DNA from: Escherichia coli | Lineage (GTDB): Bacteria > Pseudomonadota > Gammaproteobacteria > Enterobacterales > Enterobacteriaceae | NCBI RefSeq assembly: GCF_044324785.1 | Contig: NZ_CP172127.1 | DNA length: 64,000 nucleotides | Direction: 5' to 3' (one strand) | In this document: positions 1 through 64,000 of the stretch, piece by piece | Numbering within the stretch: the first letter of the stretch is position 1 | Layout of the letters: each line of letters opens with the position of its first letter | The notes under the pieces: model-generated | The model's database searches: none | What the model saw: the letters and a program-made list of their open reading frames with translations, nothing else | What the model was told of the DNA's origin: nothing | Program-made: the position numbers and the translations under genes

Positions 1-495
1 GCGGTGGTTGAAGGTCTGGAAGGATCGTTAAACGTACCGGTTAGCGAAACGGTGATGTGGACTAATAACATCACTTATATGCTGAAGAGTGAAAACAAAA
101 CCACGGGCGACCGTTTGTCGATCATCCCGGAGTATACGTTGAACTCAACGCTGAGCTGGCAGGCACGGGAAGATTTGTCGATGCAAACAACCTTCACCTG
201 GTACGGCAAGCAGCAGCCGAAGAAGTACAACTATAAAGGTCAGCCAGCGGTTGGACCGGAAACCAAAGAAATCAGCCCGTACAGCATTGTTGGCCTGAGC
301 GCGACCTGGGATGTAACGAAGAATGTCAGTCTGACCGGCGGCGTGGACAACCTGTTCGACAAACGTTTGTGGCGTGCGGGTAATGCCCAGACCACAGGCG
401 ATCTGGCAGGAGCCAACTATATCGCCGGTGCCGGGGCATATACCTATAACGAGCCGGGACGTACGTGGTATATGAGCGTAAACACTCACTTCTGA
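1..495 (+). CDS. fepA: Ferrienterobactin TonB-dependent outer-membrane receptor FepA, C-terminal fragment (gene starts upstream of window)
   Basis: ORF 4..495 is open to the window edge; translation ends ...GRTWYMSVNTHF, typical TonB-dependent receptor C-terminal barrel with terminal aromatic residue; followed by entD as in the E. coli ent/fep cluster. Confidence 0.8.
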   Translation, partial: AVVEGLEGSLNVPVSETVMWTNNITYMLKSENKTTGDRLSIIPEYTLNSTLSWQAREDLSMQTTFTWYGKQQPKKYNYKGQPAVGPETKEISPYSIVGLSATWDVTKNVSLTGGVDNLFDKRLWRAGNAQTTGDLAGANYIAGAGAYTYNEPGRTWYMSVNTHF

Positions 496-506
496 TGCTA
501 ACGCTT

Positions 507-529
507 CCTCCCCCGATATTTGGGGGAGG
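507..529 (+). terminator. GC-rich hairpin (CCTCCCCC-loop-GGGGGAGG) between fepA and entD; possible attenuator/terminator
   Basis: Perfect 8-bp inverted repeat seen directly in sequence 12 nt after the fepA stop; no strong U-tract, so only a weak terminator. Confidence 0.3.
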
Positions 530-544
530 AATAATATAGTTGAC

Positions 545-1165
545 ATGAAAACTACGCATACCGCCCTCCCCTTTGCCGGACATACGCTGCATTTTGTTGA
601 GTTCGATCCGGCGAGTTTTCGCGAGCAGGATTTACTCTGGCTGCCACACTACGCACAACTGCAACACGCTGGACGTAAACGTAAAACAGAGCATTTAGCT
701 GGACGAATCGCTGCTGTTTATGCCTTGCGGGAATATGGCTATAAATATGTGCCCGCTATCGGCGAGCTACGCCAACCTGTGTGGCCTGCGGAGGTATACG
801 GCAGTATTAGCCACTGCGGGACTACGGCATTAGCCGTGGTATCTCGTCAACCGATTGGCATTGATATCGAAGAGATTTTCTCTGTACAAACCGCAAGAGA
901 ATTGACAGACAACATTATTACACCAGCAGAACACGAGCGACTCGCAGAATGCGGTTTAACCTTTTCTCTGGCGCTAACACTGGCATTTTCCGCCAAAGAG
1001 AGCGCATTTAAGGCATCGGAGAGACAAACTGATGCAGGATTTCTGGATTATCAGATAATTAGCTGGAATAAACAGCAGATCATCATTCGACTAGAGGATG
1101 AGCAGTTTGCTGTGCACTGGCAGATAAAAGAAAAAATAGTCATAACGCTGTGCCAACACGATTAA
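545..1165 (+). CDS. entD: Enterobactin synthase phosphopantetheinyl transferase EntD
   Basis: 206-aa ORF immediately downstream of fepA; sequence recognised as EntD (4'-phosphopantetheinyl transferase family). Confidence 0.8.
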   Translation: MKTTHTALPFAGHTLHFVEFDPASFREQDLLWLPHYAQLQHAGRKRKTEHLAGRIAAVYALREYGYKYVPAIGELRQPVWPAEVYGSISHCGTTALAVVSRQPIGIDIEEIFSVQTARELTDNIITPAEHERLAECGLTFSLALTLAFSAKESAFKASERQTDAGFLDYQIISWNKQQIIIRLEDEQFAVHWQIKEKIVITLCQHD

Positions 1166-1286
1166 TTGACGACATCTGGTACGATTCGCCCGCAGCCATC
1201 ACCGACCACGGGCGAAAGTGTAAAGCAGGTGCCTTACCACCCTGACCTGACAACCGGATATGCGGGGATTACTCCCCGCACAACGG

Positions 1287-1439
1287 CTACTTCTTCGGTT
1301 CGTAAGCGAGAACAGCCTTAAACTCAATATTACGTTCCTTCACCGTAAACTCACACAGCGAGTCTCCGACCAGAAGCGTAAATCCCAGTACCGTCAAACA
1401 CAGCACTATGACTGCCACAAGGGCATATTTCGTCAGCAT
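1287..1439 (-). CDS. hokE: Hok-family type I toxin (HokE-like), copy 1, 50 aa
   Basis: C-terminal 50 aa of ORF 1287..1583(-): [50 protein letters not shown]; single TM helix, conserved Hok-family Cys; longer in-frame upstream ORF resembles the overlapping mok arrangement. Confidence 0.75.
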
Positions 1440-1788
1440 GTTTATATTGCCTCCATGCGAAGAAGGGACTACCATCCAAATTGTCTGGTTTGGAGTGGCA
1501 GCCCCAGGGTTGATAGAAATATCTCCTGGGGCTTCATCTTTCCAGACCTCAGAGTAAACCTGAAACCGGAAAGCTTCAGGCACCCGCCGTTATCTTACCC
1601 TTCCTTAGCAAAATATCTGTTTATTTATACAGTGAGTCCTGTTTCGGACTTCTGTCGGCAAAACTCATCATTGCTCTTAAAACGAAATCGCCCGCAGCCA
1701 TTGCTGACCGCGGGCGAAAGTGTAAAACAGGTGCCTTACCACCCTAACCTGACAACCGGATATGCGGGGATTACTCCCCGCACAACGG

Positions 1789-1941
1789 CTACTTCTTCGG
1801 TTCGTAAGCGAGAACAGCCTTAAACTCAATATTACGTTCCTTCACCGTAAACTCACACAGCGAGTCTCCGACCAGAAGCGTAAATCCCAGCACCGTCAAA
1901 CACAGCACTATGACTGCCGCAAGGGCATATTTCGTCAGCAT
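1789..1941 (-). CDS. hokE: Hok-family type I toxin (HokE-like), copy 2, 50 aa (V8A relative to copy 1)
   Basis: C-terminal 50 aa of ORF 1789..1977(-): [50 protein letters not shown]; lies in the second copy of the tandem repeat. Confidence 0.7.
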
Positions 1942-2375
1942 GTTTATATTGCCTCCATGCGAAGAAGGGACTACCATCCAAATTGTTTGGGTTTGGAGTG
2001 GCAGCCCCAGGGTTGATAGAAATATCGTCCTGGGGCTTCATCTTTCCAGACCTCAGAGTAAACCTGAAACCGGAAAGCTTCAGACACCCGCCGTTATCTT
2101 ACCCTTCCTTAGCAAAATAGCTGTTTATTTATACAGTAAGTCCTGTTTCGGACTTCTCAATCCTCATTTGATCAACTGAAGCTGAACCCGTTTTTTTCTG
2201 CATGCCTCAATCGTCAAAATTCTTCGCCACCAGTCCGCACTGCCATAACTTGTCATATTGCAAAATGTAGCCAATTTGCTTCAGTCACCATCACCAAAAA
2301 AAAGAAACATTCCAGAACTTCCGCATCTCGCCCAGTCGCTCCCACTTCTATACTGAATAGAAAACGCCAACATAA

Positions 2376-3503
<1,128 letters not shown>

Positions 3504-3568
3504 GCCGGGAATTGCCTTACAGAAGAATATCCCTGACAATGGTGTTTTAACTTACATTTAACAATGTT

Positions 3569-3817
3569 ATGAAACACCCTTTAGAAACCTTGACCACCGC
3601 AGCAGGCATTTTGCTGATGGCTTTCCTTTCTTGCCTGCTGCTGCCCGCCCCCGCACTGGGGCTGACGCTGGCACAAAAACTGGTGACCATGTTCCATCTG
3701 ATGGATCTTAGCCAGCTTTACACTTTATTGTTTTGTCTGTGGTTTTTAGTGCTGGGCGCTATTGAGTATTTTGTTCTGCGCTTTATCTGGCGACGCTGGT
3801 TCTCGCTGGCGGATTAA
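3569..3817 (+). CDS. ybdJ: Small inner-membrane protein YbdJ (DUF1158)
   Basis: 82-aa hydrophobic ORF between ybdK and ybdF, same length and order as K-12. Confidence 0.65.
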
Positions 3818-3881
3818 ACGTCGATTATCGCCGTACTTCGCGGCATACTTTGCTTATTCTCCTTCGCCTAAAGGAACGTTT

Positions 3882-4250
3882 ATGGATAAGCAATCACTGC
3901 ACGAAACGGCGAAACGCCTGGCCCTTGAGTTACCCTTTGTCGAGCTTTGCTGGCCTTTTGGCCCGGAGTTCGATGTTTTTAAAATTGGCGGCAAGATTTT
4001 TATGCTGTCGTCAGAGCTGCGCGGCGTCCCCTTTATCAATCTGAAGTCCGATCCACAAAAATCCCTGTTAAATCAGCAAATATACCCGAGCATCAAGCCA
4101 GGGTATCACATGAATAAAAAGCACTGGATTTCAGTGTATCCCGGCGAGGAAATCTCCGAAGCGTTACTTAGCGATCTGATCAACGATTCGTGGAATCTGG
4201 TGGTTGATGGTCTGGCTAAACGCGATCAAAAAAGAGTGCGTCCAGGCTAA
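3882..4250 (+). CDS. ybdF: Conserved protein YbdF (DUF419)
   Basis: ORF 3762..4250; internal ATG at 3882 preceded by AAGGAA gives 122 aa ([12 protein letters not shown]...), matching K-12 YbdF length. Confidence 0.65.
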
Positions 4251-4343
4251 AGCGGAAATCTATAGCGCATTTTTCTCGCTTACCATTTCTCGTTGAACCT
4301 TGTAATCTGCTGGCACGCAAAATTACTTTCACATGGAGTCTTT

Positions 4344-4997
4344 ATGGATATCATTTCTGTCGCCTTAAAGCGTCATTCCACTAAGGCATTTGATGCCAGC
4401 AAAAAACTTACCCCGGAACAGGCCGAGCAGATCAAAACTCTCCTGCAATACAGCCCATCCAGTACCAACTCCCAGCCGTGGCATTTTATTGTTGCCAGCA
4501 CGGAAGAAGGTAAAGCGCGTGTTGCCAAATCCGCTGCCGGTAATTACGTGTTCAACGAGCGTAAAATGCTTGATGCCTCGCACGTCGTGGTGTTCTGTGC
4601 AAAAACCGCGATGGACGATGCCTGGCTGAAGCTGGTTGTTGACCAGGAAGATGCCGATGGCCGCTTTGCCACGCCAGAAGCGAAAGCCGCGAACGATAAA
4701 GGTCGCAAGTTCTTCGCTGATATGCACCGTAAAGATCTGCATGATGATGCGCAGTGGATGGCAAAACAGGTTTATCTCAACGTCGGTAACTTCCTGCTCG
4801 GCGTGGCGGCTCTGGGTCTGGACGCGGTACCCATCGAAGGTTTTGACGCCGCCATCCTCGATGAAGAATTTGGTCTGAAAGAGAAAGGCTACACCAGTCT
4901 GGTGGTTGTTCCGGTAGGTCATCACAGCGTTGAAGATTTTAACGCTACGCTGCCGAAATCTCGTCTGCCGCAAAACATCACCTTAACCGAAGTGTAA
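4344..4997 (+). CDS. nfsB: Oxygen-insensitive NAD(P)H nitroreductase NfsB
   Basis: ATG at 4344 preceded by GGAG; 217 aa [31 protein letters not shown]..., recognised as NfsB. Confidence 0.85.
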
Positions 4998-5005
4998 TTC
5001 TCTCT

Positions 5006-5023
5006 TGCCGGGCATCTGCCCGG
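5006..5023 (+). terminator. Hairpin GCCGGGCA-TCTGCCCGGC downstream of nfsB; likely terminator
   Basis: Inverted repeat seen 9 nt after the nfsB stop, followed by TATTTCCCC. Confidence 0.4.
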
Positions 5024-5056
5024 CTATTTCCCCTCAGATTCTCCTGATTTGCATAA

Positions 5057-6352
<1,296 letters not shown>

Positions 6353-6360
6353 TTAAAAAA

Positions 6361-6390
6361 ACCGCTCTCATCGAATGGATGAGAGCGGAC
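6361..6390. terminator. Bidirectional hairpin (CCGCTCTCATC-GAATG-GATGAGAGCGG) between convergent ybdG and pheP
   Basis: 11-bp perfect inverted repeat seen in sequence between two convergent genes, flanked by A-run and T-run. Confidence 0.5.
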
Positions 6391-6419
6391 ATCGTTTTGT
6401 CGGATGTAGCGTGAATGCC

Positions 6420-7796
6420 TTATTTCCGACGCAGCGTTTTAAATGCTACAAACAGGAATACAATCCACACCGGCAGCAGAATCGCTGACAAGCGCATATC
6501 ATCCATCGTGCACATCAGCAGCAAAATCATGCCGAGGAAAGCGATGCAGAGATAGTTGCCGAACGGATAGAGCAGCGCCTTAAACTGTGTTTCACGTCCC
6601 TGACGTCGCATCGCCGCGCGAAAACGCAGATGCGCCAGGCAGATCATAATCCAGTTCAATAGCAGCGTTGCTACCACCAGCGCCATCAGCAGACCAAACG
6701 CTTTTTGCGGCAGCAGATAGTTGATTAACACCACCAGCGAAGTGATGGCTCCGGAAAGCATCAGCGAGTTAATCGGCACACCGCGACGGCTGACGCGAGT
6801 CAAAAACTTCGGCGCATTACCCTGCACAGAAAGGCCAAACAGCATGCGGCTGTTAGAGTAAACCCCGCTGTTATACACTGACAGCGATGCTACCAGAATG
6901 ACGAAGTTCAGCGCAGAAGCTACCACGTTGCTGTCGAGATTATGGAAAATCATCACAAACGGGCTACTGTTGGATTTCACTTCCACCCACGGATAGAGCG
7001 CCAGTAAAACCACCAGTGAACCGATGTAAAACAGCAGGATGCGATACACCACCTGATTTACCGCTTTTGGAATGCTTTTTTCCGGATCGCGCGCTTCAGC
7101 GGCAGTAATCCCAATCAGCTCCAGACCGCCGAAGGAGAACATAATTACCGCCAGCGACAAAATCAGCCCATTCCAGCCGGTGGCGAAGAAACCACCGTAG
7201 CGCCAGAGGTTGTCGATACTGGCTTTCTCGCCGCCGTGACCAGAAAACAGCAGCCACAGGCCAAAGCCGATCATACCGATGATTGCCAGCACTTTAATCA
7301 GCGCAAACCAGAACTCGGTTTCGCCATATAAGCGCACGTTCACCAGGTTAACGGCGTTGATGATAATAAAGAAGGCGGCAGCCCAAATCCACGTTGGAAC
7401 ATCCGGGAACCAGTACTGCATATAGATGCCCGCAGCGGTCAGCTCTGCCATTCCCACCAGCACGAACATTACCCAGTAGTTCCAGCCAGAGAGGAAGCCC
7501 GCAAACGGTCCCCAGTATTTATAGGCAAAGTGGGCAAATGAACCGGATACCGGCTCTTCGACCACCATCTCGCCGAGCTGGCGCATAATCAGGAAAGCGA
7601 TGATCCCGGCGACGCCGTAGCCCAGCAATACAGCCGGACCCGCCATCTGAATCGCCGGGCCAATGCCAAGAAACAGACCAGTACCAATTGCGCCACCCAG
7701 CGCAATCAGTTGAATATGACGGTTATGTAATCCGCGATGAAGCGTCGGCTCTTGATTCGACGCAGTATCTTCCGATACGGTTGACGCGTTTTTCAC
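6420..7796 (-). CDS. pheP: Phenylalanine-specific permease PheP (APC family)
   Basis: ORF 6420..7832(-); GTG at 7796 gives 458 aa VKNASTVSEDTASNQEPTLHRGLHNRHIQ..., matching PheP. Confidence 0.8.
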   Translation of the reverse strand: MKNASTVSEDTASNQEPTLHRGLHNRHIQLIALGGAIGTGLFLGIGPAIQMAGPAVLLGYGVAGIIAFLIMRQLGEMVVEEPVSGSFAHFAYKYWGPFAGFLSGWNYWVMFVLVGMAELTAAGIYMQYWFPDVPTWIWAAAFFIIINAVNLVNVRLYGETEFWFALIKVLAIIGMIGFGLWLLFSGHGGEKASIDNLWRYGGFFATGWNGLILSLAVIMFSFGGLELIGITAAEARDPEKSIPKAVNQVVYRILLFYIGSLVVLLALYPWVEVKSNSSPFVMIFHNLDSNVVASALNFVILVASLSVYNSGVYSNSRMLFGLSVQGNAPKFLTRVSRRGVPINSLMLSGAITSLVVLINYLLPQKAFGLLMALVVATLLLNWIMICLAHLRFRAAMRRQGRETQFKALLYPFGNYLCIAFLGMILLLMCTMDDMRLSAILLPVWIVFLFVAFKTLRRK

Positions 7797-7897
7797 GCCT
7801 TTCCCCTGTGTGTCTTTTTTGTTGAGGGGCACCTTTTAACATTTAGTGCCCATCGTCGCAAGACACAATCCACACGGTTAAACCGGGTATCCTGCTT

Positions 7898-10800
7898 TTA
7901 TTTACGTACCCGATGTCGGTGCAGCCACATCAGCTTATACGCCGCCGGGATAATAAACAGCGACAGCAAAGGCGCGGTGATCATGCCGCCAATCATCGGC
8001 GCGGCAATCCGGCTCATCACCTCTGAACCTGCTCCCGTCCCCCACAGAATCGGCAGCAGACCGGCGATAATCACCGCCACCGTCATCGCTTTCGGGCGCA
8101 CGCGCAGGACCGCGCCGTGATATAACGCCTCATCCAGCTTCTGCTCACTGAATGTTTGCGGATTATTCAACGACGGCTCGGCCTCTATAGCGTGACGTAA
8201 ATACATCAGCATCACCACGCCAAATTCGGCGGCGACCCCGGCAAGGGCGATAAAGCCGGTGCCCGTTGCCACAGAAAGATGAAAGCCCATCCACCACAGC
8301 AACCAGATTCCGCCCACCAGCGCAAACGGTACGCTGCTGATAATCAGCAACGCTTCGCCCACCCGACGGAACGCCAGATACAACAGCACGAAGATGATCA
8401 TCAACGTCATCGGCACCATGAGTTTCAGCTTATGGTTGGCGCGCTCCAGTAGCTCGAACTGCCCGGAGAATGCCACGCTGGTACCCGGTTTTAACTGCAC
8501 TTTTTCAGCTATCGCTTTTTGCAGATCGTGAACCACCGACACCATGTCACGATCGCGGGCATCGATATAAATCCAGCTCGTCGGGCGCGCATTCTCGGTT
8601 TTCAGCATCGACGGTCCGGTAGAGACTTTAACGTCAGCCACGTCTGCCAGGGTGATTTGCTGCTTCATCGGCGTCAGAATCGGCAACTGGCGCAACGCCT
8701 GCGGACTATCGCGCCAGCTTTGCGGATAACGCAGATTAATTGGATAACGGGCAATCCCTTCCACCGTTTCGCCAACCATCGCCCCGCCCACCGCAGAAGT
8801 CACAAACAATTGCACATCTGCCACCGTCATACCGTAACGCGCGGCTTTTTCACGGTTAATCTCAACGTTGATATAGCGCCCACCTTCCAGACGCTCGGCA
8901 AGCGCAGAAGCTACGCCTGGCACCGTTCGCGCCACTTCTTCAATTTGCTCCGCCATCGCGTCGATATCCGCCAGCACAGTGCCGGAAACTTTAATGCCGA
9001 TGGGGCTTTTAATGCCAGTCGAGAGCATATCAATACGGTTACGAATTGGCGGCACCCACAGATTCGCCAGCCCCGGCAGCCGCACGGTGTTATCCAGTTC
9101 CTCGATGATTTTGTCCATCGTCATGCCAGGCCGCCACTGATCTTGTGGCTTAAGCTGGATAGTCGTTTCTACCATCTCCAGTGGAGCTGAATCGGTGGCG
9201 GTTTCCGCTTTCCCGGTTTTGCCAAATACCCGCGCCACTTCCGGTACGCTCATAATCAGCTTGTCGGTTTTTTGCAGCATGCTCGCCGCCTCTGCTGCGG
9301 AAATCCCCGGCAGCGTCGATGGCATATACAACAAGTCGCCTTCATTGATCTGCGGTAAAAATTCCCCGCCAACTTTATTGAGCGGCCAGAGAACCGTCAG
9401 CACCGAAAGCGCTGCCACCAACAGCGTGGTTTTCGGCCAGTGCAGTACTTTCAGCAACAGCGGATGATAAACACGAATCAAAAAGCGATTGAGCGGGTTA
9501 CTGCTTTCCGGCGGAATTTTGCCACGGATCCAGTAGCCCATCAGGATCGGGATCACTACGATCGCCAGTAGCGCCGCGCCCGCCATCGCATAGGTTTTGG
9601 TGAACGCCAGCGGGCCAAACAGACGACCTTCCTGCCCTTCCAGGGTGAAGATCGGGATAAACGACAGCGTGATAATCAGCAGACTGATAAACAGCGCCGG
9701 CCCCACTTCAACAGATGCATCGGTGATCACCTGCCAGCGCGTTTTATTATCCAGCGTGGCGTCAGGATGCTGGTGCTGCCACTCTTCCAGCCGTTTATGC
9801 GCATTCTCGATCATGACGATAGCGGCATCGACCATCGCCCCGACGGCAATCGCAATACCGCCCAGCGACATAATATTGGCGTTCAGTCCCTGAAAGTGCA
9901 TGACAATAAAAGCAATACACAACCCCAGCGGCAACGAAATAATCGCCACCAGCGCCGAGCGCACATGCCAGAGAAACAGCGCACAGACTACCGCCACCAC
10001 AATAAACTCTTCCAGCAACTTGCCGCTGAGGTTGTCGATGGCGCGGTCAATGAGCTGACTGCGATCGTATGTTGTAACTATCTCCACGCCTTCCGGCAGA
10101 CTGCTTTTCAGCGTTTCCAGTTTGTCCTTCACGGCGGCGATCACTTCACGGGCGTTTTTGCCGGAACGCAGGATCACCACCCCGCCCGCCACTTCGCCTT
10201 CGCCGTTCAGTTCGGCAATGCCCCGGCGCATCTCCGGGCCAACCTGGACCTTCGCAACATCACGCAGATAAACGGGCACGCCATTTTCACTGGCTTTTAA
10301 AACGATGTGATTAAAGTCGTCAAGCGTTTGCAGATAGCCGCTGGCGCGCACCATATATTCCGCTTCCGCCAGTTCGATCGACGAACCGCCCGCTTCCTGG
10401 TTTGAAGCATCCAGCGCGCTTTTTACTTCGGCGAGACTGATGCCATACTGCGCCAGGCGCTGAGGATCGATAACCACCTGATACTCTTTCACCACACCGC
10501 CCACCGACGCCACTTCCGCAACGTCAGGGATGGTTTTTAGCTCATATTTGAGAAACCAGTCCTGCAATGAGCGTAAATCGGCCAGATCGTGCTTACCGCT
10601 GCGATCCACCAGTGCATATTCATAGATCCAGCCAACACCCGTGGCATCTGGCCCCAGCTCGGCGCTGACTCCCGCAGGCAGCTTACCCTGTACCTGGTTG
10701 AGGTACTCCAGCACCCGCGAGCGCGCCCAGTATGGATCGGTGCCATCTTCGAAAATAACATACACATAAGAGTCGCCAAACTGCGAGAAACCACGCACAG

Positions 10801-11041
10801 TCTTCGCGCCAGGCACCGACAACATCGTGGTGGTTAGCGGATAAGTCACCTGATTTTCAACGATTTGCGGTGCCTGACCGGGATAGCTGGTTTTAATAAT
10901 CACCTGCACATCGGAGAGATCCGGCAGCGCATCCACTGGCGTGTTAATGATGGTCCAGGTGCCCCAGATACTCAGAAACAACGCGCCCATCAGCACCAGA
11001 AAACGGTTCGCCACCGAGCGACGAATAATCCATTCAATCAT
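7898..11041 (-). CDS. cusA: Cu(I)/Ag(I) efflux RND transporter CusA
   Basis: 1047-aa RND pump ORF; recognised sequence; follows cusB and cusF. Confidence 0.9.
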
Positions 11042-11052
11042 TGGTTATTCCC

Positions 11053-12276
11053 TCAATGCGCATGGGTAGCACTTTCAGAGCGCATCCGCTCCAGTGCGCC
11101 AGAAATATTGGCTTCGGAATCAATCAGGAACAGGCCGCTGGAAACCACCTTTTCACCTTCCGCCAGACCAGAGCGTAACGCGGTGACGCCTTGCGATGCC
11201 TGGAAAACGGCAACGCGTTTCGGTACAAAGCGCCCGTCGGCATCAACGGTAATCACCCGCTGTTCGTTGCCGGTATCAATCAGCGCCTGTGACGGAATGA
11301 GCAGCATCGGTTCGCTAGCGGTATTGAGTTGCAACCAGGCGTTCATTCCCGGTTTTAGCGCCTCGTCGGCGTTGTCGACTTCCAGACGCAGCTGCAGCGT
11401 GCGGGTCGCGGCATCCACGCCGGGTAGCAGGGTCCATTTGCGAATGGTGAGTGTTTTATCCGGTCGCGCCGGAACGGTGAGCGTAAACTGCGGGGCATCT
11501 TTCACCAGCCAGGCGATGGACTCCGGGATCGCTGCAGTGACCCACACCGGGTCCATACCCTGAATTTTCGCGACCACGTTATCTTTGGCGATATTCATAC
11601 CCGCACGCAGATCAAACGCGGTGATCACGCCATCAATGGGCGCTTTGAGCGTAAAGCGAGTCTGGATTTTTTGCGTGGCGATCAGGCGGCGAATATCCGC
11701 CTCCGGCATTCCCGCCAGTCTCAGCCGCTCAAGAATGCCTTCAGTCTGGGTCGCCGTACCGCCGGTTTCGCGCAGCAGTAAATACTCACTCTGCGCTTCC
11801 ACCCAGTCGGGAATGGTCAGGTCGAGAAGCGGCGCGCCCTTTTGCACTTTATCGCCCACGGTAAGCGGATACACCTTGTCGATAAACCCGGCGGCGCGGG
11901 CCTGCACAATGGCATACTGATACTCGTTGTAACTGACATTCGCCGGGAAACTCTGGGCAAAAGTCAGCGGCCCGCGCGTGACGGTAGCCGTTTTCACCCC
12001 CAGATTCTGCGTCTGAGTCGGGTCAATGCGCACACCAGACGCAGAACTCTCTTCATCGGCATATTTCGGCACCAGATCCATATCCATAAACGGCGATTTA
12101 CCTGGTTTATCGAACCGCGTATTGGGATACATCGGGTCGTACCAGAATAAGACTTTACGTTCTGCGGTCGACGTTTTTTCTGCGGGCAGTTCAGCCCGGT
12201 CAAACCAGGTAAAACCTGCCGCAGAAATAATACCGCCCGCGATCATGCTGCCGATAATAAGCGCGATTTTTTTCAT
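11053..12276 (-). CDS. cusB: Cu(I)/Ag(I) efflux membrane fusion protein CusB
   Basis: 407-aa ORF between cusF and cusA; MFP family. Confidence 0.9.
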   Translation of the reverse strand: MKKIALIIGSMIAGGIISAAGFTWFDRAELPAEKTSTAERKVLFWYDPMYPNTRFDKPGKSPFMDMDLVPKYADEESSASGVRIDPTQTQNLGVKTATVTRGPLTFAQSFPANVSYNEYQYAIVQARAAGFIDKVYPLTVGDKVQKGAPLLDLTIPDWVEAQSEYLLLRETGGTATQTEGILERLRLAGMPEADIRRLIATQKIQTRFTLKAPIDGVITAFDLRAGMNIAKDNVVAKIQGMDPVWVTAAIPESIAWLVKDAPQFTLTVPARPDKTLTIRKWTLLPGVDAATRTLQLRLEVDNADEALKPGMNAWLQLNTASEPMLLIPSQALIDTGNEQRVITVDADGRFVPKRVAVFQASQGVTALRSGLAEGEKVVSSGLFLIDSEANISGALERMRSESATHAH

Positions 12277-12291
12277 CTCATTAAACCTGGG

Positions 12292-12624
12292 TTACTGGCT
12301 GACTTTAATATCTTGTAATAAAGAAAGGCTGCCCTGCTGGACAAAATTAAACGCCACTTTGTCGCCGGTTTTAATTTCACTCATTTTCGTCTGCGGGGTG
12401 ATAGTAAAGCGCATGGTCATCTCCGGCCAGTTCACGGCAGCAATCGGATCGTGATGGATGGTGATTTTTTTGCTTTCCAGATCAACACCTTTTACCACGC
12501 CAGTGGCGCTAATAACCTGCGGTTGTACTTCGCTCATGGTTTCATGATGATGTTCGTTAGCCTGGGCATTAAAGCCAATAACGGTAAACAGACTGAACAT
12601 TGCGACTTGCAGTGCTTTTTTCAT
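12292..12624 (-). CDS. cusF: Periplasmic Cu(I)/Ag(I) metallochaperone CusF
   Basis: 110-aa ORF with signal peptide and His-rich region (ANEHHHETMSE). Confidence 0.9.
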   Translation of the reverse strand: MKKALQVAMFSLFTVIGFNAQANEHHHETMSEVQPQVISATGVVKGVDLESKKITIHHDPIAAVNWPEMTMRFTITPQTKMSEIKTGDKVAFNFVQQGSLSLLQDIKVSQ

Positions 12625-12647
12625 TTATTCTCTCCTGGAGTTAAAAA

Positions 12648-14030
12648 TTATTGCTGCCAACCGCCGCCTAAGGCGGTATATAAAGAAATTTCGTTAACCT
12701 GACGGGCATAATTCAGGTCAAGTAAAGTTTGTCGGGTTGCAAATAAAGAACGCTCAGCATCCAGCACTTCCAGATAACTTACCGCGCCGTGCTGATATAA
12801 TGCCCGCGCCCGTTGCAAAGTAATTTGCAGCGACGCCAGATAACGCTGCTGGGCGCTAATTTGATCGTTCAGGCTTTGACGTAATGCCAGCGCATCTGCC
12901 ACTTCTTTAAAGGCGTTCTGGATTTTCTGTTCATAATTCACCACCGACTGCTGCTGGCGAATTTCGGCGATATCCAGATTGGCCTGGTTACGTCCGGCAT
13001 TAAAAATGGGGATCTCAATTTTGGGTATAAAATTCCACATCCCGCTGCTGGCGTTAAATAATGACGACAGATCGCTGCTGGCGGTTGATATTCCGCTGGT
13101 CAGGCTTATAGATGGGAAAAATGCCGCGCGTGCGGCCCCAATATTGGCATTAGCCGCCATTAACGCGTGTTCAGCTTCCATAATATCCGGGCGCTGCAAT
13201 AAGATTTGCGACGACAAGCCCGCCGGTAATTGAACGCTTTGCAGGCTGTCGCTGTTTACTGTCTGCGCTTGCGGCAGCTTGCCGTAGCTTCCCAATAACA
13301 GTTGCAATGCATTATTCGCCTGCGCCAGTTCCCCCTGACGTTTAGCGATGTCGCTGCGGGTACTTTCAATCACCCCGCGAGCCTGTTCCAGCGCCAGAAC
13401 ATTACTGCTACCTGTCAACAGTTGTTTTTCGACAAACGCATATGACTGCTGATAATTACGCAGCGTTTCTTCGGCTATTTGCAATTGCGCATACGCCAGC
13501 TGCTGATTGAAATAGCTTTGCGCGACATTAGAAACCAGCAGAATATGCACCGCGCGCTGGGCTTCCTCAGTGGCTAAATAATTTTGTCGTTCGGCTTCGC
13601 TCATGTTCTTTAAGCGACCGAAAAAATCGAGATCAAAGCTGGCGTTAAGGCCGGTCGAGAACTCCCGCGTCGTGGCTGAATCGCCTTTAAGATTGCCGCT
13701 CCAGCTGCCGCTGCCCTCGCCATTGAGCTGTGGGTAGCGGTCGGCATCGGTCAGACGATATTGCGCCCGCGCTTCCTGCACTTTCAGCGTCGCCATGCGC
13801 AAATCCCGGTTATTCACCAGCGCCTCGCTAATCAGCATCTTCACCTGGTTATCAACAAAAAAGGTGCGCCAGCCCGCGTTCTGGTAGTTATCTGCTGCGT
13901 TAACCAGGCCGTTCTGGTTGAGTGAGAACTGCTGCGGCACGGGCATTGCCGGGCGCTGATAATCCGGTGCCAGTGAACAACCGGTTAGCGCAAGGGCCAC
14001 ACAAAATGGCAGAAGTTTACAAGGAGACAT
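12648..14030 (-). CDS. cusC: Cu(I)/Ag(I) efflux outer-membrane factor CusC
   Basis: 460-aa ORF starting MSPCKLLPFCVALALTGC (lipobox); OMF family; first gene of cusCFBA. Confidence 0.9.
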   Translation of the reverse strand: MSPCKLLPFCVALALTGCSLAPDYQRPAMPVPQQFSLNQNGLVNAADNYQNAGWRTFFVDNQVKMLISEALVNNRDLRMATLKVQEARAQYRLTDADRYPQLNGEGSGSWSGNLKGDSATTREFSTGLNASFDLDFFGRLKNMSEAERQNYLATEEAQRAVHILLVSNVAQSYFNQQLAYAQLQIAEETLRNYQQSYAFVEKQLLTGSSNVLALEQARGVIESTRSDIAKRQGELAQANNALQLLLGSYGKLPQAQTVNSDSLQSVQLPAGLSSQILLQRPDIMEAEHALMAANANIGAARAAFFPSISLTSGISTASSDLSSLFNASSGMWNFIPKIEIPIFNAGRNQANLDIAEIRQQQSVVNYEQKIQNAFKEVADALALRQSLNDQISAQQRYLASLQITLQRARALYQHGAVSYLEVLDAERSLFATRQTLLDLNYARQVNEISLYTALGGGWQQ

Positions 14031-14099
14031 AGGCTCATAATTTCTGGTGATTTTATGCCGCCAACTTTACTCGCCAGGCTCTGATTTTCCGGTGACAGG

Positions 14100-14121
14100 A
14101 AAATGACAAAATTGTCATTTT
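14100..14121. promoter_or_regulatory. CusR box (AAAATGACAAAATTGTCATTTT) in the divergent cusC/cusR promoter region
   Basis: Perfect palindrome seen in the 156-bp cusC-cusR intergenic region; matches the known CusR operator as I recall it. Confidence 0.75.
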
Positions 14122-14186
14122 GCCAATAAGCGATTGCCATCTGATCCCGCTACTCTAGAATTGCCCGGGCAACATGCGGAGGAAAT

Positions 14187-14870
14187 ATGAAACTGTTGAT
14201 TGTCGAAGATGAAAAGAAAACCGGAGAATACTTGACCAAAGGGTTAACCGAAGCCGGTTTTGTGGTCGATTTGGCCGACAATGGGCTGAATGGCTACCAT
14301 CTGGCGATGACCGGTGATTATGACCTGATAATCCTCGATATTATGCTGCCGGACGTGAACGGCTGGGATATCGTGCGCATGTTGCGCTCCGCCAATAAAG
14401 GGATGCCGATTCTGTTGCTTACCGCGCTTGGCACCATTGAACATCGCGTCAAGGGGCTGGAGTTGGGGGCCGATGACTATCTGGTGAAGCCGTTCGCTTT
14501 TGCTGAACTGCTGGCGCGGGTGCGCACTCTCCTGCGGCGCGGGGCGGCGGTGATTATCGAAAGTCAGTTTCAGGTTGCCGATCTGATGGTCGATCTCGTC
14601 AGCCGCAAAGTCACCCGCAGCGGCACGCGCATCACTCTGACCAGTAAAGAATTTACTCTGCTGGAGTTTTTCCTTCGCCATCAGGGCGAAGTGCTGCCCC
14701 GCTCGCTTATCGCCTCGCAGGTATGGGACATGAATTTCGACAGCGACACTAACGCCATTGATGTGGCGGTGAAGCGGCTACGCGGCAAAATCGACAACGA
14801 CTTTGAGCCGAAGCTGATTCAAACCGTGCGCGGCGTGGGTTACATGCTTGAGGTGCCGGATGGTCAGTAA
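14187..14870 (+). CDS. cusR: Copper-responsive two-component response regulator CusR (OmpR family)
   Basis: 227-aa [23 protein letters not shown]..., receiver plus winged-helix domains. Confidence 0.9.
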
Positions 14871-16308
14871 GCCATTTCAGCGCCCGTTTTCGCTGGCAAC
14901 CCGCCTGACCTTTTTTATCAGCCTGGCCACCATCGCGGCGTTTTTCGCCTTTGCATGGATCATGATCCACTCAGTAAAAGTGCATTTTGCCGAGCAGGAT
15001 ATTAATGATTTAAAAGAGATTAGCGCCACACTCAAGCGCGTTCTTAATCATCCCGAAGAGACACAAGCCCGACGCTTAATGACGCTGGAAGATATCGTCA
15101 GTGGTTATTCCAACGTGTTGATTTCCCTGGCAGATAGCCACGGTAAAACGGTATATCACTCCCCCGGTGCGCCCGATATCCGCGAGTTTGCACGTGATGC
15201 CATACCCGATAAAGACGCGCGGGGCGGCGAGGTGTATCTCCTTTCCGGCCCGACAATGATGATGCCGGGCCACGGTCACGGGCATATGGAACACAGCAAC
15301 TGGCGGATGATTAACTTGCCGATTGGCCCGTTGGTGGACGGCAAACCGATTTATACGCTCTACATCGCGCTTTCGATCGATTTTCATCTTCATTACATAA
15401 ATGATTTGATGAATAAACTTATTATGACCGCATCGATCATCAGCATCCTGATCGTCTTTATCGTGCTATTGGCGGTACATAAAGGTCACGCGCCGATCCG
15501 CAGCGTCAGCCGTCAAATCCAGAATATCACCTCGAAAGATCTCGACGTTCGCCTTGACCCGCAGACCGTGCCGATTGAGCTGGAACAGTTGGTACTGTCG
15601 TTCAACCATATGATCGAGCGTATTGAGGATGTCTTTACCCGCCAGTCCAATTTCTCAGCGGATATCGCCCACGAAATTCGTACACCAATTACGAATCTCA
15701 TAACGCAAACGGAAATCGCCCTCAGCCAGTCGCGCAGCCAGAAGGAGCTGGAAGATGTGCTCTACTCTAATCTCGAAGAGCTGACGCGAATGGCGAAAAT
15801 GGTCAGCGATATGTTGTTTCTCGCCCAGGCCGATAACAACCAGTTAATCCCCGAAAAGAAAATGCTCAACCTGGCGGATGAAGTCGGCAAAGTGTTCGAT
15901 TTTTTCGAGGCGTTAGCGGAAGATCGCGGCGTGGAGTTGCGGTTTGTTGGTGACGAGTGTCAGGTTGCGGGCGATCCGCTGATGTTGCGTCGGGCGTTAA
16001 GCAACCTGCTTTCGAACGCCCTGCGTTATACGCCACCCGGAGAGGCAATTGTTGTGCGCTGCCAGACGGTCGATCACCAGGTGCAAGTTACCGTCGAAAA
16101 CCCCGGTACGCCCATTGCGCCCGAGCACTTACCGCGATTGTTTGACCGTTTCTATCGCGTTGACCCCTCCCGTCAGCGAAAAGGCGAAGGTAGCGGCATT
16201 GGTCTGGCGATAGTGAAATCGATAGTTGTCGCGCATAAAGGCACGGTTGCGGTAACGTCAGATGCGCGGGGGACAAGGTTTATGATCAAACTACCGGAGA
16301 AAGGTTAA
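14860..16308 (+). CDS. cusS: Copper-sensing histidine kinase CusS
   Basis: ORF 14848..16308; ATG at 14860 ([19 protein letters not shown]...) overlaps the cusR stop; two TM segments, HAMP/HisKA/HATPase_c. Confidence 0.85.
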
Positions 16309-17051
16309 TTAGTTAGTTCAAACTCAAAGAGTGATGTATCGCCTTCTGTTATTATTTATCAATAAAACAGGGAAGACCTTATTGGTCGTCTGAAATCGAA
16401 GGTTATTCATTTTCGGATATTTACGAGATATTTAGATATGCAATTTAATCAAATTCGTGTTTCTACCAATTGTAGAGCACAATGCTATTACTAAATTTTC
16501 ATCACTATAAAAGAATCGGCTATAATATAAAGCGCAGTCAGGCATCATTAATCTCTATATTATTCACACAATCTATTTATCAAGTGAATTTGATAAATTC
16601 CTAATTTAAAATATTCACTATTAAGCCAGCGTCTAACGACGTTAAGATGGCAATGTGCAGATCATGTTATCAGGGTGGGGCGGTAGCGTATATTCCTTAT
16701 ACAAACCATCATTCATTTCAATAATATTTATTGAGTTATTTATTATTGTGAATAAAAAGACATTACAAATATTGGTTTAACTTTGCATATCAGGTGTTTT
16801 TTTGTTACTCGATGTAATATACGAGCCTGTCCTTAATAACATCGTGAACCCGTCAGTTGAGTTTGTGATTATTTTGTTGACTCAACAGCCCCCCGTTTCT
16901 CTGAAGTAAAATCCCGGACAAAATTCTCACATAACCATGACACTTTTCTGATATTCCCCGGTAACGCCTGAAGCCGGCCCGCTTATCTCATTACCCGACA
17001 TGTTGTACATGCAATATGTGCGGATTATTATTCATTTTCACGGAGGTTGCT

Positions 17052-18953
17052 ATGTCAACCGGATTACGTTTCACACTGGAAGTGGACGGCCTGCCACCGG
17101 ACGCTTTTGCGGTGGTCTCCTTTCATCTCACCCAGTCACTCTCTTCACTTTTTTCCCTAGACCTTTCTCTGGTCAGTCAGCAGGTTCTCTCCCTTGAATT
17201 TGCGCAGGTGCTGGACAAAATGGCCTACCTGACGGTATGGCAGGGCGATGACGTACAGCGCCGGGTGAAAGGCGTGGTGACCTGGTTTGAACTCGGGGAG
17301 AACGACAAAAACCAGATGCTGTACAGCATGAAGGTGCGCCCGCCGCTGTGGCGGGCAGGACTGCGTCAGAACTTCCGTATCTTCCAGAACGAGGACATCA
17401 GAAGCATCCTCGGCACCATACTGCAGGAAAACGACGTCACGGAGTGGAGCCCGCTGTTCAGCGAGCCGCATCCTTCCCGTGAGTTTTGTGTCCAGTACGG
17501 TGAAACCGATTACGACTTTCTCTGCCGGATGGCAGCGGAGGAAGGCATCTTCTTCTATGAGGAGCACGCGCAGAAAAGTACCGACCAGAGTCTGGTGCTG
17601 TGCGACACGGTCCGCTATCTGCCGGAGTCCTTTGAAATCCCCTGGAACCCGAACACCCGTACCGAGGTGAGCACCCTCTGCATCAGCCAGTTCCGCTACA
17701 GCGCACAAATCCGTCCTTCCTCCGTGGTGACCAAAGACTACACCTTTAAACGCCCCGGCTGGGCCGGGCGTTTTGACCAGGAAGGCCAGCATCAGGATTA
17801 CCAGCGCACACAGTATGAAGTGTATGACTGGCCGGGGCGTTTCAAGAGCGCCCACGGGCAGAACTTTGCCCGCTGGCAGATGGACGGCTGGCGAAACAAC
17901 GCAGAAACCGCGCGGGGAATGAGCCGCTCGCCGGAGATATGGCCGGGACGGCGAATTGTGCTGACGGAGCATCCGCAGGCGAACCTGAACCGGGAATGGC
18001 AGGTGGTGGCGAGCGAACTGCACGGCGAACAGCCGCAGGCGGTGCCGGGACGGCGGGGCGCGGGGACGGCGCTGGAGAACCAGTTTGTGGTAATCCCGGC
18101 AGACCGGACGTGGCGGCCACAGCCGAAGCCAAAGCCGTCAGTGGACGGTCCACAGAGCGCCGTCGTGACGGGGCCTGCGGGAGAGGAAATCTTCTGCGAC
18201 GAGCATGGCCGGGTGCGGGTGAAATTCAACTGGGACCGCTATAACCCGGCCAACCAGGACAGCTCGTGCTGGATACGGGTGGCGCAGGCGTGGGCGGGGC
18301 CGGGATTTGGCAACCTGGCGATACCGCGCGTGGGTCAGGAGGTCATTGTGGACTTCCTCAACGGCGACCCAGACCAGCCCATCATCATGGGCCGCACCTA
18401 TCACCAGGAAAACCGCACCCCCGGCAGCCTGCCGGGAACGAAGACGCAGATGACCATCCGCTCCAAAACATATATGGGCAGCGGGTTTAACGAGCTGAAG
18501 TTTGACGATGCAACAGGGAAAGAACAGGTCTACATCCACGCGCAGAAGAACATGGATACCGAGGTGCTCAACGACCGTACCACCACCGTAAAACACGATC
18601 ACCGCGAAACCGTAAAAAATGACCAGACGGTCACGATCCAGGAAGGTAACCGCCTTCTTACGGTGGCAAAAGGCCACAAAATCACAGGCGTACTAAAAGG
18701 GTCCTTATCTGAGGATGTCTTTCAGGACAGAGGCACGATTGCCGGTTCAGTGCATGTTGACGCTGTAAACAATGGTGGCGAAGGCGACGGTATACAGGCT
18801 TATACGGCGATTAAGCAAATTATGCTGGCCGTGGAGGAAAGCAAAATTGCGCTGACGCCGGATGGCATTCAGCTACAGGTCGGGGAATCGACGGTAATCA
18901 GGCTGTCGAAGGATGGCATCACCATCGTGGGCAGTTCTGTTTTCATCAACTGA
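17052..18953 (+). CDS. vgrG: Type VI secretion spike protein VgrG (Rhs-element-associated)
   Basis: ATG at 17052 after GGAGG; 633 aa MSTGLRFTLEVDGLPPDAFAVV... with gp27-like N-terminal and gp5-like beta-helix regions; directly upstream of DUF1795 and rhs genes. Confidence 0.8.
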   Translation: MSTGLRFTLEVDGLPPDAFAVVSFHLTQSLSSLFSLDLSLVSQQVLSLEFAQVLDKMAYLTVWQGDDVQRRVKGVVTWFELGENDKNQMLYSMKVRPPLWRAGLRQNFRIFQNEDIRSILGTILQENDVTEWSPLFSEPHPSREFCVQYGETDYDFLCRMAAEEGIFFYEEHAQKSTDQSLVLCDTVRYLPESFEIPWNPNTRTEVSTLCISQFRYSAQIRPSSVVTKDYTFKRPGWAGRFDQEGQHQDYQRTQYEVYDWPGRFKSAHGQNFARWQMDGWRNNAETARGMSRSPEIWPGRRIVLTEHPQANLNREWQVVASELHGEQPQAVPGRRGAGTALENQFVVIPADRTWRPQPKPKPSVDGPQSAVVTGPAGEEIFCDEHGRVRVKFNWDRYNPANQDSSCWIRVAQAWAGPGFGNLAIPRVGQEVIVDFLNGDPDQPIIMGRTYHQENRTPGSLPGTKTQMTIRSKTYMGSGFNELKFDDATGKEQVYIHAQKNMDTEVLNDRTTTVKHDHRETVKNDQTVTIQEGNRLLTVAKGHKITGVLKGSLSEDVFQDRGTIAGSVHVDAVNNGGEGDGIQAYTAIKQIMLAVEESKIALTPDGIQLQVGESTVIRLSKDGITIVGSSVFIN

Positions 18954-18980
18954 TTCACTCAGATTAACAGGGAGTATTTT

Positions 18981-19442
18981 ATGCAGTTCACTTTTAATGA
19001 AGGTCATATTCAGCTGCCATCGCAATGGCAGGATCAGTCGATGCAGGTCCTGGTGTCCACAGATAACAGTGGCATCAACCTGGTCATTACCCGCGAACCC
19101 GTTCCACAGGGAACCCTGACACCAGAACTGTACCAGGAAACGCTGGCGCTGTACCAGGGCAAACTTGATGGGTACACCGAACATGCCTGCCGGGAAATCA
19201 CTCTGGCAGAGGCCCCGGCCTGGCTGCTGGATTATTCCTGGAACGGTCCGGAAGATGAAGGGAATCAGGGGCGGATTAGCCAGATAGCCGTATTCCAGCG
19301 GCGTGGAGATACGCTGCTGACCTTCACTTTCAGCACCTCCTTATCCCTGAAGAACAGTCAAAAGACGATGCTGCTGGAGGTGATAAAGAGCTTCACCCCG
19401 TTGCCACCGGAGAATGACATCCAAAAGGACCAGCCGCGCTGA
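18981..19442 (+). CDS. DUF1795-family (EagR-like) effector-associated chaperone
   Basis: 153-aa ORF between vgrG and a prePAAR-containing rhs gene, the canonical position of Eag chaperones; assignment is by size and context. Confidence 0.55.
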   Translation: MQFTFNEGHIQLPSQWQDQSMQVLVSTDNSGINLVITREPVPQGTLTPELYQETLALYQGKLDGYTEHACREITLAEAPAWLLDYSWNGPEDEGNQGRISQIAVFQRRGDTLLTFTFSTSLSLKNSQKTMLLEVIKSFTPLPPENDIQKDQPR

Positions 19443-19461
19443 CATAAACGAGGGATAACAC

Positions 19462-22400
19462 ATGAGTGAAGGACCAGGCGGGCCACAGGGAGCGACCGCA
19501 GGCGGTACGCTGGCAATGCGAATGCTGTCACAGCAGGCGATGGTCGCCAGCCAGATGAAACGGGCAGCCAACGACAAAGCCATTGCACAGATGTTGGCAT
19601 CAAAAAAGTCTGGCCCCCCCGCCGCCAGGCTGGGCGATGAAATTCAGCACAAGAGTTTTTTGGGGGCGCTGGCAGGGGCCGTGCTGGGGGCGATAGTGAC
19701 CATCGCAGAAGGTTGCCTGATTATCGCCGCCTGTGCCACCGGCCCTTATGCGCTGGTTCTGGTGCCTGCGCTGATGTATGCCAGCTATAAGGCGAGTGAT
19801 TATGTGGAGGAGAAACAGAACCAGCTTGAATCCTGGATAAACAGCTTTTGTGACAAGGACGGGGCCATCAATACTGGTTCTAAAAATGTAAACATTAACG
19901 GAAAGCCCGCTGCCAGGGCCGCCGTCACACTTCCCCCTCCTCCCCTGACTGAAGCAATACCCTCTCCACCACAGGGGGAACCTTCATGGGGGGATATTGC
20001 CACTGACCTGCTTGAATCGGCAGCGGAAAAAGCAGTGCCACTGGCGAAGGCCTGGGGGAACGCTGTTATCACCCTGACGGACAGCAATGCCAGTTTTATG
20101 GATCGCTTATGTGCAGGCACATCGCTTCTGTTTCCCTACGGCCCGGTATTAATGGAGTTTGCCACCATGGTGGGCGGGCGTGGCGAAATCAAAAAAGACG
20201 TGGATTTCCCGGAAGCCGGTGAAGACACGGCGCTCTGCGACAAGGAGACTAAACCGCCGAGGATAGCCCAGGGCAGCAGCAACGTCTTCATCAACAATCA
20301 GCCTGCCGCGCGCAAGGGCGACAAACTGGAGTGCAGCGCGGCAATCGTGGAAGGTTCGCCGGACGTCTTTATTGGGGGTGAGCAGGTCACCTATCTGGAT
20401 ATCCAGCCGGAGTTCCCGCCGTGGCAGAGAATGATCCTGGGGGGAATAACGATAGCCAGCTATCTTCTGCCGCCAGCGGGACTGCTGGGAAAAATGAAGA
20501 ATCTGGCGAGACTCGGCAAACTGGGAAACCTGCTGGGGAAAAGCGGGAAGCTGCTGGGCGCAAAACTCGGCGCATTGCTGAGCAGAACAAAAAATGCCCT
20601 GAAAAATACGTATAACGTCCTGAAAAAGTTTATCAAAGATCCGGTTGACCCGGTAACCGGCGCGTACTGCGACGAACGTACCGACTTCACCCTGGGCCAG
20701 ACCCTCCCCCTCTCCTTCACCCGTTTCCACAGTTCTGTACTGCCACTGCATGGCCTGACGGGCGTGGGCTGGAGCGACTCCTGGAGCGAATACGCCTGGG
20801 TGCGTGAACAGGGAAACCGGGTGGATATCATCAGCCAGGGAGCCACGCTGTACTTTGCCTTCGACGGAGACAGTGATACGGCGGTTAACCCGTATCACGC
20901 CCAGTATATCCTGCGCCGCCGCGACGATTACCTGGAGCTGTTCGACCGTGATGCCCTGAGCAGCCGCTTCTTTTATGACGCCTTTCCGGGAATGCGCCTG
21001 CGCCACCAGGTGACCGGCGATACCAATGATGACCGCCTGGCACACAGCCCCGGTGACCGGATGTACATGCTGGGCGGAATGAGTGACACCGCCAGCAACC
21101 GCATCACGTTTGAGCGCGACAGTCAGTACCGGATCACGGGTGTCAGTCACACCGACGGGATCCGGCTTAAACTGACGTACCACGCCAGCGGCTACCTGAA
21201 AGCCATTCACCGCACGGATAACGGCATACAGACGCTGGCGACCTACGAACAGGACGAACGGGGACGGCTGACAGAAGCGGATGCGCGGCTGGACTACCAC
21301 CTGTTTTATGAGTACGACGATGCGGACCGGATCATCCGCTGGTCCGATAACGACCAGACGTGGAGCCGTTTCACCTACGATGCACAGGGCCGGTGCGTGA
21401 CCGTCACCGGGGCGGAAGGCTATTACAACGCCACGCTGGACTATGGTGACGGCTGCACTTCCGTGACGGACGGCAAGGGCATTCACCGTTATTACTATGA
21501 TCCTGACGGCAATATCCTGCGGGAAGACGCGCCGGACGGCAGTACCACCACGTATGAATGGGATGAATTCCATCACCTGCTGGCCCGCCACTCCCCTGCC
21601 GGACGGGTGGAGAAATTTGAATACAACGCCGTACACGGTCAGTTAAGCCGTTACACGGCGGCAGACGGCGCGGTGTGGCAGTACCGCTATGATGAGCGCG
21701 GCCTGCTCAGCAACATCACCGACCCTGCCGGGCAGACGTGGACACAGCAGTGTGATGAACGCGGCCTGCCGGTAAGTCTGGTGTCGCCACAGGGCGAAGA
21801 GACCCGGCTGGCGTACACGCCACAGGGGCTGCTGTCGGGGATATTCCGCCAGGATGAACGGCGTCTGGGCATAGAGTACGACCACCACAACCGGCCGGAA
21901 ACACTCACCGACGTGATGGGCCGTGAACACCACACCGAATACAGCGGTCACGACCTGCCGGTGAAGATGCGCGGCCCCGGCGGTCAGTCAGTGCGGTTAC
22001 AGTGGCAGCAGCACCATAAACTGAGTGGCCTTGAGCGGGCAGGAACCGGCGCGGAAGGATTCCGCTACGACCGCCACGGCAACCTGCTGGCGTACACGGA
22101 CGGTAACGGCGTTGTCTGGACAATGGAATACGGCCCGTTCGATTTGCCGGTGGCGCGAACGGACGGTGAAGGCCACCGCTGGCAGTACCGCTACGATAAA
22201 GACACGCTGCAACTGACAGAAGTCATCAATCCGCAGGGTGAGTCATACCGTTATATTCTCGACAACTGTGGCCGGGTGACGGAAGAGCGTGACTGGGGCG
22301 GCGTGGTCTGGCGTTACCGCTATGACGCCGATGGCCTGTGTACCGCCAGGGTTAACGGCCTGGAGGAAACTATCCTCTACAGCCGGGACGCCGCAGGCCG

Positions 22401-24324
22401 CCTGGCAGAAGTCATCACCCCGGAAGGCAAAACGCAGTATGCGTATGACAAATCCGGCAGGCTGACGGGTATCTTCAGCCCGGACGGCACATCACAGCGC
22501 ACCGGCTACGACGAACGCGGGCGGGTGAATGTCACCACTCAGGGCAGACGGGCCATTGAGTACCACCACCCCGATGAACACACCGTTATCCGCTGTATCC
22601 TGCCACCGGAAGATGAACGCGACAGACACCCCGGTGAATCCCTGCTGAAAACCACCTACCGCTACAACGCCGCCGGAGAACTGACGGAGGTTATCCTGCC
22701 GGGGGATGAGACGCTGACGTTCAGCCGTGATGAGGCAGGACGTGAAGTGCTCCGGCACAGTAACCGGGGTTTTGCCTGTGAACAGGGCTGGAATGCAGCC
22801 GGTCAGCTTACCAGCCAGCGCGCCGGATTTTTCCCGGCGGAAGCCACATGGGGCGGACTGCTCCCCTCACTGGTGCGGGAGTACCGTTACGACAGCGCGG
22901 GCAATGTGTCGGCTGTCACCAGCCGGGAAGACTACGGACGGGAAACACGGCGGGAGTACCGGCTGGACCGGAACGGCCAGGTCACAACGGTGACAGCCTC
23001 AGGCACCGGGCTGGGCTATGGCGAAGGCGACGAGACTTATGGCTATGACAGCTGCGGCTACCTGAAGGCGCAGTCTGCGGGCAGGCACCGGATAAGTGAA
23101 GAGACTGACCAGTATGCCGGAGGCCACCGGCTGAAACAGGCCGGAAACACGCAGTATGACTATGACGCCGCAGGCCGGATGGTCAGCCGCACCAGACACC
23201 GTGACGGCTACCGCCCGGAAACAGAGCGGTTCCGGTGGGACAGCCGGGACCAGCTGACCGGGTATTGCAGCGCACAGGGGGAGCAGTGGGAATACCGCCA
23301 CGACGCCAGCGGCAGGCGGACGGAAAAACGCTGCGACCGGAAGAAAATCCGTTTTACGTACCTGTGGGACGGCGACAATATTGCGGAAATCCGGGAATAC
23401 CGCGATGATAAACTGTACAGCGTACGGCACCTGGTGTTTAACGGCTTTGAGCTGGTAAGCCAGCAGTGCAGCCGGGTACGGCAGGCGCATCCGTCCGTGG
23501 CCCCGCAGTGGGTGACGCGAACGAATTATGCGGTGAGCGACCTGACAGGCCGCCCGCTGATGCTCTTTAACAGTGAAGGTAAAACCGTCTGGCGGCCGGG
23601 ACAGACCAGCCTGTGGGGGCTGGCACTCAGCCTGCCCGCAGACACCGGCTACCCGGACCCGCGCGGGGAACTGGACCCGGAAGCCCCCCCCGGCCTGCTG
23701 TATGCGGGACAGTGGCAGGATACGGAATCGGGGCTGTGCTATAACCGGTTCCGGTATTACGAGCCGGAAACCGGAATGTACCTGGTGAGTGATCCGCTGG
23801 GGTTGCAGGGAGGTGAGCAGACTTACCGGTATGTGCCTAATCCTTGTGGGTATGTTGATCCGCTGGGGCTGGCAAAAACCAGTATTATAAAATCTTCTAC
23901 AGGCAAAATCCCACAAGGGTTAACAAAAAGCGAATTTGAGATTTTTTCAAAAAAATTAAAGGATGTATTAGCCCGAGAGGGAATCTCGACAGAGAATGTG
24001 TTTGTACATGGCAGTAGAGCCAGAGGAGATGCTGTATCAGGTGTTTCAGATATTGATATAAAAGTGATCCTTAGTGATAAAGATTTTGGTGCCTTTGCAG
24101 CAAGACGTATTGCTGAGTCCTCAGGAAGGACTCGAAATTTAATCAGGAAGGCCGTTGCTAAAAATCAAAAAATAAATTCAAGAGGAATTTCTAAAACTTT
24201 TGAATCTACTGTATGGGATGAGGTTTTCACTACCTTACCAAAAGGTGAGTTTTCAAGCATTCAAGTTTCTGTTATGACCAAAACTTCACCATTCAACACT
24301 AATCCGAGTATTATATTACCATGA
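19462..24324 (+). CDS. rhs: Rhs-family polymorphic toxin: prePAAR motif + TM helices + PAAR domain + YD-repeat shell + DPxGL boundary + 150-aa C-terminal nucleotidyltransferase-like toxin domain
   Basis: 1620-aa ORF; N-terminal AARLGDEIQH (AARxxDxxxH prePAAR) then hydrophobic helices; PAAR region GSSNVFINNQPAARKGDKLECSAAIVEGSPDVFIGG; many YD repeats; core ends VSDPLGLQGGEQTYRYVPNPCGYVDPLGL; C-terminal domain is much more AT-rich and contains VHGSRARGDAVSGVSDIDIKV. Confidence 0.9.
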   Translation: MSEGPGGPQGATAGGTLAMRMLSQQAMVASQMKRAANDKAIAQMLASKKSGPPAARLGDEIQHKSFLGALAGAVLGAIVTIAEGCLIIAACATGPYALVLVPALMYASYKASDYVEEKQNQLESWINSFCDKDGAINTGSKNVNINGKPAARAAVTLPPPPLTEAIPSPPQGEPSWGDIATDLLESAAEKAVPLAKAWGNAVITLTDSNASFMDRLCAGTSLLFPYGPVLMEFATMVGGRGEIKKDVDFPEAGEDTALCDKETKPPRIAQGSSNVFINNQPAARKGDKLECSAAIVEGSPDVFIGGEQVTYLDIQPEFPPWQRMILGGITIASYLLPPAGLLGKMKNLARLGKLGNLLGKSGKLLGAKLGALLSRTKNALKNTYNVLKKFIKDPVDPVTGAYCDERTDFTLGQTLPLSFTRFHSSVLPLHGLTGVGWSDSWSEYAWVREQGNRVDIISQGATLYFAFDGDSDTAVNPYHAQYILRRRDDYLELFDRDALSSRFFYDAFPGMRLRHQVTGDTNDDRLAHSPGDRMYMLGGMSDTASNRITFERDSQYRITGVSHTDGIRLKLTYHASGYLKAIHRTDNGIQTLATYEQDERGRLTEADARLDYHLFYEYDDADRIIRWSDNDQTWSRFTYDAQGRCVTVTGAEGYYNATLDYGDGCTSVTDGKGIHRYYYDPDGNILREDAPDGSTTTYEWDEFHHLLARHSPAGRVEKFEYNAVHGQLSRYTAADGAVWQYRYDERGLLSNITDPAGQTWTQQCDERGLPVSLVSPQGEETRLAYTPQGLLSGIFRQDERRLGIEYDHHNRPETLTDVMGREHHTEYSGHDLPVKMRGPGGQSVRLQWQQHHKLSGLERAGTGAEGFRYDRHGNLLAYTDGNGVVWTMEYGPFDLPVARTDGEGHRWQYRYDKDTLQLTEVINPQGESYRYILDNCGRVTEERDWGGVVWRYRYDADGLCTARVNGLEETILYSRDAAGRLAEVITPEGKTQYAYDKSGRLTGIFSPDGTSQRTGYDERGRVNVTTQGRRAIEYHHPDEHTVIRCILPPEDERDRHPGESLLKTTYRYNAAGELTEVILPGDETLTFSRDEAGREVLRHSNRGFACEQGWNAAGQLTSQRAGFFPAEATWGGLLPSLVREYRYDSAGNVSAVTSREDYGRETRREYRLDRNGQVTTVTASGTGLGYGEGDETYGYDSCGYLKAQSAGRHRISEETDQYAGGHRLKQAGNTQYDYDAAGRMVSRTRHRDGYRPETERFRWDSRDQLTGYCSAQGEQWEYRHDASGRRTEKRCDRKKIRFTYLWDGDNIAEIREYRDDKLYSVRHLVFNGFELVSQQCSRVRQAHPSVAPQWVTRTNYAVSDLTGRPLMLFNSEGKTVWRPGQTSLWGLALSLPADTGYPDPRGELDPEAPPGLLYAGQWQDTESGLCYNRFRYYEPETGMYLVSDPLGLQGGEQTYRYVPNPCGYVDPLGLAKTSIIKSSTGKIPQGLTKSEFEIFSKKLKDVLAREGISTENVFVHGSRARGDAVSGVSDIDIKVILSDKDFGAFAARRIAESSGRTRNLIRKAVAKNQKINSRGISKTFESTVWDEVFTTLPKGEFSSIQVSVMTKTSPFNTNPSIILP

Positions 24325-24671
24325 AGAAAAAAGATATTAGATTTGCAATATCCATTAACTCCAACTTAAGTAAGATAGAATTAATGGAAAAAATTAAAAA
24401 TATAATCCCAGGGCTTATTGAAATAACTTCCAGTGCATTAAGAGAAGAAAAAAACATGGTAGTTATTGAAGAAAATGATCTTTATGACCCTATAAAAGCA
24501 GAGGGAGCTGATGGATGGATGTATTATAAATTCATATTATCCATATTCCCATTAAAGGGAGTGGAAACAACATTAGAATATCAACGGGAATTATCTTTTC
24601 TTTTCTTAAAGAAAATAAAAGATGCGGGCCTGTTGGGTGAACTTATATGCGAGGATGATTTTCATGACTGA
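24321..24671 (+). CDS. Putative cognate immunity protein (RhsI) for the Rhs C-terminal toxin
   Basis: 116-aa AT-rich ORF whose ATG overlaps the rhs stop (ATGA); position and composition typical of Rhs immunity genes; no recognisable domain. Confidence 0.6.
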   Translation: MKKKDIRFAISINSNLSKIELMEKIKNIIPGLIEITSSALREEKNMVVIEENDLYDPIKAEGADGWMYYKFILSIFPLKGVETTLEYQRELSFLFLKKIKDAGLLGELICEDDFHD

Positions 24672-24729
24672 TGACCTCTACATATATCCTCAGTTCGTGG
24701 CTGGTATTACATGATCTGACAGGGAAAGA

Positions 24730-24883
24730 TCGTGGCGAAATCAAAAAAGACGTGGATTTCCCGGAAGCCGGTGAGGACACGGCGCTCTGCGACAAGGAGA
24801 ACAAACCACCGAGGATAGCCCAGGGCAGCAGCAACGTCTTCATCAACAATCAGCCTGCCGCACGCAAAGGGGACAAACTGCAG
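24730..24883 (+). pseudogene. Displaced 154-bp fragment of the rhs PAAR-encoding region
   Basis: Near-identical to main rhs 20177-20329 (GEIKKDVDFPEAGEDTALCDKE.KPPRIAQGSSNVFINNQPAARKGDKL); preceded by CAGGGAAAGATC at 24718-24729 and truncated by the IS left end at 24881. Confidence 0.8.
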
Positions 24884-26171
24884 GGAAAGATCACGTAACG
24901 CTGCTTTTTTGTACTAAATAATTCGCATTTTATGTTTAAAAATTGAGATATTCCTCATTACCTAAAGCTGTTTTTTATTGCTTATACATGATCAAATACT
25001 CCTTACATAATTAAGGAGAACAAAATGGAACTTAAAAAATTGATGGAACATATTTCTGTTATCCCCGATTACAGACAAGCATGGAAAGTAGAACATAAAT
25101 TGTCAGATATTCTACTGTTGACTATTTGCGCCGTCATTTGTGGTGCAGAAGGCTGGGAAGATATAGAGGATTTTGGTGAAACACATCTCGATTTTTTGAA
25201 GCAATATGGTGATTTTGAAAATGGTATTCCTGTCCACGATACCATTGCCAGAGTTGTATCCTGTATCAGTCCTGCAAAATTTCACGAGTGCTTTATTAAC
25301 TGGATGCGAGATTGCCATACTTCAGATGATAAAGACGTTATTGCAATCGATGGAAAAACACTCCGGCATTCTTATGACAAGAGTCGCCGCAGGGGAGCGA
25401 TTCATGTCATTAGTGCGTTCTCAACAATGCACAGTCTGGTCATCGGACAGATCAGGACGGATGAGAAATCTAATGAGATTACAGCTATCCCAGAACTTCT
25501 TAACATGCTGGATATTAAAGGAAAAATCATCACAACTGATGCGATGGGTTGCCAGAAAGATATTGCAGAGAAGATACAAAAACAGGGCGGTGATTATTTA
25601 TTCGCTGTAAAAGGAAATCAGGGGCGGCTTAATAAAGCCTTTGAGGAAAAATTCCCACTGAAAGAATTAAATAATCCAGAGCATGATAGTTACGCAATTA
25701 GTGAAAAGAGTCACGGCAGAGAAGAAATCCGACTTCATATTGTTTGCGATGTCCCTGATGAACTTATTGATTTCACGTTTGAATGGAAAGGGCTGAAGAA
25801 ATTATGCATAGCAGTCTCCTTTCGCTCAATAATAGCAGAGCAAAAGAAAGAGCCAGAAATGACGGTCAGATATTATATCAGTTCTGCTGATTTAAACACA
25901 GAAAAGTTCGCCACAGCAATCCGAAACCACTGGCACGTGGAGAATAAGCTGCACTGGCGTCTGGATGTGGTAATGAATGAAGACGACTGCAAAATAAGAA
26001 GAGGAAATGCAGCAGAATTATTTTCAGGGATACGGCACATCGCTATTAATATTTTGACGAATGATAAGGTATTCAAGGCAGGGTTAAGACGTAAGATACG
26101 AAAAGCAGCTATGGACAGAAACTACATGGCGTCAGTCCTTGCGGGGAGCGGGCTTTCGTAATCTTTCCCTG
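24881..26171 (+). mobile_element. ISAs1-family insertion sequence (Rhs H-repeat element), copy 1, ~1.29 kb
   Basis: Terminal inverted repeats CAGGGAAAGAT... (left) and ...ATCTTTCCCTG (right); contains a 378-aa transposase ORF; second copy at 31026-32315. Confidence 0.8.
25025..26161 (+). CDS. ISAs1-family transposase (H-repeat-associated protein, YhhI/YdcC/YbfD-like)
   Basis: 378-aa [40 protein letters not shown]...; recognised as the H-rpt protein family of Rhs elements. Confidence 0.85.
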
Positions 26172-26174
26172 GAC

Positions 26175-26396
26175 ATGACGATTATTGTTCGTTCAAATCC
26201 GAGTAAAGCCGCTATTCTTGAAGAATTTTTACATGGTACACAAGAGAAACTAGGAATAGCTGAAAAATTAGGACGTTATGGACTAGGGAGTGCAGAAACG
26301 CACGTTAAGGATTTCATGATAAGACACAAAAAAATGCTTGGGTTATCTGATGAGGATGTAGCAATACTCAAAATATTGAAAGACAAGGGGTTGTGA
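26175..26396 (+). CDS. Hypothetical small protein (73 aa from MTIIV...); possibly the remnant C-terminus of a toxin domain truncated by the IS
   Basis: ORF 26139..26396 continues in frame across the IS right end; first ATG after the IS at 26175; AT-rich; stop overlaps next ORF start (ATGA). Confidence 0.3.
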   Translation: MTIIVRSNPSKAAILEEFLHGTQEKLGIAEKLGRYGLGSAETHVKDFMIRHKKMLGLSDEDVAILKILKDKGL

Positions 26397-26683
26397 TGAA
26401 TATAATTCTGCCGATAAAAGATATATTTATTATTGCGGGAAACATAGTTTTTAGCGTTTTATACAATGAACATATTGAGTTCCCATGCCGCTGCCAATTA
26501 CTATCTTCAAATTCTGAAGTTATGCAAGAGTTATATATTGAAAAAGAGTTATTTATTAAACGCACTACAGAAAATGATTGTCGTGCTTTAGTGTTAAGAG
26601 GAACATTGGAATACTTATTTGATGAAATTATTGCTGGCGATTGTGCATTGGCCTTATTACAAAAAGAAATAAAAAAAGATTAA
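26393..26683 (+). CDS. Hypothetical AT-rich protein, candidate orphan immunity protein
   Basis: 96-aa ORF translationally coupled to the upstream ORF by ATGA overlap; very AT-rich; no recognisable domain. Confidence 0.35.
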   Translation: MMNIILPIKDIFIIAGNIVFSVLYNEHIEFPCRCQLLSSNSEVMQELYIEKELFIKRTTENDCRALVLRGTLEYLFDEIIAGDCALALLQKEIKKD

Positions 26684-26895
26684 TCCAATATGTAGAACTG
26701 GACAATACCCATCTTTTAACAATGAACTTCGTAATTTTTATCTTAGAAATAATGCTACATTATATGAGGTATATCATGAAGTAATTCATGCCAAGCAATT
26801 TGCGAAAATATTTCTATCGGAGGTGCTGATGCACCATCTAATATGAGACTTATGGATATAATGACACATACAACTCATCATAAATATTACAGGCC

Positions 26896-27264
26896 TTGGG
26901 AATGATAAATAAAATAGTGAAAAAAATGTTGGTTTCATATAGCCCTAAGAAACCGGAGTCTAGGGGCGGGGATTTTGTTATTCCGTTGTTTTTTAATGAG
27001 AAAGTTTCTTTTTTTAGCATAAAAAGTGGCAAGCCAGTGCGATATGGTCTTATGGTATTTACAGGGAAAGTAATTACCATAGATGATATTCTTAGTAAAG
27101 TTCGTTTTCCTGATGTTATGAATGAGCAAAATATTCAACCGTTAATTGACTTTATTAATAACATTAGCGATTTTAAAATAGGGGATGTTATTGAAATTGA
27201 TGATAATGGTAAATTGAAAGTTGTGCCAAAATCAGCAGGACACCCTGTGAGTAAATTGCCATGA
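26896..27264 (+). CDS. Hypothetical AT-rich protein, candidate orphan immunity protein
   Basis: 122-aa ORF immediately upstream of the orphan rhs fragment; AT-rich; no recognisable domain. Confidence 0.35.
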   Translation: MGMINKIVKKMLVSYSPKKPESRGGDFVIPLFFNEKVSFFSIKSGKPVRYGLMVFTGKVITIDDILSKVRFPDVMNEQNIQPLIDFINNISDFKIGDVIEIDDNGKLKVVPKSAGHPVSKLP

Positions 27265-27289
27265 TACTTAAGGGGCCTGATTTTCTGTT

Positions 27290-30051
27290 TTTGCCAGTGG
27301 GACGAATACCATCACCTGCTGGCGAGGCTGTCTCCGGCAGGACGGCTGGAAAAGTTTGACTATCATCTGACACTCGGTCAGTTAAGCCGTTACACGGCGG
27401 CAGACGGCGCGGAGTGGCAGTACCGCTATGATGAGCGCGGCCTGCTCAGCAACATCACCGACCCTGCCGGGCAGACGTGGACACAGCAGTGCGATGAACG
27501 CGGCCTGCCGGTGAGTCTGGTGTCGCCACAGGGCGAAGAGACCCGGCTGGCGTACACCGCTCAGGGGCTGCTGTCGGGGATATTCCGCCAGGATGAACGG
27601 CGTCTGGGCATAGAGTACGACCACCACAACCGGCCGGAAACACTCACCGACGTGATGGGCCGTGAACACCACACCGAATACAGCGGTCACGACCTGCCGG
27701 TGAAGATGCGCGGCCCCGGCGGTCAGTCAGTGCGCTTACAGTGGCAGCAGCACCATAAACTGAGCGGCATTGAACGTGCTGGAACCGGCGCGGAAGGATT
27801 TCGCTATGACCGCCACGGCAACCTGCTGGCCTGGACGGACGGCAACGGTGTTGACTGGACAATGGAATACGGCCCGTTTGATTTGCCGGTGGCGCGAACG
27901 GACGGTGAAGGCCACCGCTGGCAGTACCGCTACGATAAAGACACGCTGCAACTGACAGAAGTCATCAATCCGCAGGGCGAGTCATACCGTTATATTCTCG
28001 ACAACTGTGGGCGGGTGACGGAAGAGCATGACTGGGGCGGCGTGGTCTGGCGTTACCGCTATGACGCCGATGGTCTGTGTACCGCCAGGGTTAACGGCCT
28101 GGAGGAAACCATCCTCTACAGCCGGGACGCCGCAGGCCGCCTGGCAGAAGTCATCACCCCGGAAGGGAAAACGCAGTATGCGTATGACAAATCCGGCAGG
28201 CTGACGGGTATCTTCAGCCCGGACGGCACATCACAGCGCACCGGCTACGACGAACGCGGGCGGGTGAATGTCACCACTCAGGGCCGACGGGCCATTGAAT
28301 ACCACCACCCCGATGAACACACCGTCATCCGCTGTATCCTGCCACCGGAAGATGAACGCGACAGACACCCCGGTGAATCCCTGCTGAAAACCACCTACCG
28401 CTACAACGCCGCCGGAGAACTGACGGAGGTTATCCTGCCGGGGGATGAGACGCTGACGTTCAGCCGTGATGAGGCAGGACGTGAAGTGCTCCGGCACAGT
28501 AACCGGGGTTTTGCCTGTGAACAGGGCTGGAATGCAGCCGGTCAGCTTACCAGCCAGCGCGCCGGATTTTTCCCGGCGGAAGCCACATGGGGCGGACTGC
28601 TCCCCTCACTGGTGCGGGAGTACCGTTACGACAGCGCGGGCAATGTGTCGGCTGTCACCAGCCGGGAAGACTACGGACGGGAAACACGGCGGGAGTACCG
28701 GCTGGACCGGAACGGCCAGGTCACAACGGTGACAGCCTCAGGCACCGGGCTGGGCTATGGCGAAGGCGACGAGACTTATGGCTATGACAGCTGCGGCTAC
28801 CTGAAGGCGCAGTCTGCGGGCAGGCACCGGATAAGTGAAGAGACTGACCAGTATGCCGGAGGCCACCGGCTGAAACAGGCCGGAAACACGCAGTATGACT
28901 ATGACGCCGCAGGCCGGATGGTCAGCCGCACCAGACACCGTGACGGCTACCGCCCGGAAACAGAGCGGTTCCGGTGGGACAGCCGGGACCAGCTGACCGG
29001 GTATTGCAGCGCACAGGGGGAGCAGTGGGAATACCGCCACGACGCCAGCGGCAGGCGGACGGAAAAACGCTGCGACCGGAAGAAAATCCGTTTTACGTAC
29101 CTGTGGGACGGCGACAATATTGCGGAAATCCGGGAATACCGCGATGATAAACTGTACAGCGTACGGCACCTGGTGTTTAACGGCTTTGAGCTGGTAAGCC
29201 AGCAGTGCAGCCGGGTACGGCAGGCGCATCCGTCCGTGGCCCCGCAGTGGGTGACGCGAACGAATTATGCGGTGAGCGACCTGACAGGCCGCCCGCTGAT
29301 GCTCTTTAACAGTGAAGGTAAAACCGTCTGGCGGCCGGGACAGACCAGCCTGTGGGGGCTGGCACTCAGCCTGCCCGCAGACACCGACTACCCGGACCCG
29401 CGCGGGGAGCTGGACCCGGAAGCCGACCCCGGCCTGCTGTATGCAGGACAGTGGCAGGATACGGAATCAGGGCTGTGCTATAACCGGTTCCGGTACTACG
29501 AGCCGGAAACCGGAATGTACCTGGTGAGTGATCCGCTGGGGTTGCAGGGGGGTGAGCAGACTTACCGGTATGTGCCGAATCCTTTAAGATATAAAGATTT
29601 CTATGGGCTTAGTAAGAGTTCAATAATAACGAGAGGAAAGAATGCTGGTCATGGCTATGCAGCCAGCGTTACACCTGGAGGCAAAGGTACGGTGTTGGCT
29701 GGTCACGGAGGATCAAAATTTGGCGATAAAATGATTATACCAGAAGGCGTATCGATAACGATGCCGAGAGATGGTATTAAAATATCAGATATGACTGGAA
29801 AATTACTGGAATCTGGTAATGTGGATGATATAATTAAAGCTGCAAGTAATAATCCTCGTGTAGCTAGCGATCTTGAAGGTTGGGTTACTTATTTGCCCGG
29901 CACTGAAATCCCTGATTATATTTTAAAACCACCCACCAATCTTAACATACTGGAAAATTCAGTAACGGTGAACACTTCAACTTATTTATCTCAAATGGTA
30001 AATGCTGGTCAAGGTAATGTAATCTGGGCTGCATGCACCGAATTTTTTTAA
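27290..30051 (+). pseudogene. rhs: Orphan rhs module: 3' part of the rhs core (no in-frame start; reading frame opens at 27255) fused to an alternative ~155-aa C-terminal toxin domain
   Basis: Homology to main rhs begins ~27290 (main 21565) and is near-identical from 27385; frame has a stop at 27252-27254 and no ATG until 27511; core ends ...DPLGLQGGEQTYRYVPNP then diverges (LRYKDFYGLSKSSIITRGKNAGHGYAAS...). Confidence 0.8.
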
Positions 30052-30065
30052 CGCGGGGTAATCGT

Positions 30066-30548
30066 ATGTATTTTAAAGATGATACTGACTATACATATTT
30101 CCTTCCTAATGAATATTTTTTACACGGGGTGAAAAATGTGGGCTGGATAGACAGAGAACACCCCTTCACAAAAGGGATTAGTGACGCTGAATTTATTGAA
30201 AAGTTAAAAGCAATAATTCTAACAGAGAATGAAGCAACTTGTTTTTCAGTTAATAAAATAAGAGGATTTCACAAATGTAATTTTTGCAATAGTGAAATGA
30301 TAACAATAACCGATGGAAGAAAAAAAGGATACCTTGGCATGAGTGAAATATGGATTCCATCCATCCACCATAATGAGTATTACGCGTTTCCTTCATTAAT
30401 TTTCCATTATATAACATCTCACATGTATAGACCACCAGAGGACTTTATTGTATCTGTTTTAAACTTGAATTTAAGCGAGAGTTTTTGCGCTCAAAACATA
30501 TATGACAATAAAATTAAGGAATTAAAAATAGACTTCTGGTTTCGTTAA
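30066..30548 (+). CDS. Putative immunity protein for the orphan Rhs C-terminal domain
   Basis: ATG at 30066, 15 bp after the orphan rhs stop; 160 aa, AT-rich, contains CNFCN and His-rich segment; no recognisable domain. Confidence 0.5.
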   Translation: MYFKDDTDYTYFLPNEYFLHGVKNVGWIDREHPFTKGISDAEFIEKLKAIILTENEATCFSVNKIRGFHKCNFCNSEMITITDGRKKGYLGMSEIWIPSIHHNEYYAFPSLIFHYITSHMYRPPEDFIVSVLNLNLSESFCAQNIYDNKIKELKIDFWFR

Positions 30549-30567
30549 AGCTGGTAATTTAACTTAT

Positions 30568-30660
30568 CGGGAATACCGCTATGATGGCAGTTTCAGACGG
30601 ACGGAGAAATGCTGTCAGCAAAAAGACTTCCGCTTCGCGTATCTGTGGGGCATGGGGATA
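30568..30660 (+). pseudogene. Short fragment of a divergent rhs core 3' region
   Basis: Translates to EYRYDGSFRRTEKCCQQKDFRFAYLWG, resembling but not identical to the resident core EYRHDASGRRTEKRCDRKKIRFTYLWDG. Confidence 0.5.
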
Positions 30661-30726
30661 ATTTATCTTCATCAATTGATATATTGATTAATGGCAAGGA
30701 GGCCATTGAAATTCCGTAAGGCCAAC

Positions 30727-30912
30727 TTGATATGACGCCTGGCACACAGCCCCGGTGACCGGATGTATATGCTGGGCGGGATGAGCGACACCGCCAGCAA
30801 CCGCATCACGTTTGAGCGCGACAGCCAGTACCGGATCACGGGTGTCAGTCACACCGACGGGATCCGGCTTAAACTGACGTACCACGCCAGCGGCTACCTG
30901 AAAGCCATTCAC
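30727..30912 (+). pseudogene. Rhs core fragment (copy of main rhs ~21040-21225) truncated by an IS left end
   Basis: Encodes RLAHSPGDRMYMLGGMSDTASNRITFERDSQYRITGVSHTDGIRLKLTYHASGYLKAIHR, near-identical to the main rhs; followed by CAGGGAAAGATCACG at 30915. Confidence 0.8.
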
Positions 30913-30914
30913 CG

Positions 30915-31025
30915 CAGGGAAAGATCACGTAACGCTGCTTTTTTGTACTAAGCAATTCGCATTTTATGTTCAGTATTTGAGATACTCCTTATAACACAAA
31001 CCTGTTTTTCATAGCTTATATATGT
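30915..31025 (+). repeat. Partial duplicate of the ISAs1 left end (~110 bp) upstream of the complete copy 2
   Basis: CAGGGAAAGATCACGTAACGCTGCTTTTTTGTACTAA... matches the IS left end, then a second left end begins at 31026. Confidence 0.7.
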
Positions 31026-32315
31026 AGGAAAAGATCACGTAACGCTCCTTTTTTGTACTAAATAATTCGCATTTTATGTTTAAAAATTGAGATATTCCTC
31101 ATTACCTAAAGCTGTTTTTTATTGCTTACACATGATCAAATACTCCTTACATAATTAAGGATAACAAAATGTAACTTAAAAAATTGATGGAACATATTTC
31201 TATTATCCCCGATTACAGACAAGCCTGGAAAGTGGAACATAAATTATCGGATATTCTACTGTTGACTATTTGTGCCGTTATTTCGGGTGCAGAAGGTTGG
31301 GAAGATATAGAGGATTTTGGGGAAACACATCTCGATTTTTTAAAACAATATGGTGATTTTGAAAATGGTATTCCTGTTCACGATACCATTGCCAGAGTTG
31401 TATCCTGTATCAGCCCTGCAAAATTTCACGAGTGCTTTATTAACTGGATGCGAGATTGCCATACTTCAGATGATAAAGACGTCATCGCAATTGATGGAAA
31501 AACACTCCGGCATTCTTATGGCAAGAGTCGCCGCAGGGGAGCGATTCATGTCATTAGTGCGTTCTCAACAATGCACAGTCTGGTCATCGGACAGATCAGG
31601 ACGGATGAGAAATCCAATGAAATTACAGCTATCCCTGAACTTCTTAACATGCTGGATATTAAAGGAAAAATCATCACAACTGATGCAATGGGTTGCCAGA
31701 AAGATATTGCAGAGAAGATACAAAAACAGGGCGGTGATTATTTATTCGCTGTAAAAGGAAATCAGGGGCGGCTTAATAAAGCCTTTGAGGAAAAATTTCC
31801 ACTGAAAGAATTAAATAATCCAGAGCATGACAGTTACGCCATTAGTGAAAAGAGTCACGACAGAGAAGAAATCCGTCTTCATATTGTTTGCGATGTCCCT
31901 GATGAACTTATTGATTTCACGTTTGAATGGAAAGGACTGAAGAAATTATGCGTGGCAGTCTCCTTTCGGTCAATAATAGCAGAACAAAAGAAAGAGCCAG
32001 AAATGACGGTCAGATATTATATCAGTTCTGCTGATTTAACCGCAGAGAAGTTCGCCACAGCAATCCGAAACCACTGGCACGTGGAGAATAAGCTGCACTG
32101 GCGTCTGGACGTGGTAATGAATGAAGACGACTGCAAAATAAGAAGAGGAAATGCAGCAGAATTATTTTCAGGGATACGGCACATCGCTATTAATATTTTG
32201 ACGAATGATAAGGTATTCAAGGCAGGGTTAAGACGTAAGATGCGAAAAGCAGCCATGGACAGAAACTATCTCGCGTCAGTCCTTGCTGGGAGCGGGCTTT
32301 CGTAATCTTTCCCTG
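31026..32315 (+). mobile_element. ISAs1-family insertion sequence (H-repeat element), copy 2, direct orientation relative to copy 1
   Basis: Same terminal sequences as copy 1 (left GGAAAAGATCACG, right ATCTTTCCCTG); transposase ORF inside. Confidence 0.8.
31187..32305 (+). CDS. ISAs1-family transposase (H-repeat protein), copy 2
   Basis: 372 aa from ATG 31187; the upstream ATG of copy 1 is followed here by TAA (ATGTAA), so this copy starts at the internal Met; a few substitutions relative to copy 1. Confidence 0.8.
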
Positions 32316-32502
32316 CGTTAACCGCCCCTCCTTGACACCACGCTTTTGTCTACATTCTACGCAAACGGCAACTTTTATAACCAGTGTAAAAATAACGTGC
32401 CGCAATAGTCATACCTATTAATGGTAAAAAGCTGTCACAATTCATAAAAAACCTTAATATACGCCACCCTAAACATAACCAGCGTTAATGTAAGGTTTTT
32501 GT

Positions 32503-34740
32503 GTGGACTGGCTTCTTGATGTTTTTGCTACCTGGCTCTACGGCTTAAAAGTAATCGCGATAACGTTAGCGGTCATCATGTTCATCAGCGGGCTGGACGA
32601 TTTTTTTATTGATGTCGTCTACTGGGTACGCCGCATTAAACGCAAGTTGAGTGTTTATCGCCGCTACCCGCGAATGAGTTACCGCGAACTGTATAAACCA
32701 GATGAAAAACCGTTAGCGATTATGGTTCCGGCGTGGAATGAAACGGGCGTCATCGGCAATATGGCCGAGCTGGCGGCGACCACGCTCGACTATGAAAACT
32801 ATCATATCTTTGTTGGCACCTACCCCAACGACCCCGATACTCAGCGTGATGTTGACGAAGTGTGCGCTCGCTTCCCAAACGTGCATAAGGTAGTCTGCGC
32901 GCGTCCTGGCCCCACCAGCAAAGCCGACTGCCTGAACAACGTGCTGGACGCCATCACCCAGTTTGAGCGTAGCGCCAATTTCGCTTTCGCTGGTTTTATT
33001 CTGCATGACGCCGAAGACGTAATTTCACCGATGGAATTGCGTTTGTTCAACTATCTGGTCGAGCGTAAAGATCTGATTCAGATCCCGGTATACCCATTCG
33101 AACGCGAATGGACGCACTTCACCAGCATGACTTACATTGATGAGTTTTCAGAACTGCATGGCAAAGATGTTCCGGTGCGTGAAGCCCTCGCCGGACAGGT
33201 GCCCAGCGCAGGCGTCGGCACCTGTTTCAGCCGCCGCGCCGTGACCGCACTGTTAGCTGACGGTGACGGTATTGCTTTCGACGTGCAGAGTCTTACTGAA
33301 GATTACGACATTGGTTTCCGCCTGAAAGAAAAAGGTATGACGGAAATTTTTGTCCGTTTTCCGGTGGTGGACGAAGCCAAAGAACGCGAGCAGCGTAAAT
33401 TTTTACAGCACGCGCGGACGTCAAACATGATCTGCGTGCGCGAATATTTCCCTGATACCTTTTCGACTGCGGTTCGACAAAAATCTCGCTGGATCATCGG
33501 CATTGTTTTCCAGGGCTTTAAAACCCATAAATGGACCTCCAGCCTGACGCTGAACTACTTTCTCTGGCGCGACCGCAAAGGGGCAATCAGTAACTTTGTC
33601 AGCTTCCTCGCGATGCTGGTGATGATCCAGCTTTTGCTGTTACTGGCGTATGAAAGTTTGTGGCCCGATGCCTGGCATTTCCTTTCTATTTTCAGCGGCA
33701 GCGCATGGTTAATGACCCTGCTGTGGCTAAACTTTGGTTTGATGGTTAACCGCATCGTGCAGCGGGTGATTTTTGTCACTGGCTACTACGGTCTGACGCA
33801 GGGGCTGCTATCTGTCCTGCGTCTTTTCTGGGGCAACCTGATTAACTTCATGGCCAACTGGCGCGCGTTAAAACAGGTACTTCAACACGGCGATCCACGT
33901 CGCGTCGCGTGGGATAAAACAACGCATGACTTCCCCAGCGTGACTGGCGATACCCGCTCGTTGCGCCCGTTAGGCCAAATTCTGCTGGAAAATCAGGTCA
34001 TCACTGAAGAACAACTCGATACAGCACTGCGTAATCGCGTCGAAGGTCTACGCCTGGGCGGTTCAATGCTGATGCAGGGGCTGATTAGCGCCGAACAGCT
34101 GGCACAGGCGCTGGCAGAGCAAAACGGCGTGGCGTGGGAGTCGATCGACGCCTGGCAGATCCCTTCATCACTGATTGCCGAAATGCCGGCCTCCGTGGCG
34201 CTGCATTATGCAGTGCTGCCGCTGCGTCTGGAAAATGATGAGTTAATTGTCGGCAGTGAAGATGGTATTGACCCGGTTTCGCTGGCGGCCCTGACGCGTA
34301 AAGTCGGACGCAAAGTGCGTTACGTCATTGTTCTGCGCGGACAAATTGTCACGGGGTTACGTCACTGGTATGCACGCCGACGCGGTCACGATCCGCGGGC
34401 AATGTTGTACAATGCGGTTCAGCATCAGTGGCTCACGGAACAGCAGGCCGGTGAAATCTGGCGGCAATATGTGCCGCATCAGTTCCTGTTCGCCGAAATA
34501 CTGACCACGCTCGGTCATATTAATCGTTCAGCAATTAACGTGTTGTTATTGCGCCATGAACGCAGTTCTCTGCCGCTCGGCAAGTTTTTGGTCACCGAAG
34601 GCGTTATCAGCCAGGAAACGTTGGATCGCGTCCTGACAATTCAACGCGAATTACAAGTTTCGATGCAATCACTATTACTCAAAGCAGGTTTAAACACAGA
34701 ACAGGTTGCGCAACTGGAGTCCGAAAATGAAGGAGAATAA
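32503..34740 (+). CDS. nfrB: Bacteriophage N4 adsorption protein B (inner-membrane glycosyltransferase family 2, c-di-GMP binding)
   Basis: 745-aa ORF beginning at GTG 32503 (MDWLLDVFATWLYGLKV...); recognised as NfrB. Confidence 0.85.
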   Translation: MDWLLDVFATWLYGLKVIAITLAVIMFISGLDDFFIDVVYWVRRIKRKLSVYRRYPRMSYRELYKPDEKPLAIMVPAWNETGVIGNMAELAATTLDYENYHIFVGTYPNDPDTQRDVDEVCARFPNVHKVVCARPGPTSKADCLNNVLDAITQFERSANFAFAGFILHDAEDVISPMELRLFNYLVERKDLIQIPVYPFEREWTHFTSMTYIDEFSELHGKDVPVREALAGQVPSAGVGTCFSRRAVTALLADGDGIAFDVQSLTEDYDIGFRLKEKGMTEIFVRFPVVDEAKEREQRKFLQHARTSNMICVREYFPDTFSTAVRQKSRWIIGIVFQGFKTHKWTSSLTLNYFLWRDRKGAISNFVSFLAMLVMIQLLLLLAYESLWPDAWHFLSIFSGSAWLMTLLWLNFGLMVNRIVQRVIFVTGYYGLTQGLLSVLRLFWGNLINFMANWRALKQVLQHGDPRRVAWDKTTHDFPSVTGDTRSLRPLGQILLENQVITEEQLDTALRNRVEGLRLGGSMLMQGLISAEQLAQALAEQNGVAWESIDAWQIPSSLIAEMPASVALHYAVLPLRLENDELIVGSEDGIDPVSLAALTRKVGRKVRYVIVLRGQIVTGLRHWYARRRGHDPRAMLYNAVQHQWLTEQQAGEIWRQYVPHQFLFAEILTTLGHINRSAINVLLLRHERSSLPLGKFLVTEGVISQETLDRVLTIQRELQVSMQSLLLKAGLNTEQVAQLESENEGE

Positions 34741-37699
34741 CCTTAATCGCGTCATCGGATGGTCTGGTTTACTGCTGACGTCTTTATTGAGTACCAGCGC
34801 ACTCGCAGACAATATCGACACCAGCGCAGAAGAGCTGGGGCTGAGCGATTATCGCCATTTTGTTATTTATCCCCGTCTCGATAAGGCGCTGAAGGCACAG
34901 AAAAATAACGACGAAGCAACCGCCATCCGCGAATTTGAATATATACACCAGCAGGTGCCGGATAATATTCCGCTGACTTTATACCTTGCGGAAGCCTATC
35001 GCCATTTTGGTCATGATGCCCGGGCGCGGCTGTTGCTTGAGGATCAACTGAAACGTCATCCAGGAGATGCCCGACTTGAGCGCAGTCTGGCGGCTATTCC
35101 AGTTGAAGTGAAAAGCGTTACGACTGTTGAAGAACTGCTTGCCCAGCAAAAATCGTGCGACGCTGCGCCGACCCTGCGTTGTCGCAGTGAAGTCGGGCAG
35201 AATGCCCTGCGGCTGGCACAATTACCTGTCGCCAGAGCGCAACTGAACGATGCGACGTTTGCTGCATCGCCGGAAGGAAAAACGCTGCGAACCGATCTGC
35301 TGCAACGCGCAATCTACCTGAAACAATGGTCCCAGGCAGATACGCTATACAATGAAGCACGCCAGCAGAACACATTAAGCGCGGCAGAACGCCGTCAGTG
35401 GTTTGACGTGCTTCTTGCCGGGCAGCTGGACGATCGGATCCTGGCGCTGCAATCACAGGGGATCTTCACCGATCCGCAGTCATATATTACTTACGCGACC
35501 GCGCTGGCTTATCGTGGCGAAAAAGCACGCCTCCAGCGTTATCTCATTGAAAATAAGCCGCTGTTTACCACGGACGTACAAGAGAAAAGTTGGCTCTATC
35601 TGTTATCTAAATACAGCGTCAACCCCGTTCAGGCGTTGGCGAATTATACGGTACAGTTTGCCGATAACCGCCAGTATGTTGTTGGCGCGACGCTACCGGT
35701 GCTGTTAAAAGAAGGTCAGTACGACGCAGCGCAAAAACTGCTCGCCACCCTCCCCGCCAATGAAATGCTTGAGGAGCGTTATACCGTTAGCGTAGCGACC
35801 CATAACAAGGCTGAAGCTCTGCGTCTGGCACGATTGCTGTATCAGCAAGAACCGGCAAATCTTACCCGCCTGGATCAACTGACCTGGCAACTGATGCAGA
35901 ACGAGCAGTCACGCGAAGCTGCCGATTTATTGCTGCAACGCTATCCTTTCCAGGGCGATGCGCGTGTCAGCCAGACTTTAATGGCGCGACTGGCGTCTCT
36001 GCTGGAAAGTCATCCTTACCTGGCAACTCCGGCGAAAGTGGCAATTTTATCGAAACCCTTACCGCTGGCAGAGCAACGTCAGTGGCAAAGTCAGTTGCCG
36101 GGTATTGCAGATAATTGCCCGGCAATAGTTCGCTTGCTGGGCGATATGTCGCCTTCCTACGATGCCGCCGCCTGGAACCGTCTGGCAAAGTGTTATCGGG
36201 ACACGCTACCCGGTGTGGCGTTGTATGCATGGCTTCAGGCCGAACAACGACAACCGAACGCCTGGCAACATCGTGCGGTAGCCTATCAGGCGTATCAGGT
36301 TGAAGACTACGCCACCGCACTGGCGGCCTGGCAGAAAATCAGTCTTCACGACATGAGCAATGAGGATCTGCTTGCTGCTGCCAATACCGCCCAGGCGGCA
36401 GGAAATGGTGCGGCTCGCGATCGCTGGCTTCAGCAGGCAGAACAACGTGGGCTGGGAAACAATGCCCTCTACTGGTGGCTGCATGCGCAACGTTACATTC
36501 CTGGTCAGCCGGAACTCGCACTGAACGATCTCACGCGCTCAATCAATATTGCGCCTTCTGCCAACGCTTACGTTGCGCGGGCGACAATTTATCGCCAACG
36601 TCATAATGTCCCGGCGGCGGTGAGTGATTTGCGCGCCGCTCTGGAACTGGAACCGAATAATAGCAACACCCAGGCAGCGCTTGGTTACGCCTTGTGGGAT
36701 AGCGGTGATATCGCACAGTCGCGGGAAATGCTCGAACAGGCGCATAAAGGGCTACCGGACGATCCGGCACTTATCCGACAACTGGCCTACGTGAACCAGC
36801 GTCTGGATGACATGCCTGCGACGCAGCACTACGCCCGGCTGGTGATTGATGACATTGATAATCAGGCGCTGATAACCCCACTGACCCCAGAGCAAAATCA
36901 GCAACGCTTCAATTTCCGCCGTCTGCATGAGGAGGTCGGTCGCCGCTGGACGTTCAGTTTCGATTCTTCTATCGGCTTGCGTTCCGGCGCAATGAGTACC
37001 GCTAACAATAATGTCGGCGGCGCAGCACCAGGGAAAAGCTATCGTAGCTACGGGCAACTGGAAGCCGAGTACCGCATCGGACGCAATATGCTGCTGGAAG
37101 GCGACCTGCTCTCGGTTTACAGCCGCGTATTTGCCGATACCGGAGAAAACGGGGTGATGATGCCGGTGAAAAATCCGATGTCCGGCACCGGTCTGCGCTG
37201 GAAGCCGCTGCGCGATCAGATCTTTTTCCTCGCCGTCGAACAGCAGTTGCCGCTGAACGGGCAAAATGGCGCATCCGATACCATGCTGCGCGCCAGCGCC
37301 TCATTCTTTAATGGCGGCAAATACAGCGACGAATGGCACCCGAACGGTTCAGGCTGGTTTGCCCAAAACCTGTACCTCGATGCGGCGCAATATGTCCGCC
37401 AGGATATTCAGGCGTGGACGGCAGACTATCGCGTAAGCTGGCATCAGAAGGTGGCGAACGGACAGACTATTGAGCCTTACGCTCACGTTCAGGACAACGG
37501 TTATCGTGATAAAGGCACTCAGGGCGCGCAGCTTGGCGGTGTCGGGGTCCGCTGGAATATCTGGACCGGCGAGACGCACTACGACGCCTGGCCGCACAAA
37601 GTCAGTCTCGGCATCGAATATCAACATACCTTTAAGGCGATTAATCAACGTAACGGAGAGCGCAACAACGCGTTTCTCACCATCGGAGTGCACTGGTAA
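34727..37699 (+). CDS. nfrA: Bacteriophage N4 adsorption protein A (outer-membrane TPR-repeat protein)
   Basis: ATG at 34727 (MKENNLNRVIGWSGLLLTS...) overlapping the nfrB stop; 990 aa. Confidence 0.85.
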   Translation: MKENNLNRVIGWSGLLLTSLLSTSALADNIDTSAEELGLSDYRHFVIYPRLDKALKAQKNNDEATAIREFEYIHQQVPDNIPLTLYLAEAYRHFGHDARARLLLEDQLKRHPGDARLERSLAAIPVEVKSVTTVEELLAQQKSCDAAPTLRCRSEVGQNALRLAQLPVARAQLNDATFAASPEGKTLRTDLLQRAIYLKQWSQADTLYNEARQQNTLSAAERRQWFDVLLAGQLDDRILALQSQGIFTDPQSYITYATALAYRGEKARLQRYLIENKPLFTTDVQEKSWLYLLSKYSVNPVQALANYTVQFADNRQYVVGATLPVLLKEGQYDAAQKLLATLPANEMLEERYTVSVATHNKAEALRLARLLYQQEPANLTRLDQLTWQLMQNEQSREAADLLLQRYPFQGDARVSQTLMARLASLLESHPYLATPAKVAILSKPLPLAEQRQWQSQLPGIADNCPAIVRLLGDMSPSYDAAAWNRLAKCYRDTLPGVALYAWLQAEQRQPNAWQHRAVAYQAYQVEDYATALAAWQKISLHDMSNEDLLAAANTAQAAGNGAARDRWLQQAEQRGLGNNALYWWLHAQRYIPGQPELALNDLTRSINIAPSANAYVARATIYRQRHNVPAAVSDLRAALELEPNNSNTQAALGYALWDSGDIAQSREMLEQAHKGLPDDPALIRQLAYVNQRLDDMPATQHYARLVIDDIDNQALITPLTPEQNQQRFNFRRLHEEVGRRWTFSFDSSIGLRSGAMSTANNNVGGAAPGKSYRSYGQLEAEYRIGRNMLLEGDLLSVYSRVFADTGENGVMMPVKNPMSGTGLRWKPLRDQIFFLAVEQQLPLNGQNGASDTMLRASASFFNGGKYSDEWHPNGSGWFAQNLYLDAAQYVRQDIQAWTADYRVSWHQKVANGQTIEPYAHVQDNGYRDKGTQGAQLGGVGVRWNIWTGETHYDAWPHKVSLGIEYQHTFKAINQRNGERNNAFLTIGVHW

Positions 37700-38590
37700 A
37701 TGCGTAAGTTCATTTTCGTATTGCTGACACTGCTTTTGGTCAGCCCTTTTTCCTTTGCGATGAAAGGTATTATCTGGCAACCACAAAACCGTGATAGTCA
37801 GGTTACCGATACCCAGTGGCAGGGGCTGATGAGTCAGTTACGTTTGCAAGGCTTCGATACCCTGGTTTTGCAATGGACCCGTTACGGCGATGCATTCACC
37901 CAGCCAGAACAGCGCGCGTTATTGTTTAAGCGTGCCGCAGCTGCGCAACAGGCTGGCCTGAAGCTGATTGTCGGGCTGAACGCCGATCCGGAATTTTTTA
38001 TACACCAGAAACAGTCATCCGCGGCGCTGGAAAGCTATCTTAATCGCCTGCTGGCTGCCGATCTCCAGCAAGCCAGATTATGGAGCGCCGCGCCTGGCGT
38101 AACGCCGGATGGCTGGTACATCAGCGCGGAAATTGACGACCTGAACTGGCGTAGCGAAGCCGCCCGTCAGCCTTTGCTAACATGGTTAAACAACGCGCAG
38201 CGGCTGATTAGCGATGTTTCAGCAAAACCGGTTTATATCAGTAGTTTTTTCGCCGGAAACATGTCGCCCGATGGCTATCGCCAACTGCTGGAACACGTTA
38301 AAGCAACCGGCGTTAATGTCTGGGTACAGGATGGCAGCGGCGTGGATAAACTTACTGCTGAACAGCGTGAACGTTATCTACAGGCCAGCGCCGATTGCCA
38401 AAGCTCCGCCCCAGCAAGCGGCATTGTTTATGAACTGTTTGTCGCCGGCAAAGGCAAAACCTTTACAGCGAAACCGAAACCGGATGCAGAGATCGCCTCG
38501 CTGTTAGCGAAACGTTCCTCTTGCGGTAAAGACACGCTCTATTTCTCTCTGCGCTATTTGCCCGTCGCACACGGCATTCTCGAGTATTAA
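37700..38590 (+). CDS. ybcH: Conserved secreted protein YbcH (DUF4434)
   Basis: 296-aa ORF with signal peptide, starts one base after the nfrA stop; K-12 order nfrA-ybcH-envY. Confidence 0.75.
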   Translation: MRKFIFVLLTLLLVSPFSFAMKGIIWQPQNRDSQVTDTQWQGLMSQLRLQGFDTLVLQWTRYGDAFTQPEQRALLFKRAAAAQQAGLKLIVGLNADPEFFIHQKQSSAALESYLNRLLAADLQQARLWSAAPGVTPDGWYISAEIDDLNWRSEAARQPLLTWLNNAQRLISDVSAKPVYISSFFAGNMSPDGYRQLLEHVKATGVNVWVQDGSGVDKLTAEQRERYLQASADCQSSAPASGIVYELFVAGKGKTFTAKPKPDAEIASLLAKRSSCGKDTLYFSLRYLPVAHGILEY

Positions 38591-38600
38591 ATCCCTTCCA

Positions 38601-38627
38601 GGTAAGTCGGGTACGACCTGACTTACC
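38601..38627 (+). terminator. Hairpin GGTAAGTCGGGT-ACG-ACCTGACTTACC downstream of ybcH
   Basis: Inverted repeat seen 10 nt after the ybcH stop; weak U-tract. Confidence 0.35.
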
Positions 38628-38772
38628 ACTTTCGCTCTCGTCAGAATTCCATCAAGATTAATTGCTAAAAAGCATGCTAAAGAAAGAAGATCGTTATCGG
38701 CGAACGGGCCGATCACTCATGCAGGAAGCATAGATCCTTTGAGCGGAGTTTCTGATATCTGAGGAGTGCGAA

Positions 38773-39534
38773 ATGCAATTGAGCAGCAGTGAACCTTGCG
38801 TGGTGATCCTGACCGAAAAAGAGGTAGAGGTAAGCGTTAATAACCATGCCACGTTTACCCTTCCGAAAAATTACCTGGCCGCCTTCGCGTGCAACAATAA
38901 CGTCATTGAACTCTCAACGTTAAATCACGTATTAATCACCCACATCAACCGCAACATCATCAACGATTATCTGTTGTTTTTAAATAAGAACTTAACCTGT
39001 GTAAAGCCCTGGTCGCGGCTGGCTACCCCGGTTATCGCTTGTCATAGCCGTACACCGGAAGTGTTCCGGCTAGCCGCCAACCACAGCAAGCAGCAACCCA
39101 GCAAACCCTGCGAAGCGGAGTTGACGCGCGCATTGCTTTTTACCGTATTGTCTAACTTTCTTGAGCAATCGCGGTTTATTGCCCTACTGATGTATATCTT
39201 ACGCAGCAGCGTCCGCGACAGCGTCTGCCGCATTATTCAAAGCGATATTCAGCATTACTGGAATCTGCGAATTGTCGCCAGTTCGCTATGTTTAAGCCCC
39301 AGCCTGCTCAAAAAGAAATTAAAAAACGAAAATACCAGCTATAGCCAGATTGTCACAGAGTGTCGTATGCGTTACGCCGTACAGATGTTATTGATGGATA
39401 ACAAAAATATCACTCAGGTAGCGCAATTATGTGGCTATAGCAGCACGTCGTACTTTATCTCTGTTTTTAAGGCGTTTTACGGCCTGACACCGTTGAATTA
39501 TCTCGCCAAACAGCGACAAAAAGTGATGTGGTGA
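38773..39534 (+). CDS. envY: AraC-family porin thermoregulatory transcriptional regulator EnvY
   Basis: 253-aa ORF with C-terminal AraC-type HTH; recognised as EnvY. Confidence 0.8.
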   Translation: MQLSSSEPCVVILTEKEVEVSVNNHATFTLPKNYLAAFACNNNVIELSTLNHVLITHINRNIINDYLLFLNKNLTCVKPWSRLATPVIACHSRTPEVFRLAANHSKQQPSKPCEAELTRALLFTVLSNFLEQSRFIALLMYILRSSVRDSVCRIIQSDIQHYWNLRIVASSLCLSPSLLKKKLKNENTSYSQIVTECRMRYAVQMLLMDNKNITQVAQLCGYSSTSYFISVFKAFYGLTPLNYLAKQRQKVMW

Positions 39535-39579
39535 AGGGCAAAGCGGAAACGGATAAGACGGGCATAAATGAAGAAGAAA

Positions 39580-39624
39580 TGGCGCGCCCTGCAGGATTCG
39601 AACCTGCGGCCCACGACTTAGAAG
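39580..39624 (-). tRNA. argU: 3'-terminal 45 nt of tRNA-Arg(UCU) argU (anticodon loop through CCA): prophage attachment-site remnant (attR-like), not a complete tRNA
   Basis: Reverse complement reads CTTCTAAGTCGTGGGCCGCAGGTTCGAATCCTGCAGGGCGCGCCA, matching the 3' part of argU as I recall it; upstream sequence does not continue the tRNA. Confidence 0.7.
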
Positions 39625-40046
39625 TTCCTAGAACGACATTTTAAGTCAACAACTTACCGCGCCATCTCTGCGCTCACACGTCCCACTACCTCAAAACATG
39701 TAAAGCCTTGCAAGCCATTGTGAGGCCTTATGTGTCTCAGTTTTGTCCCTCTTTTTTGTACCAAAAAACATAGCAATTGAGGATAAACCTCATGCTATTT
39801 TCGCTTATATGCCTCTAAAGGCATGGCGCTTAAATAGATAAAAACACCACAAAAGCATAAAAAACCACACAGTAAAACCGCAACATAAAACAATAACAGA
39901 TAATTAAACCAAAAACAGATAGCGCATTGTGATAATCATTCAATACTAAACAAAATATAAACAGTGGAGCAATATGTAATTGACTCATTAAGTTAGATAT
40001 AAAAAATACATATTCAATCATTAAAACGATTGAATGGAGAACTTTT

Positions 40047-41000
40047 ATGCGGGCGAAACTTCTGGGAATAGTCCTGACAACCCCTATTGCGATCAGCTCT
40101 TTTGCTTCTACCGAGACTATATCGTTTACTCCTGACAACATAAATGCGGACATTAGTCTTGGAACTCTGAGCGGAAAAACAAAAGAGCGCGTTTATCTAG
40201 CTGAAGAAGGAGGCCGAAAAGTCAGTCAACTCGACTGGAAATTCAATAACGCTGCAATTATTAAAGGTGCAATTAATTGGGATTTGATGCCCCAGATATC
40301 TATTGGGGCTGCGGGCTGGACTACTCTCGGCAGCCGGGGTGGCAATATGGTCGATCAGGACTGGATGGATTCCAGTAACCCCGGAACCTGGACAGATGAA
40401 AGTAGGCACCCTGATACACAACTCAATTATGCTAACGAATTTGATCTGAATATCAAAGGCTGGCTCCTCAACGAACCCAATTACCGCCTGGGACTCATGG
40501 CCGGATATCAGGAAAGCCGTTATAGCTTTACAGCCAGAGGTGGTTCCTATATCTACAGTTCTGAGGAGGGATTCAGAGATGATATCGGCTCCTTCCCGAA
40601 TGGAGAAAGAGCAATCGGCTACAAACAACGTTTTAAAATGCCCTACATTGGCTTGACTGGAAGTTATCGTTATGAAGATTTTGAACTCGGTGGCACATTT
40701 AAATACAGCGGCTGGGTGGAATCATCTGATAACGATGAACACTATGACCCGGGAAAAAGAATCACTTATCGCAGTAAGGTCAAAGACCAAAATTACTATT
40801 CTGTTGCAGTCAATGCAGGTTATTACGTAACACCTAACGCAAAAGTTTATGTTGAAGGCGCATGGAATCGGGTTACGAATAAAAAAGGTAATACTTCACT
40901 TTATGATCACAATGATAACACTTCAGACTACAGCAAAAATGGTGCAGGCATAGAAAACTATAACTTCATCACTACTGCTGGTCTTAAGTACACCTTTTAA
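40047..41000 (+). CDS. ompT: Outer-membrane protease OmpT (omptin family)
   Basis: 317-aa ORF MRAKLLGIVLTTPIAISSFA...; recognised as OmpT. Confidence 0.9.
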   Translation: MRAKLLGIVLTTPIAISSFASTETISFTPDNINADISLGTLSGKTKERVYLAEEGGRKVSQLDWKFNNAAIIKGAINWDLMPQISIGAAGWTTLGSRGGNMVDQDWMDSSNPGTWTDESRHPDTQLNYANEFDLNIKGWLLNEPNYRLGLMAGYQESRYSFTARGGSYIYSSEEGFRDDIGSFPNGERAIGYKQRFKMPYIGLTGSYRYEDFELGGTFKYSGWVESSDNDEHYDPGKRITYRSKVKDQNYYSVAVNAGYYVTPNAKVYVEGAWNRVTNKKGNTSLYDHNDNTSDYSKNGAGIENYNFITTAGLKYTF

Positions 41001-41230
41001 CAACGTTAAATAGATTTTCTCCCCGGTGGTATTGTATCGCCCCGGGGAATTTGTTTACCGTTAAGAGCAACAATATCCCCTAAACTTGTAAGCATTTAAC
41101 CTGCCTCCTAACGTGTAAGCTCTTACCACAACACTAGACTCAATATATTCAAATTCGCTATGCCGTGACATCATTTAACACCTTGTAATTCATCGCCATA
41201 ATTGATTTAATTCACAAATAAAACTATAAC

Positions 41231-41899
41231 ATGGTGAAATTGATGAAAAAAAACACAGATGATGGGGCTAAAATTTACACACCACTTACCCTAAAGCTTT
41301 ATGACTGGTGGGTTTTGGGAGTATCAAATCGGCTTGCATGGGGATGTCCTACAAAGGAACACCTTCTTCCACACTTTCTGGAACATTTAGGTAACAACCA
41401 TCTGGATATTGGTGTTGGAACTGGGTTTTACCTTACTCACGTACCTGAGAGTAGTCTGATATCTTTAATGGATTTGAACGAAGCTAGCCTGAACGCGGCA
41501 TCTACAAGGGCTGGGGAATCAAAAATTAAACATAAAATTAGCCATGATGTTTTTGAACCTTATCCCGCGGCGTTACATGGCCAATTTGATTCCATTTCCA
41601 TGTTTTACCTTCTTCACTGCCTGCCTGGAAATATATCTACAAAAAGCTGTGTAATACGCAATGCGGCGCAGGCCTTAACTGACGATGGAACTCTATACGG
41701 AGCCACAATTCTTGGCGATGGAGTTGTGCACAATAGCTTCGGTCAAAAACTGATGCGCATTTACAATCAGAAAGGCATCTTTTCAAACACAAAAGATTCC
41801 GAAGAAGGCTTAACACATATACTCTCAGAGCATTTCGAGAATGTTAAAACCAAGGTTCAAGGTACTGTAGTAATGTTTTCCGCTTCAGGGAAAAAATAG
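41231..41899 (+). CDS. Class I SAM-dependent methyltransferase (intact counterpart of the K-12 DLP12 ybcY pseudogene, by position)
   Basis: 222-aa ORF with glycine-rich SAM-binding motif DIGVGTGFY; ybcY assignment is from context only. Confidence 0.55.
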   Translation: MVKLMKKNTDDGAKIYTPLTLKLYDWWVLGVSNRLAWGCPTKEHLLPHFLEHLGNNHLDIGVGTGFYLTHVPESSLISLMDLNEASLNAASTRAGESKIKHKISHDVFEPYPAALHGQFDSISMFYLLHCLPGNISTKSCVIRNAAQALTDDGTLYGATILGDGVVHNSFGQKLMRIYNQKGIFSNTKDSEEGLTHILSEHFENVKTKVQGTVVMFSASGKK

Positions 41900-42403
41900 C
41901 ATCCAACCGCAGCACGTTCTTGCATACGCCGTGTCTGCGGTTTAATTTTCACTCTCAAATATTGTAGTTAAGTACAATCATGATTCTTTGGACTATATAA
42001 ATTTTCTTGTAATTAGTTCTTTAGCCGAAATTTTAAAACAATTATTTATTCAAGGGATGGACTCTATTAGGAACTATCTCAAAAACATGAATAACCACCA
42101 TCTTACGATTGAATTATTTTACAGAGTATTCTTATTGAGAAAAACAACAGCAGGTACACCAAATAATATAGAAATGTAAATTTAGGTTCATTAATCTTTT
42201 GAGTTACAACCTAAACTTTCCGTTAATCACTAAGATATCAATAGATTATACTCACTGAGCGCACGTTTTTTACAATTATTATTTCTCACATCAAAATGCG
42301 CATACCAATCTGTTATTTGACACTTTCTTATTTGTTACTAGAGTTAATTGGGTGCTGACAAGGCACATGTTATTTACAATTTGAAAATCAGAGGAGAAAT
42401 GAT

Positions 42404-42586
42404 ATGACCGAACATCGTGGCGGTGCAGGTAATTTCGCTGAAGATCGACAAAAAGCTTCTGACGCTGGTCGTAAAGGCGGCCAACATAGTGGCGGTAATT
42501 TTAAAAACGATCCACAAAGAGCATCAGAAGCAGGGAAAAAAGGTGGTCAGAATAGCCATGGTGGCGGCCGTAAATCTGACTCTTAA
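42404..42586 (+). CDS. KGG-repeat general stress protein (YciG/YmdF family)
   Basis: 60-aa ORF with repeated RKGGQ.SGGNF / KKGGQNSHGG motifs. Confidence 0.6.
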   Translation: MTEHRGGAGNFAEDRQKASDAGRKGGQHSGGNFKNDPQRASEAGKKGGQNSHGGGRKSDS

Positions 42587-42616
42587 TTTATTACCCCCTA
42601 CATTCGTGAATAACTG

Positions 42617-42638
42617 AAGCTAACTGCGAGCCTACGGG
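42617..42638 (+). promoter_or_regulatory. Intercistronic hairpin (CTGCGAGCC-TAC-GGGCTCGCAG) between the yciG-like and yciF-like genes
   Basis: Perfect 9-bp inverted repeat seen in sequence; no U-tract, so more likely an mRNA-stabilising or processing structure than a terminator. Confidence 0.4.
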
Positions 42639-42658
42639 CTCGCAGTGAAAACTCTGGA

Positions 42659-43165
42659 GTGATTATGCAAATTAAATCTGTTGAAGATATCTTCATCCAC
42701 TTATTATCGGATACATACAGCGCTGAGAAACAACTAACAAAGGCACTGTCTAAACTTAGTCGCTCTGCATATAGTGATAAATTAACCGCTGCTTTTCAGT
42801 CACATCTTGATGAGACACATGGTCAAATTGAACGCATCGATCAGGTTGTTGATTCTGAAGATGGTCTTAAATTGAAAAGAATTAAGTGTGCCGCAATGGA
42901 AGGACTTATCGAAGAGGCGAATGAGGTAATTGAAAGCACTGATAAAAATGAAGTACGTGATGCAGCATTGATTGCTGCAGCACAAAAAGTAGAGCACTAT
43001 GAAATTGCCAGTTATGGCACTTTGGTAACACTCGCTGAGCAATTAGGATATAAAAAAGCGGCTAAACTCCTGAAAGAAACACTGGAAGAGGAAAAAGCTA
43101 CTGATGTCAAATTAACAGATCTGGCATTTAATAACGTTAATAAAAAAGCTCAGGATAACTCCTGA
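42659..43165 (+). CDS. Ferritin-like DUF892 protein (YciF-like)
   Basis: 168-aa ORF containing SVEDIFIHLLSDTYSAEKQLTKAL, resembling YciF. Confidence 0.65.
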   Translation: MIMQIKSVEDIFIHLLSDTYSAEKQLTKALSKLSRSAYSDKLTAAFQSHLDETHGQIERIDQVVDSEDGLKLKRIKCAAMEGLIEEANEVIESTDKNEVRDAALIAAAQKVEHYEIASYGTLVTLAEQLGYKKAAKLLKETLEEEKATDVKLTDLAFNNVNKKAQDNS

Positions 43166-43201
43166 ACTATAGACTTCAATTTCTTTTAGGATAAACAGAT
43201 T

Positions 43202-43708
43202 ATGAATAGAATTGAACATTACCATGACTGGCTTCGTGATGCACATGCGATGGAGAAACAAGCTGAAAAAATGCTTGAGTCTATGGCCAGCCGGATAGAA
43301 AACTATCCAGAGTTACGTTCCAGAATTGAGCAGCACATTAGCGAAACAAAGAACCAGCTTTCACAGCTTGAAAGCATACTTGATCGTAATAATATTTCGC
43401 GCTCTGTCATTAAAGACTCTATGAGTCAAATGGCCGCGTTTGGGCAATCCATTGGTGGAATTTTTCCATCTGATGAAATTGTCAAAGGTTCGATCAGTGG
43501 CTATGTGTTCGAACAATTTGAAATTGCGTGTTACACATCTCTTCTCGCAGCAGCCAAAAATGCGGGTGATACAGCCTCAGTACCCATTATTGAAGCAATT
43601 CTTAATGAAGAAAAACAAATGGCTGAATGGCTTCTTAACCATATTCCTGACACCACTGAACAATTCATGGTCAGATCTGAAATTGATGGAGTTGAAGCCA
43701 AAAAATAA
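43202..43708 (+). CDS. Ferritin-like DUF892 protein (YciE-like)
   Basis: 168-aa ORF paralogous to the upstream gene (WLRDAHAMEKQAEKMLE...); same operon. Confidence 0.65.
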   Translation: MNRIEHYHDWLRDAHAMEKQAEKMLESMASRIENYPELRSRIEQHISETKNQLSQLESILDRNNISRSVIKDSMSQMAAFGQSIGGIFPSDEIVKGSISGYVFEQFEIACYTSLLAAAKNAGDTASVPIIEAILNEEKQMAEWLLNHIPDTTEQFMVRSEIDGVEAKK

Positions 43709-43726
43709 TTCTTTTGAGGAGGCATT

Positions 43727-44617
43727 ATGTTTAGACACGTGAAAAAACTTCAATATACAGTACGTGTAAGTGAGCCAAACCCAGGCTTGGCTAATCTACT
43801 TTTAGAACAATTCGGCGGGCCACAGGGTGAGCTTGCAGCAGCATGCCGATACTTCACTCAAGGCTTAAGTGATGAAGATGCAGGCCGAAGGGATATGCTG
43901 ATGGACATAGCAACAGAAGAACTAAGTCATCTCGAAATTATTGGTTCTCTTGTTGGTATGCTCAACAAAGGTGCAAAAGGAGCACTTGCTGAAGGAACTG
44001 AGAATGAAGCTGAGCTTTACCGTTCCTTAACTCAAAATGGCAATGACAGCCATATAACTTCTCTCCTCTACGGAGGAGGCCCAGCATTAACTAATTCAGC
44101 TGGAGTACCCTGGACTGCAGCTTATGTTGATACTATTGGCGAAGTCACGGCCGATCTTCGTTCAAATATTGCAGCTGAAGCTCGGGCAAAGATCATTTAC
44201 GAACGTCTCATTAATGTTACTGATGATCCTGGAGTAAAAGACACTCTGGCATTTTTAATGACCAGGGAAGCAGCACACATGCTTTCATTTGAAAAAGCAT
44301 TACATTCAATTCGTAACACCTTTCCACCAGGGAAATTACCACCAATTGAGAAATACAAAAACGTATATTACAACATGTCAGAAGGTGAAGACGTCAGAGG
44401 TAGTTGGAACAGTGATGAAAACTTTGACTATGTTTCCGATCCAGTTCCAGCGGTTGACGGTGGGGATGGGAAGGCCTCGATAAATCTTTCGACCAAGCAA
44501 GAAGCTATGATAAAAGCTATGGCAACAAGGTTGAAATCCCATGAAGACATCAATCCTGTCACTGGCGCTGAGCTTGCTGAAGGAGAACCACAAACAAAGA
44601 TAAATAGTAAAAACTAA
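43727..44617 (+). CDS. Non-haem manganese catalase (KatN-like)
   Basis: 296-aa ORF with Mn-catalase-like segments (EELSHLEIIG, ARAKIIYERLI, REAAHMLSFEKAL); operon structure mirrors Salmonella yciGFE-katN. Confidence 0.65.
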   Translation: MFRHVKKLQYTVRVSEPNPGLANLLLEQFGGPQGELAAACRYFTQGLSDEDAGRRDMLMDIATEELSHLEIIGSLVGMLNKGAKGALAEGTENEAELYRSLTQNGNDSHITSLLYGGGPALTNSAGVPWTAAYVDTIGEVTADLRSNIAAEARAKIIYERLINVTDDPGVKDTLAFLMTREAAHMLSFEKALHSIRNTFPPGKLPPIEKYKNVYYNMSEGEDVRGSWNSDENFDYVSDPVPAVDGGDGKASINLSTKQEAMIKAMATRLKSHEDINPVTGAELAEGEPQTKINSKN

Positions 44618-44707
44618 TTATCTTCTGGTATTTAGCTATCCCTCATAAGTTAATTGCCGCTGAGATATCCTAAGCTCTAGCCTCTGAAAATACATTTATA
44701 TTTCGAA

Positions 44708-44736
44708 GCCCGCGATATTTTAAGCGGGCTTTTATT
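44708..44736. terminator. Rho-independent terminator (GCCCGC-loop-GCGGGC + TTTTATTTT) between the convergent catalase operon and tfa
   Basis: Hairpin plus U-tract on the + strand after the catalase stop; sits 1 nt from the tfa stop on the other strand. Confidence 0.6.
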
Positions 44737-45318
44737 TTAAACTTCTGGTATTACAGGCCACTCAATATCAGGTGCAGTTGATGTATCAACACGGTTCAGC
44801 AACACCCGATACTTCTTCCAGGCTTCCAGCAACGAGTTTTCTTCCTCCGTTGCGATCTCCAGATCTACAGCATCCTGAAGTGGCGCAATATGCTCACTGG
44901 CTACCTGCATCAGGCTGTTTTTTGTTTCTTCCACCTCCCGGATCCGGAACAGTTTTTCTGCTTCTGCATCTTTCACCCAGGCTGTGCCGTTCCACTTCTG
45001 AAACTCCCCTTCCGGCGATAACCAGGTAACATTTTCCGGTAACGGACCGAGTTCAGAAATAAATAACGCGTCCCCTGACGCTACGTCATAAACCGTTTTA
45101 CCCCGATGATCTTCAACGAGATGCCACGATGCCTCATCACTGTTGAAAACAGCCACGAAGCCTGCCGGAATATCTGGCGGTGCAATATCGGTACTGTTTG
45201 CTGGCAGACCTGTATGAGGCGGAATATATGCATCACCTTCACCAATAAATTCATTAGTTCCGGCCAGCAGATTATAAATTTTTATGGTCCGTGGTTGTTC
45301 ACTCATTCTGAATGCCAT
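44737..45318 (-). CDS. tfa: Tail fibre assembly protein Tfa (lambda-type)
   Basis: 193-aa [37 protein letters not shown]..., recognised as lambda Tfa; downstream of stf. Confidence 0.85.
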
Positions 45319-48300
45319 TATGCAAGCCTCACAATATAGTTAAATGCGATGTTTTTGACGGTGTTTTCCGCGTTACCAGCAGCGTTAACGGTGATGGTGT
45401 GTCCATGTGAACCAATTGCAACGGAGTGCGTGTGTGCACCAATACCGACAGTATGTGCATGTGCGCCTGCGCTTGCAGCAGTGCCGGACAGCGAGTGGGT
45501 ATGAGCACCATCTGATGATGTCTTCCCTGCATTACGAGTCTGGCCACTACCGCTTGTTGTGCTCATAATCCCCGCGCTTAGATTTGAAATCGCGGTATAA
45601 CCATTAGGGAAAATGCTCGTGTTCGTGCCACCAAATGCACCGGAACTCTTGTGTTGGTGCGCACCGGCACTATTTGCAGTCCCGCTAATACTATGGGTAT
45701 GCGCCCCGGTGTTATTCGTGGATTTGGTTCCGTAATCAAACGACGATGTGTTTTTCGTCCCCAAATCCGTACTGGATGCGCTGGCGCTGTGGGTGTGCGA
45801 TTTAATGCCGTCCTGTTCCTGAGACAATACGGCCCGACCACTGGCAGGTTTGCCCTTAATCGTCCAGCCACGCATATCAGGGATCACGCCTGACGGATAA
45901 GCGGCTGCAAGTTTCGGGTAAGCAGATTTGTCAAAAGTCTGCCCCTGCATCAGGGCATAACCAGACGGAACGGTATCTGATGGCCACGGGATTGGTGCGC
46001 CGACTGGGTAGCTTTCTGGTGGAAGATTTTTCGAGGTATAAACTTCTGCCCAGTCTTCCTCAAAACCATAACCGTCTCTTGAAGAACGGTAGAACAGACC
46101 ACCATTTCTGTAATGCGCCTTCATCTGCAAGGTCCGGCAACTTCCGACTCCGGTATAGAAGTTAACCAGAATATAGCTGTCGCCAGAGCGGGTGACATTG
46201 TAAGCGCCTGATTCGGCATTCCAGGGAACGCCACCATCCGCATCGGCATATGTATCCGTTGCCCTTCTGGCAAAAGCAGCCACATGCGCGGCGGTTAAAG
46301 TAATATCTTTGGAACCATCAAACTCAACACCAGAAACCAGTCTTGGCGTTTGTAGCTTTGTTGCTGTTAATGCATTACCGTTCAGACTTGCGGACAGTTT
46401 GGTTCCAATAACCAGTTCGCCGGTTGCGTTATCAATAGCAAACGGTCTTAATGTATTCCAGCCACCATAAACATCACCTTGATTGGTAAGCAGCAGGTAA
46501 GTTTTAGCGCCATCATTACGCCATAATGCACCATACTCCCCACCTATCATTCGAATCTGATTACCACCACGCGCTACAATTTCGTCTGTGGCAAAAAGTT
46601 TTTTGCACGACAAGTTATCGTTAACGATTAACGAATGAGACTCATAAAAACCACGCCCACTCTTAAAATCAAGGATAACGTCCGCCGCGATACATTCAGT
46701 CGCTGGATTTGTTGCCCCAAACTTATAGGTCGTATCATTAACAATGAGATCAGCACCAGGTGCGGATATTGACAGGCCATCTTCGATAAACGCAAAAACA
46801 GGGAAAGCAGCGCCATCAACATAGAACACAGAGCGCAAATCATCGCCCTTATTACTCATCATTATTGAGTGGATGGCTCGTTCATTGTTTTGATATTGCC
46901 AGAACATTCCATAAGCATAACGCCCCCTGTAAGTCCAGCCACCAGGCATAACAAATCCGTTAAACTCGCAGTTATTCATCGGATCGCCTGCGGTTCGCGT
47001 TGCCGTGGTGATAATGACCCTTGATGCCAGTTCGCTTACTGAGCCAGCAGAACGCATAACAACAACAGGGTAATATTTTCCAGATGTTGCACCTGCAGGA
47101 GCGTTAACCAGCACATAACGCATACCACGCTTATCAGCAAAGTCTGTTTTACTGACCGCGTTAATGTTGTTCAGGAAGCGTCCCTTATCGGGTATATCAG
47201 CGCCGTTCTGGTCTTTCTGCAGACGTTTCTCTGCATTGTCATAGGCTGATTTTACTGCCTTTGGCGTTGCCGCCAGCGTTTCAGACGTACTGTTGGTCGC
47301 ACTGCTGAGCTGTACTATCCCCTTTTTCGTCGTGCTCGCATCCTCAAGCGCCACGGCGGATGCAATATCCTCTGCCCGTTTTGCCGCTGTCTCGGCGCGC
47401 GTTGCCGCGGATTCCGCCGTACTTTTGCTCTGTGCTGCCGCCGTCGCACTGCCAGCTGCCTCTGTCGCCTTCGTGGATGCTGTCGTGGCGCTGCCCTTCG
47501 CTGCGGACGCTTGTCTGGTCGCCTCATCTTTTGAAGCAGACGCCGATGATGCCGATGACGCCGCCGAACTGGCGGACGATGCGGCAGCCGTTTTTGAGGA
47601 TTCTGCGCTGGTTTCCGACGCTTTCGCGTTCGTCTCGGATGTCTTCGCTGCGGATGCAGACCTCTCTGCTACCGCAGCCTGTTCAGTGGCTTCGCCAGCC
47701 TTCGTTGTGGCTGCTGAGGCGGCCGATGCTGCGCTTTCTGCCGATTTCCCGGCGGTGGTGGCACTGGCTGCGGCCTCCTCCGCTTTGGCTGACGCCTCTC
47801 GGGCTGATGATGCAGCGGTAGTTTCTGAACCTGCCGCAGCTGAGGCGCTCTGTTCCGCTGCCGTTTCAGAAGACCTGGCGTTTGTCTCGGACGTTTTTGC
47901 CGCCTTCGCAGAATTTGCTGCCGCCGTTGCCGAGGAAGCTGCACTACCGGCGCTTGATAATGCGTTCGTTTCTGATGATTTTGCCGCCTCTTTTGAAGCC
48001 GCCGCATCCCTGGCTGAGGTGGTAGCTTCTGACGCCTTTGTGGTCGCGGTGGATGCAGAAGTGGCTGCTAATTGTTGTGACGCTGCCGCATTCGTTTCTG
48101 ACGTTTTCGCCGCACCGGCACTGGTAGCCGCCGCGCTTTTTGAGGACTCTGCAGCGGCAGCACTTTTTGATGCCTCAGAGGCTTTTGCTGATGCCGTTCC
48201 TGCGCTGGAAAAAGCCTCCTGAGCCGACGTCGCGGCCTGTCCGGCTGACGTGCTGGCTGCGCGTGCTGAGTCTGCAGCATCAGTCGCATGGGTTGCCGCC

Positions 48301-48725
48301 TCACGGGCAGATGTGCTGGCATCGCTGGCTGACTTCTTCGCGGCTGCCGTGTTCTGTGCCACTGCGGACGCGTTACGCGCCACCTCTTCCACCATCAGTT
48401 CAAAACGGCGCAGTGCCTCCGGACGGGCATCCTCCTCCGTCATGGCACCGAGAAAATCATTCAGCGTACCGGGTTGAGAATCTTCATACACGGTGATGGT
48501 CCCGGCATGTGACGGCGGGAAGCCTTCCACCAACAGAATAACGCTGTACTGACCGTACTCAACGTCCATGCTGTAACGCCCGGCTTCATCCGGATTTTCT
48601 GAGGCCAGTGTGTTCACCACCACCGTGGTGCTGTTACGTTTTGCTTTCAGCTGGATTGTGCAGTTCTGTACCGGTTTTCCTGTGCCGTCTTTCAGTACAC
48701 CTGAAATCTTTACTGCCATATTCAC
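45318..48725 (-). CDS. stf: Side tail fibre protein Stf (lambda-type) with long Ala/Ser/Thr-rich repeat region
   Basis: 1135-aa ORF; N-terminus [30 protein letters not shown] matches lambda Stf; ~370 residues of tail-fibre repeats; conserved C-terminal region. Confidence 0.85.
47285..48395 (-). repeat. Low-complexity tail-fibre repeat array within stf
   Basis: Encoded protein is almost entirely A/S/T/E/K repeats; the GC-rich repeats generate long spurious antisense ORFs (e.g. 47293..48222 +). Confidence 0.7.
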
Positions 48726-48727
48726 CC

Positions 48728-48760
48728 CACAAAAAAGCCCGCCAGAACCGGCGGGCTGTC
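48728..48760 (-). terminator. Rho-independent terminator downstream of lom (minus strand)
   Basis: Minus strand reads GCCCGCCGGTTCTGGCGGGC followed by TTTTTTGTGGGG. Confidence 0.6.
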
Positions 48761-48783
48761 ATAACACTGTGTTACCTGGCTAA

Positions 48784-49383
48784 TCAGAACTTATAACCGA
48801 CGCCCACGATGAAACCGGCAGTGCGCCAGTCGCCACTGCCGGAGCCTTCATAAGCAATATCAATAGCCACGGATTCGGTCGGGTTAAACTGCACGCCAGC
48901 TCCCCACGCCAGAGAGGTGTTACTGTGGCGAGCGTCATCACTTCCGGTCAGCACGTCGTGCGTTTTTCCCTTGTTGTCAGTTACGCGGAGATAATCCCCG
49001 GAAAAAGTCGACACACGGCTGTAAGCCACGCCTGCCATCGCATACGCGCTGAACCATTCATTCACGCGTACAGACGGCCCCGCCATCACGCTGAACCAGC
49101 GGTTACGAACGGAATCTTCATGCCAGCGGGTATCGCTGTAATGGGTCAGCTGGCGATTCTTGTCTCCTGCATAGCTGAAAGACGTCACCATCCCCAGTGT
49201 GTCCGTAAACTCATAACGGTATTTCACGTTAATCCCGTTCAGATCATCGCTGCCGGGAACGTTCGTCGAGACATGAAGATACCCTGCGCTCAGCGTGGAC
49301 TGATGTTCAGACGCCCATGCAGGCGCACCGGATACGGCCAGACAAATGGCTGCGGACAAAATGGCGGCATAAAGTTTACGCAT
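48784..49383 (-). CDS. lom: Outer-membrane protein Lom (Ail/Lom family)
   Basis: 199-aa ORF with signal peptide and beta-barrel pattern, ends with terminal F; position between J and stf as in lambda. Confidence 0.85.
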   Translation of the reverse strand: MRKLYAAILSAAICLAVSGAPAWASEHQSTLSAGYLHVSTNVPGSDDLNGINVKYRYEFTDTLGMVTSFSYAGDKNRQLTHYSDTRWHEDSVRNRWFSVMAGPSVRVNEWFSAYAMAGVAYSRVSTFSGDYLRVTDNKGKTHDVLTGSDDARHSNTSLAWGAGVQFNPTESVAIDIAYEGSGSGDWRTAGFIVGVGYKF

Positions 49384-49407
49384 AATTACCTCTCGCTTTT
49401 CTGCAAT

Positions 49408-49435
49408 AAAAAAGGCACCATTTCTGGTGCCCTTA
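49408..49435 (-). terminator. Hairpin + U-tract downstream of J (minus strand)
   Basis: Minus strand reads GGCACCAGAAATGGTGCC followed by TTTTTTATT. Confidence 0.5.
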
Positions 49436-49452
49436 TATGTGTTATAACAATT

Positions 49453-52400
49453 TCAACGAATACTGATGCCGGAAGCGGCTTTTTTGGTCACAATCACCGT
49501 ACAGTCGGTGATATTACCTGCCCACTGATTGCCTTTATGGAAAACCTTAAACTCCAGAGTGACGCTTCCCCTGCCACTAGGCATATCAATAACCGCACTG
49601 TAGCTACCGGGAATGGCCCCTTTAGTTTCTCTGGATGCGATTAATACACCGTTTTTGCGAACTTCAAAACCATAACCCGTGTATCTTGTACCTCCCGGGT
49701 TATTACCACTTCCCGGATCGCTATACGCTATTCCGTTAAAGATAATGGGCGGAATAATGATTTGACGGTCAAAGTTATGATCATCGCTGATGGTGACTGT
49801 AACCGTCCCGTTTGGTGTTTCCGTGTTACCCCACGTACCAGCCTGTTTCGGAAATGATTTGGATACAGCTTTAACGAAGTCACCTCTGACCTGAGTCGCC
49901 TCCAGCATGCCCTTAATCGTACAGTTCTGGTTAATCGTGACATTGTTGAGCGTTCCTGAGTTCGCATTCACACTACCACTGATATCCGCATTTTTAGCGG
50001 TCAGCTTTCCGTCTGATGTCAGGGAAAATACCGGAGGACTGCCACCGCTGGTAATGGTGGGGGCTGTCAGGCGCTTCAGGAACACGTCGTTCATGAATAT
50101 CTGGTTGCCCTGCGCCACAAACATCGGCGTTTCATTCCCGTTTGCCGGGTCAATAAACGCGATACGGTTAGCGGCAACCAGAAACTGGCTCAGCTTGCCT
50201 TCCTCCGTGTCCTCCATGCTGAGGCCAATACCCGCGACATAATGTTTGCCGTCTTTGGTCTGCTCAATTTTGACGCCCCACATGGCATTCCATTTATCGT
50301 TAGCGTCCTTCCACTCTTTCGAAAACTCATCCAGTCTGCTGGCGTTATCCTCCGTCAGATCAACTTTTTCCAGCAGCGCTTTACCGAGATGGGATTCGGT
50401 TATCTTGCCTTTGAAAAAATCCAGGTAACCTTCCGCATCATCGCTCGCCCGACCGACGGCCTCCACGAATGCCGATTTGCCAACGGTGTTCACACTGCGG
50501 ATATAAAAGTAATAATCATGGCCCGGTTTGATATTGATACTGGCGGCTATCCAGTACAGCGCCGTACCAAGATAGCGGGCTGTGGTTTCAACCTGCCTGA
50601 TATCGGTAATCCGCTTTTCCGAGAACCAGAACTCAAACTGTACCGTCGGGTCATAAACGGCAAGATGCGGCGTGGCGGTTATCTGAAAATAGCCCGGCGT
50701 CAGCTCAATCCTCGACGGTGCTGCCGGTGCGGCAATCCGGAACGATACCGACGCCGGATCGCCCTGCTGCCCCCACGCATTTACCGCCCGGACTGTCAGC
50801 CTGTAGTTCCCCAGCGCCAGTTGCGTGAAGCGGTATGTGGTTTCCGTCGTCCGGGCCGTGCTGACCAGCCGCTCACTGCCGTCATCCGCTGTTACGGTCA
50901 GACGGAGCAGGAAGCTCACGCCCTTCACCACCTTCGGCGTGTCCCAGCGCGCCAGCACCTGATATTCCCCGCTGTCTGCGGTGACTTCGGCGGTCAGGTG
51001 CTGCACCGCTGGCGGCGTGACACCATTCACCGTGCCGCTCTGGTCGCCGTCAAAGTGCGCCCCGTTATCCACGATGGCTTCTTTTTCCGGTACATGCTGC
51101 ACGGCAGTGATGGCATACGTGCCGTCATCGTTCTCACGGATACTCACACAGCGGAACAGGCGCTGACGCAACGTCGGCAACTTCAGCCCCCACACACTGT
51201 ATTCTGCAACGCCGTCAGGAACCCGGTTCACTTTCACCTTAAGTCCGTCGGTGACGGACTGAACCTCCACGCTGACCGGATTACCACTTCCGTCAACCAG
51301 GCTTATCAGCGTGGTACCGGAGGATGGCAGCGTGATTTCACGGTCGAGCGTCAGCGTCCGGGTCTGGCTGTTCACCGCCAGCACGCGACCACCGGTGCTG
51401 ATACCGGCATAGTCATCATCGCAGATTTCAATGACATCGCCCGGTACATGGCGAAGCCCTTCAGCACCCACGCTGAAATCCACGGTCTGCGTCTCCAGCA
51501 GTTCCGTTTTAATCAGCCACAGCCCGGCGCGGTGTGCCTGCCCCCGGCTGGTACAGCCAAAGGCATCCATCTTCGTGACATTACGACCGTAACGGGCAAT
51601 GGCCTGCGTATCTTCAACAAGCTCTGTCGCCGTCTCCCAGCCGTTGTTCGGGTCAATCCAGTTCACCTCAACGGCATTATGGCGGTCCTTCAGGGCGCTG
51701 AAGCTGTAGCGGAACGGCGCGCCATCATCCGGCATCACCACATTACTGCGGTTATAGGTCCACACCTTATCTGATGGTCGGTCCTGCACGAACGTCAGCG
51801 TCTGCCCGTTCCATACCGGCATACAGCGCATCGCCGAGCAGAAATCACTGAGCACATCCCACGCCTTACGCTGCGTGGTCAGGTAGGCATTACAGGTGAT
51901 GCGCGGCTCCGTGCCGCCAAAACCGTCCGGCACTGACTGGTCGCAGTACTGGCCGATGACATACAGCGCCCATTTATCCACATCCGCCGCACCAAGACGT
52001 TTCCCCATGCCGTAGCGCGGGTGGGTCAGCATATCCCACAGACACCAGGCCGGGTTGTTGCTGTATGCCGGCTTAAACGTTCCGTCACAGATACCGCTGT
52101 ATTGCCGCGTCTGCGGGTTATAGTTCGACGGCACCTGCAGAATGCGCCCGCGAAGATGATAATTACGGCTCACCTGCTGGCTGCCGAACTGCTCCGAGTC
52201 CACCTGCACGCCGACCAGTGCCGTGTTCGGGTAGCACTGTTTCACATCGATGATTTCGGTGTATGACGACCAGAGCGTTTTGTTCTGCAGCTGGTCTGTG
52301 GTGCTGTCCGGCGTCATCCTGCGCATCCGGATATTAAACGGGCGCGGCGGCAGGCTACCCACCACCACCGAGGCCAGATACTGCGAGGTGGTTTTGCCCT

Positions 52401-52866
52401 TAATGGTGATGTCTTTTTCCGTCACCCAGCCACCGTTACGTTGTATCTGAACCAGCAGACGGACTTCCGACGGATTCCTGTCACCCTTTGAGGTGGTTTC
52501 CACCAGTGCCTGTACACCGAAGGTAAAGCGCAGACGGTCGATGTTTGCAGACGTAATGGTGCGGGTGATCGGCGTGTCATATTTCACTTCCGTACCCAGC
52601 ACCGTCTCGGAGCCGGAGGATTCAAACCCCTCCGGCGGTGTCTGCTCCTGCTCACCGGCACGGAACACCACCGTGACACCGGAGATGTTGGTATTCCCCT
52701 CAGTGTCCAGCACCGGCGTACTGTTCAGCAGCACGCTTTTTAATCCATCCACCGGACCTTCAACCGGCCCTTCGCTGATGGCATCGATCACACTCAGCAA
52801 CTGCGTGGACTTCAGGTTGTCCTTCGCTTCGCGCGGGGTATGCCCCTTACTGCTTCCTTTACCCAT
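49453..52866 (-). CDS. J: Tail tip host-specificity protein J (central tail fibre)
   Basis: 1137-aa [40 protein letters not shown]..., recognised as lambda gpJ. Confidence 0.9.
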
Positions 52867-52926
52867 TCCTCACGCTCCATAAATGACAAAACCGCCCGCA
52901 GGCGGTTTCACATAAAACATTTTGCA

Positions 52927-53598
52927 TCAGCAACCAATCACCACAACCTGACCACCGTCCCCTTCGTCTGCCGTGCTGATCTCCTGAGAAACCACGCGTG
53001 ACCCCACGCGCATTTCCCCGTACAGAACAGGCAGAACATTGCCCTGGGCAACCATGTTATCCAGTGAGGAGAAATAGGTGTTCTGCTTACCGTTATCCGT
53101 TGTCTGTATACGGGGAGTTCTGGCTTTCGGTGCCAGCATCTGCGCCACACCACCGAGCACCATACTGGCACCGAGAGAAAACAGGATGCCGGTCATACCA
53201 CCGGCCCCAATGGCTGCCCCCCATGCTGCAAGGGTGGCTCCGGCGGTAAAGAATGATCCGGCAATGGCGGCAGCCCCCAGGACAATCTGGAATACGCCAC
53301 CTGACTTGGCCCCGGCGACTCTGGGAACAATATGAATTACAGCGCCATCAGGCAGAGTCTCATGTAACTGCGCCGTTAACCCGGACGTGCTGACGTCCCG
53401 CCCGGCAATCCGTACCTGATACCAGCCGTCGCTCAGTTTCTGACGAAACGCCGGGAGCTGTGTGGCCAGTGCCCGGATGGCTTCAGCCCCCGTTTTCACA
53501 CGAAGGTCGATGCGGCGACCAAATCGTTGTAAATCCCCGTAAAGGCAGATGCGCGCCATGCCCGGTGACGCCAGAGGGAGTGTGTGCGTCGCAGCCAT
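52927..53598 (-). CDS. I: Tail assembly protein I
   Basis: 223-aa ORF with Gly/Ala-rich hydrophobic C-terminal half, lambda gpI-like; overlaps K by ~100 bp. Confidence 0.85.
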   Translation of the reverse strand: MAATHTLPLASPGMARICLYGDLQRFGRRIDLRVKTGAEAIRALATQLPAFRQKLSDGWYQVRIAGRDVSTSGLTAQLHETLPDGAVIHIVPRVAGAKSGGVFQIVLGAAAIAGSFFTAGATLAAWGAAIGAGGMTGILFSLGASMVLGGVAQMLAPKARTPRIQTTDNGKQNTYFSSLDNMVAQGNVLPVLYGEMRVGSRVVSQEISTADEGDGGQVVVIGC

Positions 53599-54239
53599 TT
53601 GTCGGTGTACCTCTCTCGTTTGCTCAGTTGTTCAGGAATATGGTGCAGCAGCTCGCCGTCGCCGCAGTAAATTGCGGCGTGATTCGGCACTGATGAACCA
53701 AAACAGCACAGCAGCACATCGCCCGGCTGTGCCGCTGACAACGGCACCTGATACAGCCCCGTCGCCTCCAGATTATCCAGATAGAGATTCTGGCCGTTAC
53801 GCCACCAGTCATCCTCACGATGAAAGTCCGGCATCTCAATCCCCGCCAGATGATAAGCATCCCGGAACAGTGTGTAACAGTCCGTCACACCGTGCTCAAA
53901 GCGCCGCCCGGTGAGATGCGGCACACAGCGGAACTTATGAATCGTCCCCCGGCAGACCAGCCACCACGGCAAATCACTCTGCACCTGCAGCCGCCGGTCG
54001 GCCTCACTCAGCCAGGGCAGACCACCGGGGTGGCTGTGGACCAGCGCCACAATCTCACCCTGCATTTCTGCCTGCAGCCAGTCTTCCGGCGACATACGGA
54101 AATACGCCTCCGGCTCACCGGAGATATTCACGCAGGGGAAATATCTTTCCCCCTCCGGCGTGCTTACCACGAAGCCGCACGACTCCGCTGGCGCACATCG
54201 CCGGGCGTGCGCCAGAATCGCTGATTCTGTCTGTGTCAT
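53496..54239 (-). CDS. K: Tail assembly protein K (MPN/JAB + NlpC/P60 domains)
   Basis: 247-aa ORF with HSHP JAB-like motif and NlpC/P60-like C-terminal region; lambda gpK-like. Confidence 0.85.
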   Translation of the reverse strand: MTQTESAILAHARRCAPAESCGFVVSTPEGERYFPCVNISGEPEAYFRMSPEDWLQAEMQGEIVALVHSHPGGLPWLSEADRRLQVQSDLPWWLVCRGTIHKFRCVPHLTGRRFEHGVTDCYTLFRDAYHLAGIEMPDFHREDDWWRNGQNLYLDNLEATGLYQVPLSAAQPGDVLLCCFGSSVPNHAAIYCGDGELLHHIPEQLSKRERYTDKWLRRTHSLWRHRAWRASAFTGIYNDLVAASTFV

Positions 54240-54244
54240 GGGAT

Positions 54245-54943
54245 TTACTGCGAAAGTTTGTTAATGGAAAGGAAGCCGCCAAAGTTGCCGACGTTATTGC
54301 GGAACTTACAACCGCTCAGGCATTTGCTGCATTTATCCTTCGTGATATCGGACGTTGGCTGGTCATATTCATCCGCGACAGCCGGACCGCTATAACCGCA
54401 CTCGTCACCGCGATAGGTCCAGGTGCAGGTGTTGGCCAGCATGATACGTCCCGGAAAAACAGCGCCATCCGTTTCCGTCGGCGTGGACAGTACAAAGGAG
54501 GCACTCACCGCGCTCAGTTCGCTGCACTGCTCAATGCGCCAGCGGCTGATCACCTCCTGCTCCGGATCGGCGTAACTGTTTCCGTTGACGAAGTTCACCG
54601 CATCCAGAAAACGGGCGTAAACCTTACGCCGGACCACCGTTCCGCCGACCAGACTCTGCATATCTTCCGCCATCCCGGTGACCATACCGTACAGGTTAGA
54701 AACCGTCAGCGTGGGGCGCGTACTGGTGCCTTTGCCATTCAGTTCAAAACCGCTCCCCTGAATGGGATACGGCTGATACTGTCGCCCCTGCCAGGTGACC
54801 GGCTCACCTTTTTCGTTCTGCTCATTACAGAAAAAATAACGTTCTCCACCGACCTCTGTCAGGTCGATTTCCCAGAGCACCACGCTGGCCGACTGCTCCG
54901 CACGGGTGCATTCATTCAGTGTTTCCTGCCGGATATCCTGCAT
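54245..54943 (-). CDS. L: Minor tail protein L
   Basis: 232-aa ORF MQDIRQETLNECTRAEQSASVVLWEIDL..., lambda gpL-like. Confidence 0.85.
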   Translation of the reverse strand: MQDIRQETLNECTRAEQSASVVLWEIDLTEVGGERYFFCNEQNEKGEPVTWQGRQYQPYPIQGSGFELNGKGTSTRPTLTVSNLYGMVTGMAEDMQSLVGGTVVRRKVYARFLDAVNFVNGNSYADPEQEVISRWRIEQCSELSAVSASFVLSTPTETDGAVFPGRIMLANTCTWTYRGDECGYSGPAVADEYDQPTSDITKDKCSKCLSGCKFRNNVGNFGGFLSINKLSQ

Positions 54944-55272
54944 CAGTTCACCACCTGTTCAAACTCTGCGCTGAACTCAACACGCAGCATACTGACCCGC
55001 GACGACCATTTTGCGCAGGTCACCTTTATCTGCCGCCACTCATAAGGCGGCGTCCACAGAAAGGATTTCCAGCCCCCGTGCTCTTCCAGAAACGACTCCA
55101 GTACCGTGGCCTCCTCACGGGGGACAGAAAGCGTCACGCTGTACGTTTTCAGGTTGGCATTCAGCCCGGCAGGCGCTCGCTGAGAATAGCCATCACCAAA
55201 GCGCACCTTTCTTACAGAAGGGACCGAAGCCACATCCATACCGGGTTTCACTTTCCAGCGGAAGGTCTTCAT
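54943..55272 (-). CDS. M: Minor tail protein M
   Basis: 109-aa ORF MKTFRWKVKPGMDVASVPSVRKVRFGDGYSQ..., lambda gpM-like. Confidence 0.85.
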   Translation of the reverse strand: MKTFRWKVKPGMDVASVPSVRKVRFGDGYSQRAPAGLNANLKTYSVTLSVPREEATVLESFLEEHGGWKSFLWTPPYEWRQIKVTCAKWSSRVSMLRVEFSAEFEQVVN

Positions 55273-57830
55273 CGTCCACCTCCGGAGAACAGGCCACCAT
55301 CACGCATCTGTGTCTGAATTTCATCACGGGCACCCTTGCGGGCCATGTCATACACCGCCTTCAGAGCAGCCGGACCTATCTGCCCGTTCGTGCCGTCGTT
55401 GTTAATCACCACATGGTTATTCTGCTCAAACGTCCCGGACGCCTGCGACCGGCTGTCTGCCATGCTGCCAGGTGTACCGACATAACCGCCGGTGGCATAG
55501 CCGCGCATCAGCCGGTAAAGATTCCCCACGCCAATCCGGCTGGTTGCCTCCTTCGTGAAGACAAACTCACCACGGTGAACAATCCCCGCTGGCTCATATT
55601 TGCCGCCGGTTCCCGTAAATCCTCCGGTTGCAAAATGGAATTTCGCCGCAGCGGCCTGAATGGCTGTACCGCCTGACGCGGATGCGCCGCCACCAACAGC
55701 CCCGCCAATGGCGCTGCCGATACTCCCGACAATCCCCACCATTGCCTGCTTAAGCAGAATTTCTGTCATCATGGACAGCACGGAACGGGTGAAGCTGCGC
55801 CAGTTCTGCTCACTGCCGGTCAGCATCGCCGCCATATTCTGTGCAATACCATCAAAGGTCTGCGTGGCTGCACTTTTTACCTGCGACATACTGTCCGTGG
55901 CGCTCTCTTCCCACTCACTCCAGCCGGACTTCAGGCCTGCCATCCAGTTCCCGCGAAGCTGGTCTTCAGCCGCCCAGGTCTTTTTCTGCTCTGACATGAC
56001 GTTATTCAGCGCCAGCGGATTATCGCCATACTGTTCCTTCAGGCGCTGTTCCGTGGCTTCCCGTTCTGCCTGCCGGTCAGTCAGCCCCCGGCTTTTCGCA
56101 TCAATGGCGGCCCGTTTTGCCCGTTGCTGCTGTGCGAATTTATCCGCCTGCTGCGCCAGCGCGTTCAGGCGCTCCTGATACGTAACCTTGTCGCCAAGTG
56201 CAGCCAGCTGGCGTTTGTACTCCAGCGTCTCATCTTTATGCGCCAGCAGGGATTTCTCCTGTGCAGACAGCTGGCGACGTTGCGCCGCCTCCTCCAGTAC
56301 CGCGAACTGACTCTCCGCCTTCCACAAATCCCGGCGCTGCTGGCTGATTTTCTCATTTGCTCCGGCATGCTTCTCCAGCGTCCGGAGTTCTGCCTGAAGC
56401 GTCAGCAGGGCAGCATGAGCACTGTCTTCCTGACGATCGCCCGCAGACACCTTCACGCCGGACTGTTTCGGCTTTTTCAGCGTCGCTTCATAATCCTTTT
56501 TCGCCGCCGCCATCAGCGTGTTGTAATCCGCCTGCAGGATTTTCCCGTCTTTCAGTGCCTTGTTCAGTTCTTCCTGACGGGCGGTATATTTCTCCAGCGG
56601 CGTCTGCAGCCGTTCGTAAGCCTTCTGCGCCTCTTCGGTATATTTCAGCCGTGACGCTTCGGTATCGCTCTGCTGCTGCGCATTTTTGTCCTGTTGAGTC
56701 TGCTGCTCAGCCTTCTTTCGGGCGGCTTCAAGCGCAAGACGGGCCTTTTCACGATCATCCCAGTAACGCGCCCGCGCTTCATCGTTAACAAAATAATCAT
56801 CCTTGCGCAGATTCCAGATGTCGTCTGCTTTCTTATACGCAGCCTCTGCCTTAATCAGCATCTCCTGCGCGGTATCAGGACGACCAATATCCAGCACCGC
56901 ATCCCACATGGATTTGAATGCCCGCGCAGTCCTGTCTGCCCAGGTCTCCAGCGTGCCCATGTTCTCTTTCAGGCGGCGGGTCTGGTCATCAAACCCTTTC
57001 GTTGCGGCCTCGTTCGCCGCCTGCAATGCCCCGGCTTCATCGCCGGAACGCTGCAACTGAGCAACATACGCAATCTGCTCCGCCGTCACGTTATGGAACT
57101 GGCGAGCCATCGCCGTCAGCCCCGACGTCGGGTCTGTGGTCAGCTTCCCGAAGGCTTCAGCGACCTTGTCCACCTCCACGCCGGATGCAGAGGAGAAACG
57201 CGCCACACTCTGGCTGATGGACGCAATCTGAGCCTCACCGCTTACCCCCGCCTTAACCAGTGCGCTGAGTGACTCGCTGGTCTGGTTAAACGTCAGCCCT
57301 GCCGCCTGCCCGGCTCTGGACAGGACCAGCATACGATCTGCCGTCAGTCCCGCCTGATTGCCGGAAAGGACCAGCGTTTTGTTGAAATCGGACAGGGTTG
57401 AGTTGCCCTGATACCAGGCATACGCCAGCGCACCGGTCGCCACCGCCAGCGAGGTGGCCCCCACCATCGGCAGGGTGATCGCACCGGCAAGCCCCCTGAA
57501 CATGGGGATCATCCCGCCGAAGGAGTCCTTCACCTGCCCCCCCTGTTGCAGCAGGATCAGCCACGGACTTTGCCCGCCTGCAAGCTGCGTGGCCACGTCG
57601 GTGAACTGTGCAGGCAGCATACGCATGGCGGCTTTATACTGCCCGACGGAAATCCCCGCTTTCTGTGCAGCCAGCGCCTGTCGGCTCAGCGACTGTTCAA
57701 CGACTGCCGCTGTTTTTTTCGCATCACTTTCCGTACCGGAAAAATGACGCCTGACTCTGGCCATCTGCTCGTCAAATCTGGCCGCATCCAGACTCAAATC
57801 AACGACCAGATCGCCTACCGGTTCAGCCAT
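55269..57830 (-). CDS. H: Tail tape-measure protein H
   Basis: 853-aa ORF, coiled-coil-rich with Gly-rich C-terminal region; lambda gpH-like by sequence and position. Confidence 0.9.
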   Translation of the reverse strand: MAEPVGDLVVDLSLDAARFDEQMARVRRHFSGTESDAKKTAAVVEQSLSRQALAAQKAGISVGQYKAAMRMLPAQFTDVATQLAGGQSPWLILLQQGGQVKDSFGGMIPMFRGLAGAITLPMVGATSLAVATGALAYAWYQGNSTLSDFNKTLVLSGNQAGLTADRMLVLSRAGQAAGLTFNQTSESLSALVKAGVSGEAQIASISQSVARFSSASGVEVDKVAEAFGKLTTDPTSGLTAMARQFHNVTAEQIAYVAQLQRSGDEAGALQAANEAATKGFDDQTRRLKENMGTLETWADRTARAFKSMWDAVLDIGRPDTAQEMLIKAEAAYKKADDIWNLRKDDYFVNDEARARYWDDREKARLALEAARKKAEQQTQQDKNAQQQSDTEASRLKYTEEAQKAYERLQTPLEKYTARQEELNKALKDGKILQADYNTLMAAAKKDYEATLKKPKQSGVKVSAGDRQEDSAHAALLTLQAELRTLEKHAGANEKISQQRRDLWKAESQFAVLEEAAQRRQLSAQEKSLLAHKDETLEYKRQLAALGDKVTYQERLNALAQQADKFAQQQRAKRAAIDAKSRGLTDRQAEREATEQRLKEQYGDNPLALNNVMSEQKKTWAAEDQLRGNWMAGLKSGWSEWEESATDSMSQVKSAATQTFDGIAQNMAAMLTGSEQNWRSFTRSVLSMMTEILLKQAMVGIVGSIGSAIGGAVGGGASASGGTAIQAAAAKFHFATGGFTGTGGKYEPAGIVHRGEFVFTKEATSRIGVGNLYRLMRGYATGGYVGTPGSMADSRSQASGTFEQNNHVVINNDGTNGQIGPAALKAVYDMARKGARDEIQTQMRDGGLFSGGGR

Positions 57831-58661
57831 ACCGGACTCCTCCTGCGATCCCTTCTGATACTGTCATCAGCATTACGTCATCCTCCGTCATGTCCGCCAC
57901 ATCCGGGGAAGCGGGGATAACTTCATTCCCGTCCGGGCCAAAGCGGACACCTCCGGCAAGCCCTGCCGCTTTCTGCATCAGCACATCATCTTCAGGCTCT
58001 TCGTCAGCCTCGCGCCGGTTCAGCAGACTGAAATCCAGCGGATGCATATCCGGATCGCTGAAAAACAGGCTGAGCACGGTGTACGTCAGCCCGGAAAAGT
58101 GCATATCCAGCAGAACATCATGAAAATAATGGGTACTGTAAAAGCGGTGCCAGTCGGCATACTCCGTGGATGACATCCCGGCAAGCATGGCACGCCAGTC
58201 GGGTCGCCCCATCTCACGCGCCAGTTTCAGGGCAAAACTCAGCTCACCGTCGAACACTTTCCCGCAGAAACAGGCTCTGCGGGCCCGGCGTCCTCTGTCT
58301 GTTCAGGGGCATTATTCACCACAAACTCATACATACCAGACAGCCGGTACACCACGTTTTCAGCATGAGAAATTGCCTCCGTGGGCCAGGTGGTAAGCAC
58401 TTCCTGCTCAATCTGTTTAACGGCTTCATTCATGGACGGCATCTGCGTCTTCTGCGGATGGTTATGCCACAGGGACATCGCCACCAGAAACGCGCCGGTT
58501 CTGATGGCGTCTTCCACAGTAAACTTCCGGTTGCTGTCTGACTCCGCCTGTTCTGCCTGCCGTTTCATCAGGGCGAGATGCTCAATGCGCTGCAGGGCTG
58601 ACAGTTCAGAAAGCGTGACGGTCACACCGTTATGTTCAAATGATTCGGTTTTCAGGAACAT
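57823..58661 (-). CDS. G-T: Tail assembly chaperone G-T fusion produced by programmed -1 ribosomal frameshift
   Basis: G frame (58239..58661) and overlapping -1 frame ORF (57823..58257); slippery heptamer G GGA AAG at 58257..58263 (minus strand) in the last codons of G, as in lambda. Confidence 0.75.
58239..58661 (-). CDS. G: Tail assembly chaperone G
   Basis: 140-aa ORF MFLKTESFEHNGVTVTLSELSALQRIEHLALMKRQ..., lambda gpG. Confidence 0.85.
   Translation of the reverse strand: MFLKTESFEHNGVTVTLSELSALQRIEHLALMKRQAEQAESDSNRKFTVEDAIRTGAFLVAMSLWHNHPQKTQMPSMNEAVKQIEQEVLTTWPTEAISHAENVVYRLSGMYEFVVNNAPEQTEDAGPAEPVSAGKCSTVS
58257..58263 (-). promoter_or_regulatory. Programmed -1 frameshift slippery site GGGAAAG (G/G-T)
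   Basis: Heptamer in X XXY YYZ register of the G frame (codons GCG GGA AAG), 6 codons before the G stop. Confidence 0.7.
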
Positions 58662-58676
58662 CGCTGACTCTCCGGA

Positions 58677-59417
58677 TTAACTGGCGGTGACGGTAATTTC
58701 TGCAACCGCAGCAAACTCACCATTACCGGATACAACCGGAATGTTGACCTTGCCTGCAGCAACGCCGTTCACGGTGATGGTCATACCACTGACCGACACG
58801 GTGGCTTTTGTTTTATCCGCAGACACCGCACGAAAGCTCTTGTCGGTTACGCCCTCCGGCTGGAAGGCCACGGTCAGCGTGGTGCTCTGCCCTTTCACCA
58901 CCGAGGTGCTGGCAGGCGTCACGGTCATGCCGGTTGCCGCTGTTACCGTGCTGCGATCTTCTGCCATCGACGGACGTCCCACATTGGTGACTTTCACCGT
59001 GCGGGTGATCACTTCCTTCGCCGTCACCGCCTTACCGATACTGCTGACCCAGCCACGGAACACATCGACCGTGCCGTTCGGGAAGCGGATTTTATAGGCA
59101 CGGGTATCGCCTTCATTAAACCACGCCAGCAGCGCCTGCTGCCCCTGCTCTCCGGGCATCCACGCCAGCGTGAAGCTGGTATCTCCGGCAGATTTCTGCC
59201 CCTGCCCGGTCGCAGTCCAGTCTGCATCTTCATCATCGAGATAGCTGTCGTCATAGGACTCAGCGGTCAGTTCGCCGGGCGTCAGGTCTTTAACTTTTGC
59301 CAGACGCGACCAGTCAACGTCTGAAAGCGGATTCGCATAAGGGTCACCGCTCCCCTTATAAACCCACAGGGTGGTCCCGGCACCTTTCACCGGCATTGTA
59401 GGATTTGGTACAGGCAT
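58677..59417 (-). CDS. V: Major tail tube protein V (with C-terminal Ig-like Big_2 domain)
   Basis: ORF 58677..59447; ATG at 59417 gives 246 aa [31 protein letters not shown]..., lambda gpV. Confidence 0.9.
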
Positions 59418-59424
59418 AGCGTCC

Positions 59425-59820
59425 TCACATTTCATAGGTAATGACATAAGTCAGATCGGCTGAACTCCACAGGCCCGCATCATCGTCGCGCCGGTAGTCA
59501 TAGCCGCTGGCCACCATACTGGTGATCAAATCTGACAGTGCCGGGATATCGCTCATCACCGGATAAATCCGGGACTCCATCCACGCATCCAGCTCTGAAT
59601 CCGGCACCTGAGCAGGCAGGAAAACTTCGATATGCAGCTCCGCCTGCCAGGTATCGCTGTCCAGCTCTTCGCCCGTGTATTCAGCGCCGGTGAGATAAAC
59701 GGCAACTGCCGGAAAATCCGCCTCATCAAAAACAGCGGGGCGACCATCAAAAAACGTCGCCCCGGTGTCATGCTTCTCCAGTGCATCCAGTACGGCTGCA
59801 CGGAGTTCAGTATGTTTCAT
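59425..59820 (-). CDS. U: Tail terminator protein U
   Basis: 131-aa [36 protein letters not shown]..., lambda gpU. Confidence 0.9.
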
Positions 59821-60395
59821 CGCTTTATTACCATCCTCAGTTGATGCTGCAGCGCATAGCCCAGCTCTTTCGGAAGACGTTCACGCCGTATCCGCTCAAT
59901 ATTTTGTTTAAACGCCGTGGTCAGCGGCTCCGCCATCGGGATTTTCACCACATCAATGGGGTAACGGTTTTTCCCGGCCACACGCTGCATGACATGCCAC
60001 CGGCCATTTTTCAGTTGCTGAATAAACGCGCCGGGAATACGACGGTTACCCACCACAAGCACGCTGCCGCCACCTTTCAGGGATGAACGCTGCCCCTTTT
60101 TACGACGCCTGCGGCGCGAAAGGACAACCCGCGCATTACCCAGCTTGATTACGGGCAAATCCCCCCGGTTAACTTTGATTCTGGCCTGCGGATTTTTGAC
60201 CGTGGCCCTTTTCAGCCTGGCCCTTTCCTTTACCAGTTTCCGGCGTACCTTTGTCTCACGGGCAACCTGTGACGCCGACTGCGATATCGCGGATGAAGCA
60301 ACGCGGTTAATGGCCATTGCGGCGGCACCAGGCACCGCCGTTTTGCTGATACGGCTGAGGTTTTCAACGGCCTGCTCAAGACCTTTTATGGCCAT
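59817..60395 (-). CDS. Z: Tail completion protein Z
   Basis: 192-aa ORF MAIKGLEQAVENLSRISKTAVPGAAAMAINR..., lambda gpZ. Confidence 0.85.
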   Translation of the reverse strand: MAIKGLEQAVENLSRISKTAVPGAAAMAINRVASSAISQSASQVARETKVRRKLVKERARLKRATVKNPQARIKVNRGDLPVIKLGNARVVLSRRRRRKKGQRSSLKGGGSVLVVGNRRIPGAFIQQLKNGRWHVMQRVAGKNRYPIDVVKIPMAEPLTTAFKQNIERIRRERLPKELGYALQHQLRMVIKR

Positions 60396-60406
60396 ACATC
60401 CCCCTT

Positions 60407-60760
60407 TCAGCGGCGACGGTTAACGGCAGGCGGTACGCCCCGTCCAAGCCAGAGATGACAACTTCCGCCATCATCCGGCGAAACCCGATCTACCCAGAAA
60501 TTTTCCTCACCGATGGTCAGCGTGTCTCCACGCCGCAGCTGCCGCACCTCATCAGTCCGGACAAACAGGGACGGGCTGGAGCCTTCAACGCGCACGCCCT
60601 GTCCGGCATAGCTGATATTTTCAGGGTCATCAAAAACACCACGTATCACCGCACCTGACTGCTCACCGGATGTAATGGTGGCTGACGTTCCCATGTACCC
60701 GCGTATCGTTTCATCGGCGCGGGCAATGGCAGCATCGAACAGGTTATCGAAATCAGCCAC
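60407..60760 (-). CDS. FII: Head-tail joining protein FII
   Basis: 117-aa ORF MADFDNLFDAAIARADETIRGYMGTSATITSG..., lambda gpFII. Confidence 0.85.
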   Translation of the reverse strand: MADFDNLFDAAIARADETIRGYMGTSATITSGEQSGAVIRGVFDDPENISYAGQGVRVEGSSPSLFVRTDEVRQLRRGDTLTIGEENFWVDRVSPDDGGSCHLWLGRGVPPAVNRRR

Positions 60761-60771
60761 AGCGCCTCCCG

Positions 60772-61170
60772 TTATTGCATTCTGGCCAGGCCGCGCTCTG
60801 TCATTTCGGCTGCCACACCGGCAGAGACACGAAACGCCGTTCCCGGCAGCACAAATGCCACAGGTTCATCCCGCGTGGCGTGAAGTGCATCAGTATGCAG
60901 CTTCACCAGTGCCACGACCGTGACCAGTTCAGACGTATCCAGAATCACGGTATCCGGCTGCGCTGATCCCACCTCATTTTCATGTCCGGTCAGCACATTT
61001 TCCCGGCTGAGAGGGGTGTCCTGACCGGCAGTTTCATCCGTGTCATCAAGCTCCTCTTTCAGCTCTGCCACACGGAGCGCCAGTTCTTCTTTCGTCCCCG
61101 TCAGGCTGACATCACGGTTCAGTTGTTCACCCAGCGAGCGGAGACGGGCAATCAGTTCATCTTTCGTCAT
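60772..61170 (-). CDS. FI: DNA packaging protein FI
   Basis: ORF 60772..61209; ATG at 61170 gives 132 aa MTKDELIARLRSLGEQLNRDVSLTGTKEELALRVAELKEE..., lambda gpFI. Confidence 0.85.
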   Translation of the reverse strand: MTKDELIARLRSLGEQLNRDVSLTGTKEELALRVAELKEELDDTDETAGQDTPLSRENVLTGHENEVGSAQPDTVILDTSELVTVVALVKLHTDALHATRDEPVAFVLPGTAFRVSAGVAAEMTERGLARMQ

Positions 61171-61211
61171 GGACTCCTCCACAGAGAAACAATGGCCCCG
61201 AAGGGCCATGA

Positions 61212-62237
61212 TTACGCCAGTTGTACGGACACGAACTCATCAGGGTCAGCCAGCAGCATCAGCGGTGCTGACTGAATCATGGTGAACTCACGCGCCGGAT
61301 CGCCGGTGGTCACCCAGTTTTTCGGGTAACGGGCAGAGGCGTTAATGCCTTCGCGCTGTGCGTCCGCATCCTGAATGCAGCCATAGGTGCGCAGACCGCG
61401 TGCCTGAGTGTTCCCCAGCACCATCGTGTTGTCCGGCAGGAAGTTCTTTTTGACGCCGTTTTCCACGTACTGTCCGGAATACACGACGATGGCCACATCG
61501 CCATACATCCCCTTATAGGACACCGCTTTGCCCAGGTCTTTCACCGCTGTCTCCAGCTCGGAATTAGAGCCACGACGGGTATCCAGCTTCTCCTTGACGG
61601 CTTTGAAGGAACGGAACAGCGCCCAGCCTTTCGGATCGAACACGATGATATTCACCACACCGCTGGCGTTCAGCGCGTAGGCTTCGATATCGTCGGTCGG
61701 GTCATACGTGGACTTGTCACGCTTGCTCCACTCCGTGCCGCCGGACTGCGTGATGTTATTCTCCTCACTGCGGCCCATATCCACCTCAACCGGATCGAAG
61801 GCTTCACCGGTCATGGTGTATTTGCCCTTAAGCACGGCAGAAACTGCCTGCATCTCTTCGACCTGAGCAATGGCCAGCTCTTCGTCACGCATGTTCTGCA
61901 TGATGATGCGACGGCGGCGGTAAGCCGGGTCCGCCAGATTCTGCGGATCTTCATCCGGCAGGCGACGCAGGGTCATCTGCGGATTCACTTCATGCTTCGG
62001 CTTGACATATCCCGGCGTAAATTCAGAGGTGGAGCCGCCACGGGAACGGATAACCTCACCGGAAACAATCGGCGAAACGTACAGCGCCATGTTTACCAGT
62101 CCCGGAATTTGTGAGAGATAGACTTTCTCCGTGGTGAAGGGATAGCTCTCACGGAAAAAGAGACGCAGAAACAGCGGATCAAACTTAAATTTCTGCTCAT
62201 TTGCCGCCAGCAGTTGGGCGGTTGTGTACATCGACAT
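61212..62237 (-). CDS. E: Major capsid protein E
   Basis: ORF 61212..62264; ATG at 62237 gives 341 aa MSMYTTAQLLAANEQKFKFDPLFLRLFFRESYPF..., lambda gpE. Confidence 0.9.
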   Translation of the reverse strand: MSMYTTAQLLAANEQKFKFDPLFLRLFFRESYPFTTEKVYLSQIPGLVNMALYVSPIVSGEVIRSRGGSTSEFTPGYVKPKHEVNPQMTLRRLPDEDPQNLADPAYRRRRIIMQNMRDEELAIAQVEEMQAVSAVLKGKYTMTGEAFDPVEVDMGRSEENNITQSGGTEWSKRDKSTYDPTDDIEAYALNASGVVNIIVFDPKGWALFRSFKAVKEKLDTRRGSNSELETAVKDLGKAVSYKGMYGDVAIVVYSGQYVENGVKKNFLPDNTMVLGNTQARGLRTYGCIQDADAQREGINASARYPKNWVTTGDPAREFTMIQSAPLMLLADPDEFVSVQLA

Positions 62238-62292
62238 AAAAAAATCCCGTAAAAAAAGCCGCACAGGCGGCCTTTAGTGATGAAGGGTAAAG

Positions 62293-62625
62293 TTAAACGA
62301 TGCTGATTGCCGTTCCGGCAAACGCGGTCCGTTTTTTCGTCTCGTCGCTGGCAGCCTCCGGCCAGAGCACATCCTCATAACGGAACGTGCCGGACTTGTA
62401 GAACGTCAGCGTGGTGCTGGTCTGGTCAGCAGCAACCGCAAGAATGCCAACGGCAGCACCGTCGGTGGTGCCATCCCACGCAACCAGCTTACGGCTGGAG
62501 GTGTCCAGCATCAGCGGGGTCATTGCAGGCGCTTTCGCACTCAATCCGCCGGGCGCGGTTGCGGTATGAGCCGGGTCACTGTTGCCCTGCGGCTGGTAAT
62601 GGGTAAAGGTTTCTTTGCTCGTCAT
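62293..62625 (-). CDS. D: Head decoration protein D
   Basis: ATG at 62625 gives 110 aa [41 protein letters not shown]..., lambda gpD. Confidence 0.9.
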
Positions 62626-62634
62626 AAACATCCC

Positions 62635-63954
62635 TTACACTGGTGTGTTCAGCAAATCGTTAACGGCATCAGATGCCGGGTTACCTGCAGCCAGCGGTGC
62701 CGGTGCCCCCTGCATCAGACGATCCAGCGCAGTGTCACTGCGCGCCTGTGCACTCTGTGGTGCTGCGGCCAGAATGCGGCGGGCCGTTTTCACGGTCATA
62801 CCGGGGGTTTCTGCCAGCACGCGTGCCTGTTCTTCGCGTCCGTGAGCCTCCTCACAGTTGAGGATCCCCATAATGCGGCTGTTTTCTGCCGCAACCGCTG
62901 CGGTGATCTGCGCGTTCACGTCCGGCTGCGCCGCGCTGGCGTTCTCGCCCTCCGTCGCTGGCACCACGTCAGTAACGTCAGCCTGCGAAGCAGTGGCTGA
63001 AACAGTTGTTGATTGAGTCTCTTTGGTCATTCGCCCTCCTGAGAGACGGGATTTACGTGCAACCAGTGCATCACGCATGACGGTGATCGCATCGGTGCTG
63101 TTAACAAGTTCATCAGCCAGTCCGGCATCAATGGCCTCCTGACCGCTGTACACTGCAGCCTCGGTATCCAGCACAGCCTGCACGGACAGGCCGGTATATG
63201 CCGACACCTTCTGCGCAAACATCTGGCGGGTTGCGTCCATCCGGGACTGCAGTGTCTCCCGGACGTCATCCGGAAGATGGCTGTAGGGGTTGCCATCCAC
63301 CTTATGGCTGCCGCTGTAAATCAGCGTGATTTCCACACCCTGTTTCTCCAGCGCAGCACCGTAATTACTGTGAGCCATCATGACGCCGATGGAGCCTGTC
63401 CGGGCGGTCTGCGTGACCAGACGCCGGGAGGCGGCACTGGCAAGCAACTGACCTGCACTGCAGTTCATGTCGTTGGCAAGCGCCCATACCGGTTTTATGT
63501 CACGCACACGGGCGATGATGTCAGCGCAGTCAAATGCCCCCGCCACCATCCCGCCGGGCGTGTCCATATCGAGCAGAATGCCGTCCACCATCGGATCGCT
63601 GGCAGCCTGTTGCAGACGGGCGATAATGCCGTTGTAACCGGTCATCCCCGAGTACGGCTGCAGCGCCCGCGTCCGGCTGACCAGCGTGCCGGACACCGGC
63701 AGCACGGCGATGCCGTTCATGACCTGATAACTGCGGGCCTGTCGTGGTCCGTCATCATCACCGGATAATGCCAGCGTCGCGAGTGCCTCCTGGGCAGTCA
63801 GGCTGTCGCCGGACACCGCATCCGTCAGGCTGCTGATCCCAAGCTGGCCTGCAAGCGCACAAAAGAAAACCCGCGCATAGGCGGGTTCAAGCATCAGCGG
63901 CTCATTAAAGGCCATGCTGGCAATATGCGGGAGATTACGCAGCTCTGCTGTCAC
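62635..63954 (-). CDS. C: Head protease / scaffold protein C (Nu3 nested in frame)
   Basis: ORF 62635..63993; GTG at 63954 gives 439 aa VTAELRNLPHIASMAFNEPLMLEPAYARVFFCALAG..., lambda gpC (ClpP-like S49 peptidase); the 3' end of the upstream portal gene B presumably runs off the window. Confidence 0.85.
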   Translation of the reverse strand: MTAELRNLPHIASMAFNEPLMLEPAYARVFFCALAGQLGISSLTDAVSGDSLTAQEALATLALSGDDDGPRQARSYQVMNGIAVLPVSGTLVSRTRALQPYSGMTGYNGIIARLQQAASDPMVDGILLDMDTPGGMVAGAFDCADIIARVRDIKPVWALANDMNCSAGQLLASAASRRLVTQTARTGSIGVMMAHSNYGAALEKQGVEITLIYSGSHKVDGNPYSHLPDDVRETLQSRMDATRQMFAQKVSAYTGLSVQAVLDTEAAVYSGQEAIDAGLADELVNSTDAITVMRDALVARKSRLSGGRMTKETQSTTVSATASQADVTDVVPATEGENASAAQPDVNAQITAAVAAENSRIMGILNCEEAHGREEQARVLAETPGMTVKTARRILAAAPQSAQARSDTALDRLMQGAPAPLAAGNPASDAVNDLLNTPV

Positions 63955-64000
63955 TCTTCTCCTCCTCTGTTGATTGTCGCAGCCCGGATTCAAATGCTGC

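Follow-up and report, generated by a model that had tools for sequence, protein, structure and literature searches.

The Ala/Ser/Thr-rich stretch of the side tail fibre gene stf in the 64,000 nucleotides of Escherichia coli DNA analysed here (the window) very probably encodes the helical, coiled-coil proximal shaft of an ordinary lambda-type side tail fibre, an orthologue of StfR. The repetition of this rod is a structural periodicity of the protein and not a DNA repeat, and the gene is therefore stable. A rod of 50 heptads is the commonest form: it is common and stable and does not amount to an expansion that is unusual or unstable. Neither the gene nor its length class nor the nature of its Ala/Ser/Thr-rich shaft is new, all three being familiar from K-12 StfR and the structure of Ur-lambda.

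The stf gene, its product and its relatives

The gene order J-lom-stf-tfa, with all four genes on the minus strand, matches that of lambda and is annotated alike in strain A17:

44737..45318, minus strand: tfa, tail fibre assembly chaperone (PF02413, E 1.2e-43; so annotated in A17 and K-12)
45318..48725, minus strand: stf, StfR-type side tail fibre (listed open reading frame, 1135 aa from GTG 48725)
48784..49383, minus strand: lom, Ail/Lom outer-membrane protein, directly upstream of stf (PF06316, E 3e-120; A17 annotation)
49453..52866, minus strand: J, next beyond lom in the lambdoid tail module

The start of tfa overlaps the stop of stf. The prophage carrying stf is an apparently complete lambdoid prophage beside ompT/envY/nfrA, and no further stf copies that could serve as recombination partners were found within the window. 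Both the identity of the product as Stf and the 1135-aa open reading frame, as proposed by the first-pass annotation, are borne out by the Pfam domains PF08400 (E 3e-71), PF21446 and PF07484 and by a 93% identity to K-12 Rac StfR (1120 aa) over the full length (1133 aligned positions). The true start is more likely the ATG at 48719, two codons later, which would yield 1133 aa: this start is used by lambda and by the 99.8%-identical RefSeq gene of strain A17, the RefSeq homologue and lambda proteins begin with MAVKISG, and GGGGTG is found directly upstream of the ATG.

Domain matches and the periodicity analysis described below divide the fibre protein as follows:

48318..48719, minus strand: N-terminal collar/attachment domain, aa 3-136 (PF08400, E 3.1e-71)
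47343..48389, minus strand: proximal rod of 50 uninterrupted heptads, aa 113-461 (lag-7 autocorrelation, heptad layout and PSSM tracking)
47250..47321, minus strand: conserved fibre motif [24 protein letters not shown], aa 469-492, where the rod ends and the hinge and distal part begin
46017..47249, minus strand: middle module, aa 493-903, which holds the T4 gp34-like trimerisation domain
46434..46733, minus strand: T4 gp34-like trimerisation domain, aa 665-764 (PF21446, E 3.6e-27; PDB 4uxe/5nxf and 8ju3)
45321..46016, minus strand: predicted C-terminal receptor-binding tip, aa 904-1135 (collar domain PF07484; His-x-His repeats)

The structure of the Ur-lambda Stf N domain (PDB 9e7m) matches aa 3-96 (E 6.6e-52); in Stf, this domain attaches the fibre at the gpV/gpM junction of the tail (PMC12617516). 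Mu protein S (PDB 5yvq) matches aa 443-523. The motif at aa 469-492 is kept in lambda, ET729, FACU and K-12, and strain FACU 2024 contains it twice. Towards the distal end, T4 gp34 structures match aa 708-779, and the structure of the T4 gp37 tip (PDB 2xgf) matches the C-terminal 232 residues, aa 904-1135 (E 6.9e-83), His-x-His repeats included. The rod was not matched by any T4 gp34 or gp37 structure in the PDB search. T4 fibres are mainly built of beta-structure, and T4 is a myophage to which they are attached differently.

With its N domain, its gene position, its full-length similarity and a tip accompanied by Tfa, the stf product is a lambda-type side tail fibre and the orthologue of the StfR encoded by the Rac element of E. 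coli K-12. In K-12, tfa also lies immediately downstream, and the N-domain and GIVQLSS anchors of StfR are likewise 356 aa apart, which gives the same 50 heptads. The K-12 protein differs by 13 gap positions and about 7% substitutions, and it sits in a defective element. Ur-lambda Stf (774 aa), represented in lambda PaPa by the separate orf-401 and orf-314, shares the collar domain, the heptad type and register, the GIVQLSS...AVK motif, the gp37-like tip and the gene order. Rod residues can be aligned one by one with those of lambda Stf; the identity is 72.5% over the first 404 aligned positions of orf-401 and 69% across the tip for the orf-314 product.

The statement of the first-pass annotation that the protein is longer than its lambda counterpart holds, the difference being 361 residues, of which the array accounts for just 105. 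The lambda rod is shorter by these 15 heptads, lacking the equivalent of window aa ~302-406. Judged by sequence, most of the remaining extra length is a different, larger middle module: the middle part of lambda Stf comprises ~143 aa, compared to ~410 aa here, and has no match to the gp34-like module. A blastp comparison with the orf-401 and orf-314 products gave no credible lambda counterpart for window aa 495-904; one weak, out-of-register rod match to lambda reaches aa 578.

Heptad periodicity and predicted fold of the rod

Positions 47285-48395 encode aa 111-481, which consist of 36% Ala, 21% Ser and 12% Thr (69% together). This region had been described as a near-periodic array of ~370 residues. 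The periodicity is confirmed, while the period is 7 rather than ~15 residues and the strict run spans 349 aa; the final ~20 residues are part of the conserved fibre motif [25 protein letters not shown] and lie outside the array. The lag-7 self-identity is 0.39, compared to 0.20 in shuffles (z ~10), and all lags that are multiples of 7 up to 70 have z values of 7.5-9.9. Lag 15 gives z = 0.1. PSSM tracking places aa 113-461 in one register with no phase break. The heptad consensus is [T/S][A/E]A x [T/S]S A, with Ala at position 3 in 81%, Ala at position 7 in 58% and Ser at position 6 in 60% of cases, which makes the core small and apolar, without the usual Leu/Ile/Val.

An AF2 model of the monomer features helix at aa 100-314 and 333-458 (residues 6-220 and 239-364 of the modelled segment), with pLDDT values of 76-88 over the first 200 residues and a mean of 68.5, indicating moderate confidence. 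At aa 315-332, the single helix break, the modelled chain folds back. This is probably an artefact of predicting a monomer, and fold-back-type artefacts have been reported for full-length predictions by the authors of the Ur-lambda study (PMC12617516). Ur-lambda Stf is a trimer on the virion that speeds adsorption via an outer-membrane receptor and binds OmpC; its architecture comprises a proximal coiled coil, a hinge and a distal domain (PMC12617516). In the same study, residues 102-393 were modelled as the proximal coiled coil of the trimeric fibre, a trimeric bundle was resolved by cryo-EM where the rod begins, and the homologous lambda region appeared as a rod in cryo-ET (PMC12617516).

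The extreme composition, the masking of the rod by the BLAST low-complexity filter, the merely moderate AF2 confidence and the name 'PPE-repeat protein' given to one database homologue could all point to a disordered low-complexity linker, or to a non-helical repeat of the PPE-like or beta-structured fibre type, instead of a coiled coil. [quoted passage not shown] The homologue labels 'PPE-repeat protein' and 'short-chain fatty acid transporter' are errors. The exact 7-residue period, the predicted continuous helix and the whole-heptad indels are shared with generic alpha-helical coiled coils. In contrast to their Leu/Ile/Val cores, the core of the rod is almost entirely Ala/Ser; so small a core is unusual in a stable coiled coil and counts against the coiled-coil account.

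In the coiled-coil arrangement that we favour, three chains, each contributing one 50-heptad alpha-helix (aa 113-461), would join in a parallel trimeric coiled coil, with the small residues Ala at positions 3 and 7 in the core and Ser flanking at position 6. We infer the trimeric state and the spacer role from the Ur-lambda structure. At 0.148 nm per residue, 349 residues would produce a rod of ~52 nm. The N-terminal domain would anchor the fibre at the tail collar, and the rod would act as a rigid spacer between the tail and the more distal parts of the fibre (hinge, gp34-like middle module and gp37-like tip); the tip could thereby contact an outer-membrane receptor ahead of engagement by the central fibre J. 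In addition, prophages may use the conserved rod sequence as a homology arm when they swap distal receptor-binding modules. Alignments to other alleles stop at recurrent points within the rod, recombination between lambda and Rac across stf and tfa has been reported (PMC3945230), and the N-terminal part of lambda Stf can carry C-terminal parts of foreign origin (PMC11338833).

Repeat content of the rod DNA and variation in rod length

Tandem Repeats Finder (TRF, minimum score 30) detected nothing in the rod DNA but one short element, the sole true DNA micro-repeat:

47539..47563, minus strand: 9 bp x 2.8 micro-repeat encoding [16 protein letters not shown] (TRF)

The longest exact repeat in the rod DNA measures 12 nt, compared to 12.1 +/- 1.2 in codon shuffles, and the direct-repeat families are at most 41 nt long with identities of 62-85%. 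No higher-order repeat was found at any multiple of 7 residues. We also looked for a super-repeat as the driver of the two 315-bp events described below. The in-phase identity over the whole rod is flat (0.26-0.41; 0.365 at lag 105), the duplicated segment alone revealed no super-repeat (0.33-0.48 at the aa level; 0.38 aa and 0.45 nt at lag 105), and the DNA identity between the junction segments is just 40-51%.

Of 5,426 complete E. coli genomes, 3,575 (about two thirds) match the rod DNA with a coverage of at least 80%. The 47 near-full-coverage matches that were sampled, with 86-94% DNA identity, each align as a single piece without gaps and show no difference in length. The gene has the identical length in the complete genome of strain A17 (99.8%), in many other complete genomes and in phage sequences such as those of mEp332 and ev099. 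Calling the array expanded, as had been done before, is correct with respect to lambda (15 heptads more) and misleading for what is the predominant form. A comparison of copy number across relatives had been suggested as a check, and the equal length in 47 of 47 comes close to the outcome that the first-pass annotation had itself named as speaking against its view. That the extra length arose in assembly, through the collapse or expansion of repeats, is vanishingly improbable. A large number of the homologues in databases are truncated at the end of a contig, indicating that short-read assemblies often break in stf; against this, the same length is found in A17, many complete genomes, both phages and, for the rod, K-12, and the DNA offers no repeat that would be open to mis-assembly.

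Recombinational length variants, which the first-pass annotation had anticipated, do exist, and they are rare, discrete and in nearly every case whole heptads. The ET729 rod is 15 heptads longer owing to a 315-bp tandem duplication, the copies of which are 96% identical; its junction is contiguous in one of the best 25 matches. The shorter lambda-type junction, a 315-bp deletion, occurs in 97 genomes, 96 of them at an identity of at least 99%, and is one nearly clonal allele. Alleles lacking one or four heptads also occur. A 3-aa deletion allele (aligned for P0021) maps to the 9-bp x 2.8 micro-repeat; its anchor spacing, 353 aa, recurs in 5 of 120 close homologues. These 120 are the top matches only, a set skewed in favour of proteins as long as the query. 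In a few alleles, indels of +/-3 aa disrupt the heptad phase, and conservation of the register is not absolute. Among PF08400 proteins with both anchors, the spacing is in the same phase modulo 7 in 18 of 22 (chance 1 in 7), the 22 being diverse representatives from a search chosen for diversity. Heptad runs range from 30 to 349 aa across diverse PF08400 proteins. Rod length would alter only by rare recombination, and the surviving events would nearly always be whole heptads; such gains and losses would keep the coiled-coil register.

The length variants and the coincidence of the micro-repeat with the 3-aa deletion allele could be taken as signs of a hypervariable, contingency-type array, in which frequent copy-number change by slippage or unequal recombination would diversify fibre length and host range. 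This reading is already largely refuted, and we give it very little credence. There are no misalignable head-to-tail copies, exact repeats stay at the codon-shuffle level, copy number is constant in the sampled close relatives, and the two junctions are contiguous once (ET729) and nearly clonal (lambda). The suggestion that the array is prone to slipped-strand events does not stand: the rod has no DNA repeat above chance, and the micro-repeat is its only slippage-type site. For annotation, 'heptad coiled-coil rod' is the appropriate description of the region; 'tandem repeat' and 'variable locus' are not.

In lambda a deletion and in ET729 an independent duplication, located at different places, each comprise exactly 15 heptads (105 aa) with no 105-aa sequence repeat underlying them, resulting in a series of 35, 50 and 65 heptads for lambda, the window and ET729, respectively. 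It is conceivable, albeit doubtful, that rod length is under quantised selection, with persisting indels that are whole heptads and steps of 15 heptads. If so, a preferred step of ~15.5 nm might, for example, preserve how the distal fibre is rotated with respect to the collar, or might alternatively match the depth of host surface layers, and rod length would be a tunable determinant of adsorption. The whole-heptad quantisation and the 35/50/65 series could guide the engineering of Stf chimeras with different reach.

Antisense open reading frames in the rod

Two open reading frames run antisense to the rod:

47293..48222, plus strand: antisense open reading frame of 309 aa, Ala/Val/Ser/Asp-rich and of low complexity (composition by-product)
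47360..47821, plus strand: antisense open reading frame of 153 aa (from the list of open reading frames)

As the first-pass annotation had held, these are by-products of composition and not genes. The GC-rich antisense frames, lambda orf206b included, should accordingly not be called as genes. It is exceedingly unlikely that the 309-aa frame is a real overlapping gene, although it is open for ~300 codons and the lambda RefSeq record carries an equivalent antisense frame, orf206b. Conservation by codon position was set aside as a test; it is uninformative because the antisense frame shares its third codon positions with stf, and such conservation cannot exclude coding. Several observations weigh against a gene. 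The low-complexity product is rich in Ala, Val, Ser and Asp, and the RefSeq records of A17 and K-12 leave the 309-aa frame unannotated. Two of the three antisense frames are open simultaneously: over the 350 codons of the rod they contain 1 and 3 stops, whereas each of them has 34 in the remainder of the gene. Open antisense frames are also found in lambda, K-12, ET729 and FACU, two at a time in every homologue, and their stops vary in number and position. In the GCN, TCN, ACN and AGY codons of the rod, the second position is always C or G, which never places a T first in a codon of the 309-aa antisense frame. The codon counts attribute the openness of the antisense strand to this codon make-up of the rod.

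The side tail fibre gene and its surroundings

The open reading frame that carries the repeats had been identified as the side tail fibre gene stf, an assignment borne out by Pfam matches of its product to PF08400 (prophage tail fibre N-terminal; E 3e-71), PF21446 (T4 gp34 trimerisation domain) and PF07484 (collar), and by the gene order J, lom, stf, tfa, which is that of lambda:

J, 49453..52866, minus strand: tail tip gene
lom, 48784..49383, minus strand: Ail/Lom family match (Pfam)
stf, 45318..48725, minus strand: 1135 aa counted from the first GTG
tfa, 44737..45318, minus strand: Tfa chaperone family match (Pfam)

The RefSeq gene of strain A17 (99.8% identical) and that of lambda start at MAVKISG, two codons downstream of this GTG, and GGGGTG lies just before the ATG at 48719. 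Together, these features suggest that a 1133-aa protein from the ATG is the more likely product.

The tail genes of the prophage look intact, with tape measure, L, J, lom, stf and tfa all present. On the minus strand, lom lies between two GC-rich hairpins that resemble terminators and carry T runs, one between J and lom (49411-49434) and the other between lom and stf (48736-48757), a moron-like layout within the late tail operon. The prophage end adjoins ompT, envY, ybcH and nfrA (37700-41000, A17 context), genes that in K-12 neighbour the defective DLP12 prophage. The plus-strand genes between tfa and ompT (41231-44617) are labelled in A17, at 99.8% identity, as a SAM methyltransferase, a general stress protein and two ferritin-like proteins, and 43727..44617 (plus strand) as a manganese-catalase family protein. 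They resemble a yciGFE-katN-like set and may be either prophage cargo or chromosome.

Heptad periodicity and predicted fold of the rod

The first-pass annotation described 47285-48395, which encodes aa 111-481 of Stf (36% Ala, 21% Ser, 12% Thr), as near-periodic repeats of about 15 residues. The periodicity is strong, but its period is seven residues: lag-7 identity is 0.39 versus 0.20 in shuffles (z ~10) and all multiples of 7 up to 70 score z 7.5-9.9, whereas lag 15 gives z = 0.1. A phase-tracking position-specific score follows one unbroken register through 50 consecutive heptads at aa 113-461 (nt 47343..48389, minus strand; the rod), with the consensus (T/S)(A/E)Ax(T/S)SA and Ala at position 3 in 81%, Ser at position 6 in 60% and Ala at position 7 in 58%. 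The final ~20 residues of the flagged interval are part of a conserved 25-residue fibre motif.

The periodicity of the rod is a property of the protein rather than of the DNA. Even with the threshold at its lowest, Tandem Repeats Finder returned nothing beyond a micro-repeat of 9 bp x 2.8 (47539-47563); direct-repeat families reach at most 41 nt at 62-85% identity, and the longest exact repeat is 12 nt, versus 12.1 ± 1.2 in codon-shuffled versions. In-phase self-similarity is flat over all multiples of 7, and the rod therefore has no higher-order unit.

Along the rod, Stf can be aligned with its lambda counterpart residue by residue. A 2025 study of Ur-lambda describes every side fibre as a trimer: residues 1-91 form an N-terminal collar domain, a flexible linker leads to a proximal coiled-coil domain at 102-393, and a hinge and a distal domain follow. 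In that study cryo-EM showed a trimeric bundle where the rod begins, and the remainder was modelled by fitting AlphaFold3 segments to tomograms (PMC12617516). PDB searches matched aa 3-96 to the Ur-lambda Stf N domain (9e7m, E 7e-52) and aa 904-1135 to the T4 gp37 tip (2xgf, E 7e-83); Mu protein S and T4 gp34 matched more weakly. An AF2 monomer model built from 26 homologues is helical at aa 100-314 and 333-458 (mean pLDDT 68.5); its sole helix break is a fold-back, similar to that reported by the lambda authors for full-length predictions (PMC12617516). On the basis of the lambda alignment, the PDB matches and the AF2 helix, we interpret aa 113-461 as the proximal shaft, a trimeric coiled coil whose trimeric state and spacer role are extrapolated from lambda. 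At the standard value of 0.148 nm per residue, the shaft would be about 52 nm long.

Rod length relative to lambda and across E. coli

Stf is indeed longer than its lambda counterpart, as the first-pass annotation had stated, but the rod contributes just 105 of the 361 extra residues. The anchors EEVARNAS, on the N-domain side, and GIVQLSS, on the fibre-motif side, lie 356 aa apart, whereas in lambda they are separated by 251 aa. The two spacings differ by exactly 15 heptads, and the stretch missing from lambda corresponds roughly to aa 302-406. Most of the remaining extra length lies in the middle part (~410 aa versus ~143 aa), for which the two proteins gave no significant match, and the tip is ~15 aa shorter than that of lambda. 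K-12 Rac StfR (1120 aa) is 93% identical overall, with equal anchor spacing.

The 1158-nt rod region is covered to at least 80% in 3,575 of 5,426 complete E. coli genomes. All 47 near-full-coverage records in an evenly spread sample of 60 match it as a single ungapped piece of identical length, at 86-94% identity, and such matches include K-12 derivatives annotated stfR. Only 97 genomes contain the lambda-type junction; since 96 of these match it at 99% identity or more, it represents one nearly clonal allele. Sequenced phages such as mEp332 and ev099 have a gene of equal length. Judged by these numbers, most rods are of the 50-heptad form and the shorter lambda rod is in the minority, which does not support the reading as an unusual expansion. 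Stf is here a known protein of known length class and known shaft type.

Among the close homologues, some carry wrong source names such as 'short-chain fatty acid transporter' or 'PPE-repeat protein' (P0005, P0014, P0018, P0061). A large proportion are labelled 'partial' where a contig ends, so short-read assemblies often break in multi-copy prophage stf.

Length variants and antisense frames

Variation in rod length is present, yet rare and discrete; reading the rod as an unstable expansion is not supported. The proposed recombinational length variants do exist. Strain ET729 carries a 315-bp tandem duplication (aa 190-294; copies 96% identical) that yields 65 heptads, and a probe for its junction matched contiguously in ET729 alone among the 25 best matches. 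The lambda deletion and this duplication, two independent events, each span exactly 15 heptads, and no 105-aa repeat underlies them; given only two events, the shared size may be coincidence.

Anchor spacing in the 120 closest database proteins equals that of Stf here in 95, is one heptad shorter in 10 and four heptads shorter in one; five have a 3-aa deletion and one a 3-aa insertion. In the one of these five that was aligned, the deletion falls in a 12-residue tract encoded by the 9-bp micro-repeat, the sole spot where slippage is plausible. Diverse PF08400 proteins have anything from no heptad run to one of 349 aa, and 18 of the 22 with both anchors share the same phase modulo 7 (18, 19, 21, 34, 35 and 50 heptads).

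Alignments to other alleles end at recurrent points within the rod, and a role as homology arm for the exchange of distal modules fits. Experiments have demonstrated that lambda and Rac recombine across stf and tfa (PMC3945230), and the N-terminal part of lambda Stf tolerates foreign C-terminal parts (PMC11338833). In E. coli FACU 2024, a 44-aa insertion at the rod end (aligned to aa 462-492) duplicates a 24-residue fibre motif, a length change at the hinge, outside the heptads.

The caution that antisense ORFs here should not be mistaken for genes proved sound. Of the three antisense frames, two are almost free of stops in the rod (1 and 3 in 350 codons), compared with 34 each elsewhere in the gene; GC content is 62% in the rod and 52% in the window. 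Open antisense frames recur in lambda, K-12, ET729 and FACU with differing stop numbers and positions, and RefSeq annotation of A17 and K-12 contains no such ORF. The lambda reference record still lists orf206b, a 206-aa 'hypothetical protein' (NC_001416, 2004-2624, minus strand) encoded opposite the Stf rod; like 47293..48222 in the window, it is a compositional ORF. A 510-aa ORF antisense within J (50242-51774, plus strand) is probably non-coding.

What the first reader, a model, noticed from the sequence alone, without database searches (positions are those of the whole stretch)
58239..58270. Conserved lambda-type -1 frameshift site for the G-T tail chaperone
The slippery heptamer G GGA AAG sits in the last codons of G in the correct register, with the overlapping T frame continuing to 57823. 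This is well known biology, reported only because it confirms the prophage tail assembly module is intact.
Basis: established knowledge. Interest (0 to 1): 0.15.

Follow-up and report, generated by a model that had tools for sequence, protein, structure and literature searches.

The report
Lambda G/GT tail-chaperone frameshift site
This is the textbook ribosomal frameshift site of phage lambda's tail-assembly chaperone genes G and T, present unchanged in a lambda-like prophage of E. coli; it is real, but ordinary and already fully described.

Summary
On the minus strand, GGGAAAG lies at 58263-58257. It is read G GGA AAG in the frame of a 140-codon ORF (58661-58239) and sits at codons 134-135, five codons before the TGA stop. 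The -1 frame is open from the heptamer to a stop at 57825-57823, and that stop overlaps the start of the tape-measure gene at 57830.

Both ORFs are 100% identical in protein to lambda gpG and gpT. The 1101 bases around them differ from lambda at one base, which lies in H. The genes sit between the tail-tube gene V and the tape-measure gene H and match Pfam PF06894 and PF06223.

The heptamer alone is not statistically unusual: 13 copies in the window against 7.8 expected. Its setting is. Only 2 of 411 slippery heptamers have the required ORF layout, and the other one is an alternate-frame artefact inside stf.

All 73 distinct related viral sequences keep GGGAAAG in the same register. Thirteen of them carry a non-start codon where lambda's T "GTG start" is annotated.

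The claim that the site "confirms the tail module is intact" overreaches. Separately, lambda tail proteins Z to I match over their full length at 99.5-100% identity and J over all but its last residue at 89%. Already known; low interest.

The parts
58257..58263 (-). Slippery heptamer G GGA AAG (X XXY YYZ in the G frame), the site of the -1 ribosomal shift.
   Evidence: Corresponds to lambda 10109-10115. Invariant in 73/73 distinct relatives.
58239..58661 (-). Gene G (140 codons plus TGA), the tail assembly chaperone and zero-frame product gpG, 15.6 kDa.
   Evidence: 100% identical to lambda G. Pfam PF06894 Phage_TAC_2, E = 9e-62. GGAG lies 8 nt upstream of the ATG.
57823..58257 (-). T reading frame (144 codons plus TGA). 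It is expressed as the C-terminal part of the 279-aa gpGT fusion: join 58661..58257 with 58257..57823, re-reading base 58257.
   Evidence: 100% identical to lambda T. Pfam PF06223 Phage_tail_T, E = 2e-14. There is no Shine-Dalgarno sequence before the GTG at 58257, and that GTG is replaced by GTC, GCA, GTA or GCG in 13/73 relatives.
58677..59417 (-). Gene V, the major tail (tube) protein and upstream neighbour. It is the partner that the T part of gpGT binds, according to the literature.
   Evidence: 100% identical to lambda V. Pfam PF16461 plus Big_2.
55269..57830 (-). Gene H, the tape measure protein and downstream neighbour. Its ATG overlaps the T stop. It is the partner that the G part binds, according to the literature.
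   Evidence: 853 aa, 99.8% identical to lambda H. Pfam PF06791 plus PF09718.
58179..58249 (-). Predicted, unproven RNA structure beginning 7 nt after the heptamer. Listed only as a candidate modulator of the shift.
   Evidence: MFE -42.4 kcal/mol, z = -2.3. The consensus fold keeps it, but 0 of 27 pairs show compensatory change and the covariation term is -0.46.

Best explanation
This is the lambda G/GT programmed -1 ribosomal frameshift site. Ribosomes translate G from the ATG at 58661. Most of them read GGA AAG and five more codons, stop at the TGA at 58241-58239, and release gpG (140 aa). A small fraction slip back one base on G GGA AAG. The tRNA-Gly re-pairs from GGA to GGG and the tRNA-Lys from AAG to AAA. 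Those ribosomes then read GTG TTC GAC ... in the T frame as far as 57823 and make the 279-aa fusion gpGT. According to the lambda literature the ratio is about 30 gpG to 1 gpGT, or about 96% to 4%. The G part binds the tape measure protein H. The T part recruits the tube protein V. Neither product ends up in the virion, and the ratio matters for tail assembly. Shown here: the sequence anatomy, identity with lambda, gene context, family membership and conservation of the site. Inferred from lambda experiments on the identical sequence: the slip itself, its frequency and the chaperone mechanism.
For: The sequence and register were read directly. G and T are 100% identical in protein to lambda, and the surrounding 1101 nt differ at 1 base. 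The order V-G-T-H matches lambda 8955-13103. Pfam matches are PF06894 and PF06223. Only 2 of 411 slippery heptamers in the window have the required ORF layout. In 73 distinct related viral contig sequences, with fusion-protein identity down to about 74%, GGGAAAG is invariant, in the same register, with the G stop at the same distance. In that alignment of those sequences plus the window's own, it sits in a 9-nt invariant run (GCGGGAAAG), although 55% of all columns and 71% of G-frame third positions vary. The annotated GTG 'start' of T has no Shine-Dalgarno sequence and is a non-start codon in 13/73 relatives, so T depends on the shift. Literature: PMC5009743 (30:1 ratio, gpG binds gpH, the T part binds gpV), PMC3296357 (slippery sequence GGGAAAG in its Table 1, about 96% zero frame, sensitivity to tRNA-Lys U34 thiolation) and PMC7618472 (G_GGA_AAG). 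All three cite Levin, Hendrix and Casjens 1993.
Against: Nothing in the sequence argues against it. No protein or ribosome-profiling data exist for this particular prophage, so expression and the shift are inferred. GenBank's lambda record and PGAP both annotate T as a separate CDS starting at the GTG. That is an annotation convention, not evidence of independent initiation.
Confidence: 0.97

Rival explanations
1. T is a separate gene translated on its own from the GTG at 58257, as the database records annotate it, and the heptamer is incidental.
For: A GTG stands at the head of the T ORF. The lambda RefSeq record and PGAP in E. coli A17 annotate T as a separate CDS.
Against: No Shine-Dalgarno sequence precedes the GTG, whereas G, H and V each have GGAG or GAGG. 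The GTG is GTC, GCA, GTA or GCG in 13 of 73 relatives, while the heptamer one base upstream is invariant. The literature reports gpG and gpGT as the products (PMC5009743, PMC3296357).
Confidence: 0.02
2. The heptamer is a chance occurrence and has no recoding role.
For: GGGAAAG occurs 13 times in the window against 7.8 expected, so the motif is common.
Against: It is the only heptamer in the correct register within the 64-nt stretch where a G-to-T shift is possible. Only 2 of 411 heptamers have the ORF layout. All three synonymous third positions inside it are invariant in 73 relatives, against a 71% background of variable third positions.
Confidence: 0.005
3. The G-T fusion arises from transcriptional slippage by RNA polymerase on the GGG or AAA runs, not from ribosomal slippage.
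For: Homopolymer runs are present, and transcriptional slippage does produce fusions in other systems (PMC5009743).
Against: The runs are only 3 nt long, and to my knowledge productive transcriptional slippage needs much longer A or T runs. The shift frequency in lambda responds to tRNA-Lys anticodon modification, which points to a ribosomal event (PMC3296357).
Confidence: 0.005

Closest known systems
Bacteriophage lambda genes G and T (gpG/gpGT), -1 programmed ribosomal frameshift at G GGA AAG (Levin, Hendrix and Casjens 1993; lambda NC_001416 9711-10549)
   Same: G and T DNA are identical to lambda across 57823-58661. The proteins are 100% identical, with the same heptamer, register, distance to the G stop, T stop overlapping the H start, and the same neighbours V and H.
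   Different: Only the host element differs. This is not lambda itself but a mosaic lambdoid prophage lying next to ompT. In the closest sequenced genome the equivalent prophage occupies the argU/DLP12 site. J is 89% and lom 45% identical to lambda, and stf is uninterrupted.
The conserved tail-assembly-chaperone frameshift of long-tailed dsDNA phages (Xu, Hendrix and Duda 2004, as summarised in PMC5009743)
   Same: [quoted passage not shown]
   Different: None of substance. This is the founding example of the class, not a divergent member.

Membership tests
Lambda-type G/GT tail assembly chaperone with -1 programmed ribosomal frameshift | Two overlapping ORFs located between the major tail (tube) protein gene and the tape-measure protein gene. 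| tested here: met
   V 59417-58677, G 58661-58239, T frame 58263-57823 and H 57830-55269, all on the minus strand.
Lambda-type G/GT tail assembly chaperone with -1 programmed ribosomal frameshift | [quoted passage not shown] | tested here: met
   G GGA AAG at 58263-58257, codons 134-135 of 140. The -1 frame is open for 146 codons. It is the only heptamer in register within the 64-nt shift window.
Lambda-type G/GT tail assembly chaperone with -1 programmed ribosomal frameshift | The downstream ORF has no translation start of its own. | tested here: met
   There is no Shine-Dalgarno sequence before the only start-like codon, the GTG at 58257. That codon is a non-start codon in 13/73 relatives. 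This is indirect evidence, because initiation was not measured.
Lambda-type G/GT tail assembly chaperone with -1 programmed ribosomal frameshift | Sequence homology to gpG (Pfam PF06894) and gpT (Pfam PF06223). | tested here: met
   PF06894 at 206.9 bits (cut-off 27) and PF06223 at 54.1 bits (cut-off 25.9). 100% identity to lambda G and T.
Lambda-type G/GT tail assembly chaperone with -1 programmed ribosomal frameshift | The shift site is conserved among relatives beyond what coding alone requires. | tested here: met
   73/73 distinct sequences keep GGGAAAG. A 9-nt invariant run stands against 55% variable columns, and the three synonymous positions are all invariant.
Lambda-type G/GT tail assembly chaperone with -1 programmed ribosomal frameshift | Actual synthesis of gpG and a minor fusion gpGT (about 30:1), both required for tail assembly. 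| not testable with these tools
   Established for lambda, which has the identical sequence (PMC5009743, PMC3296357). Not measured for this prophage.
-1 PRF signals with a downstream stimulatory RNA structure (IS911/dnaX type) | A conserved stem-loop or pseudoknot 5-9 nt downstream of the heptamer, supported by covariation. | tested here: inconclusive
   A structure is predicted 7 nt downstream (z = -2.3). No pair shows compensatory change and the covariation term is -0.46. The region is too conserved to decide.

The most novel reading that the evidence does not exclude
The strongly conserved 70 nt downstream of the heptamer (58249-58179) may fold into a structure starting 7 nt after the slip site that sets lambda's roughly 4% frameshift level. 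That would be a stimulatory or tuning element not currently catalogued: no Rfam family reaches its gathering score anywhere in the G-T region. The evidence does not exclude this. The predicted fold is somewhat more stable than shuffles (z = -2.3), and every substitution seen in the outer stem keeps pairing through G-U or G-C. Those substitutions are synonymous pyrimidine transitions opposite G, though, and such changes keep pairing by default. The conservation could equally reflect the T protein sequence.
Probability: 0.1. Interest if true: 0.25.

Novelty: already known. Interest (0 to 1): 0.05.

Why it matters
It matters little as a discovery. It is useful for annotation. The window carries lambda's own G/GT recoding signal unchanged, so the correct gene model is G plus a G-T fusion made by ribosomal slippage (279 aa). 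The free-standing 'T' CDS that both the lambda RefSeq record and PGAP still show is not the right model. It is also one necessary, but not sufficient, element of a functional tail-assembly module in this prophage. A recent preprint (PMC12803255) reports that the N-terminal core shared by gpG and gpGT is sensed by an Avs17 defence protein, which gives tail chaperones some current relevance.

Tried and rejected
1. I tested whether heptamer frequency alone is significant. It is not: 13 observed against 7.8 expected. The argument therefore rests on register, ORF layout and conservation.
2. I looked for a conserved downstream stimulatory RNA structure with a single-sequence fold and an alignment fold of 26 distinct relatives. 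No covariation appeared, so the question stays open and I make no claim.
3. I scanned Rfam over the whole window. No family reaches its gathering score in the G-T region.
4. I tried to read Xu, Hendrix and Duda 2013 (PMC3762263) for details of the site. The paper is not held. Levin et al. 1993 is not in the library either, so its details are cited through reviews.
5. A second heptamer, GGGAAAT at 47750 on the minus strand, passed the ORF-layout filter. I rejected it because its 'zero frame' is an unused alternate frame inside stf, and its '-1 frame' is simply the stf gene frame.
6. I considered whether the window is lambda itself. It is not: over 25 kb the best phage matches are mosaic relatives at 96-97% identity, and the flanks are E. 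coli chromosome.

Full report
**Observation.** Read on the minus strand, the region is ...GTT TCT GCG GGA AAG TGT TCG ACG GTG AGC TGA.
- GGGAAAG occupies window 58263-58257.
- The enclosing ORF runs from the ATG at 58661 to the TGA at 58241-58239 and has 140 codons.
- The first G of the heptamer is a third codon position, so the register is X XXY YYZ. GGA and AAG are codons 134 and 135.
- Read from the heptamer in the -1 frame (GGG AAA GTG TTC GAC ...), the sequence stays open for 146 codons, to a TGA at 57825-57823. That stop overlaps the ATG of the next gene at 57830.

**Chance.**
- The heptamer is not rare. There are 13 copies on both strands against 7.8 +/- 2.5 expected from shuffles, and 4 of 100 shuffles reach 13.
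- The setting is what carries weight. I required an upstream frame open for at least 80 codons, a zero-frame stop within 30 codons, and a -1 frame open for at least 80 codons. Of the 411 XXXYYYZ heptamers (Y = A or T) in the window, only two qualify.
- The second, GGGAAAT at 47750 on the minus strand, is an artefact. Its '-1 frame' is the stf gene itself and its 'zero frame' is an unused alternate frame.
- A G-to-T shift is only possible in the 64 nt between the nearest upstream T-frame stop (58305-58303) and the G stop. GGGAAAG is the only heptamer there in the correct register. A GGGCCCG at 58286 is read GGG CCC in frame.

**Identity.**
- The 1101 bases 57700-58800 match phage lambda and its close kin at 99.9%. 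The single difference from NC_001416 is at window 57738, inside H.
- G and T translate to proteins 100% identical to lambda G (140 aa) and T (144 aa).
- Pfam assigns G to PF06894 (lambda tail assembly chaperone G, 207 bits) and the T frame to PF06223 (minor tail protein T, 54 bits).
- The neighbours are the tube protein V (PF16461 plus Big_2) and the tape measure H (PF06791 plus PF09718).
- The gene order V-G-T-H is that of lambda 8955-13103.

**Context.**
- The window is E. coli chromosome. It carries two sok matches (hokE in strain N3), the cus operon, a VgrG-Rhs element with ISAs1 copies, nfrBA, ybcH, envY and ompT.
- It then runs into the tail end of a lambdoid prophage that reads leftwards on the minus strand.
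- The prophage is a mosaic, not lambda. Over 25 kb the best phage matches are 96-97% identical relatives.
- Lambda proteins C to I match at 99.5-100%. J is 89% identical, lom 45%, and the side tail fibre gene is one uninterrupted 1135-codon ORF.
- In the closest genome, E. coli A17 (99.1% over 24 kb), the element is a full-length prophage at the argU/DLP12 site. It has an integrase, repressor and Cro, a Q-like antiterminator, lysis genes and terminase. That is the relative, however, not this window, which stops in the last 21 codons of the portal gene.

**Conservation.**
- A scan of viral contigs with the 279-aa fusion returned 80 loci, down to about 74% protein identity.
- They gave 73 distinct G-T sequences, 72 of which cover the site. 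With the window's own sequence that makes 73, and all 73 have GGGAAAG in the same register, with the G stop at the same distance.
- In the alignment of these sequences plus the window's own, 55% of all columns and 71% of G-frame third positions vary. The heptamer nevertheless lies in a 9-nt invariant run, GCGGGAAAG, and all three synonymous positions inside it are fixed.
- The base triplet after the slip is GTG in 60 sequences and GTC, GCA, GTA or GCG in 13. This is the triplet that databases annotate as the start codon of T.
- In the window there is also no Shine-Dalgarno sequence before that GTG, whereas G, H and V each have one.

Together these points argue that T is reached by frameshifting and not by its own initiation.

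**Mechanism.**
- Shown here: the anatomy, the identity with lambda, and the conservation.
- Taken from the literature on the identical lambda sequence:
  - About 4% of ribosomes slip -1 on G GGA AAG, giving roughly 30 gpG per gpGT.
  - The G part binds the tape measure gpH.
  - The T part binds the tube protein gpV and starts its polymerisation.
  - Neither product is in the virion, and the ratio is critical (PMC5009743).
  - The frequency depends on thiolation of tRNA-Lys U34 (PMC3296357, PMC7618472).
  - G GGA AAG is among the most shift-prone heptamers in E. coli (PMC5009743, PMC6924986).
- Computed from the sequence: gpG is 15.6 kDa. gpGT is 279 aa and 31.2 kDa, with the junction ...PVSAGK-VFDGELSF....

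**Downstream RNA structure.** A single-sequence fold places a multi-branched structure 7 nt after the heptamer (58249-58179), at -42.4 kcal/mol and z = -2.3. In 26 distinct relatives the consensus fold keeps it, but none of 27 pairs shows a compensatory change and the covariation term is -0.46 kcal/mol. The few substitutions are synonymous pyrimidine transitions opposite G, which preserve pairing by default. The question is left open. No Rfam family reaches its gathering score in the G-T region.

An intact heptamer does not by itself confirm that the tail module is intact. The separate protein-by-protein comparison supports coding integrity: Z, U, V, G, T, H, M, L, K and I match lambda over their full length (I lacks only its last residue), and J matches over residues 1-1131 of 1132 within an open ORF. 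Whether the prophage as a whole is functional cannot be told from this window.

**Verdict.** The finding is real, correctly located, correctly interpreted and already known. It is lambda's own G/GT frameshift signal carried by a lambdoid prophage. The practical value is for annotation: the correct model is G plus a slippage-joined G-T fusion, and not the separate T CDS shown in RefSeq and PGAP. Interest is low.

Noticed in passing
window 44777-44975 (-): Full-length match to Rfam RF02111 (IS009, a candidate small RNA), 227.9 bits against a gathering score of 117. It lies entirely inside the prophage tail-fibre-assembly gene tfa (44737-45318, minus strand).
   Followed up: no
window 45318-48725 (-) and 49453-52866 (-): The side tail fibre gene stf is one uninterrupted 1135-codon ORF, unlike the orf-401/orf-314 split in lambda. 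J (89%) and lom (45%) are much less like lambda than Z to I (99.5-100%), so a mosaic boundary lies near the I/J junction.
   Followed up: partly
window 41231-44617 (+): Between the prophage tfa gene and ompT lies a plus-strand cluster. PGAP names the equivalent genes in strain A17 as a SAM-dependent methyltransferase, a general stress protein, two ferritin-like proteins and a manganese catalase. It looks like a yciGFE-katN-type stress cluster (that resemblance is from memory). Whether it is prophage cargo or chromosomal was not determined.
   Followed up: no
window 1431-1585 and 1933-2089 (-): Two tandem sok antitoxin RNA matches (RF01794, 83.7 and 77.9 bits), corresponding to a duplicated hokE locus in strain N3.
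   Followed up: no
window 19462-24324 (+), 25025-26161 (+), 31184-32305 (+): An intact 1620-codon Rhs ORF downstream of vgrG (strain N3 has vgrG there, and its Rhs gene is frameshifted), followed by two ISAs1-family transposase ORFs and a second long ORF (27511-30051) that is probably another Rhs fragment.
   Followed up: no
lambda NC_001416 10115-10549 (L001 2044-2478); E. coli A17 L002 20824-21258: Both the lambda RefSeq record and PGAP annotate T as a free-standing CDS starting at the GTG inside the slippery heptamer, with no ribosomal-slippage join. This is an annotation shortcoming for a well-established recoding event.
   Followed up: yes
L004 (IMGVR_UViG_2695420576_000005), about 35 nt upstream of the heptamer: This relative has a 4-nt insertion in the 3' part of G and a G-frame stop 19 codons upstream of the heptamer. 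It may be a disrupted G gene, a second compensating indel, or a sequencing error.
   Followed up: no
L085 (E. coli A17, NZ_CP028757.1 1312000-1345000): The closest sequenced relative of this prophage is a full-length element at argU carrying intD, quuD, a porin, essD-rrrD-rzpD, bor, ybcV, ybcW and nohD. That is an undegraded counterpart of the K-12 defective prophage DLP12, joined to lambda's virion genes.
   Followed up: partly
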